Virus record (IMG/VR): IMGVR_UViG_3300013121_000010 | Location: 77,903-141,902 of that record | Origin: a virus | Lineage: Duplodnaviria > Heunggongvirae > Uroviricota > Caudoviricetes | DNA length: 64,000 bases | Direction: 5' to 3' (one strand) | Shown: piece after piece, positions 1-64,000 of the stretch | Position numbering within the stretch: position 1 is the first letter of the stretch | Layout: every line of letters starts with the position of its first letter | The notes under the pieces: model-generated | The model's input: only the letters and a program-made list of their open reading frames with translations | Told to the model about the DNA's origin: nothing | Database searches by the model: none | Position numbers and translations under genes: made by a program

Positions 1-77
1 CAATACCTTTATCAGCGTTTTTTTGAATAAAGAAAAGTTCTACTTCTGTTGGTTTAATAACTACTGATGATTTTTTC

Positions 78-320
78 TTAGCCATTATCTCTATACTCCC
101 TTTGCGAATTACGCAAAATATCTGCTCTACCACTTTCTAAAAATCTGACATACATATTAAATACGTTATCATTTACTCGCCTTAACTGCCAATAATTTTT
201 ACCTTTATTTCTATCGAAAAAATTTAAAGGTTTATAAGAATCCCAAGGGTTAAAAAATTCACCTTGAGAATTCATATATATTAATTTTCTGCCATCATCT
301 TCAATTTTATACAATTCCAT
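78..320 (-). CDS. hypothetical protein
   Basis: ORF on the dominant coding strand, packed against its neighbours; no recognisable motif. Confidence 0.35.
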   Translation of the reverse strand: MELYKIEDDGRKLIYMNSQGEFFNPWDSYKPLNFFDRNKGKNYWQLRRVNDNVFNMYVRFLESGRADILRNSQREYRDNG

Positions 321-330
321 AAATACTTTA

Positions 331-669
331 TTAACTCCTACATGTAATTATAGTCATTTCTTGGTTTAAACAACCGTTTTCATCAACTTCTGATTTATTA
401 AAAATAATATCTTTATGCAAGCTTTCTTCTGTTACACCTGTATGAAATCCACCGTTGACAGTTGTTTTAAATGATTGGTCCCCGCAGTAATCACATTTAG
501 CAGTAACAATACTTACTATTTTAGCTTTAGGTTTAGTAATCCATAAATCAGCTAAAGATTTATTGCATTTTCTACATCTTATTATAAGATGCTCACCATT
601 ATCTAATTCTGTGTTTAATAACCCGCCATTAGGTAGATTATGTATCGGCGTGAAGTCTAAATTTTTCAT
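331..669 (-). CDS. hypothetical Cys-rich (CxxC..CxxC) protein
   Basis: CRKCNK...CDYCGD zinc-ribbon-like spacing. Confidence 0.35.
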   Translation of the reverse strand: MKNLDFTPIHNLPNGGLLNTELDNGEHLIIRCRKCNKSLADLWITKPKAKIVSIVTAKCDYCGDQSFKTTVNGGFHTGVTEESLHKDIIFNKSEVDENGCLNQEMTIITCRS

Positions 670-827
670 TGCAAAAATCTCTTATATTATTCTTAATTTC
701 ATCAAGATTAATTCTGTTTTGTGATGTTACTGTAAACGAAAAATGGTCAACTGAATCAGGTCTAAATTTATTTTCTGAAATATTCTCGAATTGCAGTAAA
801 TTTATTGTTATGTCAAGACTATACATC

Positions 828-1238
828 TTATATTGTTCCTTTTTCTATATAAGTTGAACGCTGTTCAGGTGTAGCACTCATAAGTTTTCTCATTTTATCT
901 TTTTCTGATTTAGACATTTTCTTCTTATTTTTTTCTAATGATGAAGCTGTCTTAAAACCACGCTCTGAAAGAACATCTTTCTTTTTATTTTTACTTTCTA
1001 AATGGTGTTTATAATCAGAACTAAACTTATTAGAATTTTCATCAGCTATTGCACCAACAGTTCTTCCTTTTATAATAAAACCTAAACCGCCAGTAACTAC
1101 CCTAAACAAAGATTTTTTCTTGCATTTAGGGCATTTTACTAGCGGTTCATCGGTTACTTTTTGAAATTCTTCAAGCGTATGCTCGCACTTCTTACACTCA
1201 TATTGATATATAGGCATATTACAATAGATACTCCACAA
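828..1238 (-). CDS. FmdB-family zinc-ribbon protein
   Basis: N-terminal YECKKCEH...CPKCKKK zinc ribbon typical of FmdB-like regulators. Confidence 0.45.
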   Translation of the reverse strand: MWSIYCNMPIYQYECKKCEHTLEEFQKVTDEPLVKCPKCKKKSLFRVVTGGLGFIIKGRTVGAIADENSNKFSSDYKHHLESKNKKKDVLSERGFKTASSLEKNKKKMSKSEKDKMRKLMSATPEQRSTYIEKGTI

Positions 1239-1914
1239 AAGGCTTCCATTCTTCCGGCATATTCTTCATGTGTTGCATATCCAAAAGCAGATGAAAAGTA
1301 CCTTGCTTAGGCGGTTTTGGTGTTTTATATTTAACCATAACACCATTCACCATTTTTTGTAGTGGCATGTAAATATGAATATCAGATTGTTCAGCCTTAT
1401 CTTTAGAATGAGCAAGGAAGAAGTTGTCCTTTTTTCTGTTGCATTTTCTACATGCTGTTACTACATTGCTCCAACAACTAGGTGAACTACTACCATTCCA
1501 CCTACTTCTAGGAACAACATGTTCAAGCTCTAAATCTACTCCAGGCTCACCACCTTTAGCTCCACAATACTGGCATGTAAAGTTATCTCTGCGAAAAATG
1601 TTAATTCTAGAGTAAGGAACCTTACGGTTACTTTGCTTACTTTGTCTTATATTCCTTATTACTGCTGGTATAAAGTGTTTACGTCCTCTACCATCAAGAA
1701 GATAATCTTCATAATAATCAATTACTTCTGCACTAGGACATACTTTAGTACCATGACACCTTATACAGTTTAAGCTATAGTTTTCTTCACAATCTGGACA
1801 AGAAGTATCTTTGTAAATACGTTTAAAAGATTCTTCCCATCCAATTATTGAAATTGGTGTCATATTAGCATTTAAAACTAAAGTTCTCTTATTAGGAATA
1901 ACGCGAGAAGTCAT
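1219..1914 (-). CDS. HNH endonuclease
   Basis: ELEHVVPRSRWNGSS...CRKCNRKK HNH motif with several CxxC pairs. Confidence 0.7.
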   Translation of the reverse strand: MTSRVIPNKRTLVLNANMTPISIIGWEESFKRIYKDTSCPDCEENYSLNCIRCHGTKVCPSAEVIDYYEDYLLDGRGRKHFIPAVIRNIRQSKQSNRKVPYSRINIFRRDNFTCQYCGAKGGEPGVDLELEHVVPRSRWNGSSSPSCWSNVVTACRKCNRKKDNFFLAHSKDKAEQSDIHIYMPLQKMVNGVMVKYKTPKPPKQGTFHLLLDMQHMKNMPEEWKPFVEYLL

Positions 1915-2635
1915 TTTTTACTGGTTCTTTCTTTTTTCGTCTTATTTCTATGATTTTTGACACAAGTGGATGACGGTTTACGTCATTAATATCTAGTTCT
2001 ATTATACCTATGCCGCTGATTTTGTCAAGGTCTGAACAAAAGTTTGACAAACCACCACTTACATCCCTACATAAATCTGTTTGTTCTGTATCACCAGAAA
2101 TAACCATTTTAGAACCATTCCCTAATCTAGTAAGTAACATTTCTAATTGTTCTTCCGAAGCATTTTGAGCTTCATCACAAATTATAAATGTATTCTCAAA
2201 AGTTCTACCTCTCATAAATTCAAGTGGGCATATTTCTATTACTTTTGAGGTTTGTAATTCATTAAGTTTCTGAGGCCCAATAAATTTATTGAACTCATCA
2301 TATAAAGGTCTTAAAAATGGACTCATCTTTTCATTTATATCACCAGGAAGATAACCAACAGCACTTCGACCTTTATTCTGTGATTGTCCAGCCTCTACCA
2401 AAGGTCTTGTAACCACTATTTTTTCTAATTTATTAGTCATTAGAAAATAAACAGCGGCACCTACAGAAACGCAGGTTTTGCCAGTTCCAGCCGGTCCAGT
2501 ACAAAAAACTATGTCATTTTCATATATAGACTTTAATAAATCTCTTTGGTTTTTACTTCTTGGTTTTATTTTTTGAAAGTTATGATTGGTATTATTAGAA
2601 TTTGCGTTTTGCTTTTTAGTTCTTTTTCTAGTCAT
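1892..2635 (-). CDS. phoH: PhoH-like ATPase
   Basis: Walker A GPAGTGKT, VVTRP and DEAQN motifs; typical phage PhoH length. Confidence 0.9.
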   Translation of the reverse strand: MTRKRTKKQNANSNNTNHNFQKIKPRSKNQRDLLKSIYENDIVFCTGPAGTGKTCVSVGAAVYFLMTNKLEKIVVTRPLVEAGQSQNKGRSAVGYLPGDINEKMSPFLRPLYDEFNKFIGPQKLNELQTSKVIEICPLEFMRGRTFENTFIICDEAQNASEEQLEMLLTRLGNGSKMVISGDTEQTDLCRDVSGGLSNFCSDLDKISGIGIIELDINDVNRHPLVSKIIEIRRKKKEPVKNDFSRYS

Positions 2636-3687
2636 GGTTGATTTTTAATTACTATTTTATTACCAGATTTTATTTTACGATTATGAGAATTGCTTTGCAC
2701 AAATATCTCATATCTATCTTTGTGTTTTTCTGGCAGCAACTTACATTCACTTGAATCAGGAAGTCCTAATAATTTCCTTGCTTGTTTTCCACCATATAAT
2801 TCTGTATTTTGTTTATCAAATATTAATATTTCTTTATTTGATTGAACAGTTTCAGGTTTTGTTAATTGATAAAATGCTAATCCAGCTTTATAAGGTCTTT
2901 TTGAAAATTGCTCTACAACTTCATTTATTTTACAATCTATCCTACAAGTAAATATACCATAAAGATGTGATAAATCATCTAATTTTTGTTGTATTTCTTT
3001 AGAATTAATGTTACTTAAATCTGGTTGAACATAAAACTTTCGTGTATTACTTACACCATAATTATTTACTGAACTATAAAAAGAATTAAGTCCTACAGAT
3101 GTTTGGTACTTTACAAATTCTACACCATCATTAGTTTGTTCCCATGCTAATATATTATCTCTGTCAACACCATATATTTCTAAGAATTCAATACCTGATT
3201 TTGGGCATTGAAATATAAGTGTGGTTTTAGAATTTTTACAATTAACAACTTCTTTAATTTGTTGAGAAAACAAACTTTTATAACGTTCTGAAGAACTATT
3301 TTCTGCTCCATCAGTTAAAACCATAACAACATGAATATCATCTTTATAAGCAGATGAAATCATCTTAATTCTATTAAGAACATTATAGGTAGCTGATATG
3401 ATAGCTGTTGAAGGACCATTAGCAATATACTTATTTTTAACATATTTAGCGTCGGAAACTAAACCTTCATAAACTTTTTGAGTTAAAAATTCAGAAGAAA
3501 AGAATGTGACTTCTAGTATATTATCTAAATTATCAGAAGCATGTTCATTAATTAAAGAATCTATTAATTCTTTTATTTTAGATTCTAAACCGTAATTTTT
3601 AATAGACATACTTTTATCAACCACTAAATGCAACCACTTTTTAATATTTTTTTTACTCATAATACTTACTCCATAACTCTTCTTCAT
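2632..3687 (-). CDS. von Willebrand factor A (vWA) domain protein
   Basis: VVMVLTDGAENSS MIDAS-like vWA signature. Confidence 0.5.
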   Translation of the reverse strand: MKKSYGVSIMSKKNIKKWLHLVVDKSMSIKNYGLESKIKELIDSLINEHASDNLDNILEVTFFSSEFLTQKVYEGLVSDAKYVKNKYIANGPSTAIISATYNVLNRIKMISSAYKDDIHVVMVLTDGAENSSSERYKSLFSQQIKEVVNCKNSKTTLIFQCPKSGIEFLEIYGVDRDNILAWEQTNDGVEFVKYQTSVGLNSFYSSVNNYGVSNTRKFYVQPDLSNINSKEIQQKLDDLSHLYGIFTCRIDCKINEVVEQFSKRPYKAGLAFYQLTKPETVQSNKEILIFDKQNTELYGGKQARKLLGLPDSSECKLLPEKHKDRYEIFVQSNSHNRKIKSGNKIVIKNQP

Positions 3688-4036
3688 TTTTATCTAAATG
3701 TTTTTCATATAGCCATATTAAAGCAAATAAATCGTCGGCATCACGACCTATATCTGTTTCTATGCTTATTTTAATATAAAATTATATGTCCCACCAAAAG
3801 CTTTTAAATCAACTTCTTTTATTTCTTCGACTCTAAGTATATTATTTTCATCTTTATAAATTGAAAACATATAAATTGAATTTAAATTACTGAAACTCAT
3901 AAGTTATATTATCCTGTGTTTGTTCCTCTGTTTCAAAATAATCATTGACTCTTTCTGAGAAAATTAATCCGTCCCTAAAATACTTTATATTATTTTCATT
4001 AAAAGAAGTGAATGTAATAAATTTTTTATATTCATT

Positions 4037-4318
4037 TTATTTAATATCCTCTGTAAACAAACTTAGTAGACCTAAAACAGAATTAACTTTATATTTACTA
4101 AAATCAAATCCATTTTTAAAATTACAATTTGGGCAAGTAAAATTACCAGAACATATACAAAGACTATCAGTTACTAAACAATAACAGTTAATACATGCTA
4201 ATGTACTTATACAACCTGTATTATTTATTCTTGCACTATAAACAGAATTATTATACTCTTTAGCCTGTTCTTTGTTATATCCTACGTTTTTAAACGTTAG
4301 CATTTTGAATATCCGCAA
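4037..4318 (-). CDS. small Cys-rich hypothetical protein
   Basis: Many CxxC pairs; overlaps the 3-prime end of the RNR gene so may be spurious. Confidence 0.2.
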   Translation of the reverse strand: MRIFKMLTFKNVGYNKEQAKEYNNSVYSARINNTGCISTLACINCYCLVTDSLCICSGNFTCPNCNFKNGFDFSKYKVNSVLGLLSLFTEDIK

Positions 4319-7300
4319 TTTTTACAGGTTACACAGCCTTCCTGTCTCACCATACTTTCAGCACCACATTCAGGACATTTTTCCTTTACTATAGTGTCGT
4401 CTGGAATATGCTTTTTAAGAACTCTAGCAATAGCCTTACTAAAACTAGAAATATTACCAGAAACCTTTTCTAACTGTAATACAATTTCATGTAATTCTGT
4501 TCCAGAACGTAAGAGTAATGATGTTAAACGTGTTACAGCTTCTTCTTCTTCATTACACGTTACTGTTATTGGTGCTAAGTAAATTTCTTTAGTGTCGTCA
4601 GCAGCTACTAGATGATAGTGTCCGCCACGCTTCTTTACTATTTTAGCATTTTTTATAGATTTGTCAAGAACACCGTTCTTACCAGCAAAAACCTCATAGA
4701 TTTTATTGTTTAAAATACCAAGCAAGACAAAGTACTGTGTTCCTTTAACTGTAACGTGATGAACTTCACAATCTAAAGCTTTAGGTCTGATGACTTCTTG
4801 AGGTTTTTTAATTTCACTAGACTTTTCTGCTGTTAATACGCCAGTTCTACAACCATCACGGTAAACAGTAATACCTTTAATAGTACCAGTTTTCCATGCG
4901 GTTTCATAAATAGTAGCTACTTCTTCTACACTTACATTATTAGGTAAGTTAATAGTAGAGGAAATACTATGGTCAACATGCTTACCAGCTAAAGCCTGTA
5001 ATTCTACACGCTTACGCCAATTTATATCATTTGCACAAGCTCCGTAATATGGTGATTTTGTAATGTCAGTTTCACCAGTAATTCTCATCCATTCTTTTAA
5101 TTTTGGATGATAAACTGGGAATTCCATCCACATATCACCATTTTGGTCAGTAAAATCACATCTAAAGTTTTCATCTTGTAAATTACCCTTCTTTTTTCTA
5201 AAATAATGAGTCATAAATACAGGTTCAATACCGGATGTAGTTTGAGTTAAAATACTAACTGTGCCAGCCGGAGAGGTTGTTAGTAAAGCTATATTGCGAC
5301 GACCATATTTTTTCATCGCGTTAAGTATATCTTTACCATATAAAGTTAAATCTTCATCTATTATTAAAGATTCATCTTCCATCCTCTTTAAGAATTCACA
5401 ATCCTTTTCAAGTTCATAGTTAAATACAGGAAATGGACCTAATTCTTTTGCCATTTCAATAGATGAAAGATAACAACCAAACTTTAATGTTTTATAAATT
5501 TTTTCAACAGTCTGTAAAGACTCATCTGAATCATATTTAAATCCACACGCAGCTATAGCGTCACCAAGAGCGGTTATTCCAGTTCCCGTCCTTCTACCTA
5601 ATTCACAATACTTTTTAATATTTTGCCACAGTTCTATTTCTCTTTGCTTTATATTTAATGGTTCTGGGTCATTTTCTATTTTATTTAGAATTCTATCTAT
5701 AGATTCTATTTCTAAATCTATTAAGTCATCCATTAAACGTTGTGCAATTATAGCATGTGATAAAAATTTCTTATAGTTAAATTTAGCATTTGCAGTAAAC
5801 GGATTGTCTACATAAGAGTATAAATTCAACAGTAATAATCTGCAAGAATCATAAATAGATAGACAAATTTCGCCACAATTTGAAACATCACAACCATTGG
5901 ACCAATATGAATTACTTTTATTATCAACTGTAATATCAAAAACCTCTTCTGTTGAAGAATATTCAGATGATTTTATATCAAAAGTTTTAAGTTCTGTTTC
6001 AGAAATAAAAATGTTTATTGTTTTAGCATATTGAGCTTCAACCTTTGTATTTTTATCATCAACAACTAATCTATGATTTTTAGTACAATAAACACAACCG
6101 GCAGTTGTAGAGTATTTATATACATCTTTAACTCCATTAGACCATTTATTTAAAACTTTAGTCCAACCTTCCTTACTCCAAATATAATCACCTATATTAA
6201 TATCAGAAAGGTTTTTAATACCACTTTCGGTTAAAATTTTAGTATGTCCAGGTTGACAAGGGTTCAGAGATTCAGTCTTAAATCCAAAAGCTGCATAACA
6301 ATCAGGTAAAGAATTTCTTAAAATAGTATCCCAGAATACTAATCCTGGTTCAGCCATTTCGTGAGCATTCTTAATAATAGCTTTCCATACTTCCTTTGCT
6401 TTTGTTTTTTTAGATATTTTAGGTGTTTTACTATCTACAGGGAAACGAAGTTCATAATCTTCATCGTTTTGTACAGCATTCAAAAATTCATCTGATAAAC
6501 GCAAGGAAATGTTAGCACCAGTCACCTTAGTTCTATCATTTTTAACAGTAGTAAAATCTAATACTTGAGGGTGATGAACATCTAATGTTAATAACATAGC
6601 ACCCCTTCTTCCATACTGACCTACTTCTCTAATAGAATTAGAATATCTTTCCATAAAAGAAAGAATACCGGTAGAAGTTCTGGAAGAATTTTTAGTAGGG
6701 CTACCTTCTGGTCTTAAATTAGAAATATCAATACCAATTCCACCACGCCTTTTACTTACATGGCTAAGCTGTTCATCTGTATGATGTATCCCACCATAGC
6801 TGTCTGCGGGGGAATTTATAACAAAACAATTTAGGCTTATCAAACCTTCTACATTATAAGAGTGGGTGTTTGAAATGCCTAACGTATAAACATATTCTTC
6901 GTTATATTTTATTTTTTCTTTTTCGTTAATTCTTACATAAATTATACCATCTATTTCTATGCTATATTGATGTTTGTTTTTAGATTCGTAATTTAACCTA
7001 TCGTCAAAATAATTTTTCTTGCAGAATTTTTTCAGATATGAATTATTAGTAAAACTTAATCTTGAATAATCTCCTGGTGGCAAACCATGTGTTATACAAG
7101 CTAGTATTCCGTGACTTCTTAGTAAATGATAGAAGCTTTCTATTAAATTACGATTATTTAAAACTACTCTTGTTGAACCACCAGAAGTTACGCAACCATC
7201 AGATTCTATTAAGCCAATTAATAGATTTTCAATTAGTTTTTTAGGCCAACTGTAAATATCATTATTTAGTCTCTTACCATTACAACCTCTACCAAATAAT

Positions 7301-8349
7301 TTATCAAATGTATAACCTATAATACCAGAGTGGAAAACTATTTGTGTAGAACCATCTATTTTAGTATTATCATTTATATCAGGTATTAAACCAAATAAAC
7401 TTGAACCATAATTAGAAACAAACTTGATTATTTCTTCTTCTTTGCTATTAAAGGTAAAAGTTATTCCTCTAATCTTATCTTTTGTTTTTGAGTCAGAAAA
7501 TATACATCCATCACCATACCATAAACCTAAAAATCTAGCAAAGTTTTCGTCAACTTTCCAGTTAGAATTAACCTCTTTGTGTTTCTTTTTATGATTTGGT
7601 TTGTAACAGTAAATAAGGTTAATTTTGTTTTCATCATAGTTTTTATTTACAATATAACTATAATCGCCATAAGTTAAATAATTACCAAATAATTCGTTTA
7701 AATTTATATCTTTGATTATTCCAACATCATTCCTTTTTGGAATAGCAATATAATCACCAGACCTTAAATACTCTACAGTATTCCAAGAAGGTTTTTCTCC
7801 CCACTTTAATTGTTCTTTGCTTATAGATAAAAATTTATGGTTATCGGTTACTTTAATTTCTGGTGTACCAAAACACTTTAATTTAAAGACTGTTCTATTA
7901 GAAAGCTTATTTTTATGTATTTGTTCTACATTTTCAACAGTACCTTTATGTGTAACAACCTTATCTCCAATAGATACATCACATATTTTTTTGACACCGC
8001 TATTTACAGTGAACACATTAGTGTCTTTATCAAAACAATTCGACAAACTTACATATTGATGTGGGTTTCCTATCCCATACATAGGCGAACCTTGTGGAAC
8101 AATATACTTGAAGTCTTTAAGTAAATTAAAAATATCCCCTTCTGATAGTGGCTCACTAAATTTCTTTGCTTCAATTCTAGCAAATTCTTTAGCAATACGA
8201 CTATGCATATCATCAGGGGTTTTTTCTAAAATATTACCTTCATTATCTCTTAATGCATATTTATCAACAAATACTTTAGCAGGTAATTCTTCGCCATTAA
8301 AATAAGAAAGAGACGCTTGAAGCGTCTCATCGTAGGTGTAAATTTTCAT
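4297..8349 (-). CDS. nrdJ: ribonucleotide reductase, class II-like (NrdJ-type), interrupted by two inteins
   Basis: 1350 aa; NPC...GEI catalytic-cysteine motif split by an insertion; C-terminal CPECG...CVTCKNCG zinc finger typical of monomeric class II RNR; two Hint-domain insertions. Confidence 0.8.
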   Translation of the reverse strand: MKIYTYDETLQASLSYFNGEELPAKVFVDKYALRDNEGNILEKTPDDMHSRIAKEFARIEAKKFSEPLSEGDIFNLLKDFKYIVPQGSPMYGIGNPHQYVSLSNCFDKDTNVFTVNSGVKKICDVSIGDKVVTHKGTVENVEQIHKNKLSNRTVFKLKCFGTPEIKVTDNHKFLSISKEQLKWGEKPSWNTVEYLRSGDYIAIPKRNDVGIIKDINLNELFGNYLTYGDYSYIVNKNYDENKINLIYCYKPNHKKKHKEVNSNWKVDENFARFLGLWYGDGCIFSDSKTKDKIRGITFTFNSKEEEIIKFVSNYGSSLFGLIPDINDNTKIDGSTQIVFHSGIIGYTFDKLFGRGCNGKRLNNDIYSWPKKLIENLLIGLIESDGCVTSGGSTRVVLNNRNLIESFYHLLRSHGILACITHGLPPGDYSRLSFTNNSYLKKFCKKNYFDDRLNYESKNKHQYSIEIDGIIYVRINEKEKIKYNEEYVYTLGISNTHSYNVEGLISLNCFVINSPADSYGGIHHTDEQLSHVSKRRGGIGIDISNLRPEGSPTKNSSRTSTGILSFMERYSNSIREVGQYGRRGAMLLTLDVHHPQVLDFTTVKNDRTKVTGANISLRLSDEFLNAVQNDEDYELRFPVDSKTPKISKKTKAKEVWKAIIKNAHEMAEPGLVFWDTILRNSLPDCYAAFGFKTESLNPCQPGHTKILTESGIKNLSDINIGDYIWSKEGWTKVLNKWSNGVKDVYKYSTTAGCVYCTKNHRLVVDDKNTKVEAQYAKTINIFISETELKTFDIKSSEYSSTEEVFDITVDNKSNSYWSNGCDVSNCGEICLSIYDSCRLLLLNLYSYVDNPFTANAKFNYKKFLSHAIIAQRLMDDLIDLEIESIDRILNKIENDPEPLNIKQREIELWQNIKKYCELGRRTGTGITALGDAIAACGFKYDSDESLQTVEKIYKTLKFGCYLSSIEMAKELGPFPVFNYELEKDCEFLKRMEDESLIIDEDLTLYGKDILNAMKKYGRRNIALLTTSPAGTVSILTQTTSGIEPVFMTHYFRKKKGNLQDENFRCDFTDQNGDMWMEFPVYHPKLKEWMRITGETDITKSPYYGACANDINWRKRVELQALAGKHVDHSISSTINLPNNVSVEEVATIYETAWKTGTIKGITVYRDGCRTGVLTAEKSSEIKKPQEVIRPKALDCEVHHVTVKGTQYFVLLGILNNKIYEVFAGKNGVLDKSIKNAKIVKKRGGHYHLVAADDTKEIYLAPITVTCNEEEEAVTRLTSLLLRSGTELHEIVLQLEKVSGNISSFSKAIARVLKKHIPDDTIVKEKCPECGAESMVRQEGCVTCKNCGYSKC
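5878..6258 (-). mobile_element. mini-intein 2 in RNR (about 127 aa) inserted at the NPC/GEI active-site motif
   Basis: Extein NP + C...VSN + CGEI restores the NPCGEI motif once the insertion is removed. Confidence 0.6.
6829..8037 (-). mobile_element. intein 1 in RNR (about 403 aa) with a LAGLIDADG homing-endonuclease domain
   Basis: Starts CFDKDTNVF (Hint block A) and ends ...ISLN followed by Cys; two LAGLIDADG-like motifs LGLWYGDGC and LIGLIESDGC. Confidence 0.65.
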
Positions 8350-8373
8350 CGTCTCAATCTCTTATATTATCTT

Positions 8374-8571
8374 TTACTTATTTTTAACATTCCTATGTGA
8401 TGAGCTAAGAGCATGATATTTTTCAGCTAGTTCTAAACCAGTATCAGCTTCTATATATCTATATGATATAATTTCGTCTGTTCTATGATGACGAATAGCA
8501 ACATTCATAGCAAACTTTTTTCCTTGTGGTTTAAATAGGTCCGCATTCAATTCTCTAAAAGGTACTGACAT
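8374..8571 (-). CDS. hypothetical protein
   Basis: ORF only. Confidence 0.3.
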   Translation of the reverse strand: MSVPFRELNADLFKPQGKKFAMNVAIRHHRTDEIISYRYIEADTGLELAEKYHALSSSHRNVKNK

Positions 8572-9040
8572 TTCTTAAATTAACTCCACATTCCTCTAAT
8601 AAAATACGAGATTTTTTAATTTCTTCTGCATATTTTATTGATTTACTAACATCTAACTCTTTATAAACTATTTCCTTAATCCCAGCTTGTACAATAGAAC
8701 AAGCACAACTCATACATGGTAAACCATGCAAATACATAATAGAATTTAAAAGACTGACACCGTTACGAGAAGCATTGCAAATAGCATTTTGTTCGGCGTG
8801 AATAATCCAGTTGTATTTTTCTGGTCTTTCTAATCGCTCTGGAACATTATCTCTAAGACCTCTTGGGAAAGAGTTATATCCGGTTGTCTTAATTTCTTTA
8901 CCTTCACCAATAATAATACACCCAACTTTAGTATGTGGGTCTTTACTTTTTGATGCGATTAATGGTAATAAGTCAAAAAAATATTCATCCCAACTTTTAT
9001 TATTTATCATGGTAGAATAATTTCTGATGGTGGCCCGCAA
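8555..9040 (-). CDS. dCMP deaminase
   Basis: HAEQNAI...PCMSCA zinc-binding CMP/dCMP deaminase motifs. Confidence 0.85.
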   Translation of the reverse strand: MRATIRNYSTMINNKSWDEYFFDLLPLIASKSKDPHTKVGCIIIGEGKEIKTTGYNSFPRGLRDNVPERLERPEKYNWIIHAEQNAICNASRNGVSLLNSIMYLHGLPCMSCACSIVQAGIKEIVYKELDVSKSIKYAEEIKKSRILLEECGVNLRNVSTF

Positions 9041-9210
9041 GCTATTTGAATTTCCTCTTGTTTTTCTTCACTACATTCACAAATTACAATTCTAGCAATA
9101 GCTTTTACTTCCTTACCATTTTCATCTTTAAATCTAGCAGATTTTGGCAAAATATAATCAATTGTATATTCACCGCGACCATTACACTTTTTACATTTAT
9201 TCTTGTTCAT
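9007..9210 (-). CDS. small zinc-ribbon protein
   Basis: CKKCNGRG...CEC. Confidence 0.35.
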   Translation of the reverse strand: MNKNKCKKCNGRGEYTIDYILPKSARFKDENGKEVKAIARIVICECSEEKQEEIQIACGPPSEIILP

Positions 9211-9433
9211 TTGTTTGTATATTCCTTATATTATCTTCTGGAACACCATGATTCTCAAAATCACTATATACAACACCAAGCAAAGATGTTCCGTCTTTTA
9301 ATAGAATATCACAATATCCATCTTCATACTTACTAATCTTCTCTGCTTCAATATATGTTTCAGAACCAATTTGTCTAATAACGCCATTATTGTCATAAAG
9401 CTCTAAATTGTATAATGCTCTAATTCTCTTCAT
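9197..9433 (-). CDS. hypothetical protein
   Basis: ORF only. Confidence 0.35.
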   Translation of the reverse strand: MKRIRALYNLELYDNNGVIRQIGSETYIEAEKISKYEDGYCDILLKDGTSLLGVVYSDFENHGVPEDNIRNIQTNEQE

Positions 9434-9450
9434 TTTATTTTTACCTTTTA

Positions 9451-9729
9451 TTAATTACAATTACAATCAGATGAAAAAGATGATTTACCAATATTTGCAT
9501 CTTTCCAAATTTCAAAATCATCCTTATTTAATTCAAATAATGAATCATCTTCAAATAATACTTCATGGAAACCATTTGAATCTACTAAAGTAACTTCTTT
9601 TATTAAATGGATAGAACCATATTCAAGATTTTTTTCTATATTGTTTATTACTATTCTAGAATCTTCTATAATAGGAATTATACCGACTATTTTTTGATTT
9701 TTAAGTGAACGTAATTTCATTTCTAGCAA
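9451..9729 (-). CDS. hypothetical protein
   Basis: ORF only. Confidence 0.35.
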   Translation of the reverse strand: MLEMKLRSLKNQKIVGIIPIIEDSRIVINNIEKNLEYGSIHLIKEVTLVDSNGFHEVLFEDDSLFELNKDDFEIWKDANIGKSSFSSDCNCN

Positions 9730-10064
9730 AGTTTATATATTAATTCAAAACCAATTTCACTATTATCTATATCTATTCCATTTTCTTGTAAACGTTTTAA
9801 TAATGATGTTTTAGCTTCCTCTAATTCAGATGGTATAAAATCACAACTATCGTAATCTCCTGATATAGAACAAAATACTTCTTCTAAACATTCATAATCT
9901 TTATTATATTTCAAATTTAAGTTTTCTAAAAGTTTTTCAAATTCTTCTTGATTTAAACACTTATGAGAAGAACCTATAAAGAAAGTTTTTTCTGTTAGTG
10001 AGGTTTTTTCTTTAATATAAACATCAACAGACAACTGTATATTTGATATAAAATCAATGCTCAT
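9723..10064 (-). CDS. hypothetical acidic protein
   Basis: ORF only. Confidence 0.35.
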   Translation of the reverse strand: MSIDFISNIQLSVDVYIKEKTSLTEKTFFIGSSHKCLNQEEFEKLLENLNLKYNKDYECLEEVFCSISGDYDSCDFIPSELEEAKTSLLKRLQENGIDIDNSEIGFELIYKLC

Positions 10065-10077
10065 AATTATTTTCCTT

Positions 10078-10150
10078 AGTACCGAAACTGAGAATCGAAC
10101 TCAGACTAAAAGCGTATGAAACTTCTGTACTACCTTTATACTATTTCGGC
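10078..10150 (-). tRNA. tRNA, anticodon CAT (Met/Ile2 type)
   Basis: Acceptor GCCGAAA/TTTCGG(T); T-arm CTGAG-TTCGATT-CTCAG; anticodon loop TTCATAC; folded by eye. Confidence 0.5.
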
Positions 10151-10242
10151 ATAAACCTAACATTTTACCGTTAAACTACCAACCACTTTCGCAGTCAGGT
10201 GAGACTCGAACTCCACATCTTTAGGGCATTTTAATTTTAAGG

Positions 10243-10313
10243 AGCCAGATACGAGAATCGAACTCGTATTCTTAACGTACCAAGTTAATGTACTACCATT
10301 GTACTAATCCGGC
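10243..10313 (-). tRNA. tRNA-Thr (GGT)
   Basis: Acceptor GCCGGAT/ATCTGGC; D stem GTAC; anticodon stem TTAAC/GTTAA with loop TTGGTAC; T-arm ACGAG-TTCGATT-CTCGT. Confidence 0.6.
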
Positions 10314-10325
10314 GATTGTACTTAA

Positions 10326-10354
10326 ATTATACCACATGTTAAGTGACTTGTCAA
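10326..10354 (-). promoter_or_regulatory. sigma70-like promoter TTGACA-17-TATAAT (minus strand) upstream of the tRNA-Thr cluster
   Basis: Reverse complement reads TTGACAagtcacttaacatgtggTATAAT. Confidence 0.55.
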
Positions 10355-11010
10355 GACACGCCTAAGGTAAATAAATAATTGAGAAGTCCACTTCTAGCTA
10401 AATCATTTGGTTCAGTATAACTATCAGCTCTATTTGGTACTAAATCATAACCAACTTTATGATAGCAATATGCTACTGCTGTAGAACAAACTGGATAAAT
10501 ATCATCTATTTTCTCTATTATAGCATCGTTAGAACTTTTGTCAAGAGACTGAAAAAGTCTTAAGCCAAACATTTTCTTTTTAGCCATCCACCATATTCTA
10601 CCCCAACCATAAGGAAGGCCAGTCATATTTCTCATTATGTTTGTTACACGGCGTGGTTCAAAATGAAATAACTCTTCCTTTACACTATTTGTAATATTGT
10701 CAAAATATAATCTTTTTAATGGTTCACTTACTCTATAAACGTCAATTCTATTTTCTTTTAAATCTTGATAGTAAGCTGTTTCTAAAGAAACAGTACGACC
10801 ACCATAACCTTCTCTAAATTCTGTTACTTCAATAAATTCTCTATCTTCTGGACATGCTAAACACTTTGGGAAAGTAGCTAAAGCCGCATGAGAATATTGA
10901 CCATCGCCAGCTTTTTGTATAATCCAAGAAACTAAACTTTTGCCTCTGAAAAGTAAAATATCACCTTCATTAATCGGAGCTTTTTTGTAGTTTACTATTA
11001 TTTTTTTCAT
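10351..11010 (-). CDS. hypothetical protein, possibly a permuted papain-fold (NlpC/P60-like) enzyme
   Basis: YSHAAL (His) precedes a conserved Cys (PVCSTAVAYC), as in permuted papain-like folds; weak. Confidence 0.3.
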   Translation of the reverse strand: MKKIIVNYKKAPINEGDILLFRGKSLVSWIIQKAGDGQYSHAALATFPKCLACPEDREFIEVTEFREGYGGRTVSLETAYYQDLKENRIDVYRVSEPLKRLYFDNITNSVKEELFHFEPRRVTNIMRNMTGLPYGWGRIWWMAKKKMFGLRLFQSLDKSSNDAIIEKIDDIYPVCSTAVAYCYHKVGYDLVPNRADSYTEPNDLARSGLLNYLFTLGVS

Positions 11011-11461
11011 TTGTTATAGCCTCAAGTAAAGCTTCTATCTTACCGATTTTTAATGTAAGTTGTAATTCTCTATCTAAATGTTTATCAACAATATTTTTAA
11101 TATCATTAGATTTTTCATTATAATAAGCAAAGGAAGTCCATACAGGAGCCATAATTGCTGCAATTATTATACATATAGCACCTACCATAGTCCAAAAACT
11201 TTGCCAATCAGTTTTGTTTATATTAGATATTTTGTCAGCTAAAGAATTATAAGTAAGATTATGATTGTCACTTAATCTTGTTATAGCATTTGTTAGTTGT
11301 ATACCCTGTTCTTTTACAGAAGTAGATAATTCTAGTAAATCACGTTGTATAGCTTCTTGTCCCTTTTCAAGAACACTAACTCTTGGTTCAATTTCATGCA
11401 ATAATTTTTCATTTAAGGTGTTACTTGCCATAAAAAAATGGGGATAGTTTCCTACCCCCAT
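10970..11461 (-). CDS. coiled-coil membrane-anchored protein
   Basis: Coiled-coil N-terminal half plus a hydrophobic helix TMVGAICIIIAAIMAPVW. Confidence 0.35.
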   Translation of the reverse strand: MGVGNYPHFFMASNTLNEKLLHEIEPRVSVLEKGQEAIQRDLLELSTSVKEQGIQLTNAITRLSDNHNLTYNSLADKISNINKTDWQSFWTMVGAICIIIAAIMAPVWTSFAYYNEKSNDIKNIVDKHLDRELQLTLKIGKIEALLEAITNEKNNSKLQKSSD

Positions 11462-11487
11462 CCTTGAATTTTAAATTATGTTTTAAA

Positions 11488-12027
11488 TTAGCCAGATGTT
11501 TTAGCTTCGTAATCTGCACGCAATGGAATAGCTAAAGCACCAGTACCAGCTAAACCATGGTCTGAATAGACATATTCACCCGGCAATGCTCTTGTTGGTC
11601 TAGCAGCATCATCGGTGCCAAAACTATCATTAGTTCCTGCACCCTTAGTAGCAACGCCAGTTTCATAATTCCAACTTGTTATATGATATGAACGGCGGTT
11701 TTCTTTAACATGAATACTACGACGGGTTACTGTTCTATGAATACCAGGAGAGTTCAATAAATCACTAGAAGCTCCATTTAAGTATCCATAACCACGAACA
11801 ATAAATTGACCTTCAAACATTCCTCTTGCGAATGTATTAGCTGTAATAGCTTTCATAGTTCCAACATTTGAACTATTTATAGGAAGATTGCCTTGTTTTG
11901 TTATATTACCTTGTGTTAAATTATTTGGTGCTGTAGTTACATTTCTACCATCTACATTACCAGCACGCGGAATAACCGCACCATTATTGTTAGTAGAACC
12001 AGACCCCTTAGCTGTAGTTGTAGCCAT
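11488..12027 (-). CDS. hypothetical protein, possibly a virion component
   Basis: Low-complexity G/N/T-rich sequence; the gene is preceded by a good RBS. Confidence 0.35.
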   Translation of the reverse strand: MATTTAKGSGSTNNNGAVIPRAGNVDGRNVTTAPNNLTQGNITKQGNLPINSSNVGTMKAITANTFARGMFEGQFIVRGYGYLNGASSDLLNSPGIHRTVTRRSIHVKENRRSYHITSWNYETGVATKGAGTNDSFGTDDAARPTRALPGEYVYSDHGLAGTGALAIPLRADYEAKTSG

Positions 12028-12093
12028 ATTATTTAATTCTCTTTACTTATCTTCTTTCCTGCTTTCCTACATTAATTTATGTTCCTATCATTG

Positions 12094-12609
12094 CTAATGT
12101 ATATACACCATTTTTTCTCTTAATATATTTATAGATTTTTCTATTCTGTTCTTTATTGTTTGTGTTGAATACTTTAGTTTAATACCTATATCTTTTAATG
12201 ATAAACCTTCTAAATATCTCATTTTAAGTATTTTGATATTTTCTTCGTTTATATGTTTATTTATTTCATTAAATATATACTCATATTCATCTTTATTTTC
12301 TTCATTATAAACTACATCACAATCTGAAATTTTAACTTTTTTATGTTTTTTTCTATCTTTTCTAATATCAATAATTTTTTGTTGGCATTCCCACTTAATA
12401 AATTTCCATAAAGAACTTGTAAATTTAGTGGTGTACTTTTCTCCATTATGAAATTGTAAAGCTCTCCACAAACCATGTATACCACACTCTTTTAATGTAT
12501 CACCATCTAAAATACCTGAGTATTTTTTTAACACTGATTTTATTATGTTTGAATTATCTTTATTGTTTATAGCTTCTAAATACTCTTCATTACTTATTTG
12601 TTTCTTCAT
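12094..12609 (-). CDS. sigma-70 family (ECF-like) RNA polymerase sigma factor
   Basis: Region 2-like GIHGLWRALQF...FIKWECQ and region 4.2 HTH LSLKDIGIKLKYSTQTIKNRIEKSINILR. Confidence 0.55.
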   Translation of the reverse strand: MKKQISNEEYLEAINNKDNSNIIKSVLKKYSGILDGDTLKECGIHGLWRALQFHNGEKYTTKFTSSLWKFIKWECQQKIIDIRKDRKKHKKVKISDCDVVYNEENKDEYEYIFNEINKHINEENIKILKMRYLEGLSLKDIGIKLKYSTQTIKNRIEKSINILREKMVYIH

Positions 12610-12886
12610 ATTTTCTATAACCTAAATCCCAAAGAGCATTAGCTAAATCACTTGCTGTATTATGTACCCAAGTTTCATCGCCAAATTTTGCACAACCATG
12701 TAGCATTTCATGTAGATAAGTGTCTAACTCATCTTTACCAACTAACCCCTTTCTAATTCCTATTGTACCTAAAAACTTATTTTTTTCAGATGGATAAATT
12801 ATATATCCATAATTTTTAGTTTTACTACGCTTGACAATCTTATATTTAGAATTATCAAGTGTAATTATCATAAATACAACCACCAA
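12590..12886 (-). CDS. small HExxH metallopeptidase-like protein
   Basis: LHEMLHG (HExxH) motif in a 98-aa protein. Confidence 0.35.
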   Translation of the reverse strand: MVVVFMIITLDNSKYKIVKRSKTKNYGYIIYPSEKNKFLGTIGIRKGLVGKDELDTYLHEMLHGCAKFGDETWVHNTASDLANALWDLGYRKYEETNK

Positions 12887-13454
12887 CTAATTTATGTGTA
12901 TTTTTGAATAAATTTACCTTTTCTATAAATTCATCATTAACAATAACACTTTTTACGACATCAAATTTACCGTTTGGCATTATATACATACACCACAAAA
13001 CGCCCTCATTATTTAATGAATCTATCTTTTCTTTAATTTGTTTAAGAGACTCATCATCCAACTTATCATTGATATTAAATTCTAATGGTAGATTTTCTTC
13101 CATTGTAAGTAAATCTTGTAAATTTTTCTTACATTCTGTTATATCAAATAATCCAGTCGTAGGGAAACCAACAACAAACGAATATCTTGACACAGGCAAA
13201 AATAGAGAAACCCCCTCAGCTTTTATAATTTTCTTACCAATATCCTCAGTAATATCAAAATTAGTGTTTGCTAACCAAGTATCAAAATGCCTAGATGCTA
13301 AAGAAGAATCTTTTACTGTAATAGCTCCTAAACTTGTAATTAATATACGGTCTTTTCTAATATCTTCAAGATTAGACTCTTCCTTTGTATCTTCATCTAA
13401 TTCTAATTTTAGTGGGTCATCCCATTTTTCCCAAACAATCTTTTTTCTTTTCAT
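12855..13454 (-). CDS. hypothetical protein
   Basis: ORF only. Confidence 0.35.
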   Translation of the reverse strand: MKRKKIVWEKWDDPLKLELDEDTKEESNLEDIRKDRILITSLGAITVKDSSLASRHFDTWLANTNFDITEDIGKKIIKAEGVSLFLPVSRYSFVVGFPTTGLFDITECKKNLQDLLTMEENLPLEFNINDKLDDESLKQIKEKIDSLNNEGVLWCMYIMPNGKFDVVKSVIVNDEFIEKVNLFKNTHKLVGGCIYDNYT

Positions 13455-14341
13455 TATACAGTTATCTCCATCTTAATATTTGGATGAAATTTATAATTTA
13501 TTAATTCATAATTATTGTAAGTCCAATCAAATATAGAAGTAAAGTTATTTACTAGCATAGTTGGCAATTCAAATTCTTCTCTATTCAATATAATTTTTGC
13601 TGCTTCTAAATGATTTTCATAAATATGACAATCAACAAAACAAGCGGACAAATTTCCAGGTTTTAACCCGGTTTCTTTACAAAGCAAGAGAAGTAACATA
13701 CCATAGTGAGCTATATCAAACGGTACGCCAAGCATAAAGTCAGCAGAACGCTGTACCCAAAAGAGATTTAATGTATCATTATTACTAACAGTACAATTCC
13801 AAGCATAATGGCATGGTGGTAAGGCCATTTCATTTAATTTAAGTGGATTCCAATAACTAACAACCAATCTTCTATCATTAGGTGTTCTTTTTAATGTTTC
13901 AACTAATATATGCAGTTGGTCACACTTATCACCATTAAAGTTTCTTCCTTGAGAACCATATATAGGGCCTAAATCATCTGTTTTAAGAGCTATTTTTTTA
14001 TAATCATTAAAATTAGCAGAGTTTTCTTTAACGACTTTTGGATTTGCCCATTCATTCCAAATATTACAACCTCTTTCCTTATACCAATTTTTAGACCTAA
14101 TACCTTTGATAAACCCTTCTAATTCAACCATTATTGAATTTATATGGAGTTTTCTTAGTGTTAATAAAGGAAAACCATCAGACATTTCATGTGTAAAAAA
14201 CTGGTTTGGCAACATTATTGTTCCAGTTTGAACTGGTTCTGAACCAATAACCTTGCCATTATCGTCTAAAACATTTCTAGTAGCGACCTTTCTAGTACCG
14301 CTGTTTAATATTCTTAATCCTATATCTTTATAATTTTTCAC
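13454..14341 (-). CDS. thyA: thymidylate synthase (ThyA type)
   Basis: FPLLTLRK, LPPCHYAW, QRSADFMLGVPFDIA and DCHIYENH motifs. Confidence 0.9.
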   Translation of the reverse strand: MKNYKDIGLRILNSGTRKVATRNVLDDNGKVIGSEPVQTGTIMLPNQFFTHEMSDGFPLLTLRKLHINSIMVELEGFIKGIRSKNWYKERGCNIWNEWANPKVVKENSANFNDYKKIALKTDDLGPIYGSQGRNFNGDKCDQLHILVETLKRTPNDRRLVVSYWNPLKLNEMALPPCHYAWNCTVSNNDTLNLFWVQRSADFMLGVPFDIAHYGMLLLLLCKETGLKPGNLSACFVDCHIYENHLEAAKIILNREEFELPTMLVNNFTSIFDWTYNNYELINYKFHPNIKMEITV

Positions 14342-14796
14342 TTTGGTTCTCCAAAAAGTTGATGTGGCCCCACTATTGGAGCATTGTACTCATCTGAGTA
14401 TAATGACCAAGAATTTAATATTTCAGAGGCTAATTTGTCAGTTTTATTAGCTTCCGCCCATCTTAGTAAGTAAACAATAATATTGGTTTTTAACTGACCT
14501 GTATTTAATTTGTGAAATAAATTACCTACATTTCTACAAATATTTTTAGCTGTATCATAATCAGAAAATGATGTTTTAAATCTCACATTTCCTTCATCAT
14601 CTAAGTTAATAACAAATGTAAAACTATTATTTCTGTGTATATCATTAGATAACATTAGAGATTTATAAGCTTCTTGATAAGCAATAACTTCATCTATAGT
14701 TAAACCAGTTGCTTCTGAAAGCATATTGGGTTCTAATTCTATATTTTTTTCTATAAAATCACTTTGAGCTATTGTCATTTTAGACATTTTGAACAC
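14338..14796 (-). CDS. hypothetical protein
   Basis: ORF; translationally coupled to thyA. Confidence 0.35.
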   Translation of the reverse strand: MFKMSKMTIAQSDFIEKNIELEPNMLSEATGLTIDEVIAYQEAYKSLMLSNDIHRNNSFTFVINLDDEGNVRFKTSFSDYDTAKNICRNVGNLFHKLNTGQLKTNIIVYLLRWAEANKTDKLASEILNSWSLYSDEYNAPIVGPHQLFGEPK

Positions 14797-15130
14797 CCAT
14801 TATTATTATTTTTTTGCTAATTTCATCTGTTATAACATTAATGTCATTGCACCAATAAGCATCGTTCCAAGTTTCATGCCCAGGCTCAATCTTAAATCTA
14901 TAAACCAAATGAACACAATTATTGTTATAGTCTATGAAAAATGTATATGGTTCAGTTATTAGCCAATATGGTGGATACATTAAGTATTTGTTTAAAATAC
15001 TGGAAATATCATTATTGATATTAAAATCACAATCCCTACTTATAATCTTATTATCTTTCAATAATAAAAATTCTGGTTGTCCACTATTCCTGTCGTAAGA
15101 TAAAACAATAGCGTGTTCAAATACCTTCAT
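14780..15130 (-). CDS. hypothetical protein
   Basis: ORF only. Confidence 0.35.
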   Translation of the reverse strand: MKVFEHAIVLSYDRNSGQPEFLLLKDNKIISRDCDFNINNDISSILNKYLMYPPYWLITEPYTFFIDYNNNCVHLVYRFKIEPGHETWNDAYWCNDINVITDEISKKIIIMGVQNV

Positions 15131-15608
15131 TTATAATTTTCCTAAAATTAGATATACTTATATTATCTACTCTTTTGAATATATCATTTAATATCTCATT
15201 ATCCTTATATAGTTTAATACAAGCGTTATTATCGCCTACATTAACTAAATCTTTTAATGGTTTAACATATTGAACATATTCTTTCAACACATTTGTTTTG
15301 CAAATCCAAACGCTTTTATGTAAAACACAAAACCAAAAATTAGATTTTGTTATAGATATACCTGACGGAGAACATTTTTTGCTATTATAGTATTCTATTG
15401 CTATATTACCGCTTTTTTCTTGATATGAATCAAATTTTACTTCCGAAGTAAAAGTAAATTTGCAACACAGTGACTTACTAACTAAATCATAGTAAGACAG
15501 TTCATCTTTGTCAATATTAAAAGATGTTTTGTAGCCAGAATTTTCTAGAATTCTAAATACTAATTTTTCAGCTACTTTAGCAAGATTATTATCATTCAGA
15601 AATGACAT
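15117..15608 (-). CDS. hypothetical protein
   Basis: ORF only. Confidence 0.35.
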   Translation of the reverse strand: MSFLNDNNLAKVAEKLVFRILENSGYKTSFNIDKDELSYYDLVSKSLCCKFTFTSEVKFDSYQEKSGNIAIEYYNSKKCSPSGISITKSNFWFCVLHKSVWICKTNVLKEYVQYVKPLKDLVNVGDNNACIKLYKDNEILNDIFKRVDNISISNFRKIINEGI

Positions 15609-16152
15609 ATTTTTTAATTTTATTTAAACCAGCATTATATATTTGATGAACTCTCTGTTTAGTTAATGATAGGTCATTGCTTATTTGTTCAAAAGTATCA
15701 CTTGTCAGTATTCTTCTGCTTACACATTCATGTTCATGCTTAGTTAAATTACTATTTGATAATATCTCATTAAAATTATCTTCTGAATACTCAGTTTTAT
15801 TAAATAATGCTATCTTATCATTTAATTCTGAAATTGTTCCGCTTTTCTTCTTTTGTTTAATATATTCAGAAAAATATTTTTTAGCACCTTGATTAATACA
15901 ATAGATTATATATCTTTCAATTGATAGATTTGATGAAGAATCATATCTCATGTGACCACAAACTGCATAATATAACAAAAATGTTATAAAATCTTCATTG
16001 TTTATTAACCTAGCTTTATTTCTATGGTAAGTTATAATAACTTTTTTAATTAAATCGACATATTTTTTTTCTTCCCATAAGTCTATACCACTACTATTTA
16101 CCATAGTATTATTTTTTAATGATTTAGTCACATTTATATCAGATAAATACAC
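15592..16152 (-). CDS. sigma-70 family sigma factor-like protein
   Basis: C-terminal region 4.2-like HTH ISNDLSLTKQRVHQIYNAGLNKIKKY. Confidence 0.45.
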   Translation of the reverse strand: MYLSDINVTKSLKNNTMVNSSGIDLWEEKKYVDLIKKVIITYHRNKARLINNEDFITFLLYYAVCGHMRYDSSSNLSIERYIIYCINQGAKKYFSEYIKQKKKSGTISELNDKIALFNKTEYSEDNFNEILSNSNLTKHEHECVSRRILTSDTFEQISNDLSLTKQRVHQIYNAGLNKIKKYVISE

Positions 16153-16154
16153 AA

Positions 16155-16637
16155 CTATTTTCCTTTATTTTTAACAAACGAATTTTCTAATAAAATATCT
16201 ACAAATTTCTTTATTGTTCTATATACATTAGATTTTTTTGTAAAAGAATACTTTTCTAATGCTTCATCTTCTATCCAATCTCTTAAAGATGAACCAAACT
16301 CTTGACTTCTAGCTAACCAATCACATACCATTTCAGCTAAAGCTACATCTGGCATTTCATTAATACCACCCCAAAATTCAGGATGATGGTCATTAGAAGA
16401 TTGATGTTCTATAATAGCTAATTCTAGAAATTTTGGGTCTACTTTAATACCCTGATGTAGATAATCCCATTCGATACCAGTAAACTTAGAATTGTCGTGA
16501 CGGTATCCTCTAGCTATTAATTCTCTGCCTACAACCTCATCGCCTTGTTTTATTAATCTATTGCCAAGTAATAAACATGCTTCTCTTACTAAATCTATAT
16601 GTCTTGTAAGATTATCTAAATGTTCTTCCGTATCCAT
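16155..16637 (-). CDS. hypothetical protein
   Basis: ORF only. Confidence 0.35.
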   Translation of the reverse strand: MDTEEHLDNLTRHIDLVREACLLLGNRLIKQGDEVVGRELIARGYRHDNSKFTGIEWDYLHQGIKVDPKFLELAIIEHQSSNDHHPEFWGGINEMPDVALAEMVCDWLARSQEFGSSLRDWIEDEALEKYSFTKKSNVYRTIKKFVDILLENSFVKNKGK

Positions 16638-16663
16638 TTTTCTCCCTTTTATTATTAATAAAG

Positions 16664-16735
16664 TGTCTCTACTAGGAATTGAACCTAGACCATTACGTTA
16701 GGACCGTAAGATGCTATCCTTTACACTATAGAGAC
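16664..16735 (-). tRNA. tRNA-Arg (CCT)
   Basis: Acceptor GTCTCTA/TAGAGAC; anticodon stem TTACG/CGTAA with loop GTCCTAA; T-arm CTAGG-TTCAATT-CCTAG. Confidence 0.55.
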
Positions 16736-16797
16736 ATTTGTGATAGCTCAAGCGTATTTATAACAACAATAAATACACGAACGCTATCACTTTGAAG

Positions 16798-16869
16798 TAC
16801 CCTAGCTAGGATTTGAACCCAGTCTAATTCTTTCGTAGAGAATCGTGCTATCCATCACACTCCAAGGGC
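16798..16869 (-). tRNA. tRNA-Arg (ACG)
   Basis: Anticodon stem ATTCT/AGAAT with loop CTACGAA; T-arm CTGGG-TTCAAAT-CCTAG. Confidence 0.5.
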
Positions 16870-16878
16870 ATTCTAAAG

Positions 16879-16951
16879 TCCGCTCACAGAGACTTGAACT
16901 CTGAACTCACAGGGTAAGAGCCTGGGATGTTGCCGCTAACACCTTGAGCGG
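16879..16951 (-). tRNA. tRNA-Lys (CTT), tentative
   Basis: Acceptor CCGCTCA/TGAGCGG; T-arm CAGAG-TTCAAGT-CTCTG; anticodon loop CTCTTAC. Confidence 0.45.
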
Positions 16952-16986
16952 GTGTTTCTTAATTATATCAGAAACTTCGTTTGTTG

Positions 16987-17418
16987 TCAAGCACCTCTAA
17001 ATTTATGTCCAAGCTCATCAGCCTCACTATTAAGCTCTCTACCAACCCAACCAAAGTGGAACCTATCTATATAATATAAAGCATTTAAACTTTCATATAT
17101 TTTCCTTGCATTACCAATTATTAATTGTAAATTTTCAGATTTGCAAGCATATTCACCAGTAATTTGTCTTACAACTAATTGACTGTCACCAACAATTTGA
17201 ATATGTTTATACCAATCTTTATATGAATAAGCAAATAATAGAGCTTGGTAAGCAGCAAAAGCTTCTGCAACATTATTAGTTTGTGGCAAATCAACTGGAC
17301 ACCTTCCAGCTAATTCACAAAGCTTTCTTTTGGTGGTTAAACACTTACCAACTACTGACCAAACAGCATCGCCGTTTGTATTCCCACCGTCAAAATTTAA
17401 AACTAATGAATTAGACAT
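16987..17418 (-). CDS. rnh: ribonuclease H
   Basis: DGG..G, AEAFA, GDSQLVV and NSEADELG blocks of RNase HI. Confidence 0.75.
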   Translation of the reverse strand: MSNSLVLNFDGGNTNGDAVWSVVGKCLTTKRKLCELAGRCPVDLPQTNNVAEAFAAYQALLFAYSYKDWYKHIQIVGDSQLVVRQITGEYACKSENLQLIIGNARKIYESLNALYYIDRFHFGWVGRELNSEADELGHKFRGA

Positions 17419-17710
17419 TAATAACCTTTTTTAATTGAAAATAATCGCCGTTATGGTATCTAACTCTAATATCATAAGGAAGATTTAACGGTAAACAAAA
17501 ACCTTCTTTTATTGACTGTAACCAACAAGCATGAAATAATATTGGATTAAACAAATTATTATTGAAATTGTAAACATAAAATTCATAAATAAATTGAGAA
17601 TTTTTATTGTCTTTAACAAGAACCTCTAATTTGCTTTCAAGAGGAAATCCATAACCAATATAACTTATATCACATTGAAGTATCTCTATATTTAATTCAG
17701 GAATTTTCAT
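17411..17710 (-). CDS. hypothetical protein
   Basis: ORF only. Confidence 0.3.
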   Translation of the reverse strand: MKIPELNIEILQCDISYIGYGFPLESKLEVLVKDNKNSQFIYEFYVYNFNNNLFNPILFHACWLQSIKEGFCLPLNLPYDIRVRYHNGDYFQLKKVINV

Positions 17711-17928
17711 TAGGATATATCCTCTAATTTTTTCATAAAATCTAATATATGTTGATAAGCCTGCATTCTTGCTGTAGCATCTATATAATTTTCTGATTTA
17801 CTAGAGTATTGACCATCAGCACAATATCCTATATTTTCCAGTATTTCGTCTTTTAAATCATGCCACATTAATTCGTAATCTCTCATTTTCAAACACCTCT
17901 TTCCAATAAGAAAGTTTAACTTTCTCAT
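17710..17928 (-). CDS. hypothetical protein
   Basis: ORF only. Confidence 0.3.
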   Translation of the reverse strand: MRKLNFLIGKRCLKMRDYELMWHDLKDEILENIGYCADGQYSSKSENYIDATARMQAYQHILDFMKKLEDIS

Positions 17929-18805
17929 AACTTATGTCTTTAAAACTATTTTTACCGTATTCAACCAAATCTTTAATAGCATTTTTGCTTAAAAATAAAC
18001 TTTTCAAAACTAACATTGGTAATTCTCTGTATGTTAAAGCAAGAGAAGGATTATCTACTAATGGCAACACACCTAAATATATAGCTTCCAAATTCCTGTA
18101 ACAATCAATACCATTTCCGCACGGTGATATTACAGTATGATGCTGTGCTAAATCCATCAAGTATTCTTTATAAGGTTTCTTTTCTTCTGCTTTAATTACC
18201 GTTGCAAAATCTGAATTTTGATAGTAAGATTCTAATTCTGCTCTTTCATAAGTGTAATTAGTCCAGTTTACATAAACTAGAGAACGTTTTTGAATATCAA
18301 TATCAATTTGATTTAATATATCATCTTGTGAATTAGCTGGTACTCCAAATGGTATTTGTATTATTCTATTATCATCAATAGTTTGGCAGTTGGTCGTAAA
18401 CCATCTTACTATATTACTAGGAATATTATTAAATGTGTAAGTAGTCCATGCATAACACTTAACTGAATATTTATCACTTAATTTACACTTATCAACATCA
18501 CATCTTGGACCAATATTTATTCCATTATAACCAATTTCCGGTGTAACACACATTCTAGCCCATTTAATTAAATCAAAACACGGTTGATTGTATAATTGTT
18601 CAGTTACACCAAAATCAGAACAAGAGCTAACAACAACAAATTTTAAATATGGGTTTTCTTTACAATACTCAAAGAAACTTTGCATTTCTTCTAGATTAAC
18701 ATGTATAAGACCGCTTTTTGGCTTATCTCCAATCTTATAAACACTATCACAAAGACCTTTATAAGACTCACAAGTTATAATATCTTCTTTTTTTATAGAT
18801 AACAT
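17858..18805 (-). CDS. hypothetical protein
   Basis: 315-aa ORF in an operon with the ATP-grasp gene. Confidence 0.35.
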   Translation of the reverse strand: MLSIKKEDIITCESYKGLCDSVYKIGDKPKSGLIHVNLEEMQSFFEYCKENPYLKFVVVSSCSDFGVTEQLYNQPCFDLIKWARMCVTPEIGYNGINIGPRCDVDKCKLSDKYSVKCYAWTTYTFNNIPSNIVRWFTTNCQTIDDNRIIQIPFGVPANSQDDILNQIDIDIQKRSLVYVNWTNYTYERAELESYYQNSDFATVIKAEEKKPYKEYLMDLAQHHTVISPCGNGIDCYRNLEAIYLGVLPLVDNPSLALTYRELPMLVLKSLFLSKNAIKDLVEYGKNSFKDISYEKVKLSYWKEVFENERLRINVA

Positions 18806-19536
18806 TTATTTACAGCCTCAGCAAATTTAACTCTATCACAAGCATATAATCCAGAAGTGTGAATACTATTATATTCAACAACTTTGTATTCACCGTTTCT
18901 TCTCATACAAACATCAATAATGTAACCCTTTTGAGGATTGAACATACTTATAATTTTTTTTGTATAACCAATAGCTTTATCTGGTACTTTATTATCTATT
19001 TTAACACCTAAAAAATCTCTATATTTAGAACATGTAATTATTTCTTTATTTATTACAACAAATCTATATTCTTCCTGTATATATTTATCTAGCGGTGACA
19101 CAAAAATAAGTTCACTATTTGGTACTTTTAAAAGTTCACAATTAGCAATAAAATCATTAACTTGTGAAATATGTAAAAGTGTGCCAGGGAAAGTTCTAAC
19201 CGGAGAGATAGGTTTAATAAAAATATCAGTATATATATAATCTTTATTTCTAATTCTATTCTTGAATATTTGATATGTCATTATGTTAGAATAATAATTA
19301 AGTGCTTCATCACCTAATTTACCAACATAAGTAAGATAGTCTAAATTTTCACATAATTTTTTTCGATAATAAACTAAAGCTCCGTTTATACTAGAATAAA
19401 CAAAACGTTTAGATTTTTCTGCTCTAGAATAATCAATTATATCATGGTAAGAAACTAACTTATAAGGTGTTTTAGTATCTTCTAGAGCTTGACACATAAG
19501 TTCAGATTCTAAAAAGTCTTTTTCAACTAACCACAT
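18793..19536 (-). CDS. ATP-grasp fold protein
   Basis: EYRFVVINKEII and IIDVCMRRNGEYKVVEYNS resemble ATP-grasp C-terminal motifs. Confidence 0.45.
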   Translation of the reverse strand: MWLVEKDFLESELMCQALEDTKTPYKLVSYHDIIDYSRAEKSKRFVYSSINGALVYYRKKLCENLDYLTYVGKLGDEALNYYSNIMTYQIFKNRIRNKDYIYTDIFIKPISPVRTFPGTLLHISQVNDFIANCELLKVPNSELIFVSPLDKYIQEEYRFVVINKEIITCSKYRDFLGVKIDNKVPDKAIGYTKKIISMFNPQKGYIIDVCMRRNGEYKVVEYNSIHTSGLYACDRVKFAEAVNKCYL

Positions 19537-19939
19537 TTTCCACCTTGTAAATATATACTGGCTTACCTAATTTCTTCATATAATTAATCATGTGAGCAGT
19601 TCCACTACTTACACCATCCCATATAGCTAAGCAAGCATCAGCAAAATCACCCATTTTAATATTTCTATCAAGTCCAGCCCTAGCATTGTAATAACCTTCA
19701 TCATCGCCCGGTCTAACATCTACTATAGCACCCGGAGCTTTTAAGTCATGCCATAAAGCCTGGAAAACTTGATATTTTATACCATTTTCCTTTGCATACC
19801 TTTCGCCTAACTTATCAACGCCTTTTGCTCCACCACTAACTATTAAAGTGGCTTTTTTATGAGTATTAGACTTTTTAATTGCGTCTAAAACTATATTGTA
19901 GTCTGTTATTGAACGACTACCGCAAATTATTATTTTCAT
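19523..19939 (-). CDS. SLOG/DUF2493-like nucleotide-binding protein
   Basis: IICGSR...VSGGAKGVD Rossmann-like SLOG pattern. Confidence 0.4.
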   Translation of the reverse strand: MKIIICGSRSITDYNIVLDAIKKSNTHKKATLIVSGGAKGVDKLGERYAKENGIKYQVFQALWHDLKAPGAIVDVRPGDDEGYYNARAGLDRNIKMGDFADACLAIWDGVSSGTAHMINYMKKLGKPVYIYKVENVVS

Positions 19940-20216
19940 AAATTGTAATCTCTTTTGAATTTGGAAGAATAATTAATCCATAATCCCATTCTTGTAATAA
20001 GTAAAAAATACACATTGATATATTTATATCATTTGCTATACTTTCACTTACTAAAATTTCAAACTCTCTAGTTATTTCACAAGCATTATTTTTAAGATAG
20101 TCCTCACAAAAACTTTGTAAGTCACCGTGCAAATATTTAGAACGCCATTCGTTTGGAAGCTTTTCTTCCATAAGTTTGGTTACATGAGCTAAAACTTCAC
20201 TAGACGCCTGCGGCAT
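19917..20216 (-). CDS. hypothetical protein
   Basis: ORF only. Confidence 0.3.
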   Translation of the reverse strand: MPQASSEVLAHVTKLMEEKLPNEWRSKYLHGDLQSFCEDYLKNNACEITREFEILVSESIANDINISMCIFYLLQEWDYGLIILPNSKEITIYENNNLR

Positions 20217-21261
20217 TTCTTATACTCCTTGAACTCAAATCTACAGGAACAAAATCTTCTTGAAATTCAAAGAAATTCTCATAACCACTAATAAGCTTTT
20301 CATTACCTCTTGGGAAAACAGCAAATTTGTTATTGTATATAAAACAATATTCAAGTAATTTACCTAATGATTCTTTATGTCTTATTATTCTATTAGCAGT
20401 ATCAACACCTACTAAATAGGTAGAATTTATTGGGTATAAGTGAAATTTATCTATAAATAAAGGAGCTTTAGTAAAACAAACAGCATTTATATTATTTTCT
20501 TTATACAAAACACTTCTATTTCTATAATCAAGATAATCAAGATTAGGTTTATCGAAATTTTGTACAGATATGTCTAACGTTACTTTTTGTTTAAATTTAT
20601 TAGCCGAATAATTTATTATAGCACGATGACCATCATGTAATGGATTAAAAGAACCTGAATATATAAGATTGCTGCATTTTTCACTATTTATAATAACTTG
20701 CTTAAGAGCAAACTGTTCTTTAGTATCAAAAAATAATCTTGGTGTATCTTCTTCGTGCTGGAAATAGAATTTTTCAGATTTTACACAATCCCATTCATCT
20801 TCTGATAAATGAAAAGTTCCCATTTCAAGACCATCTAGAATTACTTCACTTACTAATTCTTCTTCTTCTTGTCTGCTTCTATTTTCAAGCAATTTAAAAC
20901 TTGTACTACAAATAACTTCACGTTCTAAATATGTAATGTGAAATGAGTGTTCTCTACCAACCCTCTCTACATTACTAGAACGCAAACTTGCACAACAAGC
21001 AAGAGAAACGCACTCATTGAAATCATAACCCAAATCTAACATCTTTTGCATACCGGCCATTGCAAGTTGTCTTGATGTTAGTTGTGAATTATATTTTTCA
21101 GGTTTAAAACCAAGAAAATCATCTACACATTTTGTAGAATATGGAACGTAAGCACCGGCAAAATAGCTTGACGCACCACCATTTCTTAGTATTTTACCTA
21201 TAGCTTCTGTGCCACCGCCAGTAATAGTCAGAAAAAGTTTTTTATCCATAATTAATACCAT
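20200..21261 (-). CDS. nicotinamide-nucleotide adenylyltransferase domain protein (NatV-like)
   Basis: GSFNPLHDGHRAII HxGH nucleotidyltransferase motif in the C-terminal half; lies beside nadV. Confidence 0.65.
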   Translation of the reverse strand: MVLIMDKKLFLTITGGGTEAIGKILRNGGASSYFAGAYVPYSTKCVDDFLGFKPEKYNSQLTSRQLAMAGMQKMLDLGYDFNECVSLACCASLRSSNVERVGREHSFHITYLEREVICSTSFKLLENRSRQEEEELVSEVILDGLEMGTFHLSEDEWDCVKSEKFYFQHEEDTPRLFFDTKEQFALKQVIINSEKCSNLIYSGSFNPLHDGHRAIINYSANKFKQKVTLDISVQNFDKPNLDYLDYRNRSVLYKENNINAVCFTKAPLFIDKFHLYPINSTYLVGVDTANRIIRHKESLGKLLEYCFIYNNKFAVFPRGNEKLISGYENFFEFQEDFVPVDLSSRSIRNAAGV

Positions 21262-21525
21262 ATTAGATTATTGAATAGTTATCTCATAGCCGCGATTCTG
21301 TTAATGTTTATGGTCGCCCATATAACATCGTTTAATATTTATCTGTTTAGTAAACTAAACCGGAGTATTAACTTCCGCGCCTTAACCCGAATATCATAGG
21401 CCCGCAATCCGCCTAATTCTGTTTAAGTTGCTGCCATCTGCGTGATACAAACGAAACCACGATTAAAACGGGTTTCTCTCACGGTCTGCGGAGCAGTCAC
21501 GAACTTCCTCGGGGTTTCCCCCGCA

Positions 21526-24006
21526 TTAAACCGAATAACTTTTCAATAATCTTTGCTTTATATAACTTAAATTTGTTGTTTTCTCAGAATATCCATTGTA
21601 AAATACTGTCTGTAAACAATCTAAACTGTTATATATTTTTTTACTTACAGTTTTATAACTCCCGTTTTCTTTAATGAGAGATAAACGCCCTCTTTTTGAA
21701 GTCTTAAAAGATTGTCCAACAGGCTCTTTATAAACATCATATTCTTCATCATCAATTGCAATACTACTACACTTTATAGCAAACCCCATTGTATCTCTAT
21801 CTAATTTTTGTAAAAGACCACCGCCACTTCCAAATGTTAAATTATCTAGTGACCACTTGTTTGTTAAACAAACTGTATCAAGAATATTGAGTAAACTATT
21901 TCTATTAATTCCATCACCCTGAATAACCCTTACTTTAGGATTTAGAACTTTAAATCCTTTGGAGTTAGTAGTGTAACCAAACTTTTCTCCTAGAACATTT
22001 AAGATTTTAGGTAGAACTTCAAGTGGGTCGCCAGAGTTACCACTAATAGATATTCTATGGTTTCTACGAACTATAATAGCCCCACTAGGAACAGTAACAC
22101 AATATACTTTACCATCATAATTTTTAAAAGTTTTTTCTATACCTTGCCCATCTATAAAATCTTGTTTTATAATATGAACAGTATGTACATCATTAAAAAT
22201 ATCTTTTCTATTATCTTTAGCTATACTGTATTTAGTTTTATACCCAGAAAAACAAGCTAATAATTGCACTATTTCAGCATTAATACCAATAGTTGTATCA
22301 TATTTAAATCTTTTATCACTTCTTCTTGTACCATCCCAATAAGAACACTCTTCTATAAATTGTTGACAGTATTTATAATCTATGTTATTAATAATATCAT
22401 TAACCCATTTAAAATCTTTAAAAATACTAAAAGGTACTTTTACATATATAGTTTTTTGATTCTCTCTTTCTTTTTCTTGATGTATAGAATATTCATAACA
22501 TCCTTCTTCACAAATTTTTATAATACGTTCTATTTTTCTTTGTTTGGTAAAATTAAATCTAATCTTAGTAAAACCATTTTTAAATGAATTTTCTTGATTA
22601 TGATTACTTTCATAAGAACCATCTGCTTGAAACGCTATTTTAATAGCGTGTTCTGGAGTAAATAAAATTGGATTTAAACAAGTTAATTTACCAGCCATTA
22701 TATGATTTCTATCATGGTAATACTTAATATCTTTAGCTTGTTTTACAAATATTTCCCCCTTTTTATTTTTAGTATAACATCTATGATTTGGAGTAACTAA
22801 TAAGTCTACCCCACGTTTATCATTAAAAATACTTACCATTTCGCCAATATAATCTTGGCATATGTATTTTACTGGTTTAACAAACTCTATATTACCATTA
22901 TTATATTGAGCTACATATGTATTAATATTGATACTGTTAAATAACTTCCATCCATCATTTGTTAATATTTCAGTTTTTTCATCATAACAGTCTGGCCTAA
23001 CTACAAGCACACCATCCCTATTTAAAACTTTATCTCTTAGTTCTCCACCCCAAATATTTTCACAAGCATTAAAAATGTCATAGCTATCACTAACACAAGC
23101 AACAAAACCTTCTGGATACACTTTAAGCATATTTCTGTATGCCTCTACTTCTCTGCTTTTACCCCACGAAGTAATAGTTGAATGTTCACTTGCCGGTATA
23201 GAGCTTCCACAACTGGAAGTTGTTTCATCAGCATAATATTCATCTAAAAGTTGAATACCTGCAAGAGTATCAGTACCTTTAAAATTTAATAGGTGAGCAG
23301 CAGCACCAATAGCTGCCGTTTCCATACTAGAAACACCTCTAAAACCGAAATCATGCAGTTTATAATCTACATAACTTTCTGGTTCGTCAGAACTAAGTCT
23401 ATGAAACTTTAAAAGTTTCTTTTTAAGGTAATAAGATTGAGAAGCTACAGTAATAGGATACCAAACTTGCATAAGTAAGGTTTCCAAATAATTTGTAAGC
23501 CAAAAGAACCTATCATCTGTATTTTCAATAATCATTAGGACATTTCCTACTGGAACTACTGAACCTTCTGGAACCGCGTTAATAATAACTGGTAAACGCC
23601 CACCGTATTCTTTATACATTTCAGCCCAACCTTGAGTGTTGAACTTGCAATTTGGCATATATTTAGAATGAAAAGCTTCAGCATCTTTAATATCATTCAT
23701 GTTAAATACATGACCAGTTAAATGCTTTTCAATTAAGTATTGTAGACCGAAAAATACGGTTTCTCCATTACCAAAATCATCTTTACCACCACGAGCTTCT
23801 AAATAAGAATAAATTCCTTTTGTTCCTGGTGGGTATTGCTCATAGTGTGATAACTTATAACCGTCTGTTTTAAGAATTAAGTTCACTGTAAAGTTCCTTT
23901 GCTGAATTTTCCCAACTAAACATTTTAGCAGTTTTAATGCCTTCGGCATTTTCAACGCCTGTCTTGCTCTGTAAGAGATTATACATGACTTCGGCAACGC
24001 TGTCAA
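21526..24006 (-). CDS. nadV: nicotinamide phosphoribosyltransferase (NadV/NAMPT) interrupted by an intein
   Basis: LILKTDGYKLSHYEQYPP N-terminus; the RPD-SGDP active-site motif is split by a 318-aa Hint insertion; the true start is probably an internal Met near 23949 (MPKALK...). Confidence 0.8.
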   Translation of the reverse strand: MTALPKSCIISYRARQALKMPKALKLLKCLVGKIQQRNFTVNLILKTDGYKLSHYEQYPPGTKGIYSYLEARGGKDDFGNGETVFFGLQYLIEKHLTGHVFNMNDIKDAEAFHSKYMPNCKFNTQGWAEMYKEYGGRLPVIINAVPEGSVVPVGNVLMIIENTDDRFFWLTNYLETLLMQVWYPITVASQSYYLKKKLLKFHRLSSDEPESYVDYKLHDFGFRGVSSMETAAIGAAAHLLNFKGTDTLAGIQLLDEYYADETTSSCGSSIPASEHSTITSWGKSREVEAYRNMLKVYPEGFVACVSDSYDIFNACENIWGGELRDKVLNRDGVLVVRPDCYDEKTEILTNDGWKLFNSININTYVAQYNNGNIEFVKPVKYICQDYIGEMVSIFNDKRGVDLLVTPNHRCYTKNKKGEIFVKQAKDIKYYHDRNHIMAGKLTCLNPILFTPEHAIKIAFQADGSYESNHNQENSFKNGFTKIRFNFTKQRKIERIIKICEEGCYEYSIHQEKERENQKTIYVKVPFSIFKDFKWVNDIINNIDYKYCQQFIEECSYWDGTRRSDKRFKYDTTIGINAEIVQLLACFSGYKTKYSIAKDNRKDIFNDVHTVHIIKQDFIDGQGIEKTFKNYDGKVYCVTVPSGAIIVRRNHRISISGNSGDPLEVLPKILNVLGEKFGYTTNSKGFKVLNPKVRVIQGDGINRNSLLNILDTVCLTNKWSLDNLTFGSGGGLLQKLDRDTMGFAIKCSSIAIDDEEYDVYKEPVGQSFKTSKRGRLSLIKENGSYKTVSKKIYNSLDCLQTVFYNGYSEKTTNLSYIKQRLLKSYSV
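22036..22989 (-). mobile_element. intein in NadV with a LAGLIDADG-like endonuclease domain
   Basis: VVRPD + C YDEKTEILTNDGW ... ISISGN + SGDPLEV; FQADGSY LAGLIDADG-like motif. Confidence 0.6.
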
Positions 24007-24967
24007 CGGTCACGCTGGCCCAATTACCAACCATCCCGTCAAACCAAATTCCATCCCAGGCAGGTTCTAAACCTTTTGGTTTTATAAGAATTGAATTTTT
24101 ATCACTACAGAATTGAGTATGTGCAGAGTAATCGGTAATACCAATCCACTTACCACAAGCAAGCATTTCAAGGGCTTCTAAATTCCAACCTTCTGCTCTA
24201 GATGGAAAAATACCAAAGTCTGCCTCATTCATAATTGCGGCGACTTCTTGTTGGGTTTCTACTCTTCCAAGTAGTTTAACTCTACTATCTTCTGCATAAG
24301 GTTTTACCCATTGTTTTGTTTGTTGTTCACTTAAAAATGGGTTATGATTCATCATCCATAATTCAACGTCGTCTCTACCTTTAAAAGCTTTTTGAAAAGC
24401 AGAAAGAAGTATATCGTGACCTTTTCTTATTTCCCATTTACCTATATTAAGAAATACGATTTTGCCATCCTTTCTTTTTTTAGGTTTAGGATTAAAGATT
24501 GATGTATCTACACCAAGGGGAATAACGGAAGTTTTAATAGAAGAACAATCTTCAACTACTTCCTTAGCCCAATCTGAACAAACAAAAACTCTGTCTAAAG
24601 CTGATAGGTGCCACAACTCTCTACTTGTAAACTTATTAAGTTCAAATATTGGAAAACCTATACGCTCACCCTTACCTATATGTTTTGCCATATCAAACTG
24701 ATGCCAAATCAGTAAGGACGGTGCAAGAGGGTCATACATATTTTGACGGTCAATACAACACCCGATAATCGTTTTATCTAAGTCAGAACATTTATAAACT
24801 ATATTTCCAATTGGAAAAAGGGTTGTTTCAAATAACCCACTATTTTCCATTGCTTTTAGAAGGTGAAACCCAGTTTGACCATATCCTAGTGAATTTATAG
24901 GACATTGAAGATTAATATTCATTTTACCACCTACTAATTGAAGTTTCACCAATAATACCTTCTTCAT
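23870..24967 (-). CDS. glycosyltransferase family 1 (GT4-like)
   Basis: C-terminal GT-B motifs EADFGIFPSRAEGWNLEALEMLACGK. Confidence 0.65.
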   Translation of the reverse strand: MKKVLLVKLQLVGGKMNINLQCPINSLGYGQTGFHLLKAMENSGLFETTLFPIGNIVYKCSDLDKTIIGCCIDRQNMYDPLAPSLLIWHQFDMAKHIGKGERIGFPIFELNKFTSRELWHLSALDRVFVCSDWAKEVVEDCSSIKTSVIPLGVDTSIFNPKPKKRKDGKIVFLNIGKWEIRKGHDILLSAFQKAFKGRDDVELWMMNHNPFLSEQQTKQWVKPYAEDSRVKLLGRVETQQEVAAIMNEADFGIFPSRAEGWNLEALEMLACGKWIGITDYSAHTQFCSDKNSILIKPKGLEPAWDGIWFDGMVGNWASVTVDSVAEVMYNLLQSKTGVENAEGIKTAKMFSWENSAKELYSELNS

Positions 24968-25325
24968 TTATTTTATAAAAAATTATAAAATTTCTATTTA
25001 CATAATCATTAATTAAAATAGCAAATGAATGACTAAATACACAGTGATTATCCTTACGTTTACATTCCTTAATTAAATCTTCTACGCATTCTAAGAATGT
25101 GCTAAAATTAAAATAATTTACGGCAAAAGCAAAGGAAAAGATACTACCTTTAGCTGATTCATTAATATATTTTCCAGCACCACCATTCTTTTTAATAGCC
25201 GCCCAAATATTCCAGTGAGAATTATCAATTTCTGTATATCTATCTAAATTGCTATTTAAATATTTTTCAAACTTATCTGAATCACAAATTTCTAATGTAA
25301 AAGTTATATTGCTAACACTACTCAT
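24924..25325 (-). CDS. hypothetical protein
   Basis: ORF only. Confidence 0.3.
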   Translation of the reverse strand: MSSVSNITFTLEICDSDKFEKYLNSNLDRYTEIDNSHWNIWAAIKKNGGAGKYINESAKGSIFSFAFAVNYFNFSTFLECVEDLIKECKRKDNHCVFSHSFAILINDYVNRNFIIFYKINEEGIIGETSISRW

Positions 25326-25684
25326 TAATAAACCTCATAGTTTATGTAAACAGGAATATTATATTCATTAGATATATCAGTAAAAACCTTTTCTAAGTAA
25401 TTTTTCTTTTCTGCAAAAACTTCACCTTTAATATCTATATTAACTTTTAAGTGTTTATAGAAAAACAAGAAATAAGCTTCTTTATTAATAGTAATAGTTA
25501 CATTAACTCCATTATATTCTCCGGAGAAATTAAGAATAGTAAAGAAGGGGATAGAATAGGTGAAAATGACATAACTATTGATATAATATTCATTTTCATA
25601 TTCTCTTAAATATTTTAATATTTTTTGTTTTAACATACGCCATAAATATTTTTCTTCATTTATATTATTTATCTTAATTGACAT
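25325..25684 (-). CDS. hypothetical protein
   Basis: ORF only. Confidence 0.3.
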   Translation of the reverse strand: MSIKINNINEEKYLWRMLKQKILKYLREYENEYYINSYVIFTYSIPFFTILNFSGEYNGVNVTITINKEAYFLFFYKHLKVNIDIKGEVFAEKKNYLEKVFTDISNEYNIPVYINYEVY

Positions 25685-26376
25685 TTCTTAATTTCCCTTT
25701 TATTCAATTGTCTTTTAGATACAATCACTTTATTGTAAGAGTAAGTATTACGAGAACCATAAACACCAGTTCTATTAATATTGTATTTTATATAATGTAG
25801 ATAAGAATGTCTATCAAAAGCATCTGGGAAAAACCACCCTTTCTTAGCAATTTTAACTTCTACTTCATACCATATACCTTCTCTCTTATAATAATTCTTA
25901 CCATCTATTAACTTAATCTGATTAAAAGAATTAGAAGTTTTACGATAAACCTTTTTGTTTTCTGATTTTTGCAAGCATCCATTTTCATTTACAAAGAAAA
26001 TATCATTAAGACCAGAATATCTTTTGTCTAGTACCCGTCTATTTATAATCAAATTCAGAATATAACGTTCTTGCTGTTTTGTATAGATTGAGTAAAGTTC
26101 AGACTTTATATCATTAAAGTTTCTACCAATGTTTTTGTTTAAGAAGCCAAGAATAGGCTGGTCATAATAAGACCAACTCTTTGTGTCCCAACCGTAAACT
26201 TTACGAAGGTTTCCATTATCAGCAATATTTGATTTTTTACCATTTCTTACAGCTTTGTAAGATGGTAAGAAAGACGGTCTTTTAGAACCAATCGCTATTT
26301 TCTTTTTACTTTTCATAGACGCTAATAGCAGAATCGAACTGCCTACCGTAAATTTTGCAGATTCATGCCGGACCAC
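25669..26376 (-). CDS. hypothetical protein
   Basis: ORF only. Confidence 0.35.
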   Translation of the reverse strand: MVRHESAKFTVGSSILLLASMKSKKKIAIGSKRPSFLPSYKAVRNGKKSNIADNGNLRKVYGWDTKSWSYYDQPILGFLNKNIGRNFNDIKSELYSIYTKQQERYILNLIINRRVLDKRYSGLNDIFFVNENGCLQKSENKKVYRKTSNSFNQIKLIDGKNYYKREGIWYEVEVKIAKKGWFFPDAFDRHSYLHYIKYNINRTGVYGSRNTYSYNKVIVSKRQLNKREIKKCQLR

Positions 26377-26397
26377 CCGACTTTCGGTTTATTAGCG
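26319..26397 (-). tRNA. tRNA-Cys (GCA)-like with an enlarged D region
   Basis: Acceptor CGCTAAT/ATTAGCG; anticodon stem TGAAT/ATTTA with loop CTGCAAA; T-arm GGCAG-TTCGATT-CTGCT; D region about 6 nt longer than canonical. Confidence 0.45.
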
Positions 26398-26402
26398 AAA
26401 AG

Positions 26403-26473
26403 TGCCTGTAGACAGAATCGAACTGTCGAAGTTTGATTGGAAGTCAAACAGTTTACCACTAACTTACACAGGC
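26403..26473 (-). tRNA. tRNA-Gly (TCC)
   Basis: Acceptor GCCTGTG/TACAGGC; D stem AGTT/AACT; anticodon stem TTTGA/TCAAA with loop CTTCCAA; T-arm GACAG-TTCGATT-CTGTC. Confidence 0.6.
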
Positions 26474-26490
26474 TTAGAAGCTCACGTTTT

Positions 26491-26519
26491 ATTATATCGC
26501 AAGAAGGTCGTTTTGTCAA
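26491..26519 (-). promoter_or_regulatory. sigma70-like promoter TTGACA-17-TATAAT (minus strand) upstream of tRNA-Gly
   Basis: Reverse complement reads TTGACAaaacgaccttcttgcgaTATAAT. Confidence 0.55.
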
Positions 26520-26788
26520 TATATTTTCATATTTATGATATAATTAAACTTATCAACAATATAATCAATTATATATGTTTTCCTAATATTCTTTGCAAAG
26601 CAAACATAAATAAAAATGTAGCTTAAAGGAAATGGTTGAATTGCTATCATAAAAGCAACTAGCAAATCAGTAAATATTAATTCGCATAACTCTCTTCTAA
26701 AACAACCTATTATTTTTAGTAGAGTAATTAGTGAAATTAAAACGTAAATTAATATAAAGTAATACATAATTTTATTCTTGAAAATCAT
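26516..26788 (-). CDS. small membrane protein
   Basis: Two or three hydrophobic helices. Confidence 0.3.
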   Translation of the reverse strand: MIFKNKIMYYFILIYVLISLITLLKIIGCFRRELCELIFTDLLVAFMIAIQPFPLSYIFIYVCFAKNIRKTYIIDYIVDKFNYIINMKIY

Positions 26789-26851
26789 CAGCTACAATAT
26801 AACTATTTAACATTTACCGCTTTACGAATTGTATTTTTCTCTGTTCTTCTT

Positions 26852-26916
26852 TAAAAGTAGAACATTTAGATGCAAATTCTTTAGTGTAGAACATTTAGAT
26901 GCAAATTCTTTAGTTA
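26852..26916. repeat. tandem direct repeat, about 31 bp x2
   Basis: gtagaacatttagatgcaaattctttagt occurs twice in tandem. Confidence 0.6.
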
Positions 26917-27020
26917 TGCCAATTTGTCTATTAAAATAGAATATTTTTTTACTTCTATTTCTTTTTATTTTTGCACTTAAAAGCAAAGGAAGTGAAAATA
27001 AATAAAATATGAAATACCTT

Positions 27021-27386
27021 CTATTCAATTGCTAATTCCTTACACTTATTAATAAGTAATTTTAAATTTTTTTCTGTTTTTGTACAAATATCTTTAATCA
27101 TCCAACTAAAGAATACATTAGCAATATTATTAGTAACATCTTGTACATTTGAACTGTAACCAAAAACTGTCATCATATTAACAAACTCATTATAAATTGC
27201 ACAATATGCATTTTCTCCATTAAGATAAATTTTAACATCTTCTAAAGATGGAGTATTAGAAGAATGATAAGAATATACTTGATTATGGTTTTCACATGGA
27301 ATCCCGCGAGGAACCACTAAAACAAGACCATCACCATAAGGATTATAATCTACATAAAGTGGTGTATTAGGTATCTGTACGCTCAT
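27021..27386 (-). CDS. hypothetical protein
   Basis: ORF only. Confidence 0.35.
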   Translation of the reverse strand: MSVQIPNTPLYVDYNPYGDGLVLVVPRGIPCENHNQVYSYHSSNTPSLEDVKIYLNGENAYCAIYNEFVNMMTVFGYSSNVQDVTNNIANVFFSWMIKDICTKTEKNLKLLINKCKELAIE

Positions 27387-27456
27387 AATTGTCTCCTTTA
27401 TTCAAAACATATTCTTCCCAGGTTTGCTGCTAAACTACTTCGCGTTATCTCCAAAG

Positions 27457-27527
27457 TGCGATATACCGTAATCGAAACGGTGACTAAAATTTGGTAAATT
27501 TTTATTTTTCCACTAAACTAATATCGC
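27457..27527 (-). tRNA. tRNA, anticodon uncertain (loop TTACCAA)
   Basis: Acceptor GCGATAT/ATATCGC; T-arm ACCGT-TTCGATT-ACGGT; AT-rich body. Confidence 0.4.
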
Positions 27528-27535
27528 GTTACACA

Positions 27536-27610
27536 GTCCTACCATTAAGAATCGAACTTAACGTCTCAATGTTATCAGCATTGATTTAGCAACCAGCTAA
27601 ACTAGTAGGA
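27536..27610 (-). tRNA. tRNA-Ile (GAT)
   Basis: Anticodon stem CAATG/CATTG with loop CTGATAA; T-arm TTAAG-TTCGATT-CTTAA. Confidence 0.55.
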
Positions 27611-27619
27611 TAAATTAAG

Positions 27620-27711
27620 CGAAGGCTGAGGGAGTCGAACCCTCACCGGATTTTACTCGCGGATTAGTTTAGCAAACTAACGTAACAAAACCACATTTTT
27701 ACCTAACCTTC
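27620..27711 (-). tRNA. tRNA-Ser (GCT), type II
   Basis: Acceptor GAAGGTT/AGCCTTC; anticodon stem TTAGT/ACTAA with loop TTGCTAA; long variable arm; T-arm GAGGG-TTCGACT-CCCTC. Confidence 0.5.
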
Positions 27712-27722
27712 ATTGCTCTTAT

Positions 27723-27751
27723 ATTATACCGGACGGTTCCCGTATTGTCAA
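27723..27751 (-). promoter_or_regulatory. sigma70-like promoter TTGACA-17-TATAAT (minus strand)
   Basis: Reverse complement reads TTGACAatacgggaaccgtccggTATAAT. Confidence 0.55.
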
Positions 27752-27786
27752 GTCAAGTGGCGGTTATACCGCATAAGCTAAATTCT

Positions 27787-28068
27787 CTAAACTTTCTGAC
27801 TTTTGCATAATTCCTCAAATATCTTTACAATAATATCACCGTGGCAAGCCAGCGGTTTACAATAACAACCAAGCCTAGCATCGCCTTTGTGACACAGTGA
27901 TTTTATATGATTCATAATGACTGGACTAGAACGAGCATATTCCTCGTACTTCATTATAACGGTTTCTCGGTCGCCGTCAACCCCTATAACGTAGGGATTC
28001 CCAAACGGAGAACCACGACCTATGTATATATCGTATGGTTCTTTTTTAAGATTAACTACTGTTAACAT
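27787..28068 (-). CDS. DUF4326-like protein
   Basis: YIGRGSPFGNPY...CYCKPLACHGDII pattern. Confidence 0.45.
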   Translation of the reverse strand: MLTVVNLKKEPYDIYIGRGSPFGNPYVIGVDGDRETVIMKYEEYARSSPVIMNHIKSLCHKGDARLGCYCKPLACHGDIIVKIFEELCKSQKV

Positions 28069-28070
28069 TT

Positions 28071-28265
28071 CTAGCAGGAACCTTCAGGTTGGTTCTGAAA
28101 TGGAACTCCGTAATTCTGGTAGATACCATGCTTAAGACCTGTTTTCTTGACAAGTACTAAATCTAAATGCTCATTTATACATTTAATTTGTTCTTCATTC
28201 AGTTTCTTCGGTTCGCCCAATTCTAAAAAACCACGCAACCAATAGCAAAAATTCAAACTTTCCAT
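28071..28265 (-). CDS. hypothetical protein
   Basis: ORF only. Confidence 0.3.
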   Translation of the reverse strand: MESLNFCYWLRGFLELGEPKKLNEEQIKCINEHLDLVLVKKTGLKHGIYQNYGVPFQNQPEGSC

Positions 28266-28277
28266 TTCTTATTCCTT

Positions 28278-28481
28278 TTAACTTTTCCCAACATATTCAT
28301 TATTCCAAAAGTTCTTACACATAGCAACCCATCTATCATTAGAGATTCCATGTAATTTATTTCTATTTGTTAGTAGAAAGCATATTCCGGCAGGTGTATT
28401 TATATCAAACCCCTTTCTTTCCATTTCCATTAAACAGAATTCTACAGCAGCTTTTTGTTTTTCATTTAAAGTAAAATACAT
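28278..28481 (-). CDS. hypothetical protein
   Basis: ORF only. Confidence 0.3.
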   Translation of the reverse strand: MYFTLNEKQKAAVEFCLMEMERKGFDINTPAGICFLLTNRNKLHGISNDRWVAMCKNFWNNEYVGKS

Positions 28482-28565
28482 AATTTATTCATCCATAAGT
28501 TTATAAACAATAGATGCAAGGAAAACTGCAAATATTGTTGAAACGATAAAAATAAACATTTTACA

Positions 28566-29777
28566 TTATAAAATCTGTTTAGCTGGACCTTCAACAAAAT
28601 ATCTAGGTCTACCAGATAAGTCTGTTACCTGTTCTTTTGGGTTAATTCCACCGTGTAGTAGAATAGTATTTAGTAAGTCAATAGGTTGATAGCTTTCAGA
28701 TTTTGGAGCCATACCGTCTTTGTCCACTTCACCAATTACGGAGCCTCCAAAATTACCGCCACCTAGCATTAAAGGCACCGCTCTTGCCCAGTGGTCGCGT
28801 CCAGAGTCCTTATTTATTAAAGTTCTGCCAAACTCGGTTGTGACGACAACCAATGTATCTTTAAGCATACCACGGTCACGCAAGTCTGTCAATAGGGCAG
28901 CTACGCCATTATCAAGTTCTGGACCGCGATTTTCCCAACCATTCTTAATATTTTGGTGCATATCCCAACCACCACTACCAATAGTTACAAATCTAACACC
29001 ATTTTCAACAAGTCTACGAGCTAACAAACAAGATTGACCAAATTGAGTGGAACCATATAACTTATGCATAGATTCAGGTTCGTTCTTAACTTCAAAAACT
29101 TCTCTTACACCACCGATAAGCATATTCTTACCTTGTGTTTTATAACCATCAATATCATTAGCTGTTCTAGTGCCCTTAAACTTTGTATCCATTTGTTCTA
29201 ACATATAGAAACGTTGTGCGAAACGTTCTTTTTCAAGAGAAAGTTGTAAATTCTTCTTTCCTTCTGCACTTACACTAAATGGATTATATGTAGAACCAAT
29301 AAAGGAAGCACCTTCTGCGTGCAATCTGCTAGTAGCTACATAAGCTGGAATGCCACTATTATTTGTTGGCCCATACTTATATGAGAAAATAGCACCAATA
29401 CCAGGGTGATTGATTTGTTCTTCTCCTGTACTATTATAGCCGGTCATTGTATAGTGACTAGCACTACCATGCGAAGCGTTATTGTGTCCATAATTATGTA
29501 CTAAACTATAAGTATCACTTATATTAGCTAATTTTGTAAAAGTGCCACCTAAAAGAAATCCGTTTCTTGTTTTATTATAACCTGTTACAGATAAAGCTCT
29601 TTCATTTACGCTATCTTTACAAATAAACGATTCTTGATGAGAAGCTCCACCTTGCAAGAAAATAAATATAATTGATTTTCTACCAGTTTTTACTTGTTCT
29701 GCATCAATTATATTATTTAATCCAAAACAACTAAAACCACTTAAAATACCAGCTTGCACAAAAGTTCTTCTATCCAT
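28566..29777 (-). CDS. DUF1501-like protein with an N-terminal twin-arginine (Tat-like) signal
   Basis: MDRRTFVQAGILSGF Tat-type leader; GSGGWDMHQN...TTEFGRT blocks typical of the DUF1501 family (sulfatase/phosphatase-like fold, abundant in Planctomycetes and Verrucomicrobia). Confidence 0.5.
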   Translation of the reverse strand: MDRRTFVQAGILSGFSCFGLNNIIDAEQVKTGRKSIIFIFLQGGASHQESFICKDSVNERALSVTGYNKTRNGFLLGGTFTKLANISDTYSLVHNYGHNNASHGSASHYTMTGYNSTGEEQINHPGIGAIFSYKYGPTNNSGIPAYVATSRLHAEGASFIGSTYNPFSVSAEGKKNLQLSLEKERFAQRFYMLEQMDTKFKGTRTANDIDGYKTQGKNMLIGGVREVFEVKNEPESMHKLYGSTQFGQSCLLARRLVENGVRFVTIGSGGWDMHQNIKNGWENRGPELDNGVAALLTDLRDRGMLKDTLVVVTTEFGRTLINKDSGRDHWARAVPLMLGGGNFGGSVIGEVDKDGMAPKSESYQPIDLLNTILLHGGINPKEQVTDLSGRPRYFVEGPAKQIL

Positions 29778-30510
29778 TTTTTATTTTCTCCGAAACTTTA
29801 CAACATAAATATTTAAATAAATCTTCACTTAAACCCATTTTCATGATATTTATATGTTTATGAACCCATTGAACATTATTTTCTAAATAACCTATATTAG
29901 AATCAATTCTATCTAAAGAAGCTGTTATATCAAAATCAAAACCAATATAAATTGGTAAGTCAGATAAAGCACATTTAAAGTTTTGTTTTTTTAATAAATT
30001 ATCTATATATTCTATAGAAATTTTAAATTCAAGATTTCTCTTTTTAGCATTATGATAAATACCATTAAAATATGTTCCAGTTACATATTCACAGCCTTTA
30101 TAATTAAAGCTTTTACGACCAGAAAAATTTAGTGTTTTACATTTTACACAACCAATATCGCGTTCTATATCACTTACTCTTTTTTTTATTATATCATTAC
30201 ATAAACATACGACTATATATGTATTATCATTGATATCATAATCAGCTATTATGAAACCAGAATTAGTTATATCTCCAATTTTATATTTTCTTGTACTTAC
30301 TATAAAACACTTTTTACAAACTTTACTATGGTTTAATCTTTTTAGATTGTAATCAATAACATCTATTACAATACCACATTTACATCTACATTTATAGTAA
30401 TGCCTTTTATTTTTGATAAAATGAGATTCAACGGTAAAATATCCGTATTTTTTATTTATTTCTAAATTTATTTTCTCTTGAGATTTTTTAGGCATATCTA
30501 TCTTATACAC
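29770..30510 (-). CDS. HNH_3-type homing endonuclease
   Basis: C-terminal ASLDRIDSNIGYLENNVQWVHKHIN motif of HNH_3 endonucleases; Cys-rich N-terminus. Confidence 0.5.
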   Translation of the reverse strand: MYKIDMPKKSQEKINLEINKKYGYFTVESHFIKNKRHYYKCRCKCGIVIDVIDYNLKRLNHSKVCKKCFIVSTRKYKIGDITNSGFIIADYDINDNTYIVVCLCNDIIKKRVSDIERDIGCVKCKTLNFSGRKSFNYKGCEYVTGTYFNGIYHNAKKRNLEFKISIEYIDNLLKKQNFKCALSDLPIYIGFDFDITASLDRIDSNIGYLENNVQWVHKHINIMKMGLSEDLFKYLCCKVSEKIKNG

Positions 30511-30527
30511 CTACTCCAAAATCTATG

Positions 30528-31556
30528 TTATATACACACAAAACTCCCACACTTAGGCAAATCTTTTAATCTAGAAGCACCAACATAAGTACAAGCACTA
30601 CGAACACCACCTTTAATTTGTTGTATTACTTTTGAAACTGGACCTTTGTATGGATATTTAACCTCAAAACCTTCTTCTGCTTTATATTCATCAAATTTAC
30701 CATAATACTTTTCCATCATTTTTCTTGATGACATTCCATACGCTAATAGAAAATCCTTATCATCAGATTGAGTGTATTCATTATATTTGTAAAACCAATC
30801 TCCATCACACTCATCTGTTCCGCCCAACATTCCATTGCCGAGCATAACAAAATCGGCACCGGCAACAAACGCTTTTACAACATCCCCAGGTTCCTTACAA
30901 CCGCCATCCGAGCATATATGGGCACCAAGACCGTGAGCAACATCAGAACATTCCATTATAGCAGAAAGTTGTGGAATACCAACACCAGTGACCTTTCTAG
31001 TAGAGCAGTTAGCACCGCTTCCTAAACCAACCTTTACTATATCAACTTTACCATTTATAATCAATTCTTGAGTCATTTCGCCAGTAACTACATTACCAGC
31101 CATTATTATAGAATCAGGACATTTATTGCGAATTTCAGCACAAAATTCAACAAACTTTTGTAAATATCCGTTTGGTACATCAATACATATAAACTTTGGC
31201 TTTTCATTATTTTCTATGAAGCATTTAAAATCACCGTAATCTTCTTCTCTAATTCCTAAAGTATAAAATGAATGTGAATAACCATCATCTTTACAATATT
31301 CACGAAGTACAGTATAGTCGTGAAACTTATGTAAGGCTGTTAAACATTGTTCATTTTTAAGAGCTTCAGCCATTTTGCGTGAACCAGTAGTTTCCATATT
31401 AGCTGCTATAATTGGAAATCCTCTCCAAGTCCTATTAGAATTCTTAAATGCAAAACTTCTATTTATATCTACATCTTTCCTAGAAGAAATTGTAGAACGT
31501 TTTGGTTTAATAAGAACATCTTTAAAATCTAGTAATCTTTGATATTCAATCTTCAT
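30528..31556 (-). CDS. guaC: GMP reductase (GuaC-like, IMPDH/GMPR family)
   Basis: FKDVLIKPKRSTISSR N-terminus, PIIAANMETTGS, GLGSGANCSTR and the active-site Cys loop. Confidence 0.75.
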   Translation of the reverse strand: MKIEYQRLLDFKDVLIKPKRSTISSRKDVDINRSFAFKNSNRTWRGFPIIAANMETTGSRKMAEALKNEQCLTALHKFHDYTVLREYCKDDGYSHSFYTLGIREEDYGDFKCFIENNEKPKFICIDVPNGYLQKFVEFCAEIRNKCPDSIIMAGNVVTGEMTQELIINGKVDIVKVGLGSGANCSTRKVTGVGIPQLSAIMECSDVAHGLGAHICSDGGCKEPGDVVKAFVAGADFVMLGNGMLGGTDECDGDWFYKYNEYTQSDDKDFLLAYGMSSRKMMEKYYGKFDEYKAEEGFEVKYPYKGPVSKVIQQIKGGVRSACTYVGASRLKDLPKCGSFVCI

Positions 31557-31561
31557 ATTAT

Positions 31562-32425
31562 TTACTTATTTCCTGTAGGGACAGTCAAGAAAGGCATATT
31601 ATTAGAATTACCCATATATGTTGGAAGTTTACCATCCCACTTCTGTAAAGCTTCATATTGTAGGAGTTCCGGCTTTAAACTTTCCGTTAGTAGGCGGTTT
31701 GCTTCCGCATCAGCCTTAGCTTTTAATAGTCGGGCTTGTGCTTCACCCTCAGCCTTAGCTTCGGCCTGTCTAGCCTCAGCTTCAATCTGACGAACCTTAT
31801 TTTCTGCTTCAATAGCTAGATTAGTAGCTGTAATAGTTTTATTAATGCTTTGGCTAACAGTATTATCTACTCTAAATTCAGAAATAAAAGAAATATTATC
31901 TATAATAAAACCTTCGTGTTCAAGCTCTGCAACTAATTCATTTTTTACAATTTCAAGAAGCTTAGCCTTACCAACACCAAATATATCAGTAACCTTCATT
32001 TCGGCAGCGTGTTTATTTAATCCGTCTCTAACTTTTGTTCTTAAATAACCATGAGTTAAAGCATCTGCGTCTTTTCTAAACTTAACAAATATGTGAGGAA
32101 TTTTAGATTCCTGTATTTGGTATGCTATACCTACATCTACATTTAAACTAGCACCTTCAATACTATTAAATGTTACAGATTCATCTGTAGGTGAACCTTC
32201 TGTTGCATCCTTAGTCCAAACGGCATTTTGCATAAAAGTTGGAAACTCATAAATAACTTCTGTCATTGGGTTATAAAATACACGTCCAGTTACAAGTGGA
32301 GAATCTTCAACACCCTTACTATTACCATACATATTTACGCGAATACCAGAATGCCCTGGTTCGACATAAGTACAACCAACAAAACAAGAAATAAACGCAA
32401 GAGAAAGAAGTGTGTAAGCTTTCAT
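31562..32425 (-). CDS. SPFH/band-7 domain lipoprotein
   Basis: Lipobox LAFISCFVGC; C-terminal Ala/Glu-rich coiled region typical of HflK/C and stomatin. Confidence 0.65.
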   Translation of the reverse strand: MKAYTLLSLAFISCFVGCTYVEPGHSGIRVNMYGNSKGVEDSPLVTGRVFYNPMTEVIYEFPTFMQNAVWTKDATEGSPTDESVTFNSIEGASLNVDVGIAYQIQESKIPHIFVKFRKDADALTHGYLRTKVRDGLNKHAAEMKVTDIFGVGKAKLLEIVKNELVAELEHEGFIIDNISFISEFRVDNTVSQSINKTITATNLAIEAENKVRQIEAEARQAEAKAEGEAQARLLKAKADAEANRLLTESLKPELLQYEALQKWDGKLPTYMGNSNNMPFLTVPTGNK

Positions 32426-32584
32426 TAAAATTTTCCTTTAAAAGAAACATAAACCAAATAAACTGATAATAAAATTGAGAACAAACCTAGACCGTTTAAT
32501 ATTGAATCTGGTGCTGATAATAATCTACTAGATATGAAAAATGTAATTAGACAAGATAAAATTGTTAATATTCTAAGCATATAC

Positions 32585-32803
32585 TTATTCCTTAGTTATA
32601 GCAGCCATGACTATACATAAAATGCTAAACATCAACAATAAAATTAAAACAAGTGCTATTGGTCCATAAATCGGAAGTAAAACCCACCACCAAGACCAAT
32701 CAATGTATCCAGCAAGTTTTAACCCTATAAATAAAATACCAAGTAAACCAAAAAATCCAACGCCATTATAATTAACAACATTATTTTTTTCTTTCATTTC
32801 CAC
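32585..32803 (-). CDS. small membrane protein
   Basis: Two transmembrane helices. Confidence 0.35.
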   Translation of the reverse strand: MEMKEKNNVVNYNGVGFFGLLGILFIGLKLAGYIDWSWWWVLLPIYGPIALVLILLLMFSILCIVMAAITKE

Positions 32804-33134
32804 ATCCCCTTTTTATCATTTCATCCTTAAAAGATGAACCGTCACTTAAATAAACATGTCCTAATATACGTCCAAGAGAAACAGAGTCCATTAAATGTAG
32901 TGGATTATTAGTAGGAATTTCAAGTATAACTTCTGAACCAATTGGAAGTAATTTACAAGCTTCTTCTTTTGCTCTTATTCCACTACCATCTTTAACACTT
33001 AATTCTGGACAATCTAAGTCTAAAACTCTAACAGGAAAAGTAAGCTCTACCGAAAGAGTTGGTGTATCTCCATCATGTATTGACTCTACTTTAGCTTTAA
33101 AAATAACCGCTGGCTCCTTTGTCTTTGTACTCAT
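32781..33134 (-). CDS. SNase (thermonuclease)-like fold protein
   Basis: IHDGDTPTL...VRVLDLDCPE resembles SNase DGDT/GIDAPE blocks. Confidence 0.35.
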   Translation of the reverse strand: MSTKTKEPAVIFKAKVESIHDGDTPTLSVELTFPVRVLDLDCPELSVKDGSGIRAKEEACKLLPIGSEVILEIPTNNPLHLMDSVSLGRILGHVYLSDGSSFKDEMIKRGCGNERKK

Positions 33135-33137
33135 TTT

Positions 33138-33956
33138 TTAAATCCTCTCTAACATATCAATTGAAACTTCTAATTGTTTTATAACTAAATCAATTTTACT
33201 TTTACTAACTTTATACTTAGTATATTCACACTTACTTATAGTTTTAGCTTCTTTATGAAAACTAACAGTGTTTTTATAGAACTTGTTTTTTTTGTCTTTT
33301 AACGCCAAAACACCTTTTGGTGAAACAGTTAATTTTGAAGCGTGTAACTTATAATTATCAAAGAAATTAAGTAAAGCTGTATTTTGTAATTTCATGTTAC
33401 ACAAATCTAGCCTATTTATACATTCAAAACTTTGCTTACCTTCCCATTTCTTATACCAAACTGATTCTGGTACTCTAAATAATTGATTAGCCCTTAAACA
33501 ATTAGGGTCAGGAGTTATACCTTTCTCATCAAACCAATGCCAAAGTTTACTTTGATATTCATTAAATTTACTTAGATGATATGTTAGGTTTTTATAGAAC
33601 CAAATAAGTTGAAAACCATTTCTAGTCTCTGTAACAACACTTGGTTTAACTGGAAAAGCCTTTATAACCTTCTCTGCTTTTTTCTTAAAAGTATTTACTT
33701 CTCTTAGACTTTTATATTTACCATTAGAATCTCTACCGGCGTCTAAGTCTAAAAATAAAGCTCTAAACTTTTTGATATCTTCAACTTTAGTGCCACCTTC
33801 ATTTAAGTAAAAATAAATATCTTTTCCATAATTAAGATTTTGCTTTACAATAAAATCATATTTTTGTGAAGTTTGCATTGGTGTTTTTTTTGTTAACCCA
33901 CCAACATTATAAAGTATATTTTTACCTAAAAACTTATCAAGAATACTATTATTCAT
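33138..33956 (-). CDS. hypothetical protein
   Basis: ORF only. Confidence 0.35.
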   Translation of the reverse strand: MNNSILDKFLGKNILYNVGGLTKKTPMQTSQKYDFIVKQNLNYGKDIYFYLNEGGTKVEDIKKFRALFLDLDAGRDSNGKYKSLREVNTFKKKAEKVIKAFPVKPSVVTETRNGFQLIWFYKNLTYHLSKFNEYQSKLWHWFDEKGITPDPNCLRANQLFRVPESVWYKKWEGKQSFECINRLDLCNMKLQNTALLNFFDNYKLHASKLTVSPKGVLALKDKKNKFYKNTVSFHKEAKTISKCEYTKYKVSKSKIDLVIKQLEVSIDMLERI

Positions 33957-34353
33957 TGTATAATTTTCCTCTTTCTACCCAATGTTCCTCAAACTTTGAA
34001 CATCCAAAACTTTCTACAAAAAAATCTCTAATCTTATCTTTTTCAAAAAAGTTACATGAATAAATATCTATTGTAGAAAACCTTTTTTCTTCACATGAGT
34101 GAATTTGCAAGCCACTGGTTATTAATCCTACCCAACCACTAACACCTGCCTTATCTGGATATAGTTCATAACGTTTACCATTTTTAAACTCACAAGGAGC
34201 ATGAATAACAATAGGTGGGGTCATTGCTGTCATACCTAATCTATAAACAGCTTCTTCAAGAAACCTATAATGTAACTCTAAATCATCACAAGCTCCAACT
34301 TTACAATCATAAGCATCTAACAAATAAGAATATCCAAATGGTTTATTATTCAT
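33949..34353 (-). CDS. speD: S-adenosylmethionine decarboxylase proenzyme (SpeH/SpeD class 1)
   Basis: DAYDC...L, GVSGWVGLITSGLQIHSCEE and IDIYSC blocks characteristic of the small bacterial AdoMetDC. Confidence 0.6.
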   Translation of the reverse strand: MNNKPFGYSYLLDAYDCKVGACDDLELHYRFLEEAVYRLGMTAMTPPIVIHAPCEFKNGKRYELYPDKAGVSGWVGLITSGLQIHSCEEKRFSTIDIYSCNFFEKDKIRDFFVESFGCSKFEEHWVERGKLYNE

Positions 34354-34675
34354 TAATCACCTGTAAATCACTAGTAAATAAAAATTTGATATTATTAGTT
34401 GTAATGTATGTATCATTATTATCTATTTTTAATAATGTGTAAGGGTTCAATTTCAAATAAAACTCTAAATTATCTGGGTGTATATCAGAATAATAATACC
34501 CTGTATATTCACTACCACCTTCAAAATAGAAATGAATTCTGTAATAATACTTTGTATTTATACTATTATCTATTCTTATGATATTATTTAAATCTAAATT
34601 CGTTTTTTTGTAATATATGTTATAACATCCTATACTAGAAATAAGCACAAGTGATAGTAAAAATAACCTTTTCAT
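34346..34675 (-). CDS. secreted hypothetical protein
   Basis: Signal peptide MKRLFLLSLVLISSIGC. Confidence 0.35.
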   Translation of the reverse strand: MKRLFLLSLVLISSIGCYNIYYKKTNLDLNNIIRIDNSINTKYYYRIHFYFEGGSEYTGYYYSDIHPDNLEFYLKLNPYTLLKIDNNDTYITTNNIKFLFTSDLQVINE

Positions 34676-34677
34676 AT

Positions 34678-34908
34678 TTACTCCTTAATTATTGTATCAT
34701 TTTCATAGAAAGAACAAAGTATTGGTATTTCTTTTAAACAATCAATTGGGTTATTAAAATCAATAAAGTCAGTATCATATATGTAAAACTTATCTAAATC
34801 ATTTTGGTCTACAAAGAAAACCTTTTTACCATATTCATCTGTATGACAATATCCATATAAAGGTTGGTTATAATACATAATTTCATTTAGATTTATTCTT
34901 ACTTCCAT
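34678..34908 (-). CDS. hypothetical protein
   Basis: ORF only. Confidence 0.3.
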   Translation of the reverse strand: MEVRINLNEIMYYNQPLYGYCHTDEYGKKVFFVDQNDLDKFYIYDTDFIDFNNPIDCLKEIPILCSFYENDTIIKE

Positions 34909-35107
34909 AACTTTTACCTAAATAAGAACCGTTCGGTGAATAATAAAAACTTTGTGTTCTTCCGTTATTATAGCGATAGATTCGTTCGTTATAAAGCTGA
35001 CGACCTGATTTATCGAAATAGCGAGAAGTTGAATAGAAATTATCACTTGCTTCGGAAGTTAAATTACTAATTAGAATTAGAGTCGTTATTATTAAGTTCT
35101 TTATCAT
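34883..35107 (-). CDS. secreted hypothetical protein
   Basis: Signal peptide. Confidence 0.3.
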   Translation of the reverse strand: MIKNLIITTLILISNLTSEASDNFYSTSRYFDKSGRQLYNERIYRYNNGRTQSFYYSPNGSYLGKSYGSKNKSK

Positions 35108-35631
35108 TTAATTCTCCAATTATTGAAATCAACGTAATTAGATAAACAAAGAGTTGGTGGATATTCTGGCATACCTATAAATTCATTAGAAAATGGATAA
35201 AAATTATGAGAATATGCAAACTTAAAAGATTTACCAAGATGCGAAACACATCTTTCTAAATGTTGTGGAAAACTATCATGTAAGATAATTACATCACACT
35301 TATCAGAAAGATATTCTACTAACTCACAACGTTCATTCCAATTATCACCATCTATAAAAGCAAAGGAATATCTAAGCTCTGGTTTATTATGTTTCCATTG
35401 AAATTTCACAGCCTCTAAGTAGTTCTCATCATGGTATATATTATGATTATCATCTTTAAAGATTAATAGTTTTTGAAACCAATCGTAATTATTTTCAAAT
35501 GTAATACTTTTCTTGCTTTTCTTAATAATTAATGGTGTAGAAAACAAGCCGCCACCACATTCAATAACAAATTCATTATAATGTTCTAATACGTATTCTA
35601 AAATTGGAATATGAGTATTAAACGGAGACAT
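35104..35631 (-). CDS. hypothetical protein
   Basis: ORF only. Confidence 0.35.
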   Translation of the reverse strand: MSPFNTHIPILEYVLEHYNEFVIECGGGLFSTPLIIKKSKKSITFENNYDWFQKLLIFKDDNHNIYHDENYLEAVKFQWKHNKPELRYSFAFIDGDNWNERCELVEYLSDKCDVIILHDSFPQHLERCVSHLGKSFKFAYSHNFYPFSNEFIGMPEYPPTLCLSNYVDFNNWRIK

Positions 35632-35888
35632 TACTTAGTTCCCTTGTCTTTTAGTAAAATATCAAGCTTAGAATTTACTTCGTCTACAACTTCAAGTTTA
35701 CTTTCAACAGCTTCAACTCTTTGTGTAAGCTTACTTACTCCATAAACATCTGGCAATTGTTCGTATAAACGGTCAACATTACCACCAGCAGCACCAAAAA
35801 GCACTAAAATTGCAGCCCAAGCATAATTCTTAACATCTTTCCACGTTACTGTTTCTAACTTAATTTCAAGACTCTTATCATCATTCAT
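35631..35888 (-). CDS. membrane-anchored hypothetical protein
   Basis: Hydrophobic helix AWAAILVLFGAAGG. Confidence 0.3.
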   Translation of the reverse strand: MNDDKSLEIKLETVTWKDVKNYAWAAILVLFGAAGGNVDRLYEQLPDVYGVSKLTQRVEAVESKLEVVDEVNSKLDILLKDKGTK

Positions 35889-35890
35889 TT

Positions 35891-36403
35891 TTAATTCTCC
35901 AATAGGCGATTAGTCGCTTGATACATTGCAATTGCAGAAGCACACCCAACATTTAGAGAGCGAACACTCCCATACTGTTTAATATAGATTGTAGCAGTAG
36001 CTACGTCAAGTATTTCCTGAGGAACACCAACATTTTCTTCGCCAAAAGCTAAAAGAAAGTATTCACTAGGAAAAGTAAAAGTCGAAATATCAACAGCACT
36101 ACCAATATTGTCAACAGCGATGATTGGAACGTTTCTTGGTAATTCATCTACTTCCTTAACATGTTTAAAATTTGTATAGTTTTGAGTACCTACAGCACCC
36201 CTTCTATCAAACTTTTTACGTCCATATATAATAACTTCTTTAGCAAGAAAGGCGTTGGCATTGCGGATTACGCTTCCTAAATTCAAATCACCTTGTATAT
36301 TAGCACATATAACACCATAGTTAAATCTTTTTTCATTTAAATCTGCTAATATAGCCTCTGTTTTCCAATATTTATAATAGTCGATTACGTTTCGGTTGTC
36401 CAC
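35891..36403 (-). CDS. SpoU/TrmH-family RNA 2-prime-O-methyltransferase
   Basis: SPOUT motifs: LLAFGEENVGVPQEIL and SLNVGCASAIAMYQ. Confidence 0.7.
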   Translation of the reverse strand: MDNRNVIDYYKYWKTEAILADLNEKRFNYGVICANIQGDLNLGSVIRNANAFLAKEVIIYGRKKFDRRGAVGTQNYTNFKHVKEVDELPRNVPIIAVDNIGSAVDISTFTFPSEYFLLAFGEENVGVPQEILDVATATIYIKQYGSVRSLNVGCASAIAMYQATNRLLEN

Positions 36404-36418
36404 TATGTTTTCCTTGCT

Positions 36419-36619
36419 TTAACAACTACCAAATCTATATGAAATAAATGCATATTTTTGTTTTATAAACCCTAGTTCACGCAAAGTTTCAATATCTTCT
36501 TCTGATACAGCGTCTACATCTTCTAAACAGATATATATAACATCATGTTCACATTGAATTGGATTTCTAGAATTTTCATATTTTAAGAAAATCTGTAAAG
36601 CTTTGATTAAATCATTCAT
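36419..36619 (-). CDS. hypothetical protein
   Basis: ORF only. Confidence 0.3.
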   Translation of the reverse strand: MNDLIKALQIFLKYENSRNPIQCEHDVIYICLEDVDAVSEEDIETLRELGFIKQKYAFISYRFGSC

Positions 36620-37160
36620 GGCTAAATCCTTTCTTACTATTTAAAATTTTCTGAATTTCTTCAAAAGAAAACGGTCTGTAAGTACCCAGGAGCTTAAATG
36701 CATTATCAACGCCAACATCCATGCTAAGCCTTTCTGGCATTATTTTATCTAGATTTTCTTCTGCATTTGAATGAGAATGACCATACAGATGAATTGAGCT
36801 ATGATGGGATTTTTCCCAGATAGCCATTGCATAATGACACAAGATTACATCTTGGTCACACACCTTGATTCTTTTGAGGTCAAAGCAAGGAAGAATATTA
36901 GAAAGTTCTTTTCTATGAGACTTATCGTGATTTCCATAAATAAGATTTATGTTTTTACAGTTTATTCTGTCTAGATAATGAGATATATTACGAAATGAAA
37001 AATCACCCAGGTGATATAGCATGTCAGTTGGTTTTACAACTTTATTAATTTCATAAAGTAAACTCTCATCCATATCATAAATAGATGAAAATGGTCTGTT
37101 ACAATACTCTATAATGTTTGTATGACCAAAGTGAGTGTCGGAAGTAAACCAAACTGTCAT
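36612..37160 (-). CDS. calcineurin-like metallophosphoesterase
   Basis: GDxxFR...GNHD...H motifs (LGDFSF, GNHDKSH). Confidence 0.7.
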   Translation of the reverse strand: MTVWFTSDTHFGHTNIIEYCNRPFSSIYDMDESLLYEINKVVKPTDMLYHLGDFSFRNISHYLDRINCKNINLIYGNHDKSHRKELSNILPCFDLKRIKVCDQDVILCHYAMAIWEKSHHSSIHLYGHSHSNAEENLDKIMPERLSMDVGVDNAFKLLGTYRPFSFEEIQKILNSKKGFSHE

Positions 37161-37414
37161 TAGTTAAATACCACCACTTTCTTATTAAACTTTTTTATTT
37201 CAATTTTAACATCAAGACCGTTAGACTGACATTTTTGTATAATTGAATTTGCCGATTTCTTATATCTATCAGAATATTTCTTAGCCTTACCTTTTAAGGT
37301 GGCACCAGAAATAGCATGAATACCAAGAAGAATTGACTGTTGATAAGTAGAAGATTTCCTACAAAGTTTTAAAGCCTTATCAAGAGTCTCTTTGTTATTA
37401 ACCTCATTATACAT
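37160..37414 (-). CDS. hypothetical protein
   Basis: ORF only. Confidence 0.3.
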   Translation of the reverse strand: MYNEVNNKETLDKALKLCRKSSTYQQSILLGIHAISGATLKGKAKKYSDRYKKSANSIIQKCQSNGLDVKIEIKKFNKKVVVFN

Positions 37415-37673
37415 TTTTGCTTAACTCACTTTCTATAAGGCGGTCATGTTGAATACAACCTCTATATTCACCATTAGTAATTCTACTATAAGACTTTCTA
37501 AGAGCTTCTACTTCTGGACCATCTAGTTTTTCAACAAAACATTTTTCTACAGCCATTCTATAAAGAGGAATAACTTGAATACCAACAGACTCATCATAAT
37601 CAAAAAGATGAGAATATCCAAGTTTACTGAACATTTTTTGTTCTGGAACTGATAGTATAGATTTTAATTTCAT
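37407..37673 (-). CDS. hypothetical protein
   Basis: ORF only. Confidence 0.3.
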   Translation of the reverse strand: MKLKSILSVPEQKMFSKLGYSHLFDYDESVGIQVIPLYRMAVEKCFVEKLDGPEVEALRKSYSRITNGEYRGCIQHDRLIESELSKNV

Positions 37674-37675
37674 AG

Positions 37676-37746
37676 TACCCAGTAACAGAATCGAACTGTT
37701 TTAACTAAAATGTAAACTTAGTGTTTTACCATTAAACTAACCGGGC
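37676..37746 (-). tRNA. tRNA-Val (TAC)
   Basis: Acceptor GCCCGGT/ACTGGGT; D stem GTTT/AAAC; anticodon stem CTAAG/TTTAG with loop TTTACAT; T-arm AACAG-TTCGATT-CTGTT. Confidence 0.6.
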
Positions 37747-37752
37747 ATAGTT

Positions 37753-37830
37753 TAGAGAACAGTTAAACAGGTTAGTTGCTTACGCAACATTCAGTTACAA
37801 TGATTGAAGTAACCCATTTATTCACATCTA
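37753..37830 (-). repeat. conserved 78-nt element, copy 1 (second copy at 41185-41261), immediately upstream of a tRNA
   Basis: TAGAGAACAnTTAAACAGGTTAGT + hairpin + ATTGAAGTAACCCATTTATTCACATCTA; the hairpin is GTTGC-TTAC-GCAAC here and GTGC-TTTC-GCAC in copy 2, a compensatory change. Confidence 0.5.
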
Positions 37831-37842
37831 AACTACACTATC

Positions 37843-37870
37843 ATTATACCGCAAAAAAAATTTTTGTCAA
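37843..37870 (-). promoter_or_regulatory. sigma70-like promoter TTGACA-16-TATAAT (minus strand)
   Basis: Reverse complement reads TTGACAaaaattttttttgcggTATAAT. Confidence 0.5.
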
Positions 37871-37925
37871 GTGGGTGGGGTGATTTATTTTTCTTGGTGT
37901 ATAAAATACTAACCGGAGAAAACGT

Positions 37926-38636
37926 ATGACACCCCTCTTTACACAACAAGAATATAAAATATGTAAGTTACACGAAAAGTTACCTTTAGAGTGTAAACAA
38001 TGTAAAAATAAATTTTTCCAAACAAAAAAACAAATAAATAAAGCTTATAGATTTTTATCTGGTGAGTATTTAGCGAACGGTATTACTTGTGATTTTTGTT
38101 CTAAAAAATGTTCTGGAAAACATAAAACTTTAATTAATAGGACTTATATTAACTGTAAAAACTGTAATAAGATAATTTATCTACAAAATAAAGCTGTAAA
38201 AACAAATAATTTTTGTTCTAAATCATGTGCTGTAACATATAATAATAAAAATAAAAAATATGGAACTAGGGTAAGTAAACTTGAAATTTGGCTACAAAAC
38301 CAATTAAAAATTAAATTTCCTAATCTAGTATTTGAATTCAACAAAAAAGAATATATAAAATCTGAACTTGATATTTATATACCTTCTTTGGGCTTAGCTT
38401 TTGAACTTAATGGAATCTTTCATTACGAACCAATTTACGGAGAAGAAAAACTAAAGTCTATACAAAATAATGATTTTAGAAAATTCCAAGCGTGTTTGGA
38501 AAACAATATAGAATTATGTATTATAAACACATCAAATCAAAAACATTTTACAGTAAAAAGTGGCCAAAAATATCTTGAAATTATCTATAATATCATTAAT
38601 GTTAAGTTAAAGGGAGATATATCAGAATCGAACTGA
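37926..38636 (+). CDS. free-standing endonuclease-like protein (DUF559/Vsr-like fold) with a Cys-rich N-terminus; probable homing endonuclease
   Basis: The only plus-strand gene in the tRNA cluster; ELDIYIPSLGLAFELNGIFHYE resembles the DUF559 motif V-D-F...IEvDG..H; RBS ggagaaaacgtATG; its 3-prime end overlaps tRNA-His. Confidence 0.45.
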   Translation: MTPLFTQQEYKICKLHEKLPLECKQCKNKFFQTKKQINKAYRFLSGEYLANGITCDFCSKKCSGKHKTLINRTYINCKNCNKIIYLQNKAVKTNNFCSKSCAVTYNNKNKKYGTRVSKLEIWLQNQLKIKFPNLVFEFNKKEYIKSELDIYIPSLGLAFELNGIFHYEPIYGEEKLKSIQNNDFRKFQACLENNIELCIINTSNQKHFTVKSGQKYLEIIYNIINVKLKGDISESN

Positions 38637-38685
38637 CACCTTTTCATTCACAGTGAACTATGCAGACCTCTACACTAATATCTCC
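38612..38685 (-). tRNA. tRNA-His (GTG)
   Basis: 8-bp acceptor GGAGATAT/ATATCTCC, consistent with the His G-1 position; anticodon loop CTGTGAA; T-arm GTCAG-TTCGATT-CTGAT. Confidence 0.55.
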
Positions 38686-38692
38686 ATACAAG

Positions 38693-38766
38693 TGGGCAAC
38701 TTGAGATTTGAACTCAAACTTTACTGCTTTTGAGACAGTTGCTTCTGCCAATTGAGCGAGTTACCC
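38693..38766 (-). tRNA. tRNA, anticodon tentatively CAA
   Basis: Acceptor GGGTAAC/GTTGCCC; T-arm TTGAG-TTCAAAT-CTCAA; anticodon stem ACTGT/GCAGT with loop CTCAAAA; short variable arm. Confidence 0.4.
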
Positions 38767-38782
38767 GTTTCTTATTATAAAA

Positions 38783-38857
38783 TTCGGGGGTAAGGAATCG
38801 AACCTTAGCATTCTTCGTTCAAAGCGAAGTAGGATTACCAACAACCCCAGCCCCCGA
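38783..38857 (-). tRNA. tRNA-Gln (TTG)
   Basis: Anticodon stem CTTCG/CGAAG with loop CTTTGAA; T-arm TAAGG-TTCGATT-CCTTA. Confidence 0.55.
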
Positions 38858-38858
38858 G

Positions 38859-38929
38859 TACCCACTACAGGAATCGAGCCTGTTTCTTAACTTTGTCACA
38901 GTTACATTCTACCATTGAACTAAGCGGGT
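38859..38929 (-). tRNA. tRNA-Val (GAC)
   Basis: Anticodon stem TAACT/AGTTA with loop GTGACAA; T-arm ACAGG-CTCGATT-CCTGT. Confidence 0.5.
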
Positions 38930-38950
38930 GTGTTATTTTCAATAACTTAG

Positions 38951-39023
38951 TGACTGCTCTCAGAATCGAACTGAGTTCCGAAGTGCTTCAAACTTCTGCT
39001 ATAACCATATCAGCTAAACAGTC
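38951..39023 (-). tRNA. tRNA-Phe (GAA)
   Basis: D stem GCTG/TAGC; anticodon stem GAAGT/ACTTC with loop TTGAAGC; T-arm CTCAG-TTCGATT-CTGAG. Confidence 0.6.
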
Positions 39024-39029
39024 ATTTGT

Positions 39030-39195
39030 ATTTCTTTAATGTCTAATACTAAAGACAGGGGCGGTAGGCCCTCCACCAGTTAGATAAATCTAACAGTGAC
39101 GCATACGGGTACTGCCCCCGTCTATTCTGGTTGAAAGCCAGACTACCTCACTTGATGTATAATGCGCCGTCTGTGGGACAGTTTCCATCCCACTT
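39030..39195 (-). ncRNA. GC-rich structured RNA immediately downstream of the Ro60/Rsr gene; candidate Y-RNA-like ncRNA with its own promoter
   Basis: About 50% GC in a 30% GC genome; hairpins GUGGGA-UGGAAACUG-UCCCAC, ACGGG-GGCAGUA-CCCGU and GUUAGAU-UUAUCUAAC; no credible ORF; the promoter at 39201-39229 fires into it. Confidence 0.4.
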
Positions 39196-39200
39196 GTTTT

Positions 39201-39229
39201 ATTATACCAGGAACTTAGCGTTCTGTCAA
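39201..39229 (-). promoter_or_regulatory. sigma70-like promoter TTGACA-17-TATAAT (minus strand) inside the 3-prime end of the Ro60 gene
   Basis: Reverse complement reads TTGACAgaacgctaagttcctggTATAAT. Confidence 0.55.
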
Positions 39230-40780
39230 GTCCGACATTTCCTTTGCATATCTTAAAATTCCGTCGCTCCATCCACCTAAGATATAAGTTCTGTCGTATA
39301 CTTCTGGCATAATAGTATCAGTATATCCAGCGACCTGCACAAGATATACATTTACCTTTGGATTGACGTTCTTTCTATAGGTGTTCACCAACATAGGAAC
39401 ATCAATACAATATGAATGATACCATAAATACTTTGAGTATTCATCTGGGTTCCTACCATAAAGTCCACCATGACCAGCTTGCATATCACTATAGATGAAA
39501 ACATTATCCCAATGTTCAGCTTTAGCTATAGCATCACGCCAAAACAACCAAATTCCATTTTCAGTTGATTTACCAATTCTGTTAGCTAAACTATTAGCAT
39601 TTTTTAAATCATCAAAAATACTAGAATTTTTGCGAATACTGAAAGTTTCCAGTTTATCACCAAAAACACCTAAATATCCATCATTAGAAACCTTACCAGT
39701 AATAATACCAGTTAAGTTCGCAATTTCAGATACCTTAACAGAACCATATTGACTAGTAGTTGTACCTTGTGCCGAACCACTATTATCGCAAAGCGACATA
39801 GTACGTCCTTTAAACTGAGGTAGTGAATGCAAGGAAATATTCAGGCAGTTTTCAATTGCATCCAAAACACTACCAGGAGCATTTACAGCTTTCAGTTCTT
39901 TGTAAGCCGTCCAATACCTAAACGGCAGTTGCTTACCTTTTTCGGCAGTTTTAACCAACTTATCTAGAACAACTTCCATATTAGCATTATTTTCAACAAA
40001 ATTTCTCAAATTGCGAAGTAATGCCATGTGCCCCATAACTGGAACGCATTCATCCCAACTTTTACCTTGAGAACGCATACTTTCCCAAGTTTCAGTATTT
40101 TTCAAAGTACCCTTTACAAGCCCATCAATAGCTGGTGTAGGAACAGGGTGAACCAAGTTAATAACATCTACTGTCTTAACTTCACGATTCTCCATTTTGT
40201 ACTTAGCAAGTTCATACTCACTAAATGTTGTTAAAACATAAGCTAAGGCTCGCTTTAAAGAGCTAGGGATAGCCACGCCTTTGAATGCGGACTTGTGATA
40301 AGCCACACAAACAGCAGGTTCATCCGCCCTCTTAACTATTTCCTTTGCATATCTGCGTATTAATTGAGTGCCTTTACTACCTTTATGGTTTGCAGCCCTT
40401 ACCAAAATAACTTGTGGTGTAGTTCTGATATTATCAGTATTACGCAAATGAGCGGCAAGTTCTAGAGTTTGTTTAACACTAAAATCTAAAGCCTTATCAA
40501 TACACTTCTCAAGAGTATTCTTAGCAGTATCACCTTCTAGCTCTACCAAAACCTTACCAAGTTGCTTAGTTAGGTCAAACTTAACCTTAAAAGTAGGAGA
40601 AGCCTTTTGAGTTTCTCCATAATAAGTTGGTTCGCCAAAGAAACAGCTTGCTGCTGCAACACGAAGTTTATGAATTGGATTGGAAATATCAAAGGATGTT
40701 CCATCCATAAAATTACGATGAGAGTTCTTATGAACTCTCTTTTCGTTTAGTGAGTTTACTCTTTTAGAATTTACAGCCAT
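39215..40780 (-). CDS. rsr: Ro60/Rsr orthologue (TROVE domain plus C-terminal vWA with MIDAS)
   Basis: N-terminal TROVE-like ...AAASCFFGEPTYYGE...; C-terminal vWA with DxSGS MIDAS (LCDNSGSAQG); 521 aa, matching Ro60 domain order and size. Confidence 0.6.
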   Translation of the reverse strand: MAVNSKRVNSLNEKRVHKNSHRNFMDGTSFDISNPIHKLRVAAASCFFGEPTYYGETQKASPTFKVKFDLTKQLGKVLVELEGDTAKNTLEKCIDKALDFSVKQTLELAAHLRNTDNIRTTPQVILVRAANHKGSKGTQLIRRYAKEIVKRADEPAVCVAYHKSAFKGVAIPSSLKRALAYVLTTFSEYELAKYKMENREVKTVDVINLVHPVPTPAIDGLVKGTLKNTETWESMRSQGKSWDECVPVMGHMALLRNLRNFVENNANMEVVLDKLVKTAEKGKQLPFRYWTAYKELKAVNAPGSVLDAIENCLNISLHSLPQFKGRTMSLCDNSGSAQGTTTSQYGSVKVSEIANLTGIITGKVSNDGYLGVFGDKLETFSIRKNSSIFDDLKNANSLANRIGKSTENGIWLFWRDAIAKAEHWDNVFIYSDMQAGHGGLYGRNPDEYSKYLWYHSYCIDVPMLVNTYRKNVNPKVNVYLVQVAGYTDTIMPEVYDRTYILGGWSDGILRYAKEMSDLTER

Positions 40781-41109
40781 TTTTAAATCTCCTAATCCTA
40801 GATTTCTAACCTTTCTTTAATAAGTTTTGTAAAATAATCGAATGCTATCTGTTTAGCTTTTTCAATACCTTCATCTACTGGACAAAGAACAATTTTTGTT
40901 TTTATAACTAGAAATTGGGTCCATTACCTTATAACATTCAGAAAGAGTATGTGGATACCATCCTTTAAAGATTTTCATATTATCTAACCTTTCATTTTAA
41001 AAGATATTCTTAGAGAACATAACTATAAAGTGTTTTTAATCCCAATTTTTTGATGGACGGGATTTTCAATTTTAAATGAAGTAACTCTATATCTCACATC
41101 TAAAAATAA

Positions 41110-41184
41110 GTGGACCTTGAGGGAGTCGCACCCTCTATCAGAATTTGCAGGATTCCAAATTTACCTCTAAAAAGGCCCATTTTG
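41110..41184 (-). ncRNA. tRNA-like RNA with non-canonical T-loop TGCGACT and anticodon-like loop CCTGCAA (Cys-like GCA); lies upstream of rsr
   Basis: Acceptor GGGCCTT/AAGGTCC; T-arm GAGGG-TGCGACT-CCCTC (G in place of the universal U55); C at position 33 of the anticodon loop. Confidence 0.45.
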
Positions 41185-41261
41185 TAGAGAACAATTAAAC
41201 AGGTTAGTGCTTTCGCACGACTAATTAATTCTAATTGAAGTAACCCATTTATTCACATCTA
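41185..41261 (-). repeat. conserved 78-nt element, copy 2
   Basis: See copy 1 at 37753-37830. Confidence 0.5.
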
Positions 41262-41265
41262 CAAG

Positions 41266-41338
41266 CACCAATAACGGGAATCGAACCCGCCGCGATAGGA
41301 TAGACAGTCCTACATCACCCCCAGATGAACTTATTGGT
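41266..41338 (-). tRNA. tRNA-Asp (GTC)
   Basis: Anticodon stem TAGGA/TCCTA with loop CTGTCTA; T-arm GCGGG-TTCGATT-CCCGT. Confidence 0.5.
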
Positions 41339-41349
41339 ATATCAAACAG

Positions 41350-41433
41350 TCTCGGAGACAGGATTTGAACCTGCATGGTCATTAAGACCGGAAACTTCTA
41401 AGGTTTCTGCGTATCCCTTTCCGCCACTCCGAG
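41350..41433 (-). tRNA. tRNA-Leu (TAG), type II
   Basis: Anticodon stem GAAAC/GTTTC with loop CTTAGAA; variable-arm hairpin GGTC-TTAAT-GACC; T-arm GCAGG-TTCAAAT-CCTGT. Confidence 0.55.
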
Positions 41434-41546
41434 ATAAAATTAAGCTAGTAGGTCAGGTAACGCTCCTGCAACAACGGATTAACAGTCCGCCCGAAAAACT
41501 TCTTTCATCCTACTAATATGAGAGGAATCCTCTCATTTGTTCTTTC

Positions 41547-41575
41547 ATTATACCGGAAGCTTTCCTTCCTGTCAA
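41547..41575 (-). promoter_or_regulatory. sigma70-like promoter TTGACA-17-TATAAT (minus strand) with a structured roughly 95-nt leader before tRNA-Leu
   Basis: Reverse complement reads TTGACAggaaggaaagcttccggTATAAT; the leader holds hairpin GAGAGGAUUCCUCUC and a long-range stem TAGTAGG...CCTACTA. Confidence 0.55.
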
Positions 41576-41589
41576 GCCCCATCTCTAAA

Positions 41590-41960
41590 AATTTTTAAAG
41601 CGTAGCTTTACCATAAAACGGAGTTTTTAACTCATTAAACCTATCAGCATCAAAGTTTAAAATAAAATCCGTAGTACCATCATCAAAGATATATTCTTTA
41701 TCGCCGATTGATACTGAACATGTACGCACACTTATTATAAGCAACGTATTTACCAACTTCGATAGAACTTCCAGCTAAATCTAACATATCTTTACAACTT
41801 TCTTTTCCTGAAAACCTTTATATGTTTCTTTAAGTGTAACACTTAAAACTTTAGAGTCATCACCGTTAGAATCTTTAACGAGAACCTCAAGTTCTCCGTC
41901 TAGCTTTTCAAGTTCTTTGATTAAGTCTTTAACCAACATAGTGCTATACACTCCTTACAA
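41590..41960 (-). pseudogene. decayed fragments of the CPIALAIKEK-family / MLDSVGKK-family gene pair
   Basis: Minus-strand frames encode ...FDADRFNELKTPFYGKATL (matches the C-terminus of ORF 43889-44185) and MLDLAGSSIEVGKYVAY (matches the N-terminus of ORF 43563-43895), interrupted by stops. Confidence 0.45.
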
Positions 41961-42053
41961 CTCAAGAGTTACGACAAACGGGGTTTTTAGTAACCAGTCG
42001 TTACCTTCATCAAAGTTATTAACAAAATTCTTTTTCTTTTTTGCTTGAAAATA

Positions 42054-42140
42054 AACAGTCCCGAATAAAGGAATTGAACCTCTTGACCGCCACCATACTT
42101 AATAGGTCAACTGTTTTACAGACAGCCGTATGGGATAGCC
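42054..42140 (-). ncRNA. tRNA-Tyr (GTA)-like gene lacking a canonical D-arm, with a large variable stem-loop (paralogue of 44204-44288)
   Basis: Anticodon stem GCTGT/ACAGT with loop CTGTAAA; only about 10 nt (ATCCCATACG) between acceptor and anticodon stem; variable stem TTGACC/GGTCAA. Confidence 0.4.
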
Positions 42141-42174
42141 GGGGATTAAGTAGCGCAATCAGGACTCGAATCAG

Positions 42175-42247
42175 CACCATCAGCAGGAGTCGAACCCGCA
42201 TAGAACTGTTTAGAACACAGACACACTATCCGTTGTGTTATGATGGC
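42175..42247 (-). tRNA. tRNA-Arg (TCT)
   Basis: D stem ACAC/GTGT; anticodon loop GTTCTAA; T-arm GCGGG-TTCGACT-CCTGC. Confidence 0.5.
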
Positions 42248-42347
42248 GTTTTCTTAGGTATTCCTTTTAATTTTTATTCCCTAAGTGGCAAAACTTTAGT
42301 ATTAGAAGGCTTCTGTGACCAACATAACTAAAATCTTGTCAAAGTGT

Positions 42348-42420
42348 TAGATACTGGAGTCGCACCAATCAGTCCTACCTTATGAGGGTTGGTTGAGCCT
42401 ACGCCCATCTGGCTTGTTCA
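42348..42420 (-). ncRNA. tRNA-Met (CAT)-like with T-loop TGCGACT and a mismatched acceptor stem
   Basis: Anticodon stem AACC/GGTT with loop CTCATAA; T-arm ATTGG-TGCGACT-CCAGT; paralogue at 44488-44560. Confidence 0.4.
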
Positions 42421-42423
42421 TTC

Positions 42424-42452
42424 ATTATACCGGAAGCATCGCTTCCTGTCAA
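42424..42452 (-). promoter_or_regulatory. sigma70-like promoter TTGACA-17-TATAAT (minus strand)
   Basis: Reverse complement reads TTGACAggaagcgatgcttccggTATAAT. Confidence 0.55.
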
Positions 42453-42453
42453 G

Positions 42454-42524
42454 TCCCCATTGCTGGAATCGAGCCAGCTTCTTATCCGTGTCATAGATAC
42501 ATTCTACCATTGAACTAAACGGGG
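42454..42524 (-). tRNA. tRNA-Val (GAC), second copy
   Basis: Anticodon stem TATCT/GGATA with loop ATGACAC; T-arm GCTGG-CTCGATT-CCAGC. Confidence 0.45.
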
Positions 42525-42529
42525 GTTAA

Positions 42530-42610
42530 GCAGGTTTGTGACAAATCGAATGCCCTAGCTTTCGCAACTGTTTTGGAGGCAGTTTCCCATCCCACTGGGG
42601 AGCAAACCTG
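42530..42610 (-). tRNA. tRNA-Trp (CCA) with an 8-bp terminal helix and a long variable region
   Basis: Terminal stem CAGGTTTG/CAAACCTG; D stem CCCC/GGGA; anticodon loop CTCCAAA; paralogue at 44561-44640 has terminal stem CATATTTG/CAAATATG (compensatory). Confidence 0.45.
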
Positions 42611-43230
42611 TATTACATTGGAAGGATTATTGATTACCTTCAACCATCCTTAAATCCGATATTGTTCAGCCATACACTTATAGAGTAGCTAGTTCTATAA
42701 TTAACGTGTAGCTCGTTTGGTTACAAGCAAAGGAAAGCAGACTTCAACATTGTTCTTATTCCTTACCACCCTCACATCAGGTTGGCCAACCCAATGCTAT
42801 TAGTGCTTTATACCGAATTTACATTCTGAACGTTAGTAGGACACTTTTCAGTGTACTCCCAACTGTATTTAGGGCAGTCAACCCTATTTTCTACCACAAT
42901 GTAAGTAGCCCCGCATGGAAGTCGAACCATGTTCCCAAGATTAACCTACTACTATTAGTTTCCTAATCAGAAATATTTTTATTTCTTTGTAGTCTGGACT
43001 ATATCATCAACCAAATTGGTTGTTTCGCGTTTAGTCTCTGAGGAACCCTTTCGGTTTCCTGCTGATTGCCCAATATTTTAGATTGTCACGATTGTAATCG
43101 TACTAAAATCTCTAAGGGGTTTCCAGCATATAGCGAAATTCATTTTACATATTACTATGTAAACGCTCTTATTTTATGGAATCAAGTCTTGTGCTAATCC
43201 AGTTAAAGCTTCGGAGCCATTTTCTTCTTA

Positions 43231-43259
43231 CATTATATCAGATGCTTCGCATCTTGTCA
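43231..43259 (-). promoter_or_regulatory. sigma70-like promoter TTGACA-17-TATAAT (minus strand) firing into the ORF-free 42610-43225 region
   Basis: Reverse complement reads TTGACAagatgcgaagcatctgaTATAAT. Confidence 0.55.
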
Positions 43260-43553
43260 AGTTCTCTCTATTGTAAAACTAATTTCTCTCAATTTGTTAA
43301 AATTTGCTGTATCAAAATTCTTAATAAACTTATCAACTTTATTACAATCTTTAATAGAAGTAACTTTATATCTCTTCTTAGTATATCTATCTATAAATAT
43401 TTCAATAGACCCAGAATCACCAACAATTGCTGTTTTATGTAGCTTTTCTTTAATAGCTAAAGCAACTGGGCAAAATTGACATATATCCAGTGACTTTATT
43501 TTATTTTTAGCCTGTTCAATATGCTTACGCTTAACTTCAATTTTAATACTCAT
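43257..43553 (-). CDS. CPIALAIKEK-motif family protein (paralogue A2)
   Basis: KRKHIEQAKNK...CQFCPVALAIKEKLHK; three intact paralogues plus one decayed copy. Confidence 0.5.
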   Translation of the reverse strand: MSIKIEVKRKHIEQAKNKIKSLDICQFCPVALAIKEKLHKTAIVGDSGSIEIFIDRYTKKRYKVTSIKDCNKVDKFIKNFDTANFNKLREISFTIERT

Positions 43554-43562
43554 AATAAATCC

Positions 43563-43895
43563 TTAATCGCTAAAATCTAACACACCTTTATGTAACCACT
43601 TTTCTATACACTTTTTAAGTGTACATGAATTTGGTATACCATTAAAAAAATCTTTTACAATTTCTAGCGGTTCAACCACTACAAACTTTCCTGCTTCTTT
43701 AAAAGTTGTAATAATTTTAATTGTTAGTTGTGGTTTATAGTCTACGCTAAGTCTTTGAATTTTAACCTTATTTTTATTTTCATCAATATCAATAACTTTT
43801 CCGGTTATCATTCCATATTCAGCGTCAACATTACCTTTACCCCCATAAGAGATAAAATCACCAATATTAACCTTTTTACCAACAGAATCTAACAT
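43563..43895 (-). CDS. hypothetical protein (MLDSVGKK family)
   Basis: Translationally coupled to the upstream paralogue; a fragment homologue lies in the 41590-41960 pseudogene. Confidence 0.45.
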   Translation of the reverse strand: MLDSVGKKVNIGDFISYGGKGNVDAEYGMITGKVIDIDENKNKVKIQRLSVDYKPQLTIKIITTFKEAGKFVVVEPLEIVKDFFNGIPNSCTLKKCIEKWLHKGVLDFSD

Positions 43896-44185
43896 AGTTT
43901 TACAACTTCCAATGTAAGATAAAATGGTGTTTTCAATTCATTATATTTTTCACCATCAAAAGATTCTACAAAATCTTTAACGTGCAAATTGCCATAACTA
44001 TAACGCTTATCATCTATGAAGATTCTAGCACCACTATCAACATCAACCCTCTTATGAGTTTTCTCTTTAATAGCTAGAGCAATAGGGCAGCATGAGCTTA
44101 AAACAATACCATTTTTATGTCTAATTTTCTTTGCTCTTTCAATATGGCGTTTAAGAACTTTTACTTTAATCAACTTCATACCCAT
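43889..44185 (-). CDS. CPIALAIKEK-motif family protein (paralogue A1)
   Basis: KRHIERAKKI...SCCPIALAIKEKTHK. Confidence 0.5.
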   Translation of the reverse strand: MGMKLIKVKVLKRHIERAKKIRHKNGIVLSSCCPIALAIKEKTHKRVDVDSGARIFIDDKRYSYGNLHVKDFVESFDGEKYNELKTPFYLTLEVVKLC

Positions 44186-44203
44186 TCCTTTCTTTTAGTG
44201 CCA

Positions 44204-44288
44204 ACCAAGGGAATCGAACCCCCTGCCGCCACCATACATATTAATGGCAGTTGATTTACAGTCAACCGTATGGGATAGCTGGCTTAAG
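44204..44288 (-). ncRNA. tRNA-Tyr (GTA)-like gene lacking a canonical D-arm (paralogue of 42054-42140)
   Basis: Acceptor GCCAGCT/GGTTGGC; anticodon stem GTTGA/TCAAC with loop CTGTAAA; variable stem CTGCC/GGCAG enclosing an 18-nt loop; T-arm GGGGG-TTCGATT-CCCTT. Confidence 0.4.
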
Positions 44289-44359
44289 TCTCGCAGGCAA
44301 GAATCGAACTTGCATTTTGAGCTTATGAAGCTCACGAATTGCCATTACTCTACCGCGAA
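44289..44359 (-). tRNA. tRNA-Met (CAT)
   Basis: Acceptor TTCGCGG/CTGCGAG; anticodon stem TGAGC/GCTCA with loop TTCATAA; T-arm GCAAG-TTCGATT-CTTGC. Confidence 0.5.
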
Positions 44360-44360
44360 G

Positions 44361-44433
44361 TAACCACGGTCGGTCTTGCACCGACATCTGACAATTTAGA
44401 AGATTGCCGCTCTATCTATTAAGCTACGTGGTC
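44361..44433 (-). tRNA. tRNA-Arg (TCT)-like with T-loop TGCAAGA
   Basis: D stem GCTT/GAGC; anticodon stem GCAAT/ATTGT with loop CTTCTAA; T-arm GTCGG-TGCAAGA-CCGAC (G55). Confidence 0.45.
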
Positions 44434-44448
44434 GTGTTTTGTTCTTTC

Positions 44449-44477
44449 ATTATAACAGAGGGAAAACCTCTTGTCAA
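44449..44477 (-). promoter_or_regulatory. sigma70-like promoter TTGACA-17-TATAAT (minus strand)
   Basis: Reverse complement reads TTGACAagaggttttccctctgtTATAAT. Confidence 0.55.
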
Positions 44478-44487
44478 GTGGCAGATA

Positions 44488-44560
44488 TTGGAGTCGCACC
44501 AATCAAATTAACCTTATGAGGGTTAGTCGAGCCTTCGCCCATCTGCAAGCATATTTGTGA
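44488..44560 (-). ncRNA. tRNA-Met (CAT)-like with T-loop TGCGACT (paralogue of 42348-42420)
   Basis: Anticodon stem AACC/GGTT with loop CTCATAA; T-arm ATTGG-TGCGACT-CCAAT. Confidence 0.4.
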
Positions 44561-44640
44561 GGAATCGAACCCCTTAGCGTTTAGCAACTGTTTTGGAGGC
44601 AGTTTCCCATCCCACTGGGAAGCAAATATATGAGCCGTAA
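44561..44640 (-). tRNA. tRNA-Trp (CCA), paralogue of 42530-42610
   Basis: D stem TCCC/GGGA; anticodon loop CTCCAAA; T-loop TTCGATT. Confidence 0.45.
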
Positions 44641-44649
44641 AACGGCAAG

Positions 44650-44741
44650 CGGAAAGTAAGGGAATCGAACCCTCATTGCATTTTCAGGTGCAACCTAGTT
44701 TTCAAGACTAGTGCGACCTACCAATAGTCGCCAATCTTTCC
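44650..44741 (-). tRNA. tRNA-Ser (TGA), type II
   Basis: D stem GCGAC/GTCGC; anticodon stem CTAGT/ACTAG with loop CTTGAAA; variable stem TTGCA/TGCAA; T-arm GAGGG-TTCGATT-CCCTT. Confidence 0.55.
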
Positions 44742-44780
44742 ATTTATAGGATTTTGTCCTACTTTGTATTATATCGGAAG

Positions 44781-45089
44781 TTACGGTTTATGTAAAGTGT
44801 CCCTAGCAATTTTAAATTTAATTGGGCGAGCTTTATTAAATAAACCGTTATCAAAATTACTAATAAAATTATCAATTGCGGAAACATACCTGTTTCCTAA
44901 AACTTCGTATACTTTACCATCTATATTAATATCTTCTGGAGATATAACATAAACTTTTTTATGAGTCTTTTCCTTAATTGCTAATGCAATTGGACAAGAA
45001 TTAGAGCTAACGCAATCATATTTTTGTGCAATTTTAATTGCATCTTTAATATGTTTTCTAGTAACTTGAATTTCAATCATATGTTTCAC
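44781..45089 (-). CDS. CPIALAIKEK-motif family protein (paralogue A3)
   Basis: RKHIKDAIKI...NSCPIALAIKEKTHK. Confidence 0.5.
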   Translation of the reverse strand: MKHMIEIQVTRKHIKDAIKIAQKYDCVSSNSCPIALAIKEKTHKKVYVISPEDINIDGKVYEVLGNRYVSAIDNFISNFDNGLFNKARPIKFKIARDTLHKP

Positions 45090-45104
45090 ACTTTTCCTTT
45101 CTAG

Positions 45105-45175
45105 TTAGTAAACTTGGATTTGAACCAAGACAGAGACTTTCAGAGAGTCTAATGCTACCATTACATTATTTACTA
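45105..45175 (-). tRNA. tRNA-Gln (CTG)
   Basis: Anticodon stem AGACT/AGTCT with loop CTCTGAA; T-arm CTTGG-TTCAAAT-CCAAG. Confidence 0.55.
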
Positions 45176-45176
45176 G

Positions 45177-45249
45177 TCGGGCATATCAGATTTGAACTGC
45201 TTCTCGAAATCCCAAATTTCGCGTGTTTCCAGGTTACACCATACACCCG
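45177..45249 (-). tRNA. tRNA-Pro (TGG)
   Basis: Anticodon stem CGAAA/TTTCG with loop TTTGGGA. Confidence 0.5.
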
Positions 45250-45325
45250 TTATTAACCTTCTCTGCTGTCTATAGCCAGCATCGCCATTTGTGTTTAAGT
45301 GCTTAATGGTTTCTGGTCAGGTTAG

Positions 45326-45408
45326 TGTCTGAGGTGGGAGTCGAACCCACAAGGTTTAATACCGACAGTGTTTAAGACTGTTGCGTTTGCCAGTTACGCC
45401 ACTCAGAC
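45326..45408 (-). tRNA. tRNA-Leu (TAA), type II
   Basis: Acceptor GTCTGAG/CTCAGAC; anticodon stem ACAGT/ACTGT with loop CTTAAAC; T-arm GTGGG-TTCGACT-CCCAC. Confidence 0.55.
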
Positions 45409-45419
45409 TTGTCTTTTTC

Positions 45420-45448
45420 ATTATAGCAGATGGTTTACCATCTGTCAA
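45420..45448 (-). promoter_or_regulatory. sigma70-like promoter TTGACA-17-TATAAT (minus strand) upstream of tRNA-Leu
   Basis: Reverse complement reads TTGACAgatggtaaaccatctgcTATAAT. Confidence 0.55.
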
Positions 45449-45450
45449 GG

Positions 45451-45521
45451 GGCCGAAGGGGTGAATCGAACACCCGTAGTAAATTTACAAGATTTACGTC
45501 CTACCACTGAACGACTCCGGC
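45451..45521 (-). tRNA. tRNA-Thr (TGT)
   Basis: Acceptor GCCGGAG/CTTCGGC; anticodon stem TAAAT/ATTTA with loop CTTGTAA; T-arm GGGTG-TTCGATT-CACCC. Confidence 0.55.
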
Positions 45522-45535
45522 TAACTTACTCTTAC

Positions 45536-45564
45536 ATTGTACCAGACGTTTCGTATTTTGTCAA
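45536..45564 (-). promoter_or_regulatory. sigma70-like promoter TTGACA-17-TACAAT (minus strand)
   Basis: Reverse complement reads TTGACAaaatacgaaacgtctggTACAAT. Confidence 0.5.
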
Positions 45565-45902
45565 GAGCAAATTTCTTCAACACTAATCTCTTCGCTATAA
45601 TAACCGTTTGATTCTCCTATCCACCTAGTTGTTACTGTAGAATCATCAACAAAAAAAGTTATAAGTGTTATTGTTTTACTTCCATGTCCCAATTCATCAC
45701 TAAATTGTTTAGACATGTGAGTAAAATCTTCTATAACTTTACCTTTTAAGTTTTTGATATTACCATTAATATCAACAAGCCTAACACTTTCACAACAATC
45801 TTGTTTATGGTAAATAAGAAAAACACGACCAGATTCAGTCTCTACTCTTATTTGATGGTCATATTCATCAACATCAATATATTTAATTGTTTCGCCAATC
45901 AT
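45561..45902 (-). CDS. hypothetical protein
   Basis: ORF only. Confidence 0.35.
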   Translation of the reverse strand: MIGETIKYIDVDEYDHQIRVETESGRVFLIYHKQDCCESVRLVDINGNIKNLKGKVIEDFTHMSKQFSDELGHGSKTITLITFFVDDSTVTTRWIGESNGYYSEEISVEEICS

Positions 45903-46069
45903 AAAATATACTTTTTATTTCCAATGTTTCTTTTGGTGTTCTTTACATATTTTATTGAAACATACTTGATGAACATACAAAGAAATATTAGGTGGATAAC
46001 CAATTAGTTTACCATCTTTTTTACCACAAGCAATACAATAATTCAAAGTTTCTTTGTTTTTCATGTAAG

Positions 46070-46098
46070 TATTCTAACACAGATTAGCCGTCTTGTCA
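46070..46098 (-). promoter_or_regulatory. sigma70-like promoter TTGACA-17-TAGAAT (minus strand)
   Basis: Reverse complement reads TTGACAagacggctaatctgtgtTAGAAT. Confidence 0.45.
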
Positions 46099-46116
46099 AG
46101 TGGGCGAAGCCGCCCA

Positions 46117-46392
46117 CTAAACAAACTTCCTTACATTAAATTGTTCTCTTAATAAGAGAAGTAAATTTTCAGTAATGTATTGAGAAGATTCAGCTTCCAT
46201 CACAGCCATTACAGGTTCATCAGGCAGAAAATTAATAATGCGATTTAAAACATCTTCAAGCTCCTTTTTATTTTCAGAAGCAGCTTGATAAGCGGCAGTT
46301 TCTAAAACTGCAATAAACTGTTTAGAAGAAAGACAATGATTACATTTACCACCACTGTCTAAACAATGAATGCACTTAATTGTATTTTTCAT
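46117..46392 (-). CDS. hypothetical protein
   Basis: CxxC...CxxC N-terminus. Confidence 0.35.
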   Translation of the reverse strand: MKNTIKCIHCLDSGGKCNHCLSSKQFIAVLETAAYQAASENKKELEDVLNRIINFLPDEPVMAVMEAESSQYITENLLLLLREQFNVRKFV

Positions 46393-46734
46393 AAGTGGAC
46401 CGGGCGGGTACTGCCCCCGCGTACTAAAATAAATTTAAAGATTTGAATAATATACAGGTTTCTTTAAGATTTTAAGGTAATCTTATAACCTACCTTACGA
46501 TTTGAATTTTAACTATTAAAGGTTTTAAGTTAAAACCACTCTAATTAAAGAGCAAATGAGTAATCGACGTTTTTGTTGCTCTTACGAGCAACTTTAGTGC
46601 TTGTTGCACTCAAACCACGAACACTGAACATACTATCGTTTGCTGTTACTTTTTTGACTGTTTTTAGGTAGCCTCAGCCTCTACCACCTGCCAGCACTTT
46701 AAATTTAAGCTAGGCGAATCTATTTCCGGCCCAT

Positions 46735-46775
46735 AAAAAAGCCAGCCGGGATTTTAATTACCGGCTGACAGTATT
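46735..46775 (-). terminator. candidate intrinsic terminator (minus strand) overlapping a promoter
   Basis: Minus-strand RNA CAGCCGG-uaauuaaaauc-CCGGCUG followed by GCUUUUUUAU. Confidence 0.45.
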
Positions 46776-46809
46776 CTATCACAAAAATGTTGGCTTGTCA
46801 AACAAACCT

Positions 46810-47148
46810 TTATTCTACTTCATTATAAAGAGAATTTACTTCTTCTAATGTAAGTTCAGAACCAGTTTTTACTAAAGCTTCTACTAAATTTTCACCTTCT
46901 CTTCTCATAGCTTTAAAACCGCCTAAATGTTGACGAACTGCACGGCGTGCAACTTGTTTTTCCCAAAAGTTTGGATTCTTACTTGATTTTAAAGCATCAG
47001 AAGGTGTTTTCTTACAGTTTTTAAAATTACCAATTAAACTGGTAATAATATCCATAATTGTAAAAATCATAGATGGGTCGAAAGCAGCTTCTTTATCACC
47101 CAACTTATAGTTATCAACTACTTTAATTGATATGGATTGTAAAGACAT
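46810..47148 (-). CDS. hypothetical protein
   Basis: ORF only. Confidence 0.35.
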   Translation of the reverse strand: MSLQSISIKVVDNYKLGDKEAAFDPSMIFTIMDIITSLIGNFKNCKKTPSDALKSSKNPNFWEKQVARRAVRQHLGGFKAMRREGENLVEALVKTGSELTLEEVNSLYNEVE

Positions 47149-47153
47149 AAATG

Positions 47154-47501
47154 TTATCTCCTAGGTCCAATTCTATTACGACCTACGTTAACATCAACAT
47201 TAACACGACCACGATTAGCATCTCTTACTACTACTCTTTCTACAACATTAACATTAGCAGAATGATGATGACCATCTACAAAACGTTCTCTAACAATAAT
47301 TCTTTCTGCTGGAACTTCAACATGTTGAACAACTCTTACACGTTCTACAACAGGAGCTACAACTACACGTTCTACAACTTGTGCATGATGACCATGACCA
47401 TGTACAACTTGACGTTGAACTACAGCTTGTCCACAATTACCAGCAAAAGCTGTTGCAGCACCTAGAAAGAATACAACAAATGATACAATTAAACTCTTCA
47501 T
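47154..47501 (-). CDS. secreted His/Val/Arg-rich repetitive protein
   Basis: Signal peptide MKSLIVSFVVFFLGAATAFA; repeated V-V-E-R-V-V-V / H-G-H-G-H-H units encoded by acgttctacaac-type DNA repeats. Confidence 0.45.
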   Translation of the reverse strand: MKSLIVSFVVFFLGAATAFAGNCGQAVVQRQVVHGHGHHAQVVERVVVAPVVERVRVVQHVEVPAERIIVRERFVDGHHHSANVNVVERVVVRDANRGRVNVDVNVGRNRIGPRR

Positions 47502-47516
47502 AAATTTTCTCCTATT

Positions 47517-48107
47517 TTACTCATACACCTTTTCTAACAACCACTCATAAACTAAAAGAACCTCTTCATCTGTTAAGTTACCACCTTTAGGCATTTTAGC
47601 TAAACCTCTCTCTTGAAGTTTATAACCATAAACTCTATCATAGGTTTTAATTCTATCAACTAAAGGTAAATCAACTAACTCATTGCTTTTTACTAATGAT
47701 AAACCATTATTTTGAGGAACAGAGCCATGACAATTAACACATTTCTTATTCCACAACGCTATTATTCTTGAATTAACAGATGGTTTTTCAGGGGTTTCTT
47801 CTGGTTGAGGCTCAGGTTTTACGCCACCTTTTAAAGCTCCAGACTCAATAAGCTTTAATAATAATTCTAATTTTGCTTTAAGCTCTTTAACTTCATCGTC
47901 CCTACTTTGATTTTTTTCCTGAACAAATTTTTCGCCTAATTGATAATAATAATCAGTTCCGCGAAAATATTCAGAATCAAATTGAACGGTTTTTTGTGGA
48001 ACTATTACCGTTTCAACCTTTTTTTGTACAAAATCATCTGCTGATAGATAAAAATTACCATAAGCAAGGAAAGCTATGGCAGCTAATAATATTTTACTTA
48101 CTTTCAT
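47517..48107 (-). CDS. secreted protein with a c-type cytochrome CxxCH motif
   Basis: Signal peptide; KKCVNCHG heme-binding-like motif; translationally coupled to the upstream 592-aa ORF. Confidence 0.45.
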   Translation of the reverse strand: MKVSKILLAAIAFLAYGNFYLSADDFVQKKVETVIVPQKTVQFDSEYFRGTDYYYQLGEKFVQEKNQSRDDEVKELKAKLELLLKLIESGALKGGVKPEPQPEETPEKPSVNSRIIALWNKKCVNCHGSVPQNNGLSLVKSNELVDLPLVDRIKTYDRVYGYKLQERGLAKMPKGGNLTDEEVLLVYEWLLEKVYE

Positions 48108-49882
48108 TTTTCTACATCCTCACTCTTAATAAACCCATTTTTACCATTATATTCTACACCTAACCAGCCTTCTACTGTACTATCTGTTTTTGATTTTTTA
48201 ACTTTTTCGCCAACTTTTAACATTTGGTTTACAGCTATTGTATTAGAATTAGGTGAAGTATAAATGTAAGTTTGTTTTTTAACAACATAATCAATAACTT
48301 TTACAGTCTCAACTTCTATAGCCACATCTTCTTTAACTATTTGTGTAAGACCATTGATTAAAATCATTGACTGTTGAAATAAACCAGGACGACCATCTTG
48401 ACCAGGATGTTCCCATACTTCACGTGGTATAGCTTCTTTATTAGATAGCAACAAAGCTAATCTAAAAGGAACCTTATTTTCTTCTATCTTATTTTCCTTG
48501 CTTAATCCTCTTATAAATTCAGCGGGTTCTAAACCACATTCAAAAGCAGCCTGTTCAAGAGTAATACCTTGATTGTACTTAGAAACTATACTTAAATAAG
48601 CCTTAGCATTTTCATCTGGTTTTAATCCATTTACTTTAGATAACGCTTTTTCAAATAACAATTGATGTTCTTCTATAGAATCCTCAAAGCGACCATCTAG
48701 ATAGACCCGTTTTGTTCTCAAATAAGTATCTTGGTCAGAAATATATGCTTTAGCTTTAGATTGTAATAATTCTTTTAATGAATTTTCACTAGGAATAGGA
48801 CCAGCAGCATGACAATCAAAACAACCGATAGGTGTTCTAACTCTAGCATCAGCAGTAACATCAGTAATATGACGTACTAATGTTGGGTCAGCAAAATCAG
48901 CAAGTTCTTCCTTGTCATTATAAAGGTCGTATACTTGTAATTTCATAAAATTAGTAGCAAATATTTCACCACCATCAAAAACTGTTGGTGGGCCACCTTT
49001 AAAGTCTAATATAGCATCACCATAATCTCTAAGACCTCTCATAAATTTAACATCATAACTTCTATAATACCAACCTAACTCTGTTTCATATCCTATTAAA
49101 GTTCTGTTATGTCTAGAAACCGCTTTAGATTTAGTAACTACCACGCCAAAAATATTGCCTATTTCAGCAGCTTTAGCGGTATCAATTGACCATGCTGTTT
49201 CAAATTCTTTTACTGTTGTAGGTATTTTATCTAAAGTACCATATAGAAATTCCTTATAAATCTTAACTTTAGAACCAGTATCGCTTTGTTTAGTTAAATC
49301 AGAAGCGTGAACGATAAACCAATCAGCACGCACAACAGCATTTCCAGAAATCAATCTAAGTAATGAATTGGCGTCGTGAGTAACGATAGGCTCAACAAAA
49401 TACCCATCTTCTGTACTCATTGATTCCCAGGCTTTCTCAGTCCAGTTGAATTCTCTTATATCTACCCACCATAATGTATCTGAACCAGGAACCTTTCTTA
49501 AAGCTTCAAACTTTCCATCTTCTGTTCTTCTTGCTAATGGATAAAAACCACCACCTTGAAAATCTTTAGTAACCGCACCTGTCAAGCTATGACATATAAA
49601 AGACAGAATTAAAGCTAAATCTTCTCTTGATTTTTCATCTTGTTCAGCATAAGTAGTAAAAAATCTAATATACTTTTTATCTTCTTCACTTTTAAAGTTT
49701 TCTTCTAAGAAAACAATAGCGTCCTTTACCTCTTGGTCTGGTGTTACCAACTTAGGTTTATTTTTTAATAAAGTTGCGGCTGGAAGTGGGGCAGCATCTT
49801 TTGTTTCTTGAGCAATAACAGTATTTACCACTATTAAAGATAGTAGTATTACAAATAAAATTATTTTCCTCATACTTATCAT
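48104..49882 (-). CDS. large secreted protein with a CxxCH motif, possibly of the planctomycete DUF1549/DUF1553 type
   Basis: Signal peptide MISMRKIILFVILLSLIVVNTVIA; GCFDCHAAGP CxxCH motif; 592 aa. Confidence 0.4.
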   Translation of the reverse strand: MISMRKIILFVILLSLIVVNTVIAQETKDAAPLPAATLLKNKPKLVTPDQEVKDAIVFLEENFKSEEDKKYIRFFTTYAEQDEKSREDLALILSFICHSLTGAVTKDFQGGGFYPLARRTEDGKFEALRKVPGSDTLWWVDIREFNWTEKAWESMSTEDGYFVEPIVTHDANSLLRLISGNAVVRADWFIVHASDLTKQSDTGSKVKIYKEFLYGTLDKIPTTVKEFETAWSIDTAKAAEIGNIFGVVVTKSKAVSRHNRTLIGYETELGWYYRSYDVKFMRGLRDYGDAILDFKGGPPTVFDGGEIFATNFMKLQVYDLYNDKEELADFADPTLVRHITDVTADARVRTPIGCFDCHAAGPIPSENSLKELLQSKAKAYISDQDTYLRTKRVYLDGRFEDSIEEHQLLFEKALSKVNGLKPDENAKAYLSIVSKYNQGITLEQAAFECGLEPAEFIRGLSKENKIEENKVPFRLALLLSNKEAIPREVWEHPGQDGRPGLFQQSMILINGLTQIVKEDVAIEVETVKVIDYVVKKQTYIYTSPNSNTIAVNQMLKVGEKVKKSKTDSTVEGWLGVEYNGKNGFIKSEDVEK

Positions 49883-49887
49883 TTCCT

Positions 49888-50784
49888 TTAAGAAATCTTT
49901 GTTATTCTATATCCAGGTATTGAAATACTTTCTACATTACCATTTATAGAAATTATGGTAGTCTTAGAATCTTTCGGTGGTGGTGTTGGTTCAGGTTCAG
50001 GATTAGGTTTAGAAACTACTGGTTTACCATAAAGATTTTGTAATCTTGGTATATCATCATTTTGTTGTGGAACAGCTATAGAAGGTGAATAAATAGGAGC
50101 CATTAAAGCCGAATTTACTTTACTGTGTCTTAGACCTAAACCATGACAAATTTCATGTGTTGCCACATTCAATAAATAGATACCACGACCAGACTGACCA
50201 TTACCAAGCCAAAATTCATCTAAGTCAAACTTACCAGATAATCTACCCATAAAGTTAGATGTTGTTGGTAATTGAAACCAAGCTAAAGTACCACTTGAAC
50301 CATCAAAATCATCAGAGCGACCTCTACCAGTATCTAAAACCAAGTTAGATTGACTTAAAGAATTTACTTGTGTAAATGTAAGACCACAAATAGCAGATAT
50401 ATTATCAAAAGCTTTTTTTATAGTAGCAAACCACAATTCTTTTGACATATCACCATCAGTTGATGCTATAAAATAATTAAGTTCTTTCTTACCCCATTTA
50501 GCAAAATCACTTGCATTTTCAACAATATCTTCATCTTCATAAATATCTGGTAAACTACATCTTGGATAATCCATTATTCTTAATGTTTGACCATCAAGAA
50601 TTCCAGTTTGATTGATACCGGAAATAGATTGAAACTTATTTATTACTAATAATAAATCTTCTACAGATTTTACTTCTTTTCTTAAATATCCATACTTTTT
50701 AAGATAGGAAATAGCTTTATTTATATTTCCTTCATTTTTAATAGCAAAATCGGCAACCTTGTCAAAAAAATCTAAAATACTCAT
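49888..50784 (-). CDS. matrixin-like (M10) zinc metalloprotease with a peptidoglycan-binding-like prodomain and cysteine switch
   Basis: HEICHGLGLRHS (HExxHxxGxxH); PRCSLPD cysteine-switch-like motif; PG-binding-like N-terminal region. Confidence 0.6.
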   Translation of the reverse strand: MSILDFFDKVADFAIKNEGNINKAISYLKKYGYLRKEVKSVEDLLLVINKFQSISGINQTGILDGQTLRIMDYPRCSLPDIYEDEDIVENASDFAKWGKKELNYFIASTDGDMSKELWFATIKKAFDNISAICGLTFTQVNSLSQSNLVLDTGRGRSDDFDGSSGTLAWFQLPTTSNFMGRLSGKFDLDEFWLGNGQSGRGIYLLNVATHEICHGLGLRHSKVNSALMAPIYSPSIAVPQQNDDIPRLQNLYGKPVVSKPNPEPEPTPPPKDSKTTIISINGNVESISIPGYRITKIS

Positions 50785-50798
50785 ATAGTGTACCTCAT

Positions 50799-51356
50799 TT
50801 ATTTATACACTTGTGATTGCAACTTTGCGTAATCAAAAAACATCCATCTTTTCTTTCTTTCTTTAAAACTCGGATTAACAGCAACATCTATAAGATAAGT
50901 TTTTAGTTTATCAAATGAATCGAAAAACCAATCATTTGGTAAGGTCCAAAAAAGCCAGTCTGGTAGTTTACCTACACCATCTTCACAAACAATTAATATA
51001 GGTTTTTTCTGTCTATTAGCTAAGAATATTTCTTCATAAGAACCGCATAAATGAAAATTCATGTCTATTTTACAAACTAAAAAATCAGAAACATCAACCA
51101 TTCTTAAATCTACAGCACGAACTTCTTTATCATTTAAAACTGGTCCGTAATCATTCATCATCTTAGCTTTTTGTCTTATATTTCTTATTTCCTTATTTTC
51201 TATACCAAAATTACATGGTTTATTAGTAGGGTCCATAACAACCACACCAATACTTCTTAAAAATGGAGTGATTTTTAATCTCCACTCTGTTCCACCATCA
51301 GGAACTCTATCCATACCACCACATAAATAACATCTATGATATAGCAATCTGCTCAT
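50799..51356 (-). CDS. nucleoside 2-deoxyribosyltransferase-like protein
   Basis: YLCGGMD...WR N-terminal motif and CGSYEEIFLANRQKKPIL catalytic-Glu region typical of PF05014. Confidence 0.45.
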   Translation of the reverse strand: MSRLLYHRCYLCGGMDRVPDGGTEWRLKITPFLRSIGVVVMDPTNKPCNFGIENKEIRNIRQKAKMMNDYGPVLNDKEVRAVDLRMVDVSDFLVCKIDMNFHLCGSYEEIFLANRQKKPILIVCEDGVGKLPDWLFWTLPNDWFFDSFDKLKTYLIDVAVNPSFKERKKRWMFFDYAKLQSQVYK

Positions 51357-51868
51357 TTATTTATTAAACCTCTATTGAATATTAATTTTATGTTTGAATT
51401 AAAACCATTATTATCTCTATTTTCAGCTTCTCTATCATACATTGTAAGAGTTGTAATACTATTTACAAACTTGATTTTAATAAAATCGCCGTTATGATAA
51501 GAATAATAGACTTTATTATTATAGTCTATAGTAACATCTAATCGTTGTTTTAGATAAAAATTTATTGGTTGAGGTGGCGAACTAGAACTTGATGTAAAAT
51601 TCTTAACTATATGCCAAAATTGTATTTTATCATCAGTCCAAAATATAGATTGGCAAAATATAGGTCTTAATGTTAAAAAACTTCTATCTATTCCTTCTAC
51701 AGGAAATACTTCATAAACTACAGTATCATCAAAGAAATAGTTTAATTCAAATAACTCAACTTTATTAGTGTTTAATATTTGTATATCGTCATTAGCCTTA
51801 CCTATTGTCGCCGTCACCACGAATAGTATTGTTATTAAGACGATTTGTAAGAGTTTTGAAGTTTTCAT
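51353..51868 (-). CDS. secreted hypothetical protein
   Basis: Signal peptide. Confidence 0.35.
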   Translation of the reverse strand: MKTSKLLQIVLITILFVVTATIGKANDDIQILNTNKVELFELNYFFDDTVVYEVFPVEGIDRSFLTLRPIFCQSIFWTDDKIQFWHIVKNFTSSSSSPPQPINFYLKQRLDVTIDYNNKVYYSYHNGDFIKIKFVNSITTLTMYDREAENRDNNGFNSNIKLIFNRGLINK

Positions 51869-52124
51869 CCATAATATCCTCTGCTTTCAAACCTAATTCA
51901 TTACAAAGTTGATATAAATACCAAAATACACCGCCAAGTTCCTTAGATATACCTTCCTTTGCTTCTTCTAAAGTCTTATCACCGCGAAGCACTTTTTTAA
52001 ATTTATTTGATGTTTCTCCAACCTCACCAGCAAGACCAATAATCGTATAGGATATTGCTGGTAAACTTCCAGTATTACAATCTGGATAAACAGCTAGTTT
52101 TTTAATATTTTGTTGATAACTCAT
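51798..52124 (-). CDS. mazG: MazG-like nucleotide pyrophosphohydrolase
   Basis: IIGLAGEVGE EVGE motif; 108 aa. Confidence 0.65.
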   Translation of the reverse strand: MSYQQNIKKLAVYPDCNTGSLPAISYTIIGLAGEVGETSNKFKKVLRGDKTLEEAKEGISKELGGVFWYLYQLCNELGLKAEDIMDENFKTLTNRLNNNTIRGDGDNR

Positions 52125-52691
52125 TTACTTTTTCTCCTCTGGTGCAGGTAATTGTTTTTCTGATTTGAAGAAAATCATTTTTCTTGGACTATATTCATAC
52201 CAAACCTTTTCAGATTTACTATATTTTAAAGTTGTACCTAAGATAAAATCATTATCACCAAATTCTAAATAAGTAGCTGGAACATTAGTTCCTTTAAAAT
52301 AATATTGTTTATCTTCACCTTTAAGTATTGTAAATCCATTTATTTCAATAGCTGACTTTTCATCCCTTTTAATAGATTTATATTCTATCAAGTCTACAGG
52401 CCATTGTTCTTTAATAATTGAATAATCATTTATTCTTAAAATAATAGAATTATCATCTTCTCTAACCCTATATTTACCTTCTACTTTTACCCAAACATTA
52501 TCTTCAAAAATTTCTTTTTGTTTTGTATCATTATTATTATAAATACTATATTCATTATTAAATGCATAAATACCTACATTACCATCTAAAGACTTAAAAC
52601 TCCTATCCTTATAAAGTTTTACAACCAATTCGTCACAAAAAACAGTAGAACTAAACAACAATAATAAAATACTACTTAATAAAGTTTTCAT
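52125..52691 (-). CDS. secreted hypothetical protein
   Basis: Signal peptide MKTLLSSILLLLFSSTVFC. Confidence 0.35.
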   Translation of the reverse strand: MKTLLSSILLLLFSSTVFCDELVVKLYKDRSFKSLDGNVGIYAFNNEYSIYNNNDTKQKEIFEDNVWVKVEGKYRVREDDNSIILRINDYSIIKEQWPVDLIEYKSIKRDEKSAIEINGFTILKGEDKQYYFKGTNVPATYLEFGDNDFILGTTLKYSKSEKVWYEYSPRKMIFFKSEKQLPAPEEKK

Positions 52692-53187
52692 ACCAATCAG
52701 GTGACTTTCGCCCCTTCTCCCATTTACAACCAGTTTTCATTTCATACCTTTTAACAAGATTATAATAATTGCGGTATCCCGCAACACTATCATTTAAATC
52801 AATACATTCATTACCATACTTGCCAAAACATTGAGGTATAGCTAAGCCTTTATTAGTATAGCTCTTTAAACGAAAAAATCCAGCCCATTCCAAAACAGAA
52901 TGGCTGGCGTGTTGTTTTCCATATCTGAATATGTATTCAGTTGATATAGCTAAACCATGAGTAAGTGCCCACTCATAATTATCTTCACTATCTTGACACC
53001 ATAAAACAGTTGGGTGTTTTAAATGTGGTTTATTTTCCTTATATGGTATATCTGCTTTATAAGTACCCATATTATGATGAGCAAAACATAAAATTTGTGC
53101 GGTTTCCAACACCATTTTATGTACATGTCTATCACATAAAAATTCAGCAGCTTTTACTGGATTGTTATCTAGTCTAAATATATTCAT
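52672..53187 (-). CDS. hypothetical protein
   Basis: ORF only. Confidence 0.35.
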   Translation of the reverse strand: MNIFRLDNNPVKAAEFLCDRHVHKMVLETAQILCFAHHNMGTYKADIPYKENKPHLKHPTVLWCQDSEDNYEWALTHGLAISTEYIFRYGKQHASHSVLEWAGFFRLKSYTNKGLAIPQCFGKYGNECIDLNDSVAGYRNYYNLVKRYEMKTGCKWEKGRKSPDWYENFIK

Positions 53188-53780
53188 TTTTGTAGCTGAA
53201 GCTTTCGTTTTTGCTTTCGCTTACGCAACGCTCGTTCGCCCCTTGTCTTTCGTTCATATTGAGGCTTAAAAAGAATTTCTTCTTTTTCTCCTTTAATAAT
53301 AGCTTCGTGATAATCAATCAGTTTTGAAACACTATCAAATCTCTTGACCAAAGCAAGGAAGTTATTAGGCTGATATTTAGAAAGTGAGTAATAAGGGGTG
53401 GTTTCGTGAGCTTCCATATCACCATAAATACTTCTAGCTGGAACACTAAAGAAATGGCTATATTGTCTCACTCTATATTTACCACACTTACTTTCATAAA
53501 CATTTACCTTATTTCCATAAAGTTCCTTTTCCCTAAGAGTTGGTTCTACTGAAATAAAATATTCTGAAAGTTCACGAAGATATTTTGGTTCCTCATTAAT
53601 TTCAGTATCAGCGACAACTTTACTCTTTTCCTTTGCTCTCTCAATAGACAATCTAATGTCAGCTTGAGTTGGCTTGCTACCATTCTTAAAAGTAAATGGG
53701 CTACCACACTTTACACAGACAAAAGAACGCGGGCCGCAGTTATGGCCGCAGCTAGGACAGGTTTTGGACCCCTTAGGCAT
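53184..53780 (-). CDS. zinc-ribbon protein with a basic C-terminus
   Basis: CPSCGHNCGPRSFVCVKCG. Confidence 0.35.
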   Translation of the reverse strand: MPKGSKTCPSCGHNCGPRSFVCVKCGSPFTFKNGSKPTQADIRLSIERAKEKSKVVADTEINEEPKYLRELSEYFISVEPTLREKELYGNKVNVYESKCGKYRVRQYSHFFSVPARSIYGDMEAHETTPYYSLSKYQPNNFLALVKRFDSVSKLIDYHEAIIKGEKEEILFKPQYERKTRGERALRKRKQKRKLQLQK

Positions 53781-53820
53781 TTTAATTTCCCTTTCTGCGT
53801 CCTATCTTACCACATTTTTT

Positions 53821-54591
53821 TTAATTGTCAAGCTGTAAAATATTTTCAAAACCAGAGTTTTTTGAATATATTAATTTATCATCAGTGGATAGTTCTTTAA
53901 TTGGAGTATATCTACAACATCTAATTTTTGCATATTCTTTCTTAGGGACAGAAACAATATCAGTTGGGTCTACTTTTACAAGTAAAATACAAGGTTCTGT
54001 TTTTACATAATCATAAGTACCTACATGCAAACCGCTTGCACTACACATAGCATCATTTAATTCTACTTCATGTCTTGGCATTTCAACAGGTATATCTATT
54101 TTAATAGACATTTTTTCAGTGTGACAATCAGTATAACAATTATCGCCAGTCTTTTTTACATATTTAAAACCAAGAATATTACCTTCTTTATCAATAGCAA
54201 CACCATTATTACCCATCCACCTTAGTACAGACTCTCTACTTTGTTCTATAGGATTTTTTTCAAGTTTTTCCATAAATCTAAGTAATGGTAATGCTTCACA
54301 CCCATTTTCTATAATCTCATTAATCATCTTTTCAATAGCTAGATTGTCATAAGCAATATTATTGTATAATAGTTCTCCATCTTTAATAGAAAAATAACAA
54401 CTTTCTAATTTAGTTTTTAATTCATTATACATTTTTGTAATTTTATAAACCTTATATCTATAAGAAAAGTTTGATGTTAATGCAGAATAAACATCTTTAT
54501 ATCTAATATGATTAATAGGAAAATGATATTCCTTACCTTCAATAAAGATATTTAGACCAGATTTAGATGAGTTTGAGTAAGTGATATACAT
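53821..54591 (-). CDS. rIIB: rIIB protein
   Basis: C-terminal half aligns with T4 rIIB: DCHT/MPRHEV/CSASGLHVG/VKVDPTDIVSVP/AKIRCCRY against T4 DCHS/MPRTRV/CSRGLHVC/VKVHPRDVVSIP/AKMRTCQY. Confidence 0.8.
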   Translation of the reverse strand: MYITYSNSSKSGLNIFIEGKEYHFPINHIRYKDVYSALTSNFSYRYKVYKITKMYNELKTKLESCYFSIKDGELLYNNIAYDNLAIEKMINEIIENGCEALPLLRFMEKLEKNPIEQSRESVLRWMGNNGVAIDKEGNILGFKYVKKTGDNCYTDCHTEKMSIKIDIPVEMPRHEVELNDAMCSASGLHVGTYDYVKTEPCILLVKVDPTDIVSVPKKEYAKIRCCRYTPIKELSTDDKLIYSKNSGFENILQLDN

Positions 54592-54595
54592 ATTT

Positions 54596-56716
54596 TTAAT
54601 TCTCCTTATTTATTTGCTTGATATAATCTAAAACATCATCATTTACATGATTAACATATTTTAACATTGGATATGTCTTAAATATATCTGGTATTTCAAC
54701 AGCTTGTTCATTATAAGTAATAAACTTTTTGTATAAATTATAATAATATACAGCTTTATTACCTTCATCTGATATGTATTTTAAAATACTTTTATCAAAA
54801 TTTCTTATGTGTTTATGTATTTTTACTAATATTTGCCTGTAATTTTTATCAGTTTTATCATAAAAATAACACATTTTCAATATATCATCGTTGAATAAAT
54901 CTTTGATATAATCTTTTAACTTTATTAACTTAATAGACTGAGATTGTTTTTCTTTATTTTTTCCTTTTAATTTAATACCTATGAGTGAAAATTTACTTCC
55001 GCTAATATTTAATAAATCATTATGATATGTTGTAAAAACATCAGGGTTAATACCATCTATATTAAGTGTATTATCAAGTAAAACATAACAGCTATATTTT
55101 TTAACGTCAAAATTGTTTATTTTGTTCCAAAAACGACACTTACCTCTACTTCTACTTCTATAATAACCACCATAATATTCTTTATATTCATAATATTCTA
55201 CATCTTCATTTTTAATAGTAGAATTTTTATGTTTTTTAGGCATTGGTAATGCACTAACTTTTGTAAAAGTGAATGAGTCCGGTAAACCTATTGTTTTTAT
55301 AGCGTGTTTTCTAGCATTATCATTATTTTTGAAATCAAATAGATAAATTACATTATATTTTTCACTATTATTTCTTAAGAATTCTTTACTTCTACTAAAA
55401 AATGAATTATAACTATCTAATTCTATAAACAATTCTTTACCAGAAAATTCGTAAAAACTATTTTCTATATTATTAGATTTAGAAGAATCTTTTCTTAAAC
55501 TCTTAATTACATAATTATTATTCTTATTTTGATAATCTATATTTCCAGTATTTTGAGTTTTTTCAAGAGAAATACCATTCCAAATAAGATTTGGTCTATA
55601 ATAAAACAATTCAAAATTAAGATTATTATACTTAACTCTAGCTTCATATAAACTTTTACAAGAACTAATTTCTTGATTATATTCACTTACAATTTTATTG
55701 TATATATTATCTATTCTTTCTTGCAGTTTACTTATAGTTTTATCATCATAAGATAAATGTTCTCTACTTGGAGTTATATCTAACTCACCAATATTAAACT
55801 TAATTATAATACATTTTAATTTTTTGTTGTATTTACTATCTATTGGATAAACAATATTTCCTATTAAAGCACAAGCTCCATTCTTAATATTTTTATCTAC
55901 ATAATAATCACCACAATCTTTATAAGAAAGCCTGTATTCTTCAATTCTTTTAGATAAAAGTGAATCGCCTACAAACACAGGAAGTTTATTAAAATATTTG
56001 TATACATCAAATATACTACTAGTAAAATTATTTATATCAGTAATATCCACATTTACTTTTATAAGCAAACCGTTTTGCTCATCGCAATCAGTTTTACTTA
56101 CCATATTTATTTTAGGTATACCATTATTAAGATAAGCAGTATAGATATACTTTATACCATTCCAGTAAGAAGTAACAGTAAAATTATCTGTATAAGCAAA
56201 TGGGCTTTTACTACCTAAACCCATACAACCAACATAATCATTACTTGTTGTTTTATTACTAAAGAAATATTGAGTATACAATTGTTCAATAAATTCTGGT
56301 GATAAACCAGTACCAAAATCCCTGATAGAAAACCAAGGTTCGTTCCTGTTTGGTATATGAACTATATAATTATGCTCTTTTAAGTCAGATAAATTATAGT
56401 TTGGATATTTTTCAAGCAAGGAAAATTCATTATCTATAAATTCCTTTGAAAATAAATCACTATCAAGGTTGATAAAATTAAAAAATGGTAAATTATTTTT
56501 TATTAATGTATGAAAACGACTTACTTTCTTAGCATCAATTGTAGCATCATTAGCATTTGTGCTAAGTTCTCTTACAACAGCCAGAATTTTGTTAGAGTAT
56601 ATATTATCAGATAGAATCTTAAAACTCTTTGCGTTAGCACGAATAGTAAAGTCTTGACTTGTATTATTACTATTGACCAATTCTATAGTAGATTCTTCTT
56701 TGTTTAAAATAGCCAT
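54596..56716 (-). CDS. rIIA: rIIA protein (GHKL ATPase N-terminus)
   Basis: N-terminal SQDFTIRANAKSFKILSDNIYSNKILAVVRELSTNANDA closely parallels the T4 rIIA N-terminus (...[29 protein letters not shown]). Confidence 0.8.
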   Translation of the reverse strand: MAILNKEESTIELVNSNNTSQDFTIRANAKSFKILSDNIYSNKILAVVRELSTNANDATIDAKKVSRFHTLIKNNLPFFNFINLDSDLFSKEFIDNEFSLLEKYPNYNLSDLKEHNYIVHIPNRNEPWFSIRDFGTGLSPEFIEQLYTQYFFSNKTTSNDYVGCMGLGSKSPFAYTDNFTVTSYWNGIKYIYTAYLNNGIPKINMVSKTDCDEQNGLLIKVNVDITDINNFTSSIFDVYKYFNKLPVFVGDSLLSKRIEEYRLSYKDCGDYYVDKNIKNGACALIGNIVYPIDSKYNKKLKCIIIKFNIGELDITPSREHLSYDDKTISKLQERIDNIYNKIVSEYNQEISSCKSLYEARVKYNNLNFELFYYRPNLIWNGISLEKTQNTGNIDYQNKNNNYVIKSLRKDSSKSNNIENSFYEFSGKELFIELDSYNSFFSRSKEFLRNNSEKYNVIYLFDFKNNDNARKHAIKTIGLPDSFTFTKVSALPMPKKHKNSTIKNEDVEYYEYKEYYGGYYRSRSRGKCRFWNKINNFDVKKYSCYVLLDNTLNIDGINPDVFTTYHNDLLNISGSKFSLIGIKLKGKNKEKQSQSIKLIKLKDYIKDLFNDDILKMCYFYDKTDKNYRQILVKIHKHIRNFDKSILKYISDEGNKAVYYYNLYKKFITYNEQAVEIPDIFKTYPMLKYVNHVNDDVLDYIKQINKEN

Positions 56717-56733
56717 AATTTTCCTTTCTTTTT

Positions 56734-57096
56734 TTAATTACGATTAAAAATTCTTCTACGTCTCTTCTGTTCTTCTTCAATTCCAATTAAATCAATGACT
56801 TCTTGGCGTGAGCGTGGCCCAGGCTGTAGTGACTTTATAACTTTCCCATCGTCACTCAACCTACTAATTTGAGGTATGTATTTAAATCCATTTTCATTAA
56901 ACAATTTAAAACCTTCCTCGGTATCTATTGATACTTTTTTTATACGTTTAGATTCAATCAAATCTTTTATGGTAGATTCTTGTGTTTTACAAGGTCCACA
57001 ACTCACAGAACTAAAAAAGATTACTTCGTCTGCGGCGGTAAAACTGCCTGTAAGTAATAGTAAAATAAATGTCAGGGCTTTACTTTTCATTTTCAA
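56734..57096 (-). CDS. secreted thioredoxin-fold protein (CGPC)
   Basis: Signal peptide followed by SCGPCK thioredoxin active site. Confidence 0.55.
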   Translation of the reverse strand: MKMKSKALTFILLLLTGSFTAADEVIFFSSVSCGPCKTQESTIKDLIESKRIKKVSIDTEEGFKLFNENGFKYIPQISRLSDDGKVIKSLQPGPRSRQEVIDLIGIEEEQKRRRRIFNRN

Positions 57097-57111
57097 TTAT
57101 CTCCATAATTT

Positions 57112-57414
57112 TTAATTATAAGGTTCAGTACTTTTATATGTAGGCATAGTTATAACCTTCGATATTTTTGACTCAAGTTCCTGCAATTCTTCCAGTTCCT
57201 TTATACTCTTTAAGAATGCTTCTTGTTTTCGTTTGTATTCTTCTGTTTTTAACTCAAGTTTATTTAATTTTACATTTACATTTTGTTTATATTTATTTTC
57301 TACATAATCACTAATTTGTACACATATAAATAGACCTACAAATAAACATAATGTCATTAAACAATAAACACATAAATCAAGAGTTCTTTTGATATATTCA
57401 ATATTATTTTTCAT
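57112..57414 (-). CDS. membrane coiled-coil protein
   Basis: Transmembrane helix plus coiled coil. Confidence 0.35.
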   Translation of the reverse strand: MKNNIEYIKRTLDLCVYCLMTLCLFVGLFICVQISDYVENKYKQNVNVKLNKLELKTEEYKRKQEAFLKSIKELEELQELESKISKVITMPTYKSTEPYN

Positions 57415-58039
57415 TTATTAGACCATTAATTCTTTCTTCATACTTAGAATCATCTTCATTAAACATATCTACTTGGCCAGAAACCTCATCTAAAGCCTTT
57501 ATTGTAGCTTCAATATTTTCTATTTCTTCTTCTAAAACCTTATTATTAAAGGATTCCTTAGAATATTTATCTCTAATAGAAATTAAATTCTTTTTAACTT
57601 CTAGTTCTATACGCTTAGATGATAGTAAATCTTTCTTAAGTGCATTATCAAATTGTGCTTTATCTAAATTAGTTTCTGAATTCTTGAGAGATAGTAATAC
57701 TTTTTCATACTCATTTAAAGTAGACTTTGTATTATCAATTTTTTGGTAAAGCAACTTAAGTTGTTTCTTAAGTAATTCACCTTTTTCTGTTGCATAATTT
57801 TGCTTGTAAGAACTCTCTAGTAATTCTTTTTGTTTTTCAAAGTTATCAACTTTATTACTTAATAAGTAGACTTTTGATTGTGCTTCTACAATACCATTAA
57901 AAATTTCAATCTTTGTCACTTCTTTATTGCATAAAAAATTAAGACTATACTCATCAATAAGGGCACCTGTAATAAAAAACATTAAAGTACATGAAAGTAA
58001 AATACATGAAATAACAAATACACCCTTACTCATACTCAT
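57404..58039 (-). CDS. membrane-anchored coiled-coil protein
   Basis: N-terminal transmembrane helix plus long coiled coil. Confidence 0.35.
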   Translation of the reverse strand: MSMSKGVFVISCILLSCTLMFFITGALIDEYSLNFLCNKEVTKIEIFNGIVEAQSKVYLLSNKVDNFEKQKELLESSYKQNYATEKGELLKKQLKLLYQKIDNTKSTLNEYEKVLLSLKNSETNLDKAQFDNALKKDLLSSKRIELEVKKNLISIRDKYSKESFNNKVLEEEIENIEATIKALDEVSGQVDMFNEDDSKYEERINGLINEK

Positions 58040-58532
58040 AAACCTCCCAATCTAAATCCATATCACTAAACACTTTTAAAATTAATGCCTCAATTTTATT
58101 CCAATCACCACCAGCAAGACCAGAACCAAATTTCGGAGAACAAACAACAACATTTTCTTTTAATAATTTTATTTCAATTTTCAATCTTAATAAACACTCG
58201 TGTAATGAATCATAACGAAGATTAGGAATTCCTAGAAGAATACCTTCATGTGAAAGTCTACCACCGCAATCTCTTTGAGCAATCATATTTACAACAAAAA
58301 CATTATCATTAATTAGAACTTTTTGTATTTGTCCAAGTTTAAAATCATCTAACCTAGAGAATATTCTATATTCCTCTCTTGGTTTCATAGAAACTTTATT
58401 TATTGCTAAAACAAAACCAGAACCCCAACCACCAACATCATTACACACATGTGGTATAAATATAACTTTATCTTTTCTATTTATTACTGCTGGTGATAAA
58501 CAATCACCTTTAATATAGTTTAGTTTAAACAT
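58026..58532 (-). CDS. macro domain (ADP-ribose binding/processing) protein
   Basis: GDCL...IFIPHVCNDVGGWGSGFVLAI resembles the macro domain GD...AIVNAAN..GGGV..AI. Confidence 0.45.
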   Translation of the reverse strand: MFKLNYIKGDCLSPAVINRKDKVIFIPHVCNDVGGWGSGFVLAINKVSMKPREEYRIFSRLDDFKLGQIQKVLINDNVFVVNMIAQRDCGGRLSHEGILLGIPNLRYDSLHECLLRLKIEIKLLKENVVVCSPKFGSGLAGGDWNKIEALILKVFSDMDLDWEVYEYE

Positions 58533-58533
58533 A

Positions 58534-59217
58534 TTATTTTATACAACCAACCTTTCCATTTTCTACATCAACATAAGCAAGTTCATTCAAACAAATAAAT
58601 CTTGTATTATTTATTACTTTATCAAAATTAAGATGGTGATGACCAAAAATCCAATTATCTACAACTAAATTAGTATATATTTCATTTAATAATCTAGAAG
58701 TGTAACTTGGTTTTATTTCACTACAATTAGAATATTTTGTTATCAAGTGTTTTTCATCAAGTAAAAATGACGGGCATTCATGTGTAATCATTATGTGGAC
58801 ATACTTTTTCTCATTAAAATATTCAATAGCCTTATTTCCTTGTTCATTTGTTAATTCTTCATTAACCCAATAATCATATCCAACAGTCCTACAAAATCTA
58901 TCTATAGAAAAAGCACCACGAACAAAAGAAAAACTATGACTATCAATATTATAGGTTCCATAATCGCCTAAACTATGAGGTATAATTCTATCATAATCAT
59001 CGTGATTACCTAAAACTACCCTATGTCTAAATTCGTCAACTTGACTCATCTTTTTGTGAAAATATTTGCCGTATCCCATATCGCCGACCTGAATACTATA
59101 GCGACACCCCTTTATTAAATCAAGGTATGTTCTTTTGGTTGCGTCTGGATTAAAAGAAAAACCATCCTTGCGATGCTCATCTATAAGATTGTGTACATCA
59201 CCAATTATTCTAACCAT
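58534..59217 (-). CDS. calcineurin-like metallophosphoesterase
   Basis: GDVHN, GDMGYG, GNHDDYD and GHHH motifs. Confidence 0.7.
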   Translation of the reverse strand: MVRIIGDVHNLIDEHRKDGFSFNPDATKRTYLDLIKGCRYSIQVGDMGYGKYFHKKMSQVDEFRHRVVLGNHDDYDRIIPHSLGDYGTYNIDSHSFSFVRGAFSIDRFCRTVGYDYWVNEELTNEQGNKAIEYFNEKKYVHIMITHECPSFLLDEKHLITKYSNCSEIKPSYTSRLLNEIYTNLVVDNWIFGHHHLNFDKVINNTRFICLNELAYVDVENGKVGCIK

Positions 59218-59723
59218 TAATTAATAATATCCTTTAAATAAAAACAACCATTTCTTTCTAAACTGAATTTATTTTTATTAGAATAAATGTATAGTTCAGT
59301 CCTGTGTGGACCATTTAAATTGTAATAATGCTCTATAAAACTTTTCCAATTTTTAAGATTTGGTACTCGAACGTGAGTGCGTGGGTCAAAAGGTGTTGAC
59401 CAAATAGGTAAGTTACACTCCATATACTCTGAATATTTATACTTTTTAAGTACATACTCAGATGAATATAATTCTTTTGTTTTTCTACCTAACAATATTG
59501 AAACACAACGGTGATGACCGTTATGAATCATAATTCGTCCATCCTCGAACTCAACAAGCTCAACAAGACCGTCAAGAGTTCGCTTATTAGTAGATAGTAA
59601 AATATGAGCATTGATAGCACTTAAAGTATAAATATGTCCATTCTTAACATATTCAATCATCTGTTTTAGTTCATTTTTATTTCTCAACCCAATTTGAGAA
59701 ACCCAAATATCATTTAGTTTCAC
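59217..59723 (-). CDS. ParB-like nuclease domain protein
   Basis: IHNGHHRCVSILLG resembles the ParB/Srx motif. Confidence 0.4.
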   Translation of the reverse strand: MKLNDIWVSQIGLRNKNELKQMIEYVKNGHIYTLSAINAHILLSTNKRTLDGLVELVEFEDGRIMIHNGHHRCVSILLGRKTKELYSSEYVLKKYKYSEYMECNLPIWSTPFDPRTHVRVPNLKNWKSFIEHYYNLNGPHRTELYIYSNKNKFSLERNGCFYLKDIIN

Positions 59724-60039
59724 GCTTTTTCTTATTCCTTTCTTCTGCTTCTATTTGTTTTTTCTTTTTTATTAACCATTCATTATTAATAAATTCTTCT
59801 GGTGTAAGAATACCTCTCTTCTTATTACATTTTTTACAAGCAATTTTGCAATTAGATAAGCAGTCCTCACCACCCATAGAAACAGGTTTTATATGTTCTA
59901 TTGTAGAAATTTCATAAGTTAAGTGATAACCGCACCAGTAGCATGGCTGAGTTTGTTGACCATTAAACAATTGCTGTTTAATTATTCTAAAATTCTCTAA
60001 TTTAATCTTCCAGTTCATTTTTATATGGAATAAATTCAT
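59710..60039 (-). CDS. HNH endonuclease
   Basis: CYWCG...EHIKPVSMGGEDCLSNCKIACKKCNKKRG. Confidence 0.7.
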   Translation of the reverse strand: MNLFHIKMNWKIKLENFRIIKQQLFNGQQTQPCYWCGYHLTYEISTIEHIKPVSMGGEDCLSNCKIACKKCNKKRGILTPEEFINNEWLIKKKKQIEAEERNKKKRETK

Positions 60040-60259
60040 TATTCTTTGTTAATTTCAAACAACCATCATCAATTTCAGTATCAATTTTACTACAACAAAC
60101 ATAACCTTGAATAACTTTTAAGTCTGGTGTCATACCACCCTCAGACCTATAGCCATCAGCGGTTGTGTGTTGAGAACATTGTTTTTGATGATAACAGCCA
60201 ACAATATTACAAACACCATCCCATTTTCTAACTTCACCTATTTTGTAAAATACTTTCAT
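60002..60259 (-). CDS. Cys-rich hypothetical protein
   Basis: ORF only. Confidence 0.3.
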   Translation of the reverse strand: MKVFYKIGEVRKWDGVCNIVGCYHQKQCSQHTTADGYRSEGGMTPDLKVIQGYVCCSKIDTEIDDGCLKLTKNNEFIPYKNELED

Positions 60260-60796
60260 TTAAATTTCACCTGCTTTCAAGAATTGAATAGTAGAATTTG
60301 GTGTGTCAAATTCGCCGCACTTTGGGCACTTTACCAATTTTTGCTTCATATACAGATTACCGCGACGAACAGAAAATTCAATTGATGAATATTTACATTT
60401 TTGACAGTTATACTTACATCTGTTGCCAAAAGAATATCCATAACAATGATAGGGATTTGGGTTTCTATACCCAAGTTCAATCATAAGATTCTTCCAAACA
60501 TCTTCATGTCCTTGAGTTCTATTGTACATATAGATATTACGTTTAGCAATACCCTTTTGATGACGATAAGAATCAACAATATGGCAGGCTTCATGCCTCA
60601 GCGTTTCAATCTTATCAGTATCAGAAGCAAAATTCCAGTATTTAGAACTGATTTTGATTTGCTTTTTAATGTAGCTGGCAGATGCGGCAGCTACATTCAT
60701 TCGATTACAAAATTCCACATTGATATAATTTACAAGTTGTGGATGACCAAAAAACTCAAAAACATCGTTAATTTCGTCTTTAACGTTAGTAATCAT
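60260..60796 (-). CDS. SprT-like zinc metallopeptidase domain protein
   Basis: RHEACHIV HExxH motif; C-terminal Cys cluster; tandem paralogue of 60818-61423. Confidence 0.5.
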   Translation of the reverse strand: MITNVKDEINDVFEFFGHPQLVNYINVEFCNRMNVAAASASYIKKQIKISSKYWNFASDTDKIETLRHEACHIVDSYRHQKGIAKRNIYMYNRTQGHEDVWKNLMIELGYRNPNPYHCYGYSFGNRCKYNCQKCKYSSIEFSVRRGNLYMKQKLVKCPKCGEFDTPNSTIQFLKAGEI

Positions 60797-60817
60797 GTTT
60801 ACTATTTTACCACACTT

Positions 60818-61423
60818 CTATTGCTCTGTCAATACCCTCTTTGTAATCCTTTCGCTCCTTATGATACTTTTACAATTACTACAATATCTTTTACTAGACC
60901 CATTTTTAATCCTTAAATATAAATTATGAGTAAGAATGTCTCTATTAGGACAATCATAACAGTTATTAACGTAAAATGGAATTCCGTTTAAAGTGTAAAT
61001 TTGTGAGTTTGGTTCATAACTTAAGAATTTCATAAGAAATGACCAACCTTCACCATGTCCATTAGTTGATTTGTTTTTTGAATCGAATTTACGCCATTCA
61101 TTTGAAATACTTCTAAAATAATCATTTACAATATGACAGCTTTCATGTATAATCAATTCTTTAATTTTATCTTTATTATTATGTTTTAGAAAATGAGAAG
61201 ATATTCGTATAATTTTTCTATCAAATGAAGCATCACCAGCAATCGTTTTTAAATTTACAAGTTTTACATCTATAGTTCCAACTAATTCATCACAACCTAA
61301 AAAATAAAATGTATCATTAACAATTTTTAATATTTGAGTCAAAGTTAAAATATGAGCCACTTTTACCTCTTTTTTCATGTAATGTATTTGCCATGTGATT
61401 ATGTACCCACACATCATCATCAT
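60818..61423 (-). CDS. SprT-like zinc metallopeptidase domain protein (paralogue)
   Basis: IHESCHIV HExxH motif; shares the GH.E.W..LM..LGY block and C-terminal Cys cluster with its neighbour. Confidence 0.5.
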   Translation of the reverse strand: MMMMCGYIITWQIHYMKKEVKVAHILTLTQILKIVNDTFYFLGCDELVGTIDVKLVNLKTIAGDASFDRKIIRISSHFLKHNNKDKIKELIIHESCHIVNDYFRSISNEWRKFDSKNKSTNGHGEGWSFLMKFLSYEPNSQIYTLNGIPFYVNNCYDCPNRDILTHNLYLRIKNGSSKRYCSNCKSIIRSERITKRVLTEQ

Positions 61424-61985
61424 AGTAATTACATATTGAATTATAAGATTTTACAACATCATCTTCACTCAATAGACAATAATGATTTGCGTCAACACCA
61501 ACATTTAACATATTTTTCTGTACTCTCCAAGAACTATGTATATGACCAACTAAATTAAAAGCATCTGGTGTTGACAGTCTTGGATAATGATTCAAACTAA
61601 CGTTTAATTTACAATCTAAAACTAAGTTTATACTTATGCCTTCTTCAAATATTTCTGTGATACCCAAACGTTTAAAAAATGCATCAGAATAGTTTCTATC
61701 GTGATTACCTCTAAGTAATGTTACTTTATTAAATTTTGAAAACAATAAAAATATTTTTTCTGCGGCAAAACGGTACTCATGGATTTGTTCATAAGCATTT
61801 TTGCAAAATAAATCACCTAAAATAAATAGACTATCATTATCTGAATTAACATATCTACGATTATCTGATAATTTATTTAAGAACCAACTATCAGTATAGT
61901 ATTTAGGTCTATTCAATACTGATAAACGAGCTTCGGTTTCGCACAAATGCCAATCTGATGTAAAATATATCATTAATCGACCCAC
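61317..61985 (-). CDS. calcineurin-like metallophosphoesterase
   Basis: DWH, ILGDLF, RGNHDRNY and GHIH motifs. Confidence 0.7.
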   Translation of the reverse strand: MGRLMIYFTSDWHLCETEARLSVLNRPKYYTDSWFLNKLSDNRRYVNSDNDSLFILGDLFCKNAYEQIHEYRFAAEKIFLLFSKFNKVTLLRGNHDRNYSDAFFKRLGITEIFEEGISINLVLDCKLNVSLNHYPRLSTPDAFNLVGHIHSSWRVQKNMLNVGVDANHYCLLSEDDVVKSYNSICNYYDDDVWVHNHMANTLHEKRGKSGSYFNFDSNIKNC

Positions 61986-62254
61986 ATTTCTAATTCACTT
62001 TCATAAAAGTCAATATACTTAAAATCAATACTATCTTTATTTAAAGTAACAAAAGAACATTTACAGCCATAAGCTTCATAAGAAGCAGTATGAAAATCAA
62101 AATTATACAACAATCTTACTACTAACATTTTCTTTTCAGGATTTAGTTTATGTCTTACAATATCACCACATTTAAATTTAAAATCATTAACTGTTGGTGG
62201 TTTCATAAATCCAAAAACATATAAAAAAAGCTTATACCAAAAATTATTTTTCAT
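61973..62254 (-). CDS. hypothetical protein
   Basis: ORF only. Confidence 0.3.
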   Translation of the reverse strand: MKNNFWYKLFLYVFGFMKPPTVNDFKFKCGDIVRHKLNPEKKMLVVRLLYNFDFHTASYEAYGCKCSFVTLNKDSIDFKYIDFYESELEMWVD

Positions 62255-62306
62255 GTTTATCTCCCAAATTTTCTATTTATGTTTTCAGTAGTATAAAATA
62301 TATTAA

Positions 62307-63407
62307 TCAATGGTATTCAGTACCCCATTTCCTATTCAAATAGTCAAAACTTATATTTTTTAATTGTCTACGACTAAAACATTTATTGTGAGTAATTGCA
62401 CTTTGTTCAAATTTACTTGTAATAACTATACCTTCTCTAATTTGCTCAGGGTATAAAGTAGACTTTCCATCAGTAAGACTTTCTACAATTTCATGACTAA
62501 ATAAACCATCATAAAGTACAGGAACGTGATTTACTCCAAATTGGTTAAATAACTTAATCTTGTTATGATAAGATAGGTATGAGCCATTAAATGTAATATC
62601 AAAAGCAAGGAAATTAACCTCACCATTCTTTAACCCGTAAGTCAAATCTTGAATACCGCTTCCAAACATTTCACCAAATAGTACGGCACCCCTAGGAAGT
62701 TCAGTTTCACTTTCGTATGTAGAACCATCAATTTCATCTATATGTTTATCTATACCAATAAGATGAGCTAGTAAGGCTTTTACATTATCAGTTAGGTGCT
62801 TCCAGTAAACAGACTCTACGCCATTTTTATCAAATCTACGGCGACGTACATTATGAGAACCAGCAGCCCAAGTCCATACACCATCTTCTACTATAAGACC
62901 TAACCTTAAGTTTTGCCCGTGAACCTTTTCCGTTATAATTACACTATCAATACCAGGTTCAAACAGATTTGGGTAGTGCTTATAATTTTCCATATCATAA
63001 TATCTATGAAATAGAGAACAATCACGTTCAGCATCACCGCAAACCTGCTTTACAGGCGGCTCATACTTTTTAATTTCAAGTAAGTTGGCTACATCGTCCC
63101 CCTCTTTCATACTTTTTAATTCTGGACGCAAATCAAGAGACATTACAGCCCCATAAGACTTCTTCCCCCTAAGGTTAGCACAAAGAACACGCCCCTTAGA
63201 AAGATACTTAGTAATCTTCATATCGTCACTAAGTGAACTTGGTAGAATAGAATCTGGTGGGAAATAAACTACTAATTCTCCTTGCTTATGTTTACCTTTA
63301 GGAACACAGCTTTCCCAACCTTTAATGACAGCAACTTCTAAAGAGTCAGCATTAGGATGAGGAACTATCTTATCAATCTTACAAATTTCTACTATTAAAC
63401 TACTCAT
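62307..63407 (-). CDS. RNA ligase (Rnl2/DraRnl-like nucleotidyltransferase) with an N-terminal tRNA-binding-type OB domain
   Basis: N-terminal KIVPHPNADSLEVAVIKG...ELVVYFPPDSI matches the Trbp111/CsaA-type tRNA-binding OB motif; lysine adenylyltransferase motif I TEKVHGQN. Confidence 0.6.
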   Translation of the reverse strand: MSSLIVEICKIDKIVPHPNADSLEVAVIKGWESCVPKGKHKQGELVVYFPPDSILPSSLSDDMKITKYLSKGRVLCANLRGKKSYGAVMSLDLRPELKSMKEGDDVANLLEIKKYEPPVKQVCGDAERDCSLFHRYYDMENYKHYPNLFEPGIDSVIITEKVHGQNLRLGLIVEDGVWTWAAGSHNVRRRRFDKNGVESVYWKHLTDNVKALLAHLIGIDKHIDEIDGSTYESETELPRGAVLFGEMFGSGIQDLTYGLKNGEVNFLAFDITFNGSYLSYHNKIKLFNQFGVNHVPVLYDGLFSHEIVESLTDGKSTLYPEQIREGIVITSKFEQSAITHNKCFSRRQLKNISFDYLNRKWGTEYH

Positions 63408-63631
63408 AAATTATCCTCTATTTCTAATTCATTCAATCTATGTTTTAATAATGAAATATTAATAAATTACCTTCCTATTATATGTCTATTACTTGCTATT
63501 CTTTGACTCTAAAACTTTAATTCTATTTTCCAAACGTACAATATAGTCAAGAAGAAAACCAAAAATGCATGTGGAAATTGCCATGAATATGATTGTTAAA
63601 AGTGTCATAATTAGTGTAGTAAAAACCTTTC

Positions 63632-63877
63632 TTAAGAATTTTTCAATCTTCTTAAATTATAAATCTTAATTTCATTTACACTACTAATATGTTTGTCTGC
63701 TTTATCTAAAACTTCTTCTATAGTTTTACCATAAAACCACTGTTTTTCCCCTTGAAAAGGGCCAAAACCAACACCCCACCCTACCCAATCTTTTAATAAA
63801 ATTCTATTCAAAACAGTACCAGGAATACTATCCCCAAACTTCTTCTCAATACTACATATTCTCTCTACAATAGACAT
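63632..63877 (-). CDS. hypothetical protein
   Basis: ORF only. Confidence 0.3.
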   Translation of the reverse strand: MSIVERICSIEKKFGDSIPGTVLNRILLKDWVGWGVGFGPFQGEKQWFYGKTIEEVLDKADKHISSVNEIKIYNLRRLKNS

Positions 63878-64000
63878 TAGTTAAAAACCCCACCTATAAA
63901 CCAATAAACCTAGTAGTAAGGGATGGGGAGTGAGTGGCTTAACGGTGTTAAATTGTACATTTAAAACAGTAATTGGGGGGAACAGAGAATAAGATGTCAC

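What the first reader, a model, noticed from the sequence alone, without database searches (positions are those of the whole stretch)
37753..41261. Conserved 78-nt element found twice directly upstream of tRNA or tRNA-like genes, with a covarying internal hairpin
The two copies (37753-37830 and 41185-41261) share TAGAGAACA(a/g)TTAAACAGGTTAGT and ATTGAAGTAACCCATTTATTCACATCTA. The hairpin between these blocks differs but stays paired (GTTGC-TTAC-GCAAC versus GTGC-TTTC-GCAC). It could be a processed leader or small RNA, a binding platform (one copy is adjacent to rsr), or a promoter-proximal regulatory module. A similar hairpin, GTTGCTC-TTAC-GAGCAAC, also occurs at 46575.
Basis: seen in the sequence. 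Interest (0 to 1): 0.5.

Follow-up and report, generated by a model that had tools for sequence, protein, structure and literature searches.

The report
Phage Y RNAs beside Ro60 gene
The repeated 78-nt element is most likely a small non-coding "Y RNA", the RNA partner of the Ro60/Rsr protein encoded next to it; it occurs three times in this phage, is probably cut out of tRNA-containing transcripts, and is a new member of a known RNA class rather than a new kind of element.

Summary
The two copies (37753-37830, 41185-41261) share exact 24- and 28-nt blocks, where chance predicts none. A third, diverged copy lies at 41005-41108. All tRNAs, the tmRNA and rsr are on the minus strand, so the element must be read there. 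Each copy folds as a terminal stem, an internal loop (5' UGUGAA/UGUGAG, 3' GUUC), a second stem, and an apical domain starting UUACUUCA. The central hairpin is capped by GNRA loops.

ORF 39215-40780(-) is a TROVE/Ro60 (Rsr) protein. The same RNA architecture sits beside rsr, on the same strand, in at least seven other phage lineages, including Bacillus phage G, Arthrobacter phage Atuin and a crAss-like phage. There some copies carry the tRNA-like domain that defines YrlA.

Across 27 copies both stems covary: 90% paired versus 52% in shuffles, with all 16 pairs showing double changes. A covariance model built without the window copies finds w2 (31 bits, E=1e-5) and w1 (27 bits, E=2e-4) as the top window hits; w3 is not recovered as a full hit.

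Best reading: Y RNA-like (Yrl, YrlB-type) Rsr ligands released from tRNA-Yrl-rsr transcripts by tRNA processing. This is a new member of a known kind, of moderate-to-low interest. Transcription, processing and Rsr binding are inferred, not shown.

The parts
37747..37838 (-). Stem 1 is GUGUAGUUUAGA/UCUAAACUAU, with loop strands 5' UGUGAA and 3' ACUGUUC. Stem 2 is UAAAUGGGUUA/UAACCUGUUUA (11 bp). The apical domain is (UUA)CUUCA plus two hairpins, the second being GUUGC-GUAA-GCAAC.
   Evidence: Exact blocks. The MFE fold of the extended form is -25.9 kcal/mol; the core has z = -2.3. CM R2, built without the window copies, gives 26.8 bits, E=1.6e-4; nhmmer gives 11.1 bits; descriptor score is 23. 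The 5' end lies 5-7 nt after the -10 box of promoter 37870..37843. The 3' end abuts tRNA-Val, whose first base is 37746.
41182..41264 (-). It has the same loop strands and stem 2 as w1. Stem 1 is UUGUAGA/UCUACAA. The apical hairpins are rewritten, and the second is GUGC-GAAA-GCAC.
   Evidence: CM R2 gives 31.0 bits, E=1.2e-5, the top hit in the window; nhmmer gives 12.2 bits. It starts the base after the tRNA-Asp 3' end (41265) and ends 3 nt before the tRNA-like gene (41178).
41005..41108 (-). Yrl copy w3 (new, diverged). Stem 1 is UAUUUUUAGA/UCUAAGAAUA, with loop strands 5' UGUGAGA and 3' GUUAUGUUC. Stem 2 is UAUAGAGU/ACUUUAUA, which covaries with w1/w2. The apical domain is UACUUCA plus two hairpins. 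It lies in the leader of the rsr mRNA.
   Evidence: nhmmer gives 10.3 bits, the third-best window hit, with the next at 4.9 bits. Descriptor score is 18. CM R2 gives only a partial hit (9.5 bits, E=7.5), attributable at least in part to its 45-nt apical region against the model's 30 masked positions.
39215..40780 (-). rsr: a 521-aa TROVE-domain Ro60/Rsr ortholog, the presumed protein partner.
   Evidence: Pfam TROVE, E=6.4e-10. PDB 9KOP/9L5Y (Thermus phage phiLo Ro60), E=1.6e-15. 39% identity to the Bacillus phage G TROVE protein gp540.
37843..37870 (-). Consensus sigma70 promoter (TTGACA-N16-TATAAT, 12/12) driving w1 and tRNA-Val.
41547..41575 (-). Consensus sigma70 promoter (12/12). It drives, in order: tRNA-like(GUU), tRNA-Leu, tRNA-Asp, w2, tRNA-like(UGC), w3, rsr.
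   Evidence: No terminator-like site on the minus strand between it and rsr.
37675..37746 (-). tRNA-Val(UAC). Its 5' end would set the 3' end of w1 through RNase P cleavage (inferred).
41265..41338 (-). tRNA-Asp(GUC). Its 3' end abuts the 5' end of w2.
41111..41178 (-). Non-canonical tRNA-like gene between w2 and w3. It has G3:U70, the anticodon loop CCUGCAA (UGC) and the T-loop UGCGACU, and is probably an odd tRNA-Ala.
   Evidence: Cloverleaf-like MFE fold. Not called by ARAGORN or Rfam.

Best explanation
The three copies (w1, w2, w3) are most likely genes for small non-coding Y RNA-like RNAs (Yrl), the RNA partners of the phage's Ro60/Rsr protein.

Proposed mechanism:
1. Strong sigma70-type promoters transcribe long minus-strand precursors in which Yrl RNAs alternate with tRNAs. 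One such unit continues into rsr. (Promoter matches and gene order are shown; transcription is inferred.)
2. Cleavage at the neighbouring tRNAs frees RNAs of about 83-104 nt whose 5' and 3' ends pair. RNase P would act at tRNA 5' ends and the 3'-processing enzymes at tRNA 3' ends. For w1 the 5' end would be the transcription start itself. (Inferred from the 0-3 nt spacing to tRNA ends.)
3. The Rsr ring binds the conserved internal loop between stem 1 and stem 2, mainly through the 5' strand UGUGAA. This occupies the position of the GNCGAA/CGAA Rsr-binding motif of known bacterial and phage Y RNAs. (Inferred by analogy.)
4. The apical domain, with the invariant UACUUC followed by variable hairpins, acts as the effector or gating module. 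For example, it could tether a host nuclease such as PNPase. (Speculative; by analogy with D. radiodurans RYPER and phage phiLo.)

The window copies lack the tRNA-like domain, so they are of the YrlB/Yrn2 type rather than YrlA. w3 has no downstream tRNA. It may stay on the rsr mRNA leader, where Rsr binding could feed back on rsr expression (speculative).
For: Protein partner. The ORF at 39215-40780(-) is a TROVE/Ro60 protein. w3 ends 225 nt and w2 402 nt upstream of its start, and w1 starts about 1.4 kb downstream of its stop. All are on the rsr strand. This meets the published search criterion of within 4 kb and on the same strand (PMC4201824).

Architecture. All three copies fold as terminal stem, internal loop, second stem and apical domain. 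This is the stem-bulge-stem layout described for phiLo Yrl1/Yrl2, which bind phage Ro60 in vitro (PMC12135203).

Comparative evidence. The same element lies next to rsr, on its strand, in unrelated phages:
- Metagenomic loci L003 (2 copies), L007 (4 copies), L009 (4 copies) and L010 (2 copies).
- Bacillus phage G, with 5 tandem copies plus one YrlA-type copy in unannotated DNA upstream of TROVE gp540.
- crAss-like phage csAssE-Sib, with 3 copies.
- Arthrobacter phage Atuin, with 6 copies interleaved with tRNAs.

Link to YrlA. Several of these copies carry T-arm, stem-loop and D-arm tRNA-like domains behind the same 5' module (L007b, Atuin A2/A3, phage G at L013 ~782). Atuin A4 has loop strands that match the window's: 5' UGUGAA and, on the 3' side, the same CUGUUC.

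Covariation. In a 27-copy anchored alignment, 90.3% of cells are paired, versus 52% in shuffles and about 40% in slid registers. All 16 pairs show double changes. The covariation score is 0.94 versus 0.21, with 0 of 500 shuffles reaching it.

Independent model tests:
- CM R2, built only from the 24 non-window copies, ranks w2 (31.0 bits, E=1.2e-5) and w1 (26.8 bits, E=1.6e-4) first in the whole window; the next hit scores 14.6 bits.
- On 190 kb of other loci, all 12 R2 hits at E<0.03 are rsr-adjacent copies on the rsr strand. One of them (L020 2179-2248) was not in the training set.
- An nhmmer profile of the non-window 5' halves ranks w2, w1 and w3 as the top three window hits.
- A motif-plus-helix descriptor gives 3 window hits scoring >=18, versus 0.025 expected.

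Processing. Y RNAs co-transcribed with tRNA are known: D. radiodurans Yrn2, tRNA-Asp and Yrn1 form one precursor. The ends of w1 and w2, and the 5' end of w3, coincide with a predicted transcription start or with tRNA ends.
Against: - There is no expression, processing or binding data for this phage; everything rests on comparative sequence analysis.
- The literal published motif GNCGAA(N0-1)G, or CGAA, is absent. The window has UGUGAA/UGUGAG. In phiLo Yrl2, a C-to-U change in CGAA lowered affinity about 3-fold.
- No Rfam family matches the element, even at E<=10.
- None of the window copies has the tRNA-like domain that Chen et al. found in at least one Y RNA per species.
- w3 is only weakly recovered by the covariance model.
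- The family was not found within 3 kb of rsr in several other Rsr-encoding phages: phiLo, a Desulfovibrio phage, HGTV-1, a Vibrio phage, and Listeria P100.
- The excerpt alignment used for covariation chose stem 2 partners, and partly the 3' anchor, by best pairing. This inflates the paired fraction somewhat.
Confidence: 0.8

Rival explanations
1. The element is a cis-acting leader or spacer structure of tRNA precursors. It would help or time RNase P and 3' processing, or protect the precursor, and would have no function as a free RNA and no link to Rsr.
For: w1 and w2 sit directly 5' of a tRNA or tRNA-like gene, and w2 and w3 sit directly 3' of one. Atuin copies are also wedged between tRNAs.
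Against: - In L003, L007, L009, L010 and phage G the copies form tandem arrays directly upstream of rsr, with no tRNA between or after them.
- w3 is followed by rsr, not by a tRNA.
- Of the 26 tRNAs ARAGORN calls in the window, only tRNA-Val(UAC) and tRNA-Asp adjoin a copy, and all three copies lie within 1.4 kb of rsr.
- Some family members carry YrlA-type tRNA-like domains.
Confidence: 0.07
2. The element is chiefly a cis-regulatory Rsr operator on the rsr mRNA, giving autoregulation of translation or stability. The other copies would be decoys or duplicates without an effector role.
For: w3 lies in the rsr leader with no downstream tRNA to release it. In most related loci the arrays lie immediately 5' of rsr on the same transcript.
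Against: - w1 sits about 1.4 kb downstream of rsr under its own consensus promoter, followed by tRNA-Val.
- Atuin copies lie downstream of rsr.
- L003 has a terminator-like hairpin with a U-run between the array and rsr, which suggests separate small RNAs.
- This reading overlaps with the Y RNA reading rather than excluding it.
Confidence: 0.08
3. It is a DNA-level repeat: a promoter or operator module, a recombination or homing site, or a miniature mobile element spread within the tRNA cluster.
For: w1 and w2 are near-identical over 52 nt of flanking blocks. The cluster also holds other repeats, a group I intron, and a possible homing-endonuclease ORF on the opposite strand.
Against: - The promoters are separate, well-defined consensus sites.
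- There are no terminal inverted repeats or target duplications.
- Across phages the primary sequence of the stems changes while pairing is kept, which is selection on RNA structure, not on DNA sequence.
- Strand and position relative to rsr are conserved.
Confidence: 0.02
4. It is a decayed tRNA or another known structured RNA, such as a ribozyme or riboswitch, that happens to be duplicated.
For: It lies in a dense tRNA cluster, which also holds several odd tRNA-like genes that standard tools miss.
Against: - There is no cloverleaf, T-loop or D-loop.
- No tRNA, ribozyme or riboswitch family matches at E<=10, and ARAGORN is silent.
- The conserved positions (the loop strands and UACUUC) are not those of tRNA.
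Confidence: 0.03

Closest known systems
YrlB (S. Typhimurium, M. smegmatis) and Yrn2 (D. radiodurans): the smaller bacterial Y RNAs bound by Rsr
   Same: They are encoded next to rsr on the same strand. Their 5' and 3' ends pair into a long stem carrying the presumed Rsr site, and they have no full tRNA-like domain. They occur alongside other Y RNAs. Yrn2 is made from a polycistronic precursor together with a tRNA (PMC4201824).
   Different: Sequence is not alignable with anything available here. The window RNAs have UGUGAA where these have GNCGAA. [quoted passage not shown] Binding is untested here.
YrlA (bacterial and phage Y RNA with tRNA-like effector domain; Chen et al. 2014; structure PDB 6CU1)
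   Same: The 5' module is collinear: terminal stem, a purine-rich motif at about nt 8-13, a second ('anticodon-like') stem, and YUAY at about nt 22-25 (UUAC here). In phage G, Atuin and L007, YrlA-type RNAs with this same 5' module sit beside tRNA-less copies like the window's.
   Different: The T-arm, acceptor-like stem-loop and D-arm domain that defines YrlA is absent from all three window copies. Two short hairpins replace it.
Yrl1/Yrl2 of Thermus phage phiLo (PMC12135203)
   Same: They are phage-encoded, lie upstream of the phage Ro60 gene, and have stem, internal bulge and stem architecture with the binding motif in the bulge. The window's Rsr is detectably homologous to phiLo Ro60 (E=1.6e-15).
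   Different: phiLo RNAs carry CGAA. No UACUUC-type alignment to the window element could be made in the phiLo upstream region. The phiLo RNAs are not flanked by tRNAs.
Metazoan Y RNAs (Rfam RF00019)
   Same: They share the overall logic: a Ro60-binding bulged stem formed by the two RNA ends, plus a variable effector loop.
   Different: There is no sequence or covariance-model similarity. They are Pol III transcripts with a La-binding U-tail, and they are not linked to tRNA.

Membership tests
Bacterial/phage Y RNA (Rsr-associated Yrl RNAs) | Encoded within about 4 kb of a Ro60/Rsr (TROVE) gene, on the same strand (search criterion of Chen et al. 2014) | tested here: met
   rsr is at 39215-40780(-). 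w3 lies 225 nt and w2 402 nt upstream, and w1 about 1.4 kb downstream, all on the minus strand. Family hits in nine independent lineages are all on the rsr strand.
Bacterial/phage Y RNA (Rsr-associated Yrl RNAs) | 5' and 3' ends pair into a long stem interrupted by a bulge or internal loop that holds the Ro60 site | tested here: met
   MFE folds of all three copies. Both stems covary across 27 copies.
Bacterial/phage Y RNA (Rsr-associated Yrl RNAs) | Conserved 5'-strand motif GNCGAA(N0-1)G / CGAA | tested here: inconclusive
   The window has UGUGAA/UGUGAG at the equivalent position. Relatives have AGCGG, UGCGG, AGCGC, AGUGA or UGGUGA. The position and the purine-rich G-Y-G-R core are shared, but the literal motif is not matched.
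Bacterial/phage Y RNA (Rsr-associated Yrl RNAs) | Physical binding to Rsr, and Rsr-dependent accumulation | not testable with these tools
   Needs EMSA, RIP or CLIP, and Northern blots with and without rsr.
Phage Yrl family defined here (stem1, NGYGR loop, stem2, UACUUC) | Scores significantly with a covariance model or HMM built from rsr-adjacent copies of other phages | tested here: met
   R2 gives w2 31.0 bits (E=1.2e-5) and w1 26.8 bits (E=1.6e-4), the same range as real members of other loci (20-37 bits). w3 is found only by nhmmer (10.3 bits, third-best window hit) and by the descriptor.
YrlA subfamily | tRNA-like effector domain (T-arm, acceptor-like stem-loop, D-arm) | tested here: not met
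   There is no T-loop or D-loop in w1-w3, and no tRNA-model hit on them. YUAY at nt 22-25 is present (UUAC).
Rfam families (Y_RNA, tRNA, ribozymes, riboswitches, leaders) | Covariance-model score at or near the gathering threshold | tested here: not met
   No hit overlaps any of the three copies at E<=10.
Sigma70 promoter / intrinsic terminator | -35/-10 hexamers, or a GC-rich hairpin followed by a U-run, within the element | tested here: not met
   The strong promoters lie outside the element. The only promoter-like match inside a copy is a weak 9/12 site in w3, and no terminator-like site falls in any copy.

The most novel reading that the evidence does not exclude
The window RNAs may represent a minimal, tRNA-less class of phage Y RNA with three distinctive properties:
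1. Their ends are made entirely by the tRNA-processing machinery acting on flanking tRNAs ('tRNA-punctuated' Y RNAs).
2. Their UACUUC apical motif is the real effector contact. It is invariant in all 27 copies examined, from phages of Firmicutes, Actinobacteria and Bacteroidetes hosts, and it has not been described as such.
3. The third copy stays on the rsr leader, so that Rsr autoregulates its own synthesis.
Probability: 0.3. Interest if true: 0.5.

Novelty: new member of a known kind. Interest (0 to 1): 0.33.

Why it matters
Phage Ro60/Rsr proteins are widespread in large phages and often sit inside tRNA clusters. They have recently been linked to hijacking of host PNPase (phiLo, PMC12135203) and to countering a defence system (Bas63 gp130, PMC11482910). 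Their RNA partners are usually unannotated, or are mis-annotated as tRNAs, as in csAssE-Sib.

Recognising this element as the Yrl partner has three uses:
- It gives a concrete RNA to test with this phage's Rsr.
- It supplies a simple signature: terminal stem, NGYGR loop, second stem, UACUUC. That signature found unannotated copies in Bacillus phage G, Atuin and crAss-like phages.
- It shows that tRNA-less Y RNAs can be interleaved with tRNAs in a way that suggests release by tRNA processing.

It does not change the known picture of Ro60-Y RNA biology.

Tried and rejected
- Megablast of the region against GenBank phages found no match.
- An exact-pattern scan of IMG/VR with TAGATGTGA-N8-GTTACTTCA gave only two chance hits inside coding regions, with no tRNAs nearby.
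- Rfam at gathering threshold and at E<=10 found nothing on the element.
- Ribozymes (hammerhead and others), riboswitches and tRNA remnants were considered and rejected: no core motifs and no model hits.
- The first covariance model (R1), built from a 50-column excerpt, failed on real sequence because the 30-100 nt apical insert is penalised. This was solved by masking the apex with 30 N (R2). The length of 30 was chosen knowing the apical sizes of w1 and w2. That choice affects sensitivity, not specificity.
- MAFFT alignments of full-length copies mis-align the 3' halves. Covariation was therefore counted on an anchored, gapless excerpt.
- The upstream region of Thermus phage phiLo could not be aligned to this family.
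- Listeria phage P100 was checked because a relative (CKA15) makes abundant unannotated RNAs upstream of an Rsr-like gene. It has no member of this family.
- No members were found within 3 kb of rsr in the Desulfovibrio phage, HGTV-1 or Vibrio phage loci, and only a weak, unconfirmed nhmmer match in the 634-kb uncultured phage.

Full report
**1. The observation**

The two copies are real. The 28-nt block ATTGAAGTAACCCATTTATTCACATCTA occurs exactly twice (37803-37830, 41234-41261). The 24-nt block TAGAGAACARTTAAACAGGTTAGT also occurs exactly twice (37753-37776, 41185-41208). Neither block matched in any of 100 dinucleotide shuffles. The hairpin between the blocks differs but remains paired.

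ARAGORN and Rfam place all 26 tRNA genes and a tmRNA (46393-46732) on the minus strand. The element therefore has to be read as its reverse complement:

5' UAGAUGUGAAUAAAUGGGUUACUUCA...GUUGC-GUAA-GCAAC...UAACCUGUUUAACUGUUCUCUA 3'

On that strand the variable hairpin is capped by GNRA tetraloops (GUAA, GAAA), and the element does lie 5' of tRNA-Val(UAC) and 5' of a tRNA-like gene. A relaxed pattern search, TAGATGTGA-N8-GTTACTTCA, revealed a third, diverged copy at 41011-41102. That gave 3 hits against 0.09 expected.

**2. Anatomy and context**

All three copies give the same minimum-free-energy architecture:
- Stem 1 is a terminal stem of 7-12 bp formed by the two ends.
- An internal loop follows, with 5' strand UGUGAA (UGUGAGA in w3) and a 3' strand ending GUUC.
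- Stem 2 has 8-11 bp.
- The apical domain begins UUACUUCA and contains two short hairpins.

w3 keeps both stems through different sequences: UAUAGAGU/ACUUUAUA versus UAAAUGGGUUA/UAACCUGUUUA.

The ORF at 39215-40780(-) is a TROVE-domain protein, that is, Ro60/Rsr. Pfam gives E=6.4e-10. The crystal and cryo-EM entries of Thermus phage phiLo Ro60 match at E=1.6e-15.

Four perfect 12/12 sigma70 consensus promoters lie on the minus strand. They imply the following transcription units:
- P(41575..41547) drives tRNA-like(GUU), tRNA-Leu, tRNA-Asp, w2, tRNA-like(UGC), w3, a short ORF and rsr.
- P(39229..39201) drives a 165-nt structured RNA followed by five tRNAs.
- P(37870..37843) drives w1 and tRNA-Val.

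The element ends line up with these features. The w1 terminal stem starts 5-7 nt after the -10 box, which is the expected start site, and ends at 37747, the base before tRNA-Val. w2 begins the base after tRNA-Asp and ends 3 nt before the tRNA-like gene. w3 begins 2 nt after that gene's discriminator base.

**3. Related sequences**

Nothing close exists in GenBank phages or, by exact pattern, in IMG/VR. I therefore fetched loci that encode relatives of the Rsr protein and looked at their flanks.

Elements with the same layout lie beside rsr on its strand in the following:
- L003/L004/L006/L008 (Rsr 56% identical): two tandem copies directly upstream.
- L007 (54%): four tandem copies. One of them (L007b) contains a T-arm, a stem-loop and a D-arm.
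- L009/L005 (43%): four copies.
- L010 (42%): two copies, one with an embedded tRNA-like domain that the Rfam tRNA model scores at 43 bits.
- Bacillus phage G (39%): five tandem copies in the 1-kb unannotated gap upstream of TROVE gp540, plus a YrlA-type copy further upstream.
- crAss-like phage csAssE-Sib: three copies, two of them annotated as 'tRNA-Tyr' and 'tRNA-Lys'.
- Arthrobacter phage Atuin: six copies interleaved with tRNA genes on both sides of rsr. Two carry the T-arm, acceptor-like stem-loop and D-arm order typical of YrlA. One (A4) has the window's 5' loop strand UGUGAA and the same 3' CUGUUC.

Across 27 copies the invariant features are a G in the 5' loop strand, the hexamer UACUUC just after stem 2, and a C at the end of the 3' loop strand. 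The 5' loop strand varies as UGUGA, AGUGA, AGCGG, UGCGG, AGCGC or UGGUGA.

**4. Tests**

(a) Covariation. I cut each copy into fixed-length pieces around sequence anchors. The pieces were 8 nt before the loop motif, the motif itself, 8 nt before UACUUC, the partner strand, and 5+8 nt around the 3' anchor. This gave a gapless 50-column alignment.
- 90.3% of the 432 cells are standard pairs, versus 52.1% after shuffling partners and 38-48% with slid registers.
- All 16 pairs show double (compensatory) changes.
- The covariation score is 0.94 versus 0.21, and 0 of 500 shuffles reach it.
- Caveat: stem 2 partners, and partly the 3' anchor, were picked by best pairing. The stem 1 register follows from conserved anchors.

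(b) Independent profile. An HMM of the 5' halves of the 24 non-window copies ranks w2, w1 and w3 (12.2, 11.1 and 10.3 bits) as the three best hits in the window, with the next at 4.9 bits. Every hit with E<0.5 in any locus is on the rsr strand.

(c) Independent covariance model. R2 was built from the 24 non-window copies with the variable apex masked by 30 N.
- It scores w2 at 31.0 bits (E=1.2e-5) and w1 at 26.8 bits (E=1.6e-4), the top two hits in the 64-kb window on both strands. The next hit scores 14.6 bits.
- On 190 kb of other loci, all 12 hits at E<0.03 are rsr-adjacent copies. These include Atuin 2179-2248, which was not in the training set. Control loci gave nothing better than E=0.14.
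- w3 is only partly aligned (9.5 bits), at least partly because of its 45-nt apex.

(d) Descriptor search. A motif-plus-two-helices descriptor gives three window hits with score >=18, against 0.025 expected in first-order Markov simulations.

(e) Rfam. No family matches the element, even at E<=10.

**5. What it is**

The literature describes exactly this situation.
- Bacterial and phage Y RNAs (YrlA, YrlB, Yrn1/2) are encoded within 4 kb of rsr on the same strand. Usually several occur per locus. Their 5' and 3' ends form a long stem. A conserved 5'-strand motif, GNCGAA(N0-1)G, is thought to contact Rsr, and a conserved YUAY sits at nt 22-25 (PMC4201824).
[quoted passage not shown] - Thermus phage phiLo Ro60 binds two upstream Yrl RNAs with stem, bulge (CGAA) and stem architecture. 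With host PNPase they form a RYPER-like complex (PMC12135203).

In w1, counting from a 7-bp stem 1, UGUGAA occupies nt 8-13 and UUAC occupies nt 22-25. This is collinear with YrlA. The window copies lack the tRNA-like domain, so they are not YrlA. They correspond to the smaller YrlB/Yrn2-type partners. The link to YrlA is direct, because phage G, Atuin and L007 carry YrlA-type and tRNA-less copies with the same 5' module side by side.

**6. How it most likely works**

Shown by the sequence:
- the position and strand relative to rsr;
- the promoters;
- the covarying structure;
- the family relationship.

Inferred:
- transcription as tRNA-Yrl(-rsr) precursors;
- release of w1 and w2 by RNase P and tRNA 3'-end processing;
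- binding of Rsr to the internal loop, mainly through the 5' strand.

Speculative:
- the UACUUC-led apex recruits or gates an effector such as host PNPase;
- w3 has no tRNA after it, remains on the rsr leader, and mediates feedback.

**7. Rivals**

- A pure tRNA-precursor leader is unlikely. In most related loci the copies form arrays in front of rsr without tRNAs. In the window, only two of the 26 called tRNAs adjoin a copy, and every copy lies near rsr.
- A DNA-level repeat or promoter module is contradicted by the compensatory changes and by the separate consensus promoters.
- A decayed tRNA or a known ribozyme or riboswitch is contradicted by the folds and by Rfam.
- A purely cis-regulatory rsr operator cannot explain w1, or the Atuin copies downstream of rsr. 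It may still be an added role of w3.

**8. Novelty and verdict**

This is a new member of a known kind. Y RNA-like RNAs beside phage rsr genes have been known since 2014 and were shown to bind a phage Ro60 in 2025. Several points may be modestly new:
- the tRNA-less, multi-copy form;
- the UGUGAA variant of the loop motif;
- the invariant UACUUC;
- the tight interleaving with tRNAs;
- unannotated copies in phage G, Atuin and crAss-like phages, some of them annotated as tRNAs.

Confidence that the element is an Rsr-partner Y RNA is about 0.8. Interest is about 0.33.

Noticed in passing
window 10316-46103, minus strand (e.g. 41547-41575, 42424-42452, 43232-43264, 44449-44481, 45420-45452): There is a family of at least 10 near-consensus sigma70 promoters (CTTGACA-N17-TATAAT). 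Their 17-nt spacers contain inverted repeats that covary between copies, for example GGAAG-GAAAG-CTTCC, AGATGC-GAAG-CATCT and AGAGG-TTTTC-CCTCT. A hairpin-forming promoter spacer is unusual, and I have no explanation for it.
   Followed up: partly
window 41111-41178(-), 41440-41515(-), 42342-42411(-), 44476-44545(-): Four tRNA-like genes are missed by ARAGORN and Rfam but fold as cloverleaves. One has a UGC anticodon, G3:U70 and the T-loop UGCGACU, so it is likely an odd tRNA-Ala. One has a GUU anticodon and the T-loop AGCGUUA. Two are 84%-identical copies with a CAU anticodon loop and the T-loop UGCGACU. Ala and Asn are absent from the 26 called tRNAs.
   Followed up: partly
window 39030-39193(-): A 165-nt strongly folding RNA (-53 kcal/mol, z = -2.3) lies between the consensus promoter that overlaps the rsr stop codon and tRNA-Phe. 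It has no Rfam match and does not belong to the Yrl family defined here. It could be another Rsr-associated or tRNA-like RNA.
   Followed up: partly
window 46320-46364(-): A 45-nt hairpin, GUUUAGACAGUGGU...UUUCUUCUAAAC, lies just 3' of the tmRNA. It shares the w1 stem 1 sequence and a CAGUGG loop strand but lacks stem 2 and UACUUC. It is the best non-Yrl hit of both covariance models (15.5 and 14.6 bits, E about 0.3). It may be a truncated fourth copy or a chance match.
   Followed up: partly
window 42979-43193(-): A group I intron scores 67.8 bits in Rfam, above the gathering threshold of 50. It was seen only in the E-value scan. The interrupted gene was not determined.
   Followed up: no
window 37926-38636(+): This is the only plus-strand ORF inside the minus-strand tRNA cluster. 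It encodes 236 aa, has a Cys-rich N-terminal half, and has no Pfam family. It may be a homing endonuclease inserted between tRNA groups.
   Followed up: no
window 42560-42606 and 44580-44626: A 47-nt segment that is 96% identical to the 5' half of tRNA-Trp is duplicated about 2 kb away, outside any called tRNA (family D12).
   Followed up: no
window 4297-8349(-), 21526-24006(-), 20200-21261(-), 62307-63407(-): The context marks a large phage with auxiliary metabolism. It encodes a ribonucleotide reductase large subunit interrupted by an intein with a LAGLIDADG endonuclease, a NAMPT, a cytidylyltransferase-like (possibly NMNAT) protein, and an RNA ligase.
   Followed up: no
L019 (phage csAssE-Sib, OR575929) 2558-2630 and 2703-2776; L013 (Bacillus phage G, NC_023719) 1941-3001: In csAssE-Sib, the annotated 'tRNA-Tyr' and 'tRNA-Lys' just upstream of the Ro sixty-related gene are embedded in Yrl-type stems, so they are likely Y RNAs rather than tRNAs. 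In phage G, the 1-kb unannotated gap upstream of the TROVE gene holds five tandem Yrl copies.
   Followed up: partly
L003 5925-5990: In the closest Rsr relative, a terminator-like hairpin with a U-run lies between the Yrl array and the rsr start codon. This hints at attenuation between Y RNA and rsr expression. No equivalent is seen in the window.
   Followed up: no

What the first reader, a model, noticed from the sequence alone, without database searches (positions are those of the whole stretch)
39030..41275. Phage-encoded Ro60/Rsr orthologue inside a tRNA array, with GC-rich structured RNA and tRNA-like genes on both flanks (candidate Ro60 / Y-RNA module)
ORF 39215-40780 has an N-terminal TROVE-like region (FFGEPTYYGE) and a C-terminal vWA domain with a DxSGS MIDAS motif, the Ro60/Rsr architecture. 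Directly downstream (39030-39195) is an ORF-free segment of about 165 nt at roughly 50% GC in a 30% GC genome. It contains several stable hairpins and is driven by its own consensus sigma70 promoter at 39201-39229. Directly upstream (41110-41184) is a tRNA-like gene with a non-canonical T-loop, followed by a conserved 78-nt element. Bacterial Y RNAs sit next to rsr and carry tRNA-like domains (the Salmonella rsr-yrlBA-rtcBA and Deinococcus arrangements are established knowledge). This locus has the same logic inside a T4-like tRNA cluster, together with an RNA ligase and a SpoU methyltransferase elsewhere in the window.
Basis: partly seen in the sequence, partly recalled or inferred. Interest (0 to 1): 0.8.

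Follow-up and report, generated by a model that had tools for sequence, protein, structure and literature searches.

The report
Phage Ro60 gene with Y RNAs

Summary
ORF 39215-40780 (-) is a genuine Ro60/Rsr orthologue. It scores above the Pfam TROVE cut-off, has a DNSGS MIDAS motif, and its AlphaFold model matches only Ro60 structures over full length. The closest solved relative is Thermus phage phiLo Ro60.

The Y RNAs are the "conserved 78-nt element" and its paralogues:
- Ya, 41264-41182
- Yc, 37833-37750
- Yb, 41106-41007 (weaker)

I built a covariance model only from rsr-adjacent elements of other phages. It hits Ya and Yc at E of about 4e-9. It hits 51/51 viral and 63/63 bacterial matches on the rsr strand, nearly all directly upstream of rsr, including in Deinococcus. 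Both helices covary.

These Y RNAs are short and lack a tRNA-like domain. They abut tRNA genes, so tRNA-processing enzymes probably release them.

The GC-rich segment 39030-39195 is not a Y RNA. Its core is a tRNA-Glu(UUC)-shaped cloverleaf whose T arm is identical to that of the phage's own tmRNA. The upstream tRNA-like gene is a divergent tRNA-Ala(UGC) with G3:U70.

Phage Ro60/Y-RNA pairs are already published, so this is a new member of a known kind.

The parts
39215..40780 (-). rsr: Ro60/Rsr orthologue, 521 aa (TROVE HEAT-repeat ring plus C-terminal vWA domain with DNSGS MIDAS motif at residues 332-336)
   Evidence: Pfam TROVE 39.2 bits. PHROG 850 'RNA-binding protein', E = 8e-36. More than 3700 homologues, all carrying PF05731. 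PDB sequence hit to phiLo Ro60 9KOP, E = 1.6e-15, with DNSGS aligned to DVSGS. AlphaFold model pLDDT 79.6. The top 13 Foldseek PDB hits are all Ro60 proteins, TM 0.68/0.76 to 9KOP.
41182..41264 (-). Ya: short Y RNA gene. Layout: closing stem UUGUAGA/UCUACAA, 5' box UGUGA, second stem ending in GG, GUUACUUC box, apical hairpin with GAAA loop, 3' box UUCUC. It starts 1 nt after tRNA-Asp and ends 3 nt before the tRNA-Ala-like gene.
   Evidence: Model R1, built without any window sequence, scores 42.4 bits, E = 3.6e-9 at 41267-41178. Coordinates. Fold.
41007..41106 (-). Yb: probable third, more diverged Y RNA copy. It has UUUAGA/UCUAAG, UGUGA, a stem UAUAGAG/CUUUAUA, GUUACUUC, a 46-nt apical insert with its own hairpin, and UUCUC.
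   Evidence: Repeat family D5, 76% identical to Ya over 38 nt. All boxes are present and the MFE fold has the same two-stem closure. The covariance model aligns it wrongly and gives only 11.4 bits, so this copy rests on motifs and fold only.
37750..37833 (-). Yc: short Y RNA gene, 1.4 kb downstream of rsr. It starts about 7-10 nt after the -10 box of promoter 37870-37843 and ends 3 nt before tRNA-Val(UAC).
   Evidence: R1 scores 42.2 bits, E = 4.2e-9 at 37836-37746. Fold -18.7 kcal/mol, z = -2.8. Sequence. The apical hairpin GUUGC-GUAA-GCAAC versus GUGC-GAAA-GCAC in Ya keeps the pairing.
41547..41575 (-). Perfect sigma70-type promoter, the likely start of the unit tRNA-Asn, tRNA-Leu, tRNA-Asp, Ya, tRNA-Ala-like, Yb, small ORF, rsr
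   Evidence: 12/12 consensus match. No terminator-like site on the - strand between it and rsr. Co-transcription is inferred.
37843..37870 (-). Perfect sigma70-type promoter driving Yc and tRNA-Val
   Evidence: 12/12 consensus match with a 16-nt spacer. Sequence.
41265..41338 (-). tRNA-Asp(GUC). Its 3' end abuts the 5' end of Ya.
   Evidence: ARAGORN and Rfam tRNA 32.9 bits.
41111..41178 (-). Divergent tRNA-Ala(UGC)-like gene between Ya and Yb. It has G3:U70 and A73, a reduced D arm, C at position 33 and T loop UGCGACU.
   Evidence: ARAGORN finds it at 90% thresholds only. It is not found by Rfam tRNA. G3:U70 was read from the sequence.
37675..37746 (-). tRNA-Val(UAC). Its 5' end abuts the 3' end of Yc.
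   Evidence: ARAGORN and Rfam tRNA 59.7 bits.
39201..39229 (-). Perfect sigma70-type promoter overlapping the rsr stop codon. It drives the downstream tRNA operon (Glu-like, Phe, Val, Gln, Leu, His). It is not a Y RNA promoter.
39097..39168 (-). Its T arm ACGGG-GGCAGUA-CCCGU is of the tmRNA type. It is not a Y RNA. It is preceded by leader hairpin 39193-39173 and followed by about 70 nt of unexplained hairpins.
   Evidence: The unconstrained MFE is a cloverleaf, -23.5 kcal/mol, z = -2.5. A strict geometry scan gives 16 hits in the window, namely 15 known tRNAs plus this one, and 0 hits in 240 random sequences. Rfam tRNA and ARAGORN do not call it. The 13-mer is shared with the tmRNA T arm.
46320..46364 (-). 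Possible minimal Y-like hairpin (GUUUAGA-CAGUGG...UUUCU-UCUAAAC) lacking the GUUACUUC box, 28 nt after the 3' end of the tmRNA gene. Weak evidence.
   Evidence: R1 scores 14.9 bits, E = 0.025 with filters off on 9.5 kb. Fold. A strong R1 hit sits in the same place after the tmRNA of viral contig L033.

Best explanation
The locus is a phage Ro60/Rsr and Y-RNA module built into tRNA operons.

Protein. The 521-aa protein is a ring-shaped Ro60 orthologue.

RNA partners. Its partners are two, probably three, short Y RNAs (Ya, Yc and probably Yb). They belong to the family that sits next to rsr in bacteria and phages. Each has this layout:
- A closing helix formed by the 5' and 3' ends.
- A conserved asymmetric internal loop: 5' N-R-G-Y-G-R, here UGUGA where most members have CAGUGA, opposite 3' UUCUC. 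By homology this is the Ro60 binding site.
- A second helix that ends at a conserved GGUUACUUC box.
- A variable apical module, here a small hairpin rather than the tRNA-like domain of YrlA.

Expression and processing (inferred). Host RNA polymerase transcribes these RNAs from consensus sigma70 promoters together with the tRNAs. Ya and Yb lie upstream of rsr in the same unit. Yc has its own promoter. RNase P and the tRNA 3'-end enzymes would then release the RNAs, because the genes abut tRNA genes within 0-3 nt.

Function (inferred from the Deinococcus, Salmonella and phiLo systems). The Y RNA gates the Ro60 ring and tethers it to an exoribonuclease such as host PNPase. This would redirect structured-RNA decay or quality control during infection. 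It sits alongside the phage's tRNAs, tmRNA, RNA ligase and SpoU methylase.

Shown here: protein identity, RNA family membership, covarying structure and synteny.
Not shown: expression, processing, binding and function.
For: Protein:
- TROVE domain and MIDAS motif.
- Full-length structural match to Ro60 proteins only.

RNA family:
- A recurrent 5' box/GGUUACUUC/UUCUC element lies upstream of rsr in most of the 33 IMG/VR rsr loci and in five tandem copies in Bacillus phage G.
- Covariance model R1 was built from 48 such elements and no window sequence. It hits the window only at Ya (42.4 bits, E = 3.6e-9) and Yc (42.2 bits, E = 4.2e-9).
- All 51 hits in viral loci are on the rsr strand.
- All 63 hits in 71 bacterial rsr loci are on the rsr strand, nearly all within about 250 nt upstream of rsr. 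These include Deinococcus xinjiangensis and Sorangium.

Structure:
- 83.5-87.3% of cells are paired, against about 55% in shuffles and 40-51% in slid controls.
- 206-251 cells carry double changes, and 13 of 14 pairs show compensatory changes.

Synteny with tRNAs:
- About 10 of 49 relatives' elements also abut a tRNA(-like) gene within 12 nt.

Literature:
- YrlA-type Y RNAs were reported in 254 bacteria and 22 phages, near rsr and on the same strand, with a 5' GNCGAA-type box and a YUAY box (PMC4201824).
- PMC12135203, citing that paper, names Bacillus phage G among phages with Y RNA-like ncRNAs.
- Phage phiLo Ro60 binds two upstream Y-like RNAs and host PNPase (PMC12135203).
Against: - There are no expression or binding data.
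- Rfam has no model that recognises any of these RNAs, so there is no curated-family confirmation.
- The window's 5' box is UGUGA. It is not the commonest CAGUGA and not the published GNCGAA.
- Yb is not recognised by the model.
- Single-sequence folding z-scores are modest, -0.9 to -2.8.
- The unbiased test of own against foreign 3' strands is only moderately discriminating: -20.1 versus -15.7 kcal/mol, with the own partner best in 10 of 51 cases.
- The 3' strands in the seed alignment were chosen by pairing energy, which inflates the pair counts.
- The effector of a Y RNA without a tRNA-like module is unknown.
Confidence: 0.8

Rival explanations
1. The GC-rich segment 39030-39195, with its own promoter, is the Y RNA, and the flanking tRNA-like genes are its tRNA-like domains, as in YrlA.
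For: - The segment is directly adjacent to rsr on the same strand.
- It is ORF-free and 47% GC.
- It is structured, z = -2.3, and lies behind a perfect promoter.
- Its cloverleaf is too aberrant for Rfam tRNA or ARAGORN to call, so it could be a tRNA mimic rather than a tRNA.
Against: - The rsr-linked model gives no hit on this strand, even with filters off.
- There is no GNCGAA or NRGYGR...GGUUACUUC...UUCUC arrangement.
- The architecture is a stand-alone cloverleaf with its own 7-bp acceptor stem and a canonical CU-UUC-AA anticodon loop. It is not a 5'/3' stem enclosing T-AS-D modules.
- Its GC content equals that of ordinary tRNA blocks.
- The promoter is one of seven identical-type cassettes that head tRNA clusters.
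Confidence: 0.05
2. The repeated elements Ya, Yb and Yc are structured spacers or leaders of tRNA operons, acting as processing or stability signals or mobile regulatory cassettes. They work without Ro60, and their resemblance to rsr-linked RNAs reflects shared ancestry only.
For: - Yc lies 1.4 kb from rsr in a separate transcription unit.
- All three abut tRNA genes.
- They are AT-rich with modest folding z-scores.
- The region is full of repeated promoter cassettes and duplicated blocks.
Against: - The conserved boxes and both helices are maintained against a model trained on more than 25 unrelated genomes, in which the element is tied to rsr: 114 of 114 hits on the rsr strand.
- R1 finds no such element anywhere else in the 64-kb window, despite about 30 tRNA genes.
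- Members of this family in Deinococcus sit where Rsr-bound Y RNAs were mapped experimentally in D. radiodurans (PMC4201824).
Confidence: 0.1
3. The Ro60 gene is a recently acquired passenger, as auxiliary genes in tRNA arrays often are, and has no dedicated RNA partner. It acts alone on misfolded RNAs.
For: - Ro60 can act without Y RNA in 23S rRNA maturation in D. radiodurans (cited in PMC4201824).
- The tRNA array contains other insertions, such as an HNH endonuclease and small ORFs.
Against: - Two high-scoring Y RNA genes are present, one directly upstream in the same unit.
- The same arrangement is seen in most relatives.
Confidence: 0.05

Closest known systems
Bacterial Y RNAs next to rsr: YrlA/YrlB of Salmonella Typhimurium and Mycobacterium smegmatis, Yrn1/Yrn2 of Deinococcus radiodurans (Chen et al. 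2013, 2014; PMC4201824)
   Same: - Encoded within a few hundred nt of rsr on the same strand.
- A long stem formed by the 5' and 3' ends.
- A conserved 5'-strand box at the position of GNCGAA, followed by a YUAY-containing box (GGUUACUUC).
- Several Y RNAs per locus, processed from a common precursor.
- The model trained on phage elements also finds the short element directly upstream of rsr in Deinococcus xinjiangensis. The YrlA-type element beside it shows the same boxes by eye.
   Different: - The window's RNAs lack the tRNA-like (T-AS-D) module that defines YrlA, so they resemble the short YrlB/Yrn2 class.
- The 5' box is UGUGA.
- The genes are interleaved with real tRNA genes.
- One copy is detached from rsr and has its own promoter.
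Thermus phage phiLo Ro60 with Yrl1/Yrl2 (NAR 2025, PMC12135203; PDB 9KOP, 9L5Y)
   Same: - The closest solved structure to the window protein.
- A phage-encoded Ro60 with two Y-like RNAs upstream.
- Shown in vitro to bind the RNAs and host PNPase.
   Different: - Only about 21% protein identity.
- The phiLo RNAs were picked by a CGAA motif.
- R1 gives only one weak hit in that locus, and it lies downstream of the gene (E = 0.039).
- There is no tRNA array around the phiLo gene.
Bacillus phage G gp540 (TROVE protein)
   Same: - The best GenBank phage relative of the protein, 38.8% identity over full length.
- Five tandem short elements of the same RNA family lie upstream, and tRNA genes lie downstream.
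- Cited as having Y RNA-like RNAs (PMC12135203, citing PMC4201824).
   Different: - A jumbo phage of a Gram-positive host.
- The 5' box is (A/U)GCGG.
- The elements form one array and are not interleaved with tRNAs.
Salmonella rsr-yrlBA-rtcBA RNA repair operon (PMC7790460)
   Same: Ro60 and Y RNAs are genetically linked to RNA repair functions and to tRNA damage. The window also carries an RNA ligase, a metallophosphoesterase and a SpoU methylase.
   Different: - There is no RtcB, RtcA or RtcR here.
- The ligase is of the Rnl type and lies 21 kb away.
- The locus has sigma70 promoters, not sigma54 control.
Annotated phage genomes with a 'Ro-like RNA binding protein' inside a tRNA array (for example Arthrobacter phage Atuin, phage csAssE-Sib)
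   Same: They show the same gene context of rsr between tRNA genes.
   Different: No Y RNA is annotated in those records. R1 gives only a borderline hit in Atuin (E = 0.049), directly before tRNA-Trp.

Membership tests
Ro60 / Rsr (TROVE protein) | TROVE (HEAT-repeat ring) domain | tested here: met
   PF05731 scores 39.2 bits against a cut-off of 23. The AlphaFold model matches Ro60 chains over about 500 columns, TM 0.56-0.68 normalised to the query, and the top 13 hits are all Ro60.
Ro60 / Rsr (TROVE protein) | C-terminal von Willebrand factor A domain with a DxSGS MIDAS motif | tested here: met
   DNSGS at residues 332-336 aligns with DVSGS of phiLo Ro60. The model has an alternating beta/alpha fold over residues 323-502. 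Lower-ranked Foldseek hits are vWA domains.
Ro60 / Rsr (TROVE protein) | Binds Y RNA on the outer ring surface and misfolded RNA ends in the central hole | not testable with these tools
   This needs EMSA, co-immunoprecipitation or a structure.
Bacterial/phage Y RNA (elements Ya, Yc, Yb) | Encoded close to rsr on the same strand | tested here: met
   Ya and Yb lie 227-484 nt upstream of rsr. Yc lies 1.4 kb downstream. All are on the - strand. Family-wide, 114 of 114 model hits are on the rsr strand.
Bacterial/phage Y RNA (elements Ya, Yc, Yb) | Long stem formed by pairing of the 5' and 3' ends, interrupted by a conserved internal loop or bulge | tested here: met
   There are two helices of 7 modelled pairs each. 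Across the family, 83.5-87.3% of cells are paired and 13 of 14 pairs show compensatory change. Ya and Yc align end to end with the model.
Bacterial/phage Y RNA (elements Ya, Yc, Yb) | Conserved 5'-strand Ro-binding box (published as GNCGAA(N)G; GGUCCGA in vertebrates) | tested here: inconclusive
   There is no exact GNCGAA in the window. At the equivalent position the family has N-R-G-Y-G-R (CAGUGA, AGCGG, UGCGG) and the window has UGUGA. Equivalence to the published box is inferred. The published alignments were not available.
Bacterial/phage Y RNA (elements Ya, Yc, Yb) | Physical association with Ro60 | not testable with these tools
   No expression or binding data exist for this uncultured phage.
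YrlA subfamily (tRNA-mimicking Y RNA) | Internal tRNA-like module (T arm, acceptor-like stem-loop, D arm) enclosed by the Y stem | tested here: not met
   The apical regions of Ya, Yc and Yb are 32-46 nt with one small hairpin and no T-arm or D-arm sequence. Relatives such as L009, L008 and Deinococcus L083 do carry the module. The window RNAs are therefore short Y RNAs, YrlB/Yrn2-like, and not YrlA.
   R1 gives no hit on the - strand, with or without filters. There is no box. Rfam gives no Y-type hit.
tRNA (39168-39097, Glu-UUC shaped) | Cloverleaf geometry with 7/3-4/5/5-bp stems and a 7-nt anticodon loop with U33 and R37 | tested here: met
   The MFE fold is a cloverleaf. It is the only hit of a strict geometry scan that is not an annotated tRNA, and 240 random sequences gave 0 hits.
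tRNA (39168-39097, Glu-UUC shaped) | Conserved elbow nucleotides (G18 G19 in the D loop; T54 Psi55 C56 R57 A58 in the T loop), as scored by tRNA models | tested here: not met
   The T loop is GGCAGUA and the D loop is UCAAGUGA. There is no Rfam tRNA hit even at E <= 10 on 196 nt. ARAGORN does not call it at 70% thresholds. It is therefore filed as tRNA-like, not as a confirmed tRNA.
tRNA-Ala (41178-41111) | G3:U70 wobble pair and A73, the AlaRS identity set (established knowledge) | tested here: met
   The acceptor stem is GGGCCUU/AAGGUCC followed by A. The anticodon is UGC, but position 33 is C and the D arm is reduced, so function in decoding is uncertain.

The most novel reading that the evidence does not exclude
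In this phage the tRNA-mimic part of a YrlA-type Y RNA may have been split off. Each short Y RNA is made as a dimer with the tRNA(-like) gene it abuts. Under this reading the aberrant cloverleaves are not decoding tRNAs. Those are the Ala-UGC gene, which has G3:U70 but C33, and the Glu-UUC gene, which has the tmRNA-type T arm. They would be detachable effector or decoy RNAs that work with Ro60, for example by presenting tRNA-shaped baits to host anticodon nucleases or to the tRNA/tmRNA machinery. That would make the whole tRNA, tmRNA, Y RNA and Ro60 block one RNA-defence unit.
Probability: 0.1. Interest if true: 0.65.

Novelty: new member of a known kind. Interest (0 to 1): 0.38.

Why it matters
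It adds a Ro60/Y-RNA system from an uncultured T4-like phage with rIIA/rIIB, an intein-bearing RNR, a tmRNA and about 30 tRNAs.

Practical results:
- Exact coordinates for the Y RNAs.
- A covariance model that finds the short Y RNA class next to rsr in more than 100 phage and bacterial loci. Rfam recognised none of the phage loci scanned (the bacterial loci were not scanned), and in the phage records inspected no such RNA is annotated.
- A concrete processing hypothesis: tRNA-punctuated release of Y RNAs.

The true Y RNAs are AT-rich and inconspicuous.

The biology, a Ro60 tethered by a Y RNA, is already established in bacteria and one phage, so the gain is incremental.

Tried and rejected
- Rfam gave only tRNA and tmRNA hits (plus one tRNA-Sec-model hit on tRNA-Ser) and no Y family. 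I ran it at gathering thresholds on the whole window, at E <= 10 on 38500-42800 and on 39020-39215.
- Rfam on 32 viral rsr loci also gave no Y family.
- blastn of 38900-41500 against 50,697 phage records found no match, so no close relative exists for comparative folding of the GC-rich segment.
- The nearest protein homologue is 61% identical. The look-up of encoding contigs has no record of the protein.
- A regex search for the published GNCGAA(N)G box found none near rsr in the window.
- The supplement of Chen et al. 2014, which holds the YrlA alignments, and two Wolin-lab reviews are not held. I therefore could not compare directly with the published models.
- A MAFFT alignment of the three window copies misplaced the 3' half of Yb and was not used.
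- MAFFT also left register errors in the 3' strand of the seed alignment. These were partly cured by realigning to the model.
- The test of own against foreign 3' strands was only moderately discriminating.
- I scanned IMG/VR for the 15-mer of the odd T arm, hoping to find relatives of the phage. It instead found more than 119 contigs with alphaproteobacterial-type permuted tmRNA genes. This explains the T loop but gives no relative of the GC-rich segment.
- I considered and rejected the idea that Ya, the tRNA-Ala-like gene and Yb form one composite YrlA. Ya closes on itself, and so does Yb.


Full report
**1. The observation**

The window is 30.7% GC. Between about 37.6 and 46.8 kb it carries a dense array on the minus strand. 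ARAGORN finds 18 tRNA genes there and 26 in the whole window. Rfam finds a tmRNA at 46732-46393.

Inside the array lies ORF 39215-40780 (-), 521 aa. It has FFGEPTYYGE at residue 47 and DNSGS at residue 332.

- The 166-nt segment 39030-39195 is 47% GC, the same as the neighbouring tRNA blocks at 42-47%.
- A perfect TTGACA-17-TATAAT sits at 39229-39201.
- A tRNA-like gene at 41178-41111 has T loop UGCGACU.
- Next to it is a repeated element. Repeat families D5, D10 and D16 show it at 41264-41182 and again at 37833-37750. A more diverged copy lies at 41106-41007.

**2. The protein**

- Pfam TROVE scores 39.2 bits against a cut-off of 23.
- PHROG 850 'RNA-binding protein' gives E = 8e-36.
- More than 3700 homologues all carry PF05731, and the best non-self hit is 61% identical.
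- The only PDB sequence relatives are the Ro60 of Thermus phage phiLo (9KOP/9L5Y, E = 1.6e-15). The alignment places DNSGS on DVSGS.
- An AlphaFold model (pLDDT 79.6, pTM 0.75) has Ro60 chains as its 13 best Foldseek PDB matches. These are phiLo, Xenopus, human and Deinococcus Rsr, aligned over about 500 columns. vWA domains follow lower in the list.

The protein is a Ro60/Rsr orthologue.

**3. Where the Y RNAs are**

Rfam recognises no Y-type RNA in the window or in 32 viral rsr loci.

I read the sequence upstream of rsr in 33 IMG/VR contigs that encode relatives of the protein. An obvious recurrent element appeared, often in 2-5 tandem copies on the rsr strand. Its layout is:
- a short 5' stem strand
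- N-R-G-Y-G-R, mostly CAGUGA
- a second stem strand ending in GG
- UUACUUC
- a variable insert
- (AC)ACC plus the complementary strand
- UUCUC
- the closing strand

Bacillus phage G encodes the closest GenBank phage relative of the protein (38.8% identity). PMC12135203, citing PMC4201824, lists it as a phage with Y RNA-like RNAs. It has five such elements upstream of its TROVE gene gp540.

The window's repeated element has exactly this layout:
- Ya: UUGUAGA-UGUGA-AUAAAUGG-GUUACUUC ... ACCUGUUUAAU-UGUUCUC-UACAA
- Yc and Yb follow the same pattern.

**4. An independent test**

I excised the variable apical parts of 48 elements from other phage contigs and phage G, with no window sequence included. 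I aligned them (A2) and built covariance model R1 with two 7-bp helices.

- In the 64-kb window, on both strands, R1 finds two significant matches. These are 41267-41178 (42.4 bits, E = 3.6e-9) and 37836-37746 (42.2 bits, E = 4.2e-9). Nothing else is below E = 1.
- With filters off on 37.5-47 kb, it again finds nothing on the minus strand of the GC-rich segment.
- Across 39 sources, all 51 hits with E <= 0.05 lie on the rsr strand. Nearly all are just upstream of rsr. They include elements that were not in the seed, such as one in Xylella phage Usme.
- In 71 bacterial rsr loci fetched from GTDB genomes, the phage-trained model gives 63 hits. All are on the rsr strand and nearly all lie within about 250 nt upstream of rsr. 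The hosts include Sorangium, Polyangium, Nannocystis, Prosthecobacter and Deinococcus xinjiangensis.
- In that Deinococcus locus the short element sits next to a canonical YrlA-type RNA with T arm, acceptor-like hairpin and D arm. That RNA shares the same GGCAGUGAG and GUUCUCC boxes.

Deinococcus is the genus in which Rsr-bound Y RNAs upstream of rsr were first demonstrated (PMC4201824).

**5. Structure support**

On the seed alignment:
- 83.5% of cells pair, against 55.5% in shuffles and 44-51% when partners are slid.
- 206 cells have changes on both sides.
- The covariation score is 0.69 against 0.22.

On the model-fitted alignment of 51 hits, 87.3% of cells pair and 251 cells have changes on both sides.

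Caveats:
- The seed 3' strands were chosen by pairing energy.
- The second alignment is fitted to the model.
- An unbiased control searched each 5' strand against the full 150-nt downstream region of every member. It gave a smaller but real effect: own -20.1 versus foreign -15.7 kcal/mol, with the own partner best in 10 of 51 cases where about 1 is expected.

**6. What kind of Y RNA**

Published YrlA RNAs carry a permuted tRNA-like module and a 5' GNCGAA(N)G box followed by a YUAY box (PMC4201824).

The window's RNAs keep the YUAY-containing box (GUUACUUC). They have UGUGA at the position of the 5' box. They carry only a 32-46-nt apical region with one small hairpin, GUGC-GAAA-GCAC in Ya and GUUGC-GUAA-GCAAC in Yc. 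They are therefore short Y RNAs of the YrlB/Yrn2 type and not YrlA.

Yb has all the boxes and the same two-stem fold. The model does not score it (11.4 bits in a wrong alignment). I call it probable.

**7. Organisation and likely mechanism**

On the minus strand the order is:
- promoter 41575-41547
- tRNA-Asn(GUU) 41515-41444, found only at relaxed ARAGORN thresholds
- tRNA-Leu
- tRNA-Asp 41338-41265
- Ya 41264-41182
- tRNA-Ala-like 41178-41111
- Yb 41106-41007
- a 35-codon ORF
- rsr 40780-39215

No terminator-like site lies between the promoter and rsr.

Yc starts about 7-10 nt after the -10 box of promoter 37870-37843. It ends 3 nt before tRNA-Val 37746-37675.

Gaps of 0-3 nt to tRNA genes suggest that RNase P and the tRNA 3'-end enzymes cut the Y RNAs out of the tRNA precursors. 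Yc would keep a primary 5' end. In other viral loci about 10 of 49 elements also abut a tRNA(-like) gene, for example three in L007 and one before the annotated tRNA-Trp of Arthrobacter phage Atuin.

The functional step is carried over from the Deinococcus, Salmonella and phiLo work (PMC4201824, PMC12135203, PMC7790460) and is not shown here. In that work the Y RNA binds the Ro60 ring through the conserved 5' strand, gates it and tethers an exoribonuclease such as PNPase.

The surrounding genes fit an RNA-maintenance toolkit:
- SpoU methylase 35891-36403
- metallophosphoesterases 36612-37160 and 58534-59217
- RNA ligase 62307-63407
- a tmRNA

rIIA/rIIB homologues support a T4-like phage.

**8. 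The GC-rich segment**

Transcription from 39229-39201 should start near 39194.

- The RNA begins with a hairpin (39193-39173).
- A 72-nt stretch follows (39168-39097) whose unconstrained MFE is a perfect cloverleaf, -23.5 kcal/mol, z = -2.5.
- The cloverleaf has a 7-bp acceptor stem, a 5-bp anticodon stem, loop CU-UUC-AA, a 4-nt variable region and a 5-bp T stem.

I ran a strict geometry scan that ignores sequence apart from U33 and R37. It finds 16 sites in the window, all on the minus strand. Fifteen are annotated tRNAs and the sixteenth is this one. It finds none in 40 random 64-kb sequences and 200 random 9.5-kb sequences.

The D and T loops are non-canonical, and neither Rfam tRNA nor ARAGORN calls it.

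Its T arm shares the 13-mer GGGGGCAGUACCC with the T arm of the phage's own tmRNA. That gives 2 occurrences against 0.1 expected. The same T arm occurs in at least 119 IMG/VR contigs. Most of the low-GC contigs I inspected carry it in the acceptor piece of permuted, alphaproteobacterial-type tmRNA genes with ANDNFAP...ALAA tags.

The segment is therefore a tRNA-Glu-shaped gene with a tmRNA-type elbow, at the head of the operon Glu-like, Phe, Val, Gln, Leu, His. It is not a Y RNA.

Three things remain open:
- whether it decodes
- why it has that T arm
- what the about 70 nt after it (39096-39030) do

The upstream tRNA-like gene has a UGC anticodon, G3:U70 and A73, which is the alanine identity set. 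It also has C33 and a reduced D arm.

**9. Comparison with what is known, and verdict**

Phage Ro60 genes are annotated in many genomes. My tblastn found 97 phage records, several with the gene inside a tRNA array. Y RNAs next to them were reported for 22 phages (PMC4201824). One phage RNP has been studied structurally (PMC12135203). Jumbo-phage surveys also list the TROVE protein among RNA-repair functions (PMC7824862).

This locus is a new member of that kind. Three modest features set it apart:
- Its Y RNAs are all of the short type.
- They are punctuated by tRNA genes.
- One copy is detached from rsr.

The assignment of the RNA is wrong.

Noticed in passing
window 46393-46732 (-), T arm 46406-46418; compare 39107-39119: The phage encodes a one-piece tmRNA (Rfam 50.1 bits; ARAGORN misses it) whose T arm GCGGG-GGCAGUA-CCCGC has a non-canonical T loop. 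The same T arm is found in at least 119 IMG/VR contigs. Most of the low-GC contigs inspected carry it in the acceptor piece of permuted, alphaproteobacterial-type tmRNA genes with ANDNFAP..ALAA tags. This hints at a low-GC alphaproteobacterial host. The tRNA-Glu-shaped gene next to rsr carries the identical T arm, which is unexplained.
   Followed up: partly
window 46320-46364 (-); L033 271-351: A weak Y-like hairpin (CAGUGG ... UUUCU boxes, no GUUACUUC; E = 0.025) lies 28 nt after the 3' end of the tmRNA gene. In viral contig L033 a strong Y RNA hit (30 bits) also follows the tmRNA gene directly.
   Followed up: partly
window, - strand: 45448-45420, 44477-44449, 43260-43232, 42452-42424, 41575-41547, 39229-39201, 37870-37843: There are seven perfect TTGACA-N16/17-TATAAT promoters. 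Six of these, plus a near-perfect seventh at 45564-45536, belong to the 44-nt repeat family D1, most with a small inverted repeat in the spacer; the 37870 promoter is outside that family. They resemble the promoter-early stem-loop (PeSL) cassettes described for T4-type phages (recalled from memory, not checked).
   Followed up: no
window 41444-41515, 41111-41178, 44478-44547, 42342-42411, 42530-42609 (all -): Several divergent tRNA(-like) genes are missed at default thresholds: Asn(GUU), Ala(UGC), two CAU-anticodon genes with T loop UGCGACU, and a second Trp copy. The block 42.1-42.6 kb is a diverged duplicate of 44.2-44.6 kb (repeat families D8, D11, D17). A Tyr(GUA)-like sequence with a long variable arm may lie near 42063-42150 (seen by eye only).
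   Followed up: partly
L025 about 3760-3880; L028 about 3040-3170 and 3580-3700: Some rsr-linked Y RNAs carry a non-permuted tRNA body (D arm, anticodon arm, T arm) in which the Y stem takes the place of the acceptor stem. This differs from the published permuted YrlA order (T arm, acceptor-like hairpin, D arm). The Rfam tRNA model hits these with model positions 5-66 only.
   Followed up: partly
L034 (Bacillus phage G) 1754-2440: Five tandem short Y-type elements lie upstream of the TROVE gene gp540. None is annotated in the GenBank record.
   Followed up: partly
L023 660-955: A viral contig encoding a Ro60 relative also carries a bacterial class A RNase P RNA gene (Rfam 185 bits), about 3 kb upstream of rsr and its three Y elements. 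tmRNA genes occur near rsr in L005, L028 and L033.
   Followed up: no
window 37926-38636 (+): This is the only sizeable plus-strand ORF in the array. It is an HNH endonuclease-like protein (PHROG 559, E = 3e-8) and its end overlaps tRNA-His (38612-38684) on the opposite strand. It is probably a homing endonuclease insertion.
   Followed up: no
window 4297-8349 (-): The ribonucleotide reductase large subunit is interrupted by an intein with a LAGLIDADG endonuclease domain.
   Followed up: no
window 21526-24006, 20200-21261 (-): A nicotinamide phosphoribosyltransferase (NAMPT) lies next to a cytidylyltransferase-like protein. This may be an NAD salvage pair, as seen in some large phages.
   Followed up: no
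window 43257-43553, 43889-44185, 41595-41756 (-): Paralogous small ORFs with a CP[VI]ALAIKEK motif and an NELKTPFY C-terminus are scattered between the tRNA clusters. Their function is unknown.
   Followed up: no
window 27456-27527 (-): ARAGORN calls a tRNA-Gly with anticodon ACC (A at position 34), which is unusual for bacteria and phages.
   Followed up: no
L165 1200-1214, 1377-1391 (giant-virus MAG contig): Two tRNA-shaped genes in a giant-virus MAG carry the same CGGGGGCAGUACCCG T arm as the phage tmRNA and the Glu-like gene.
   Followed up: no
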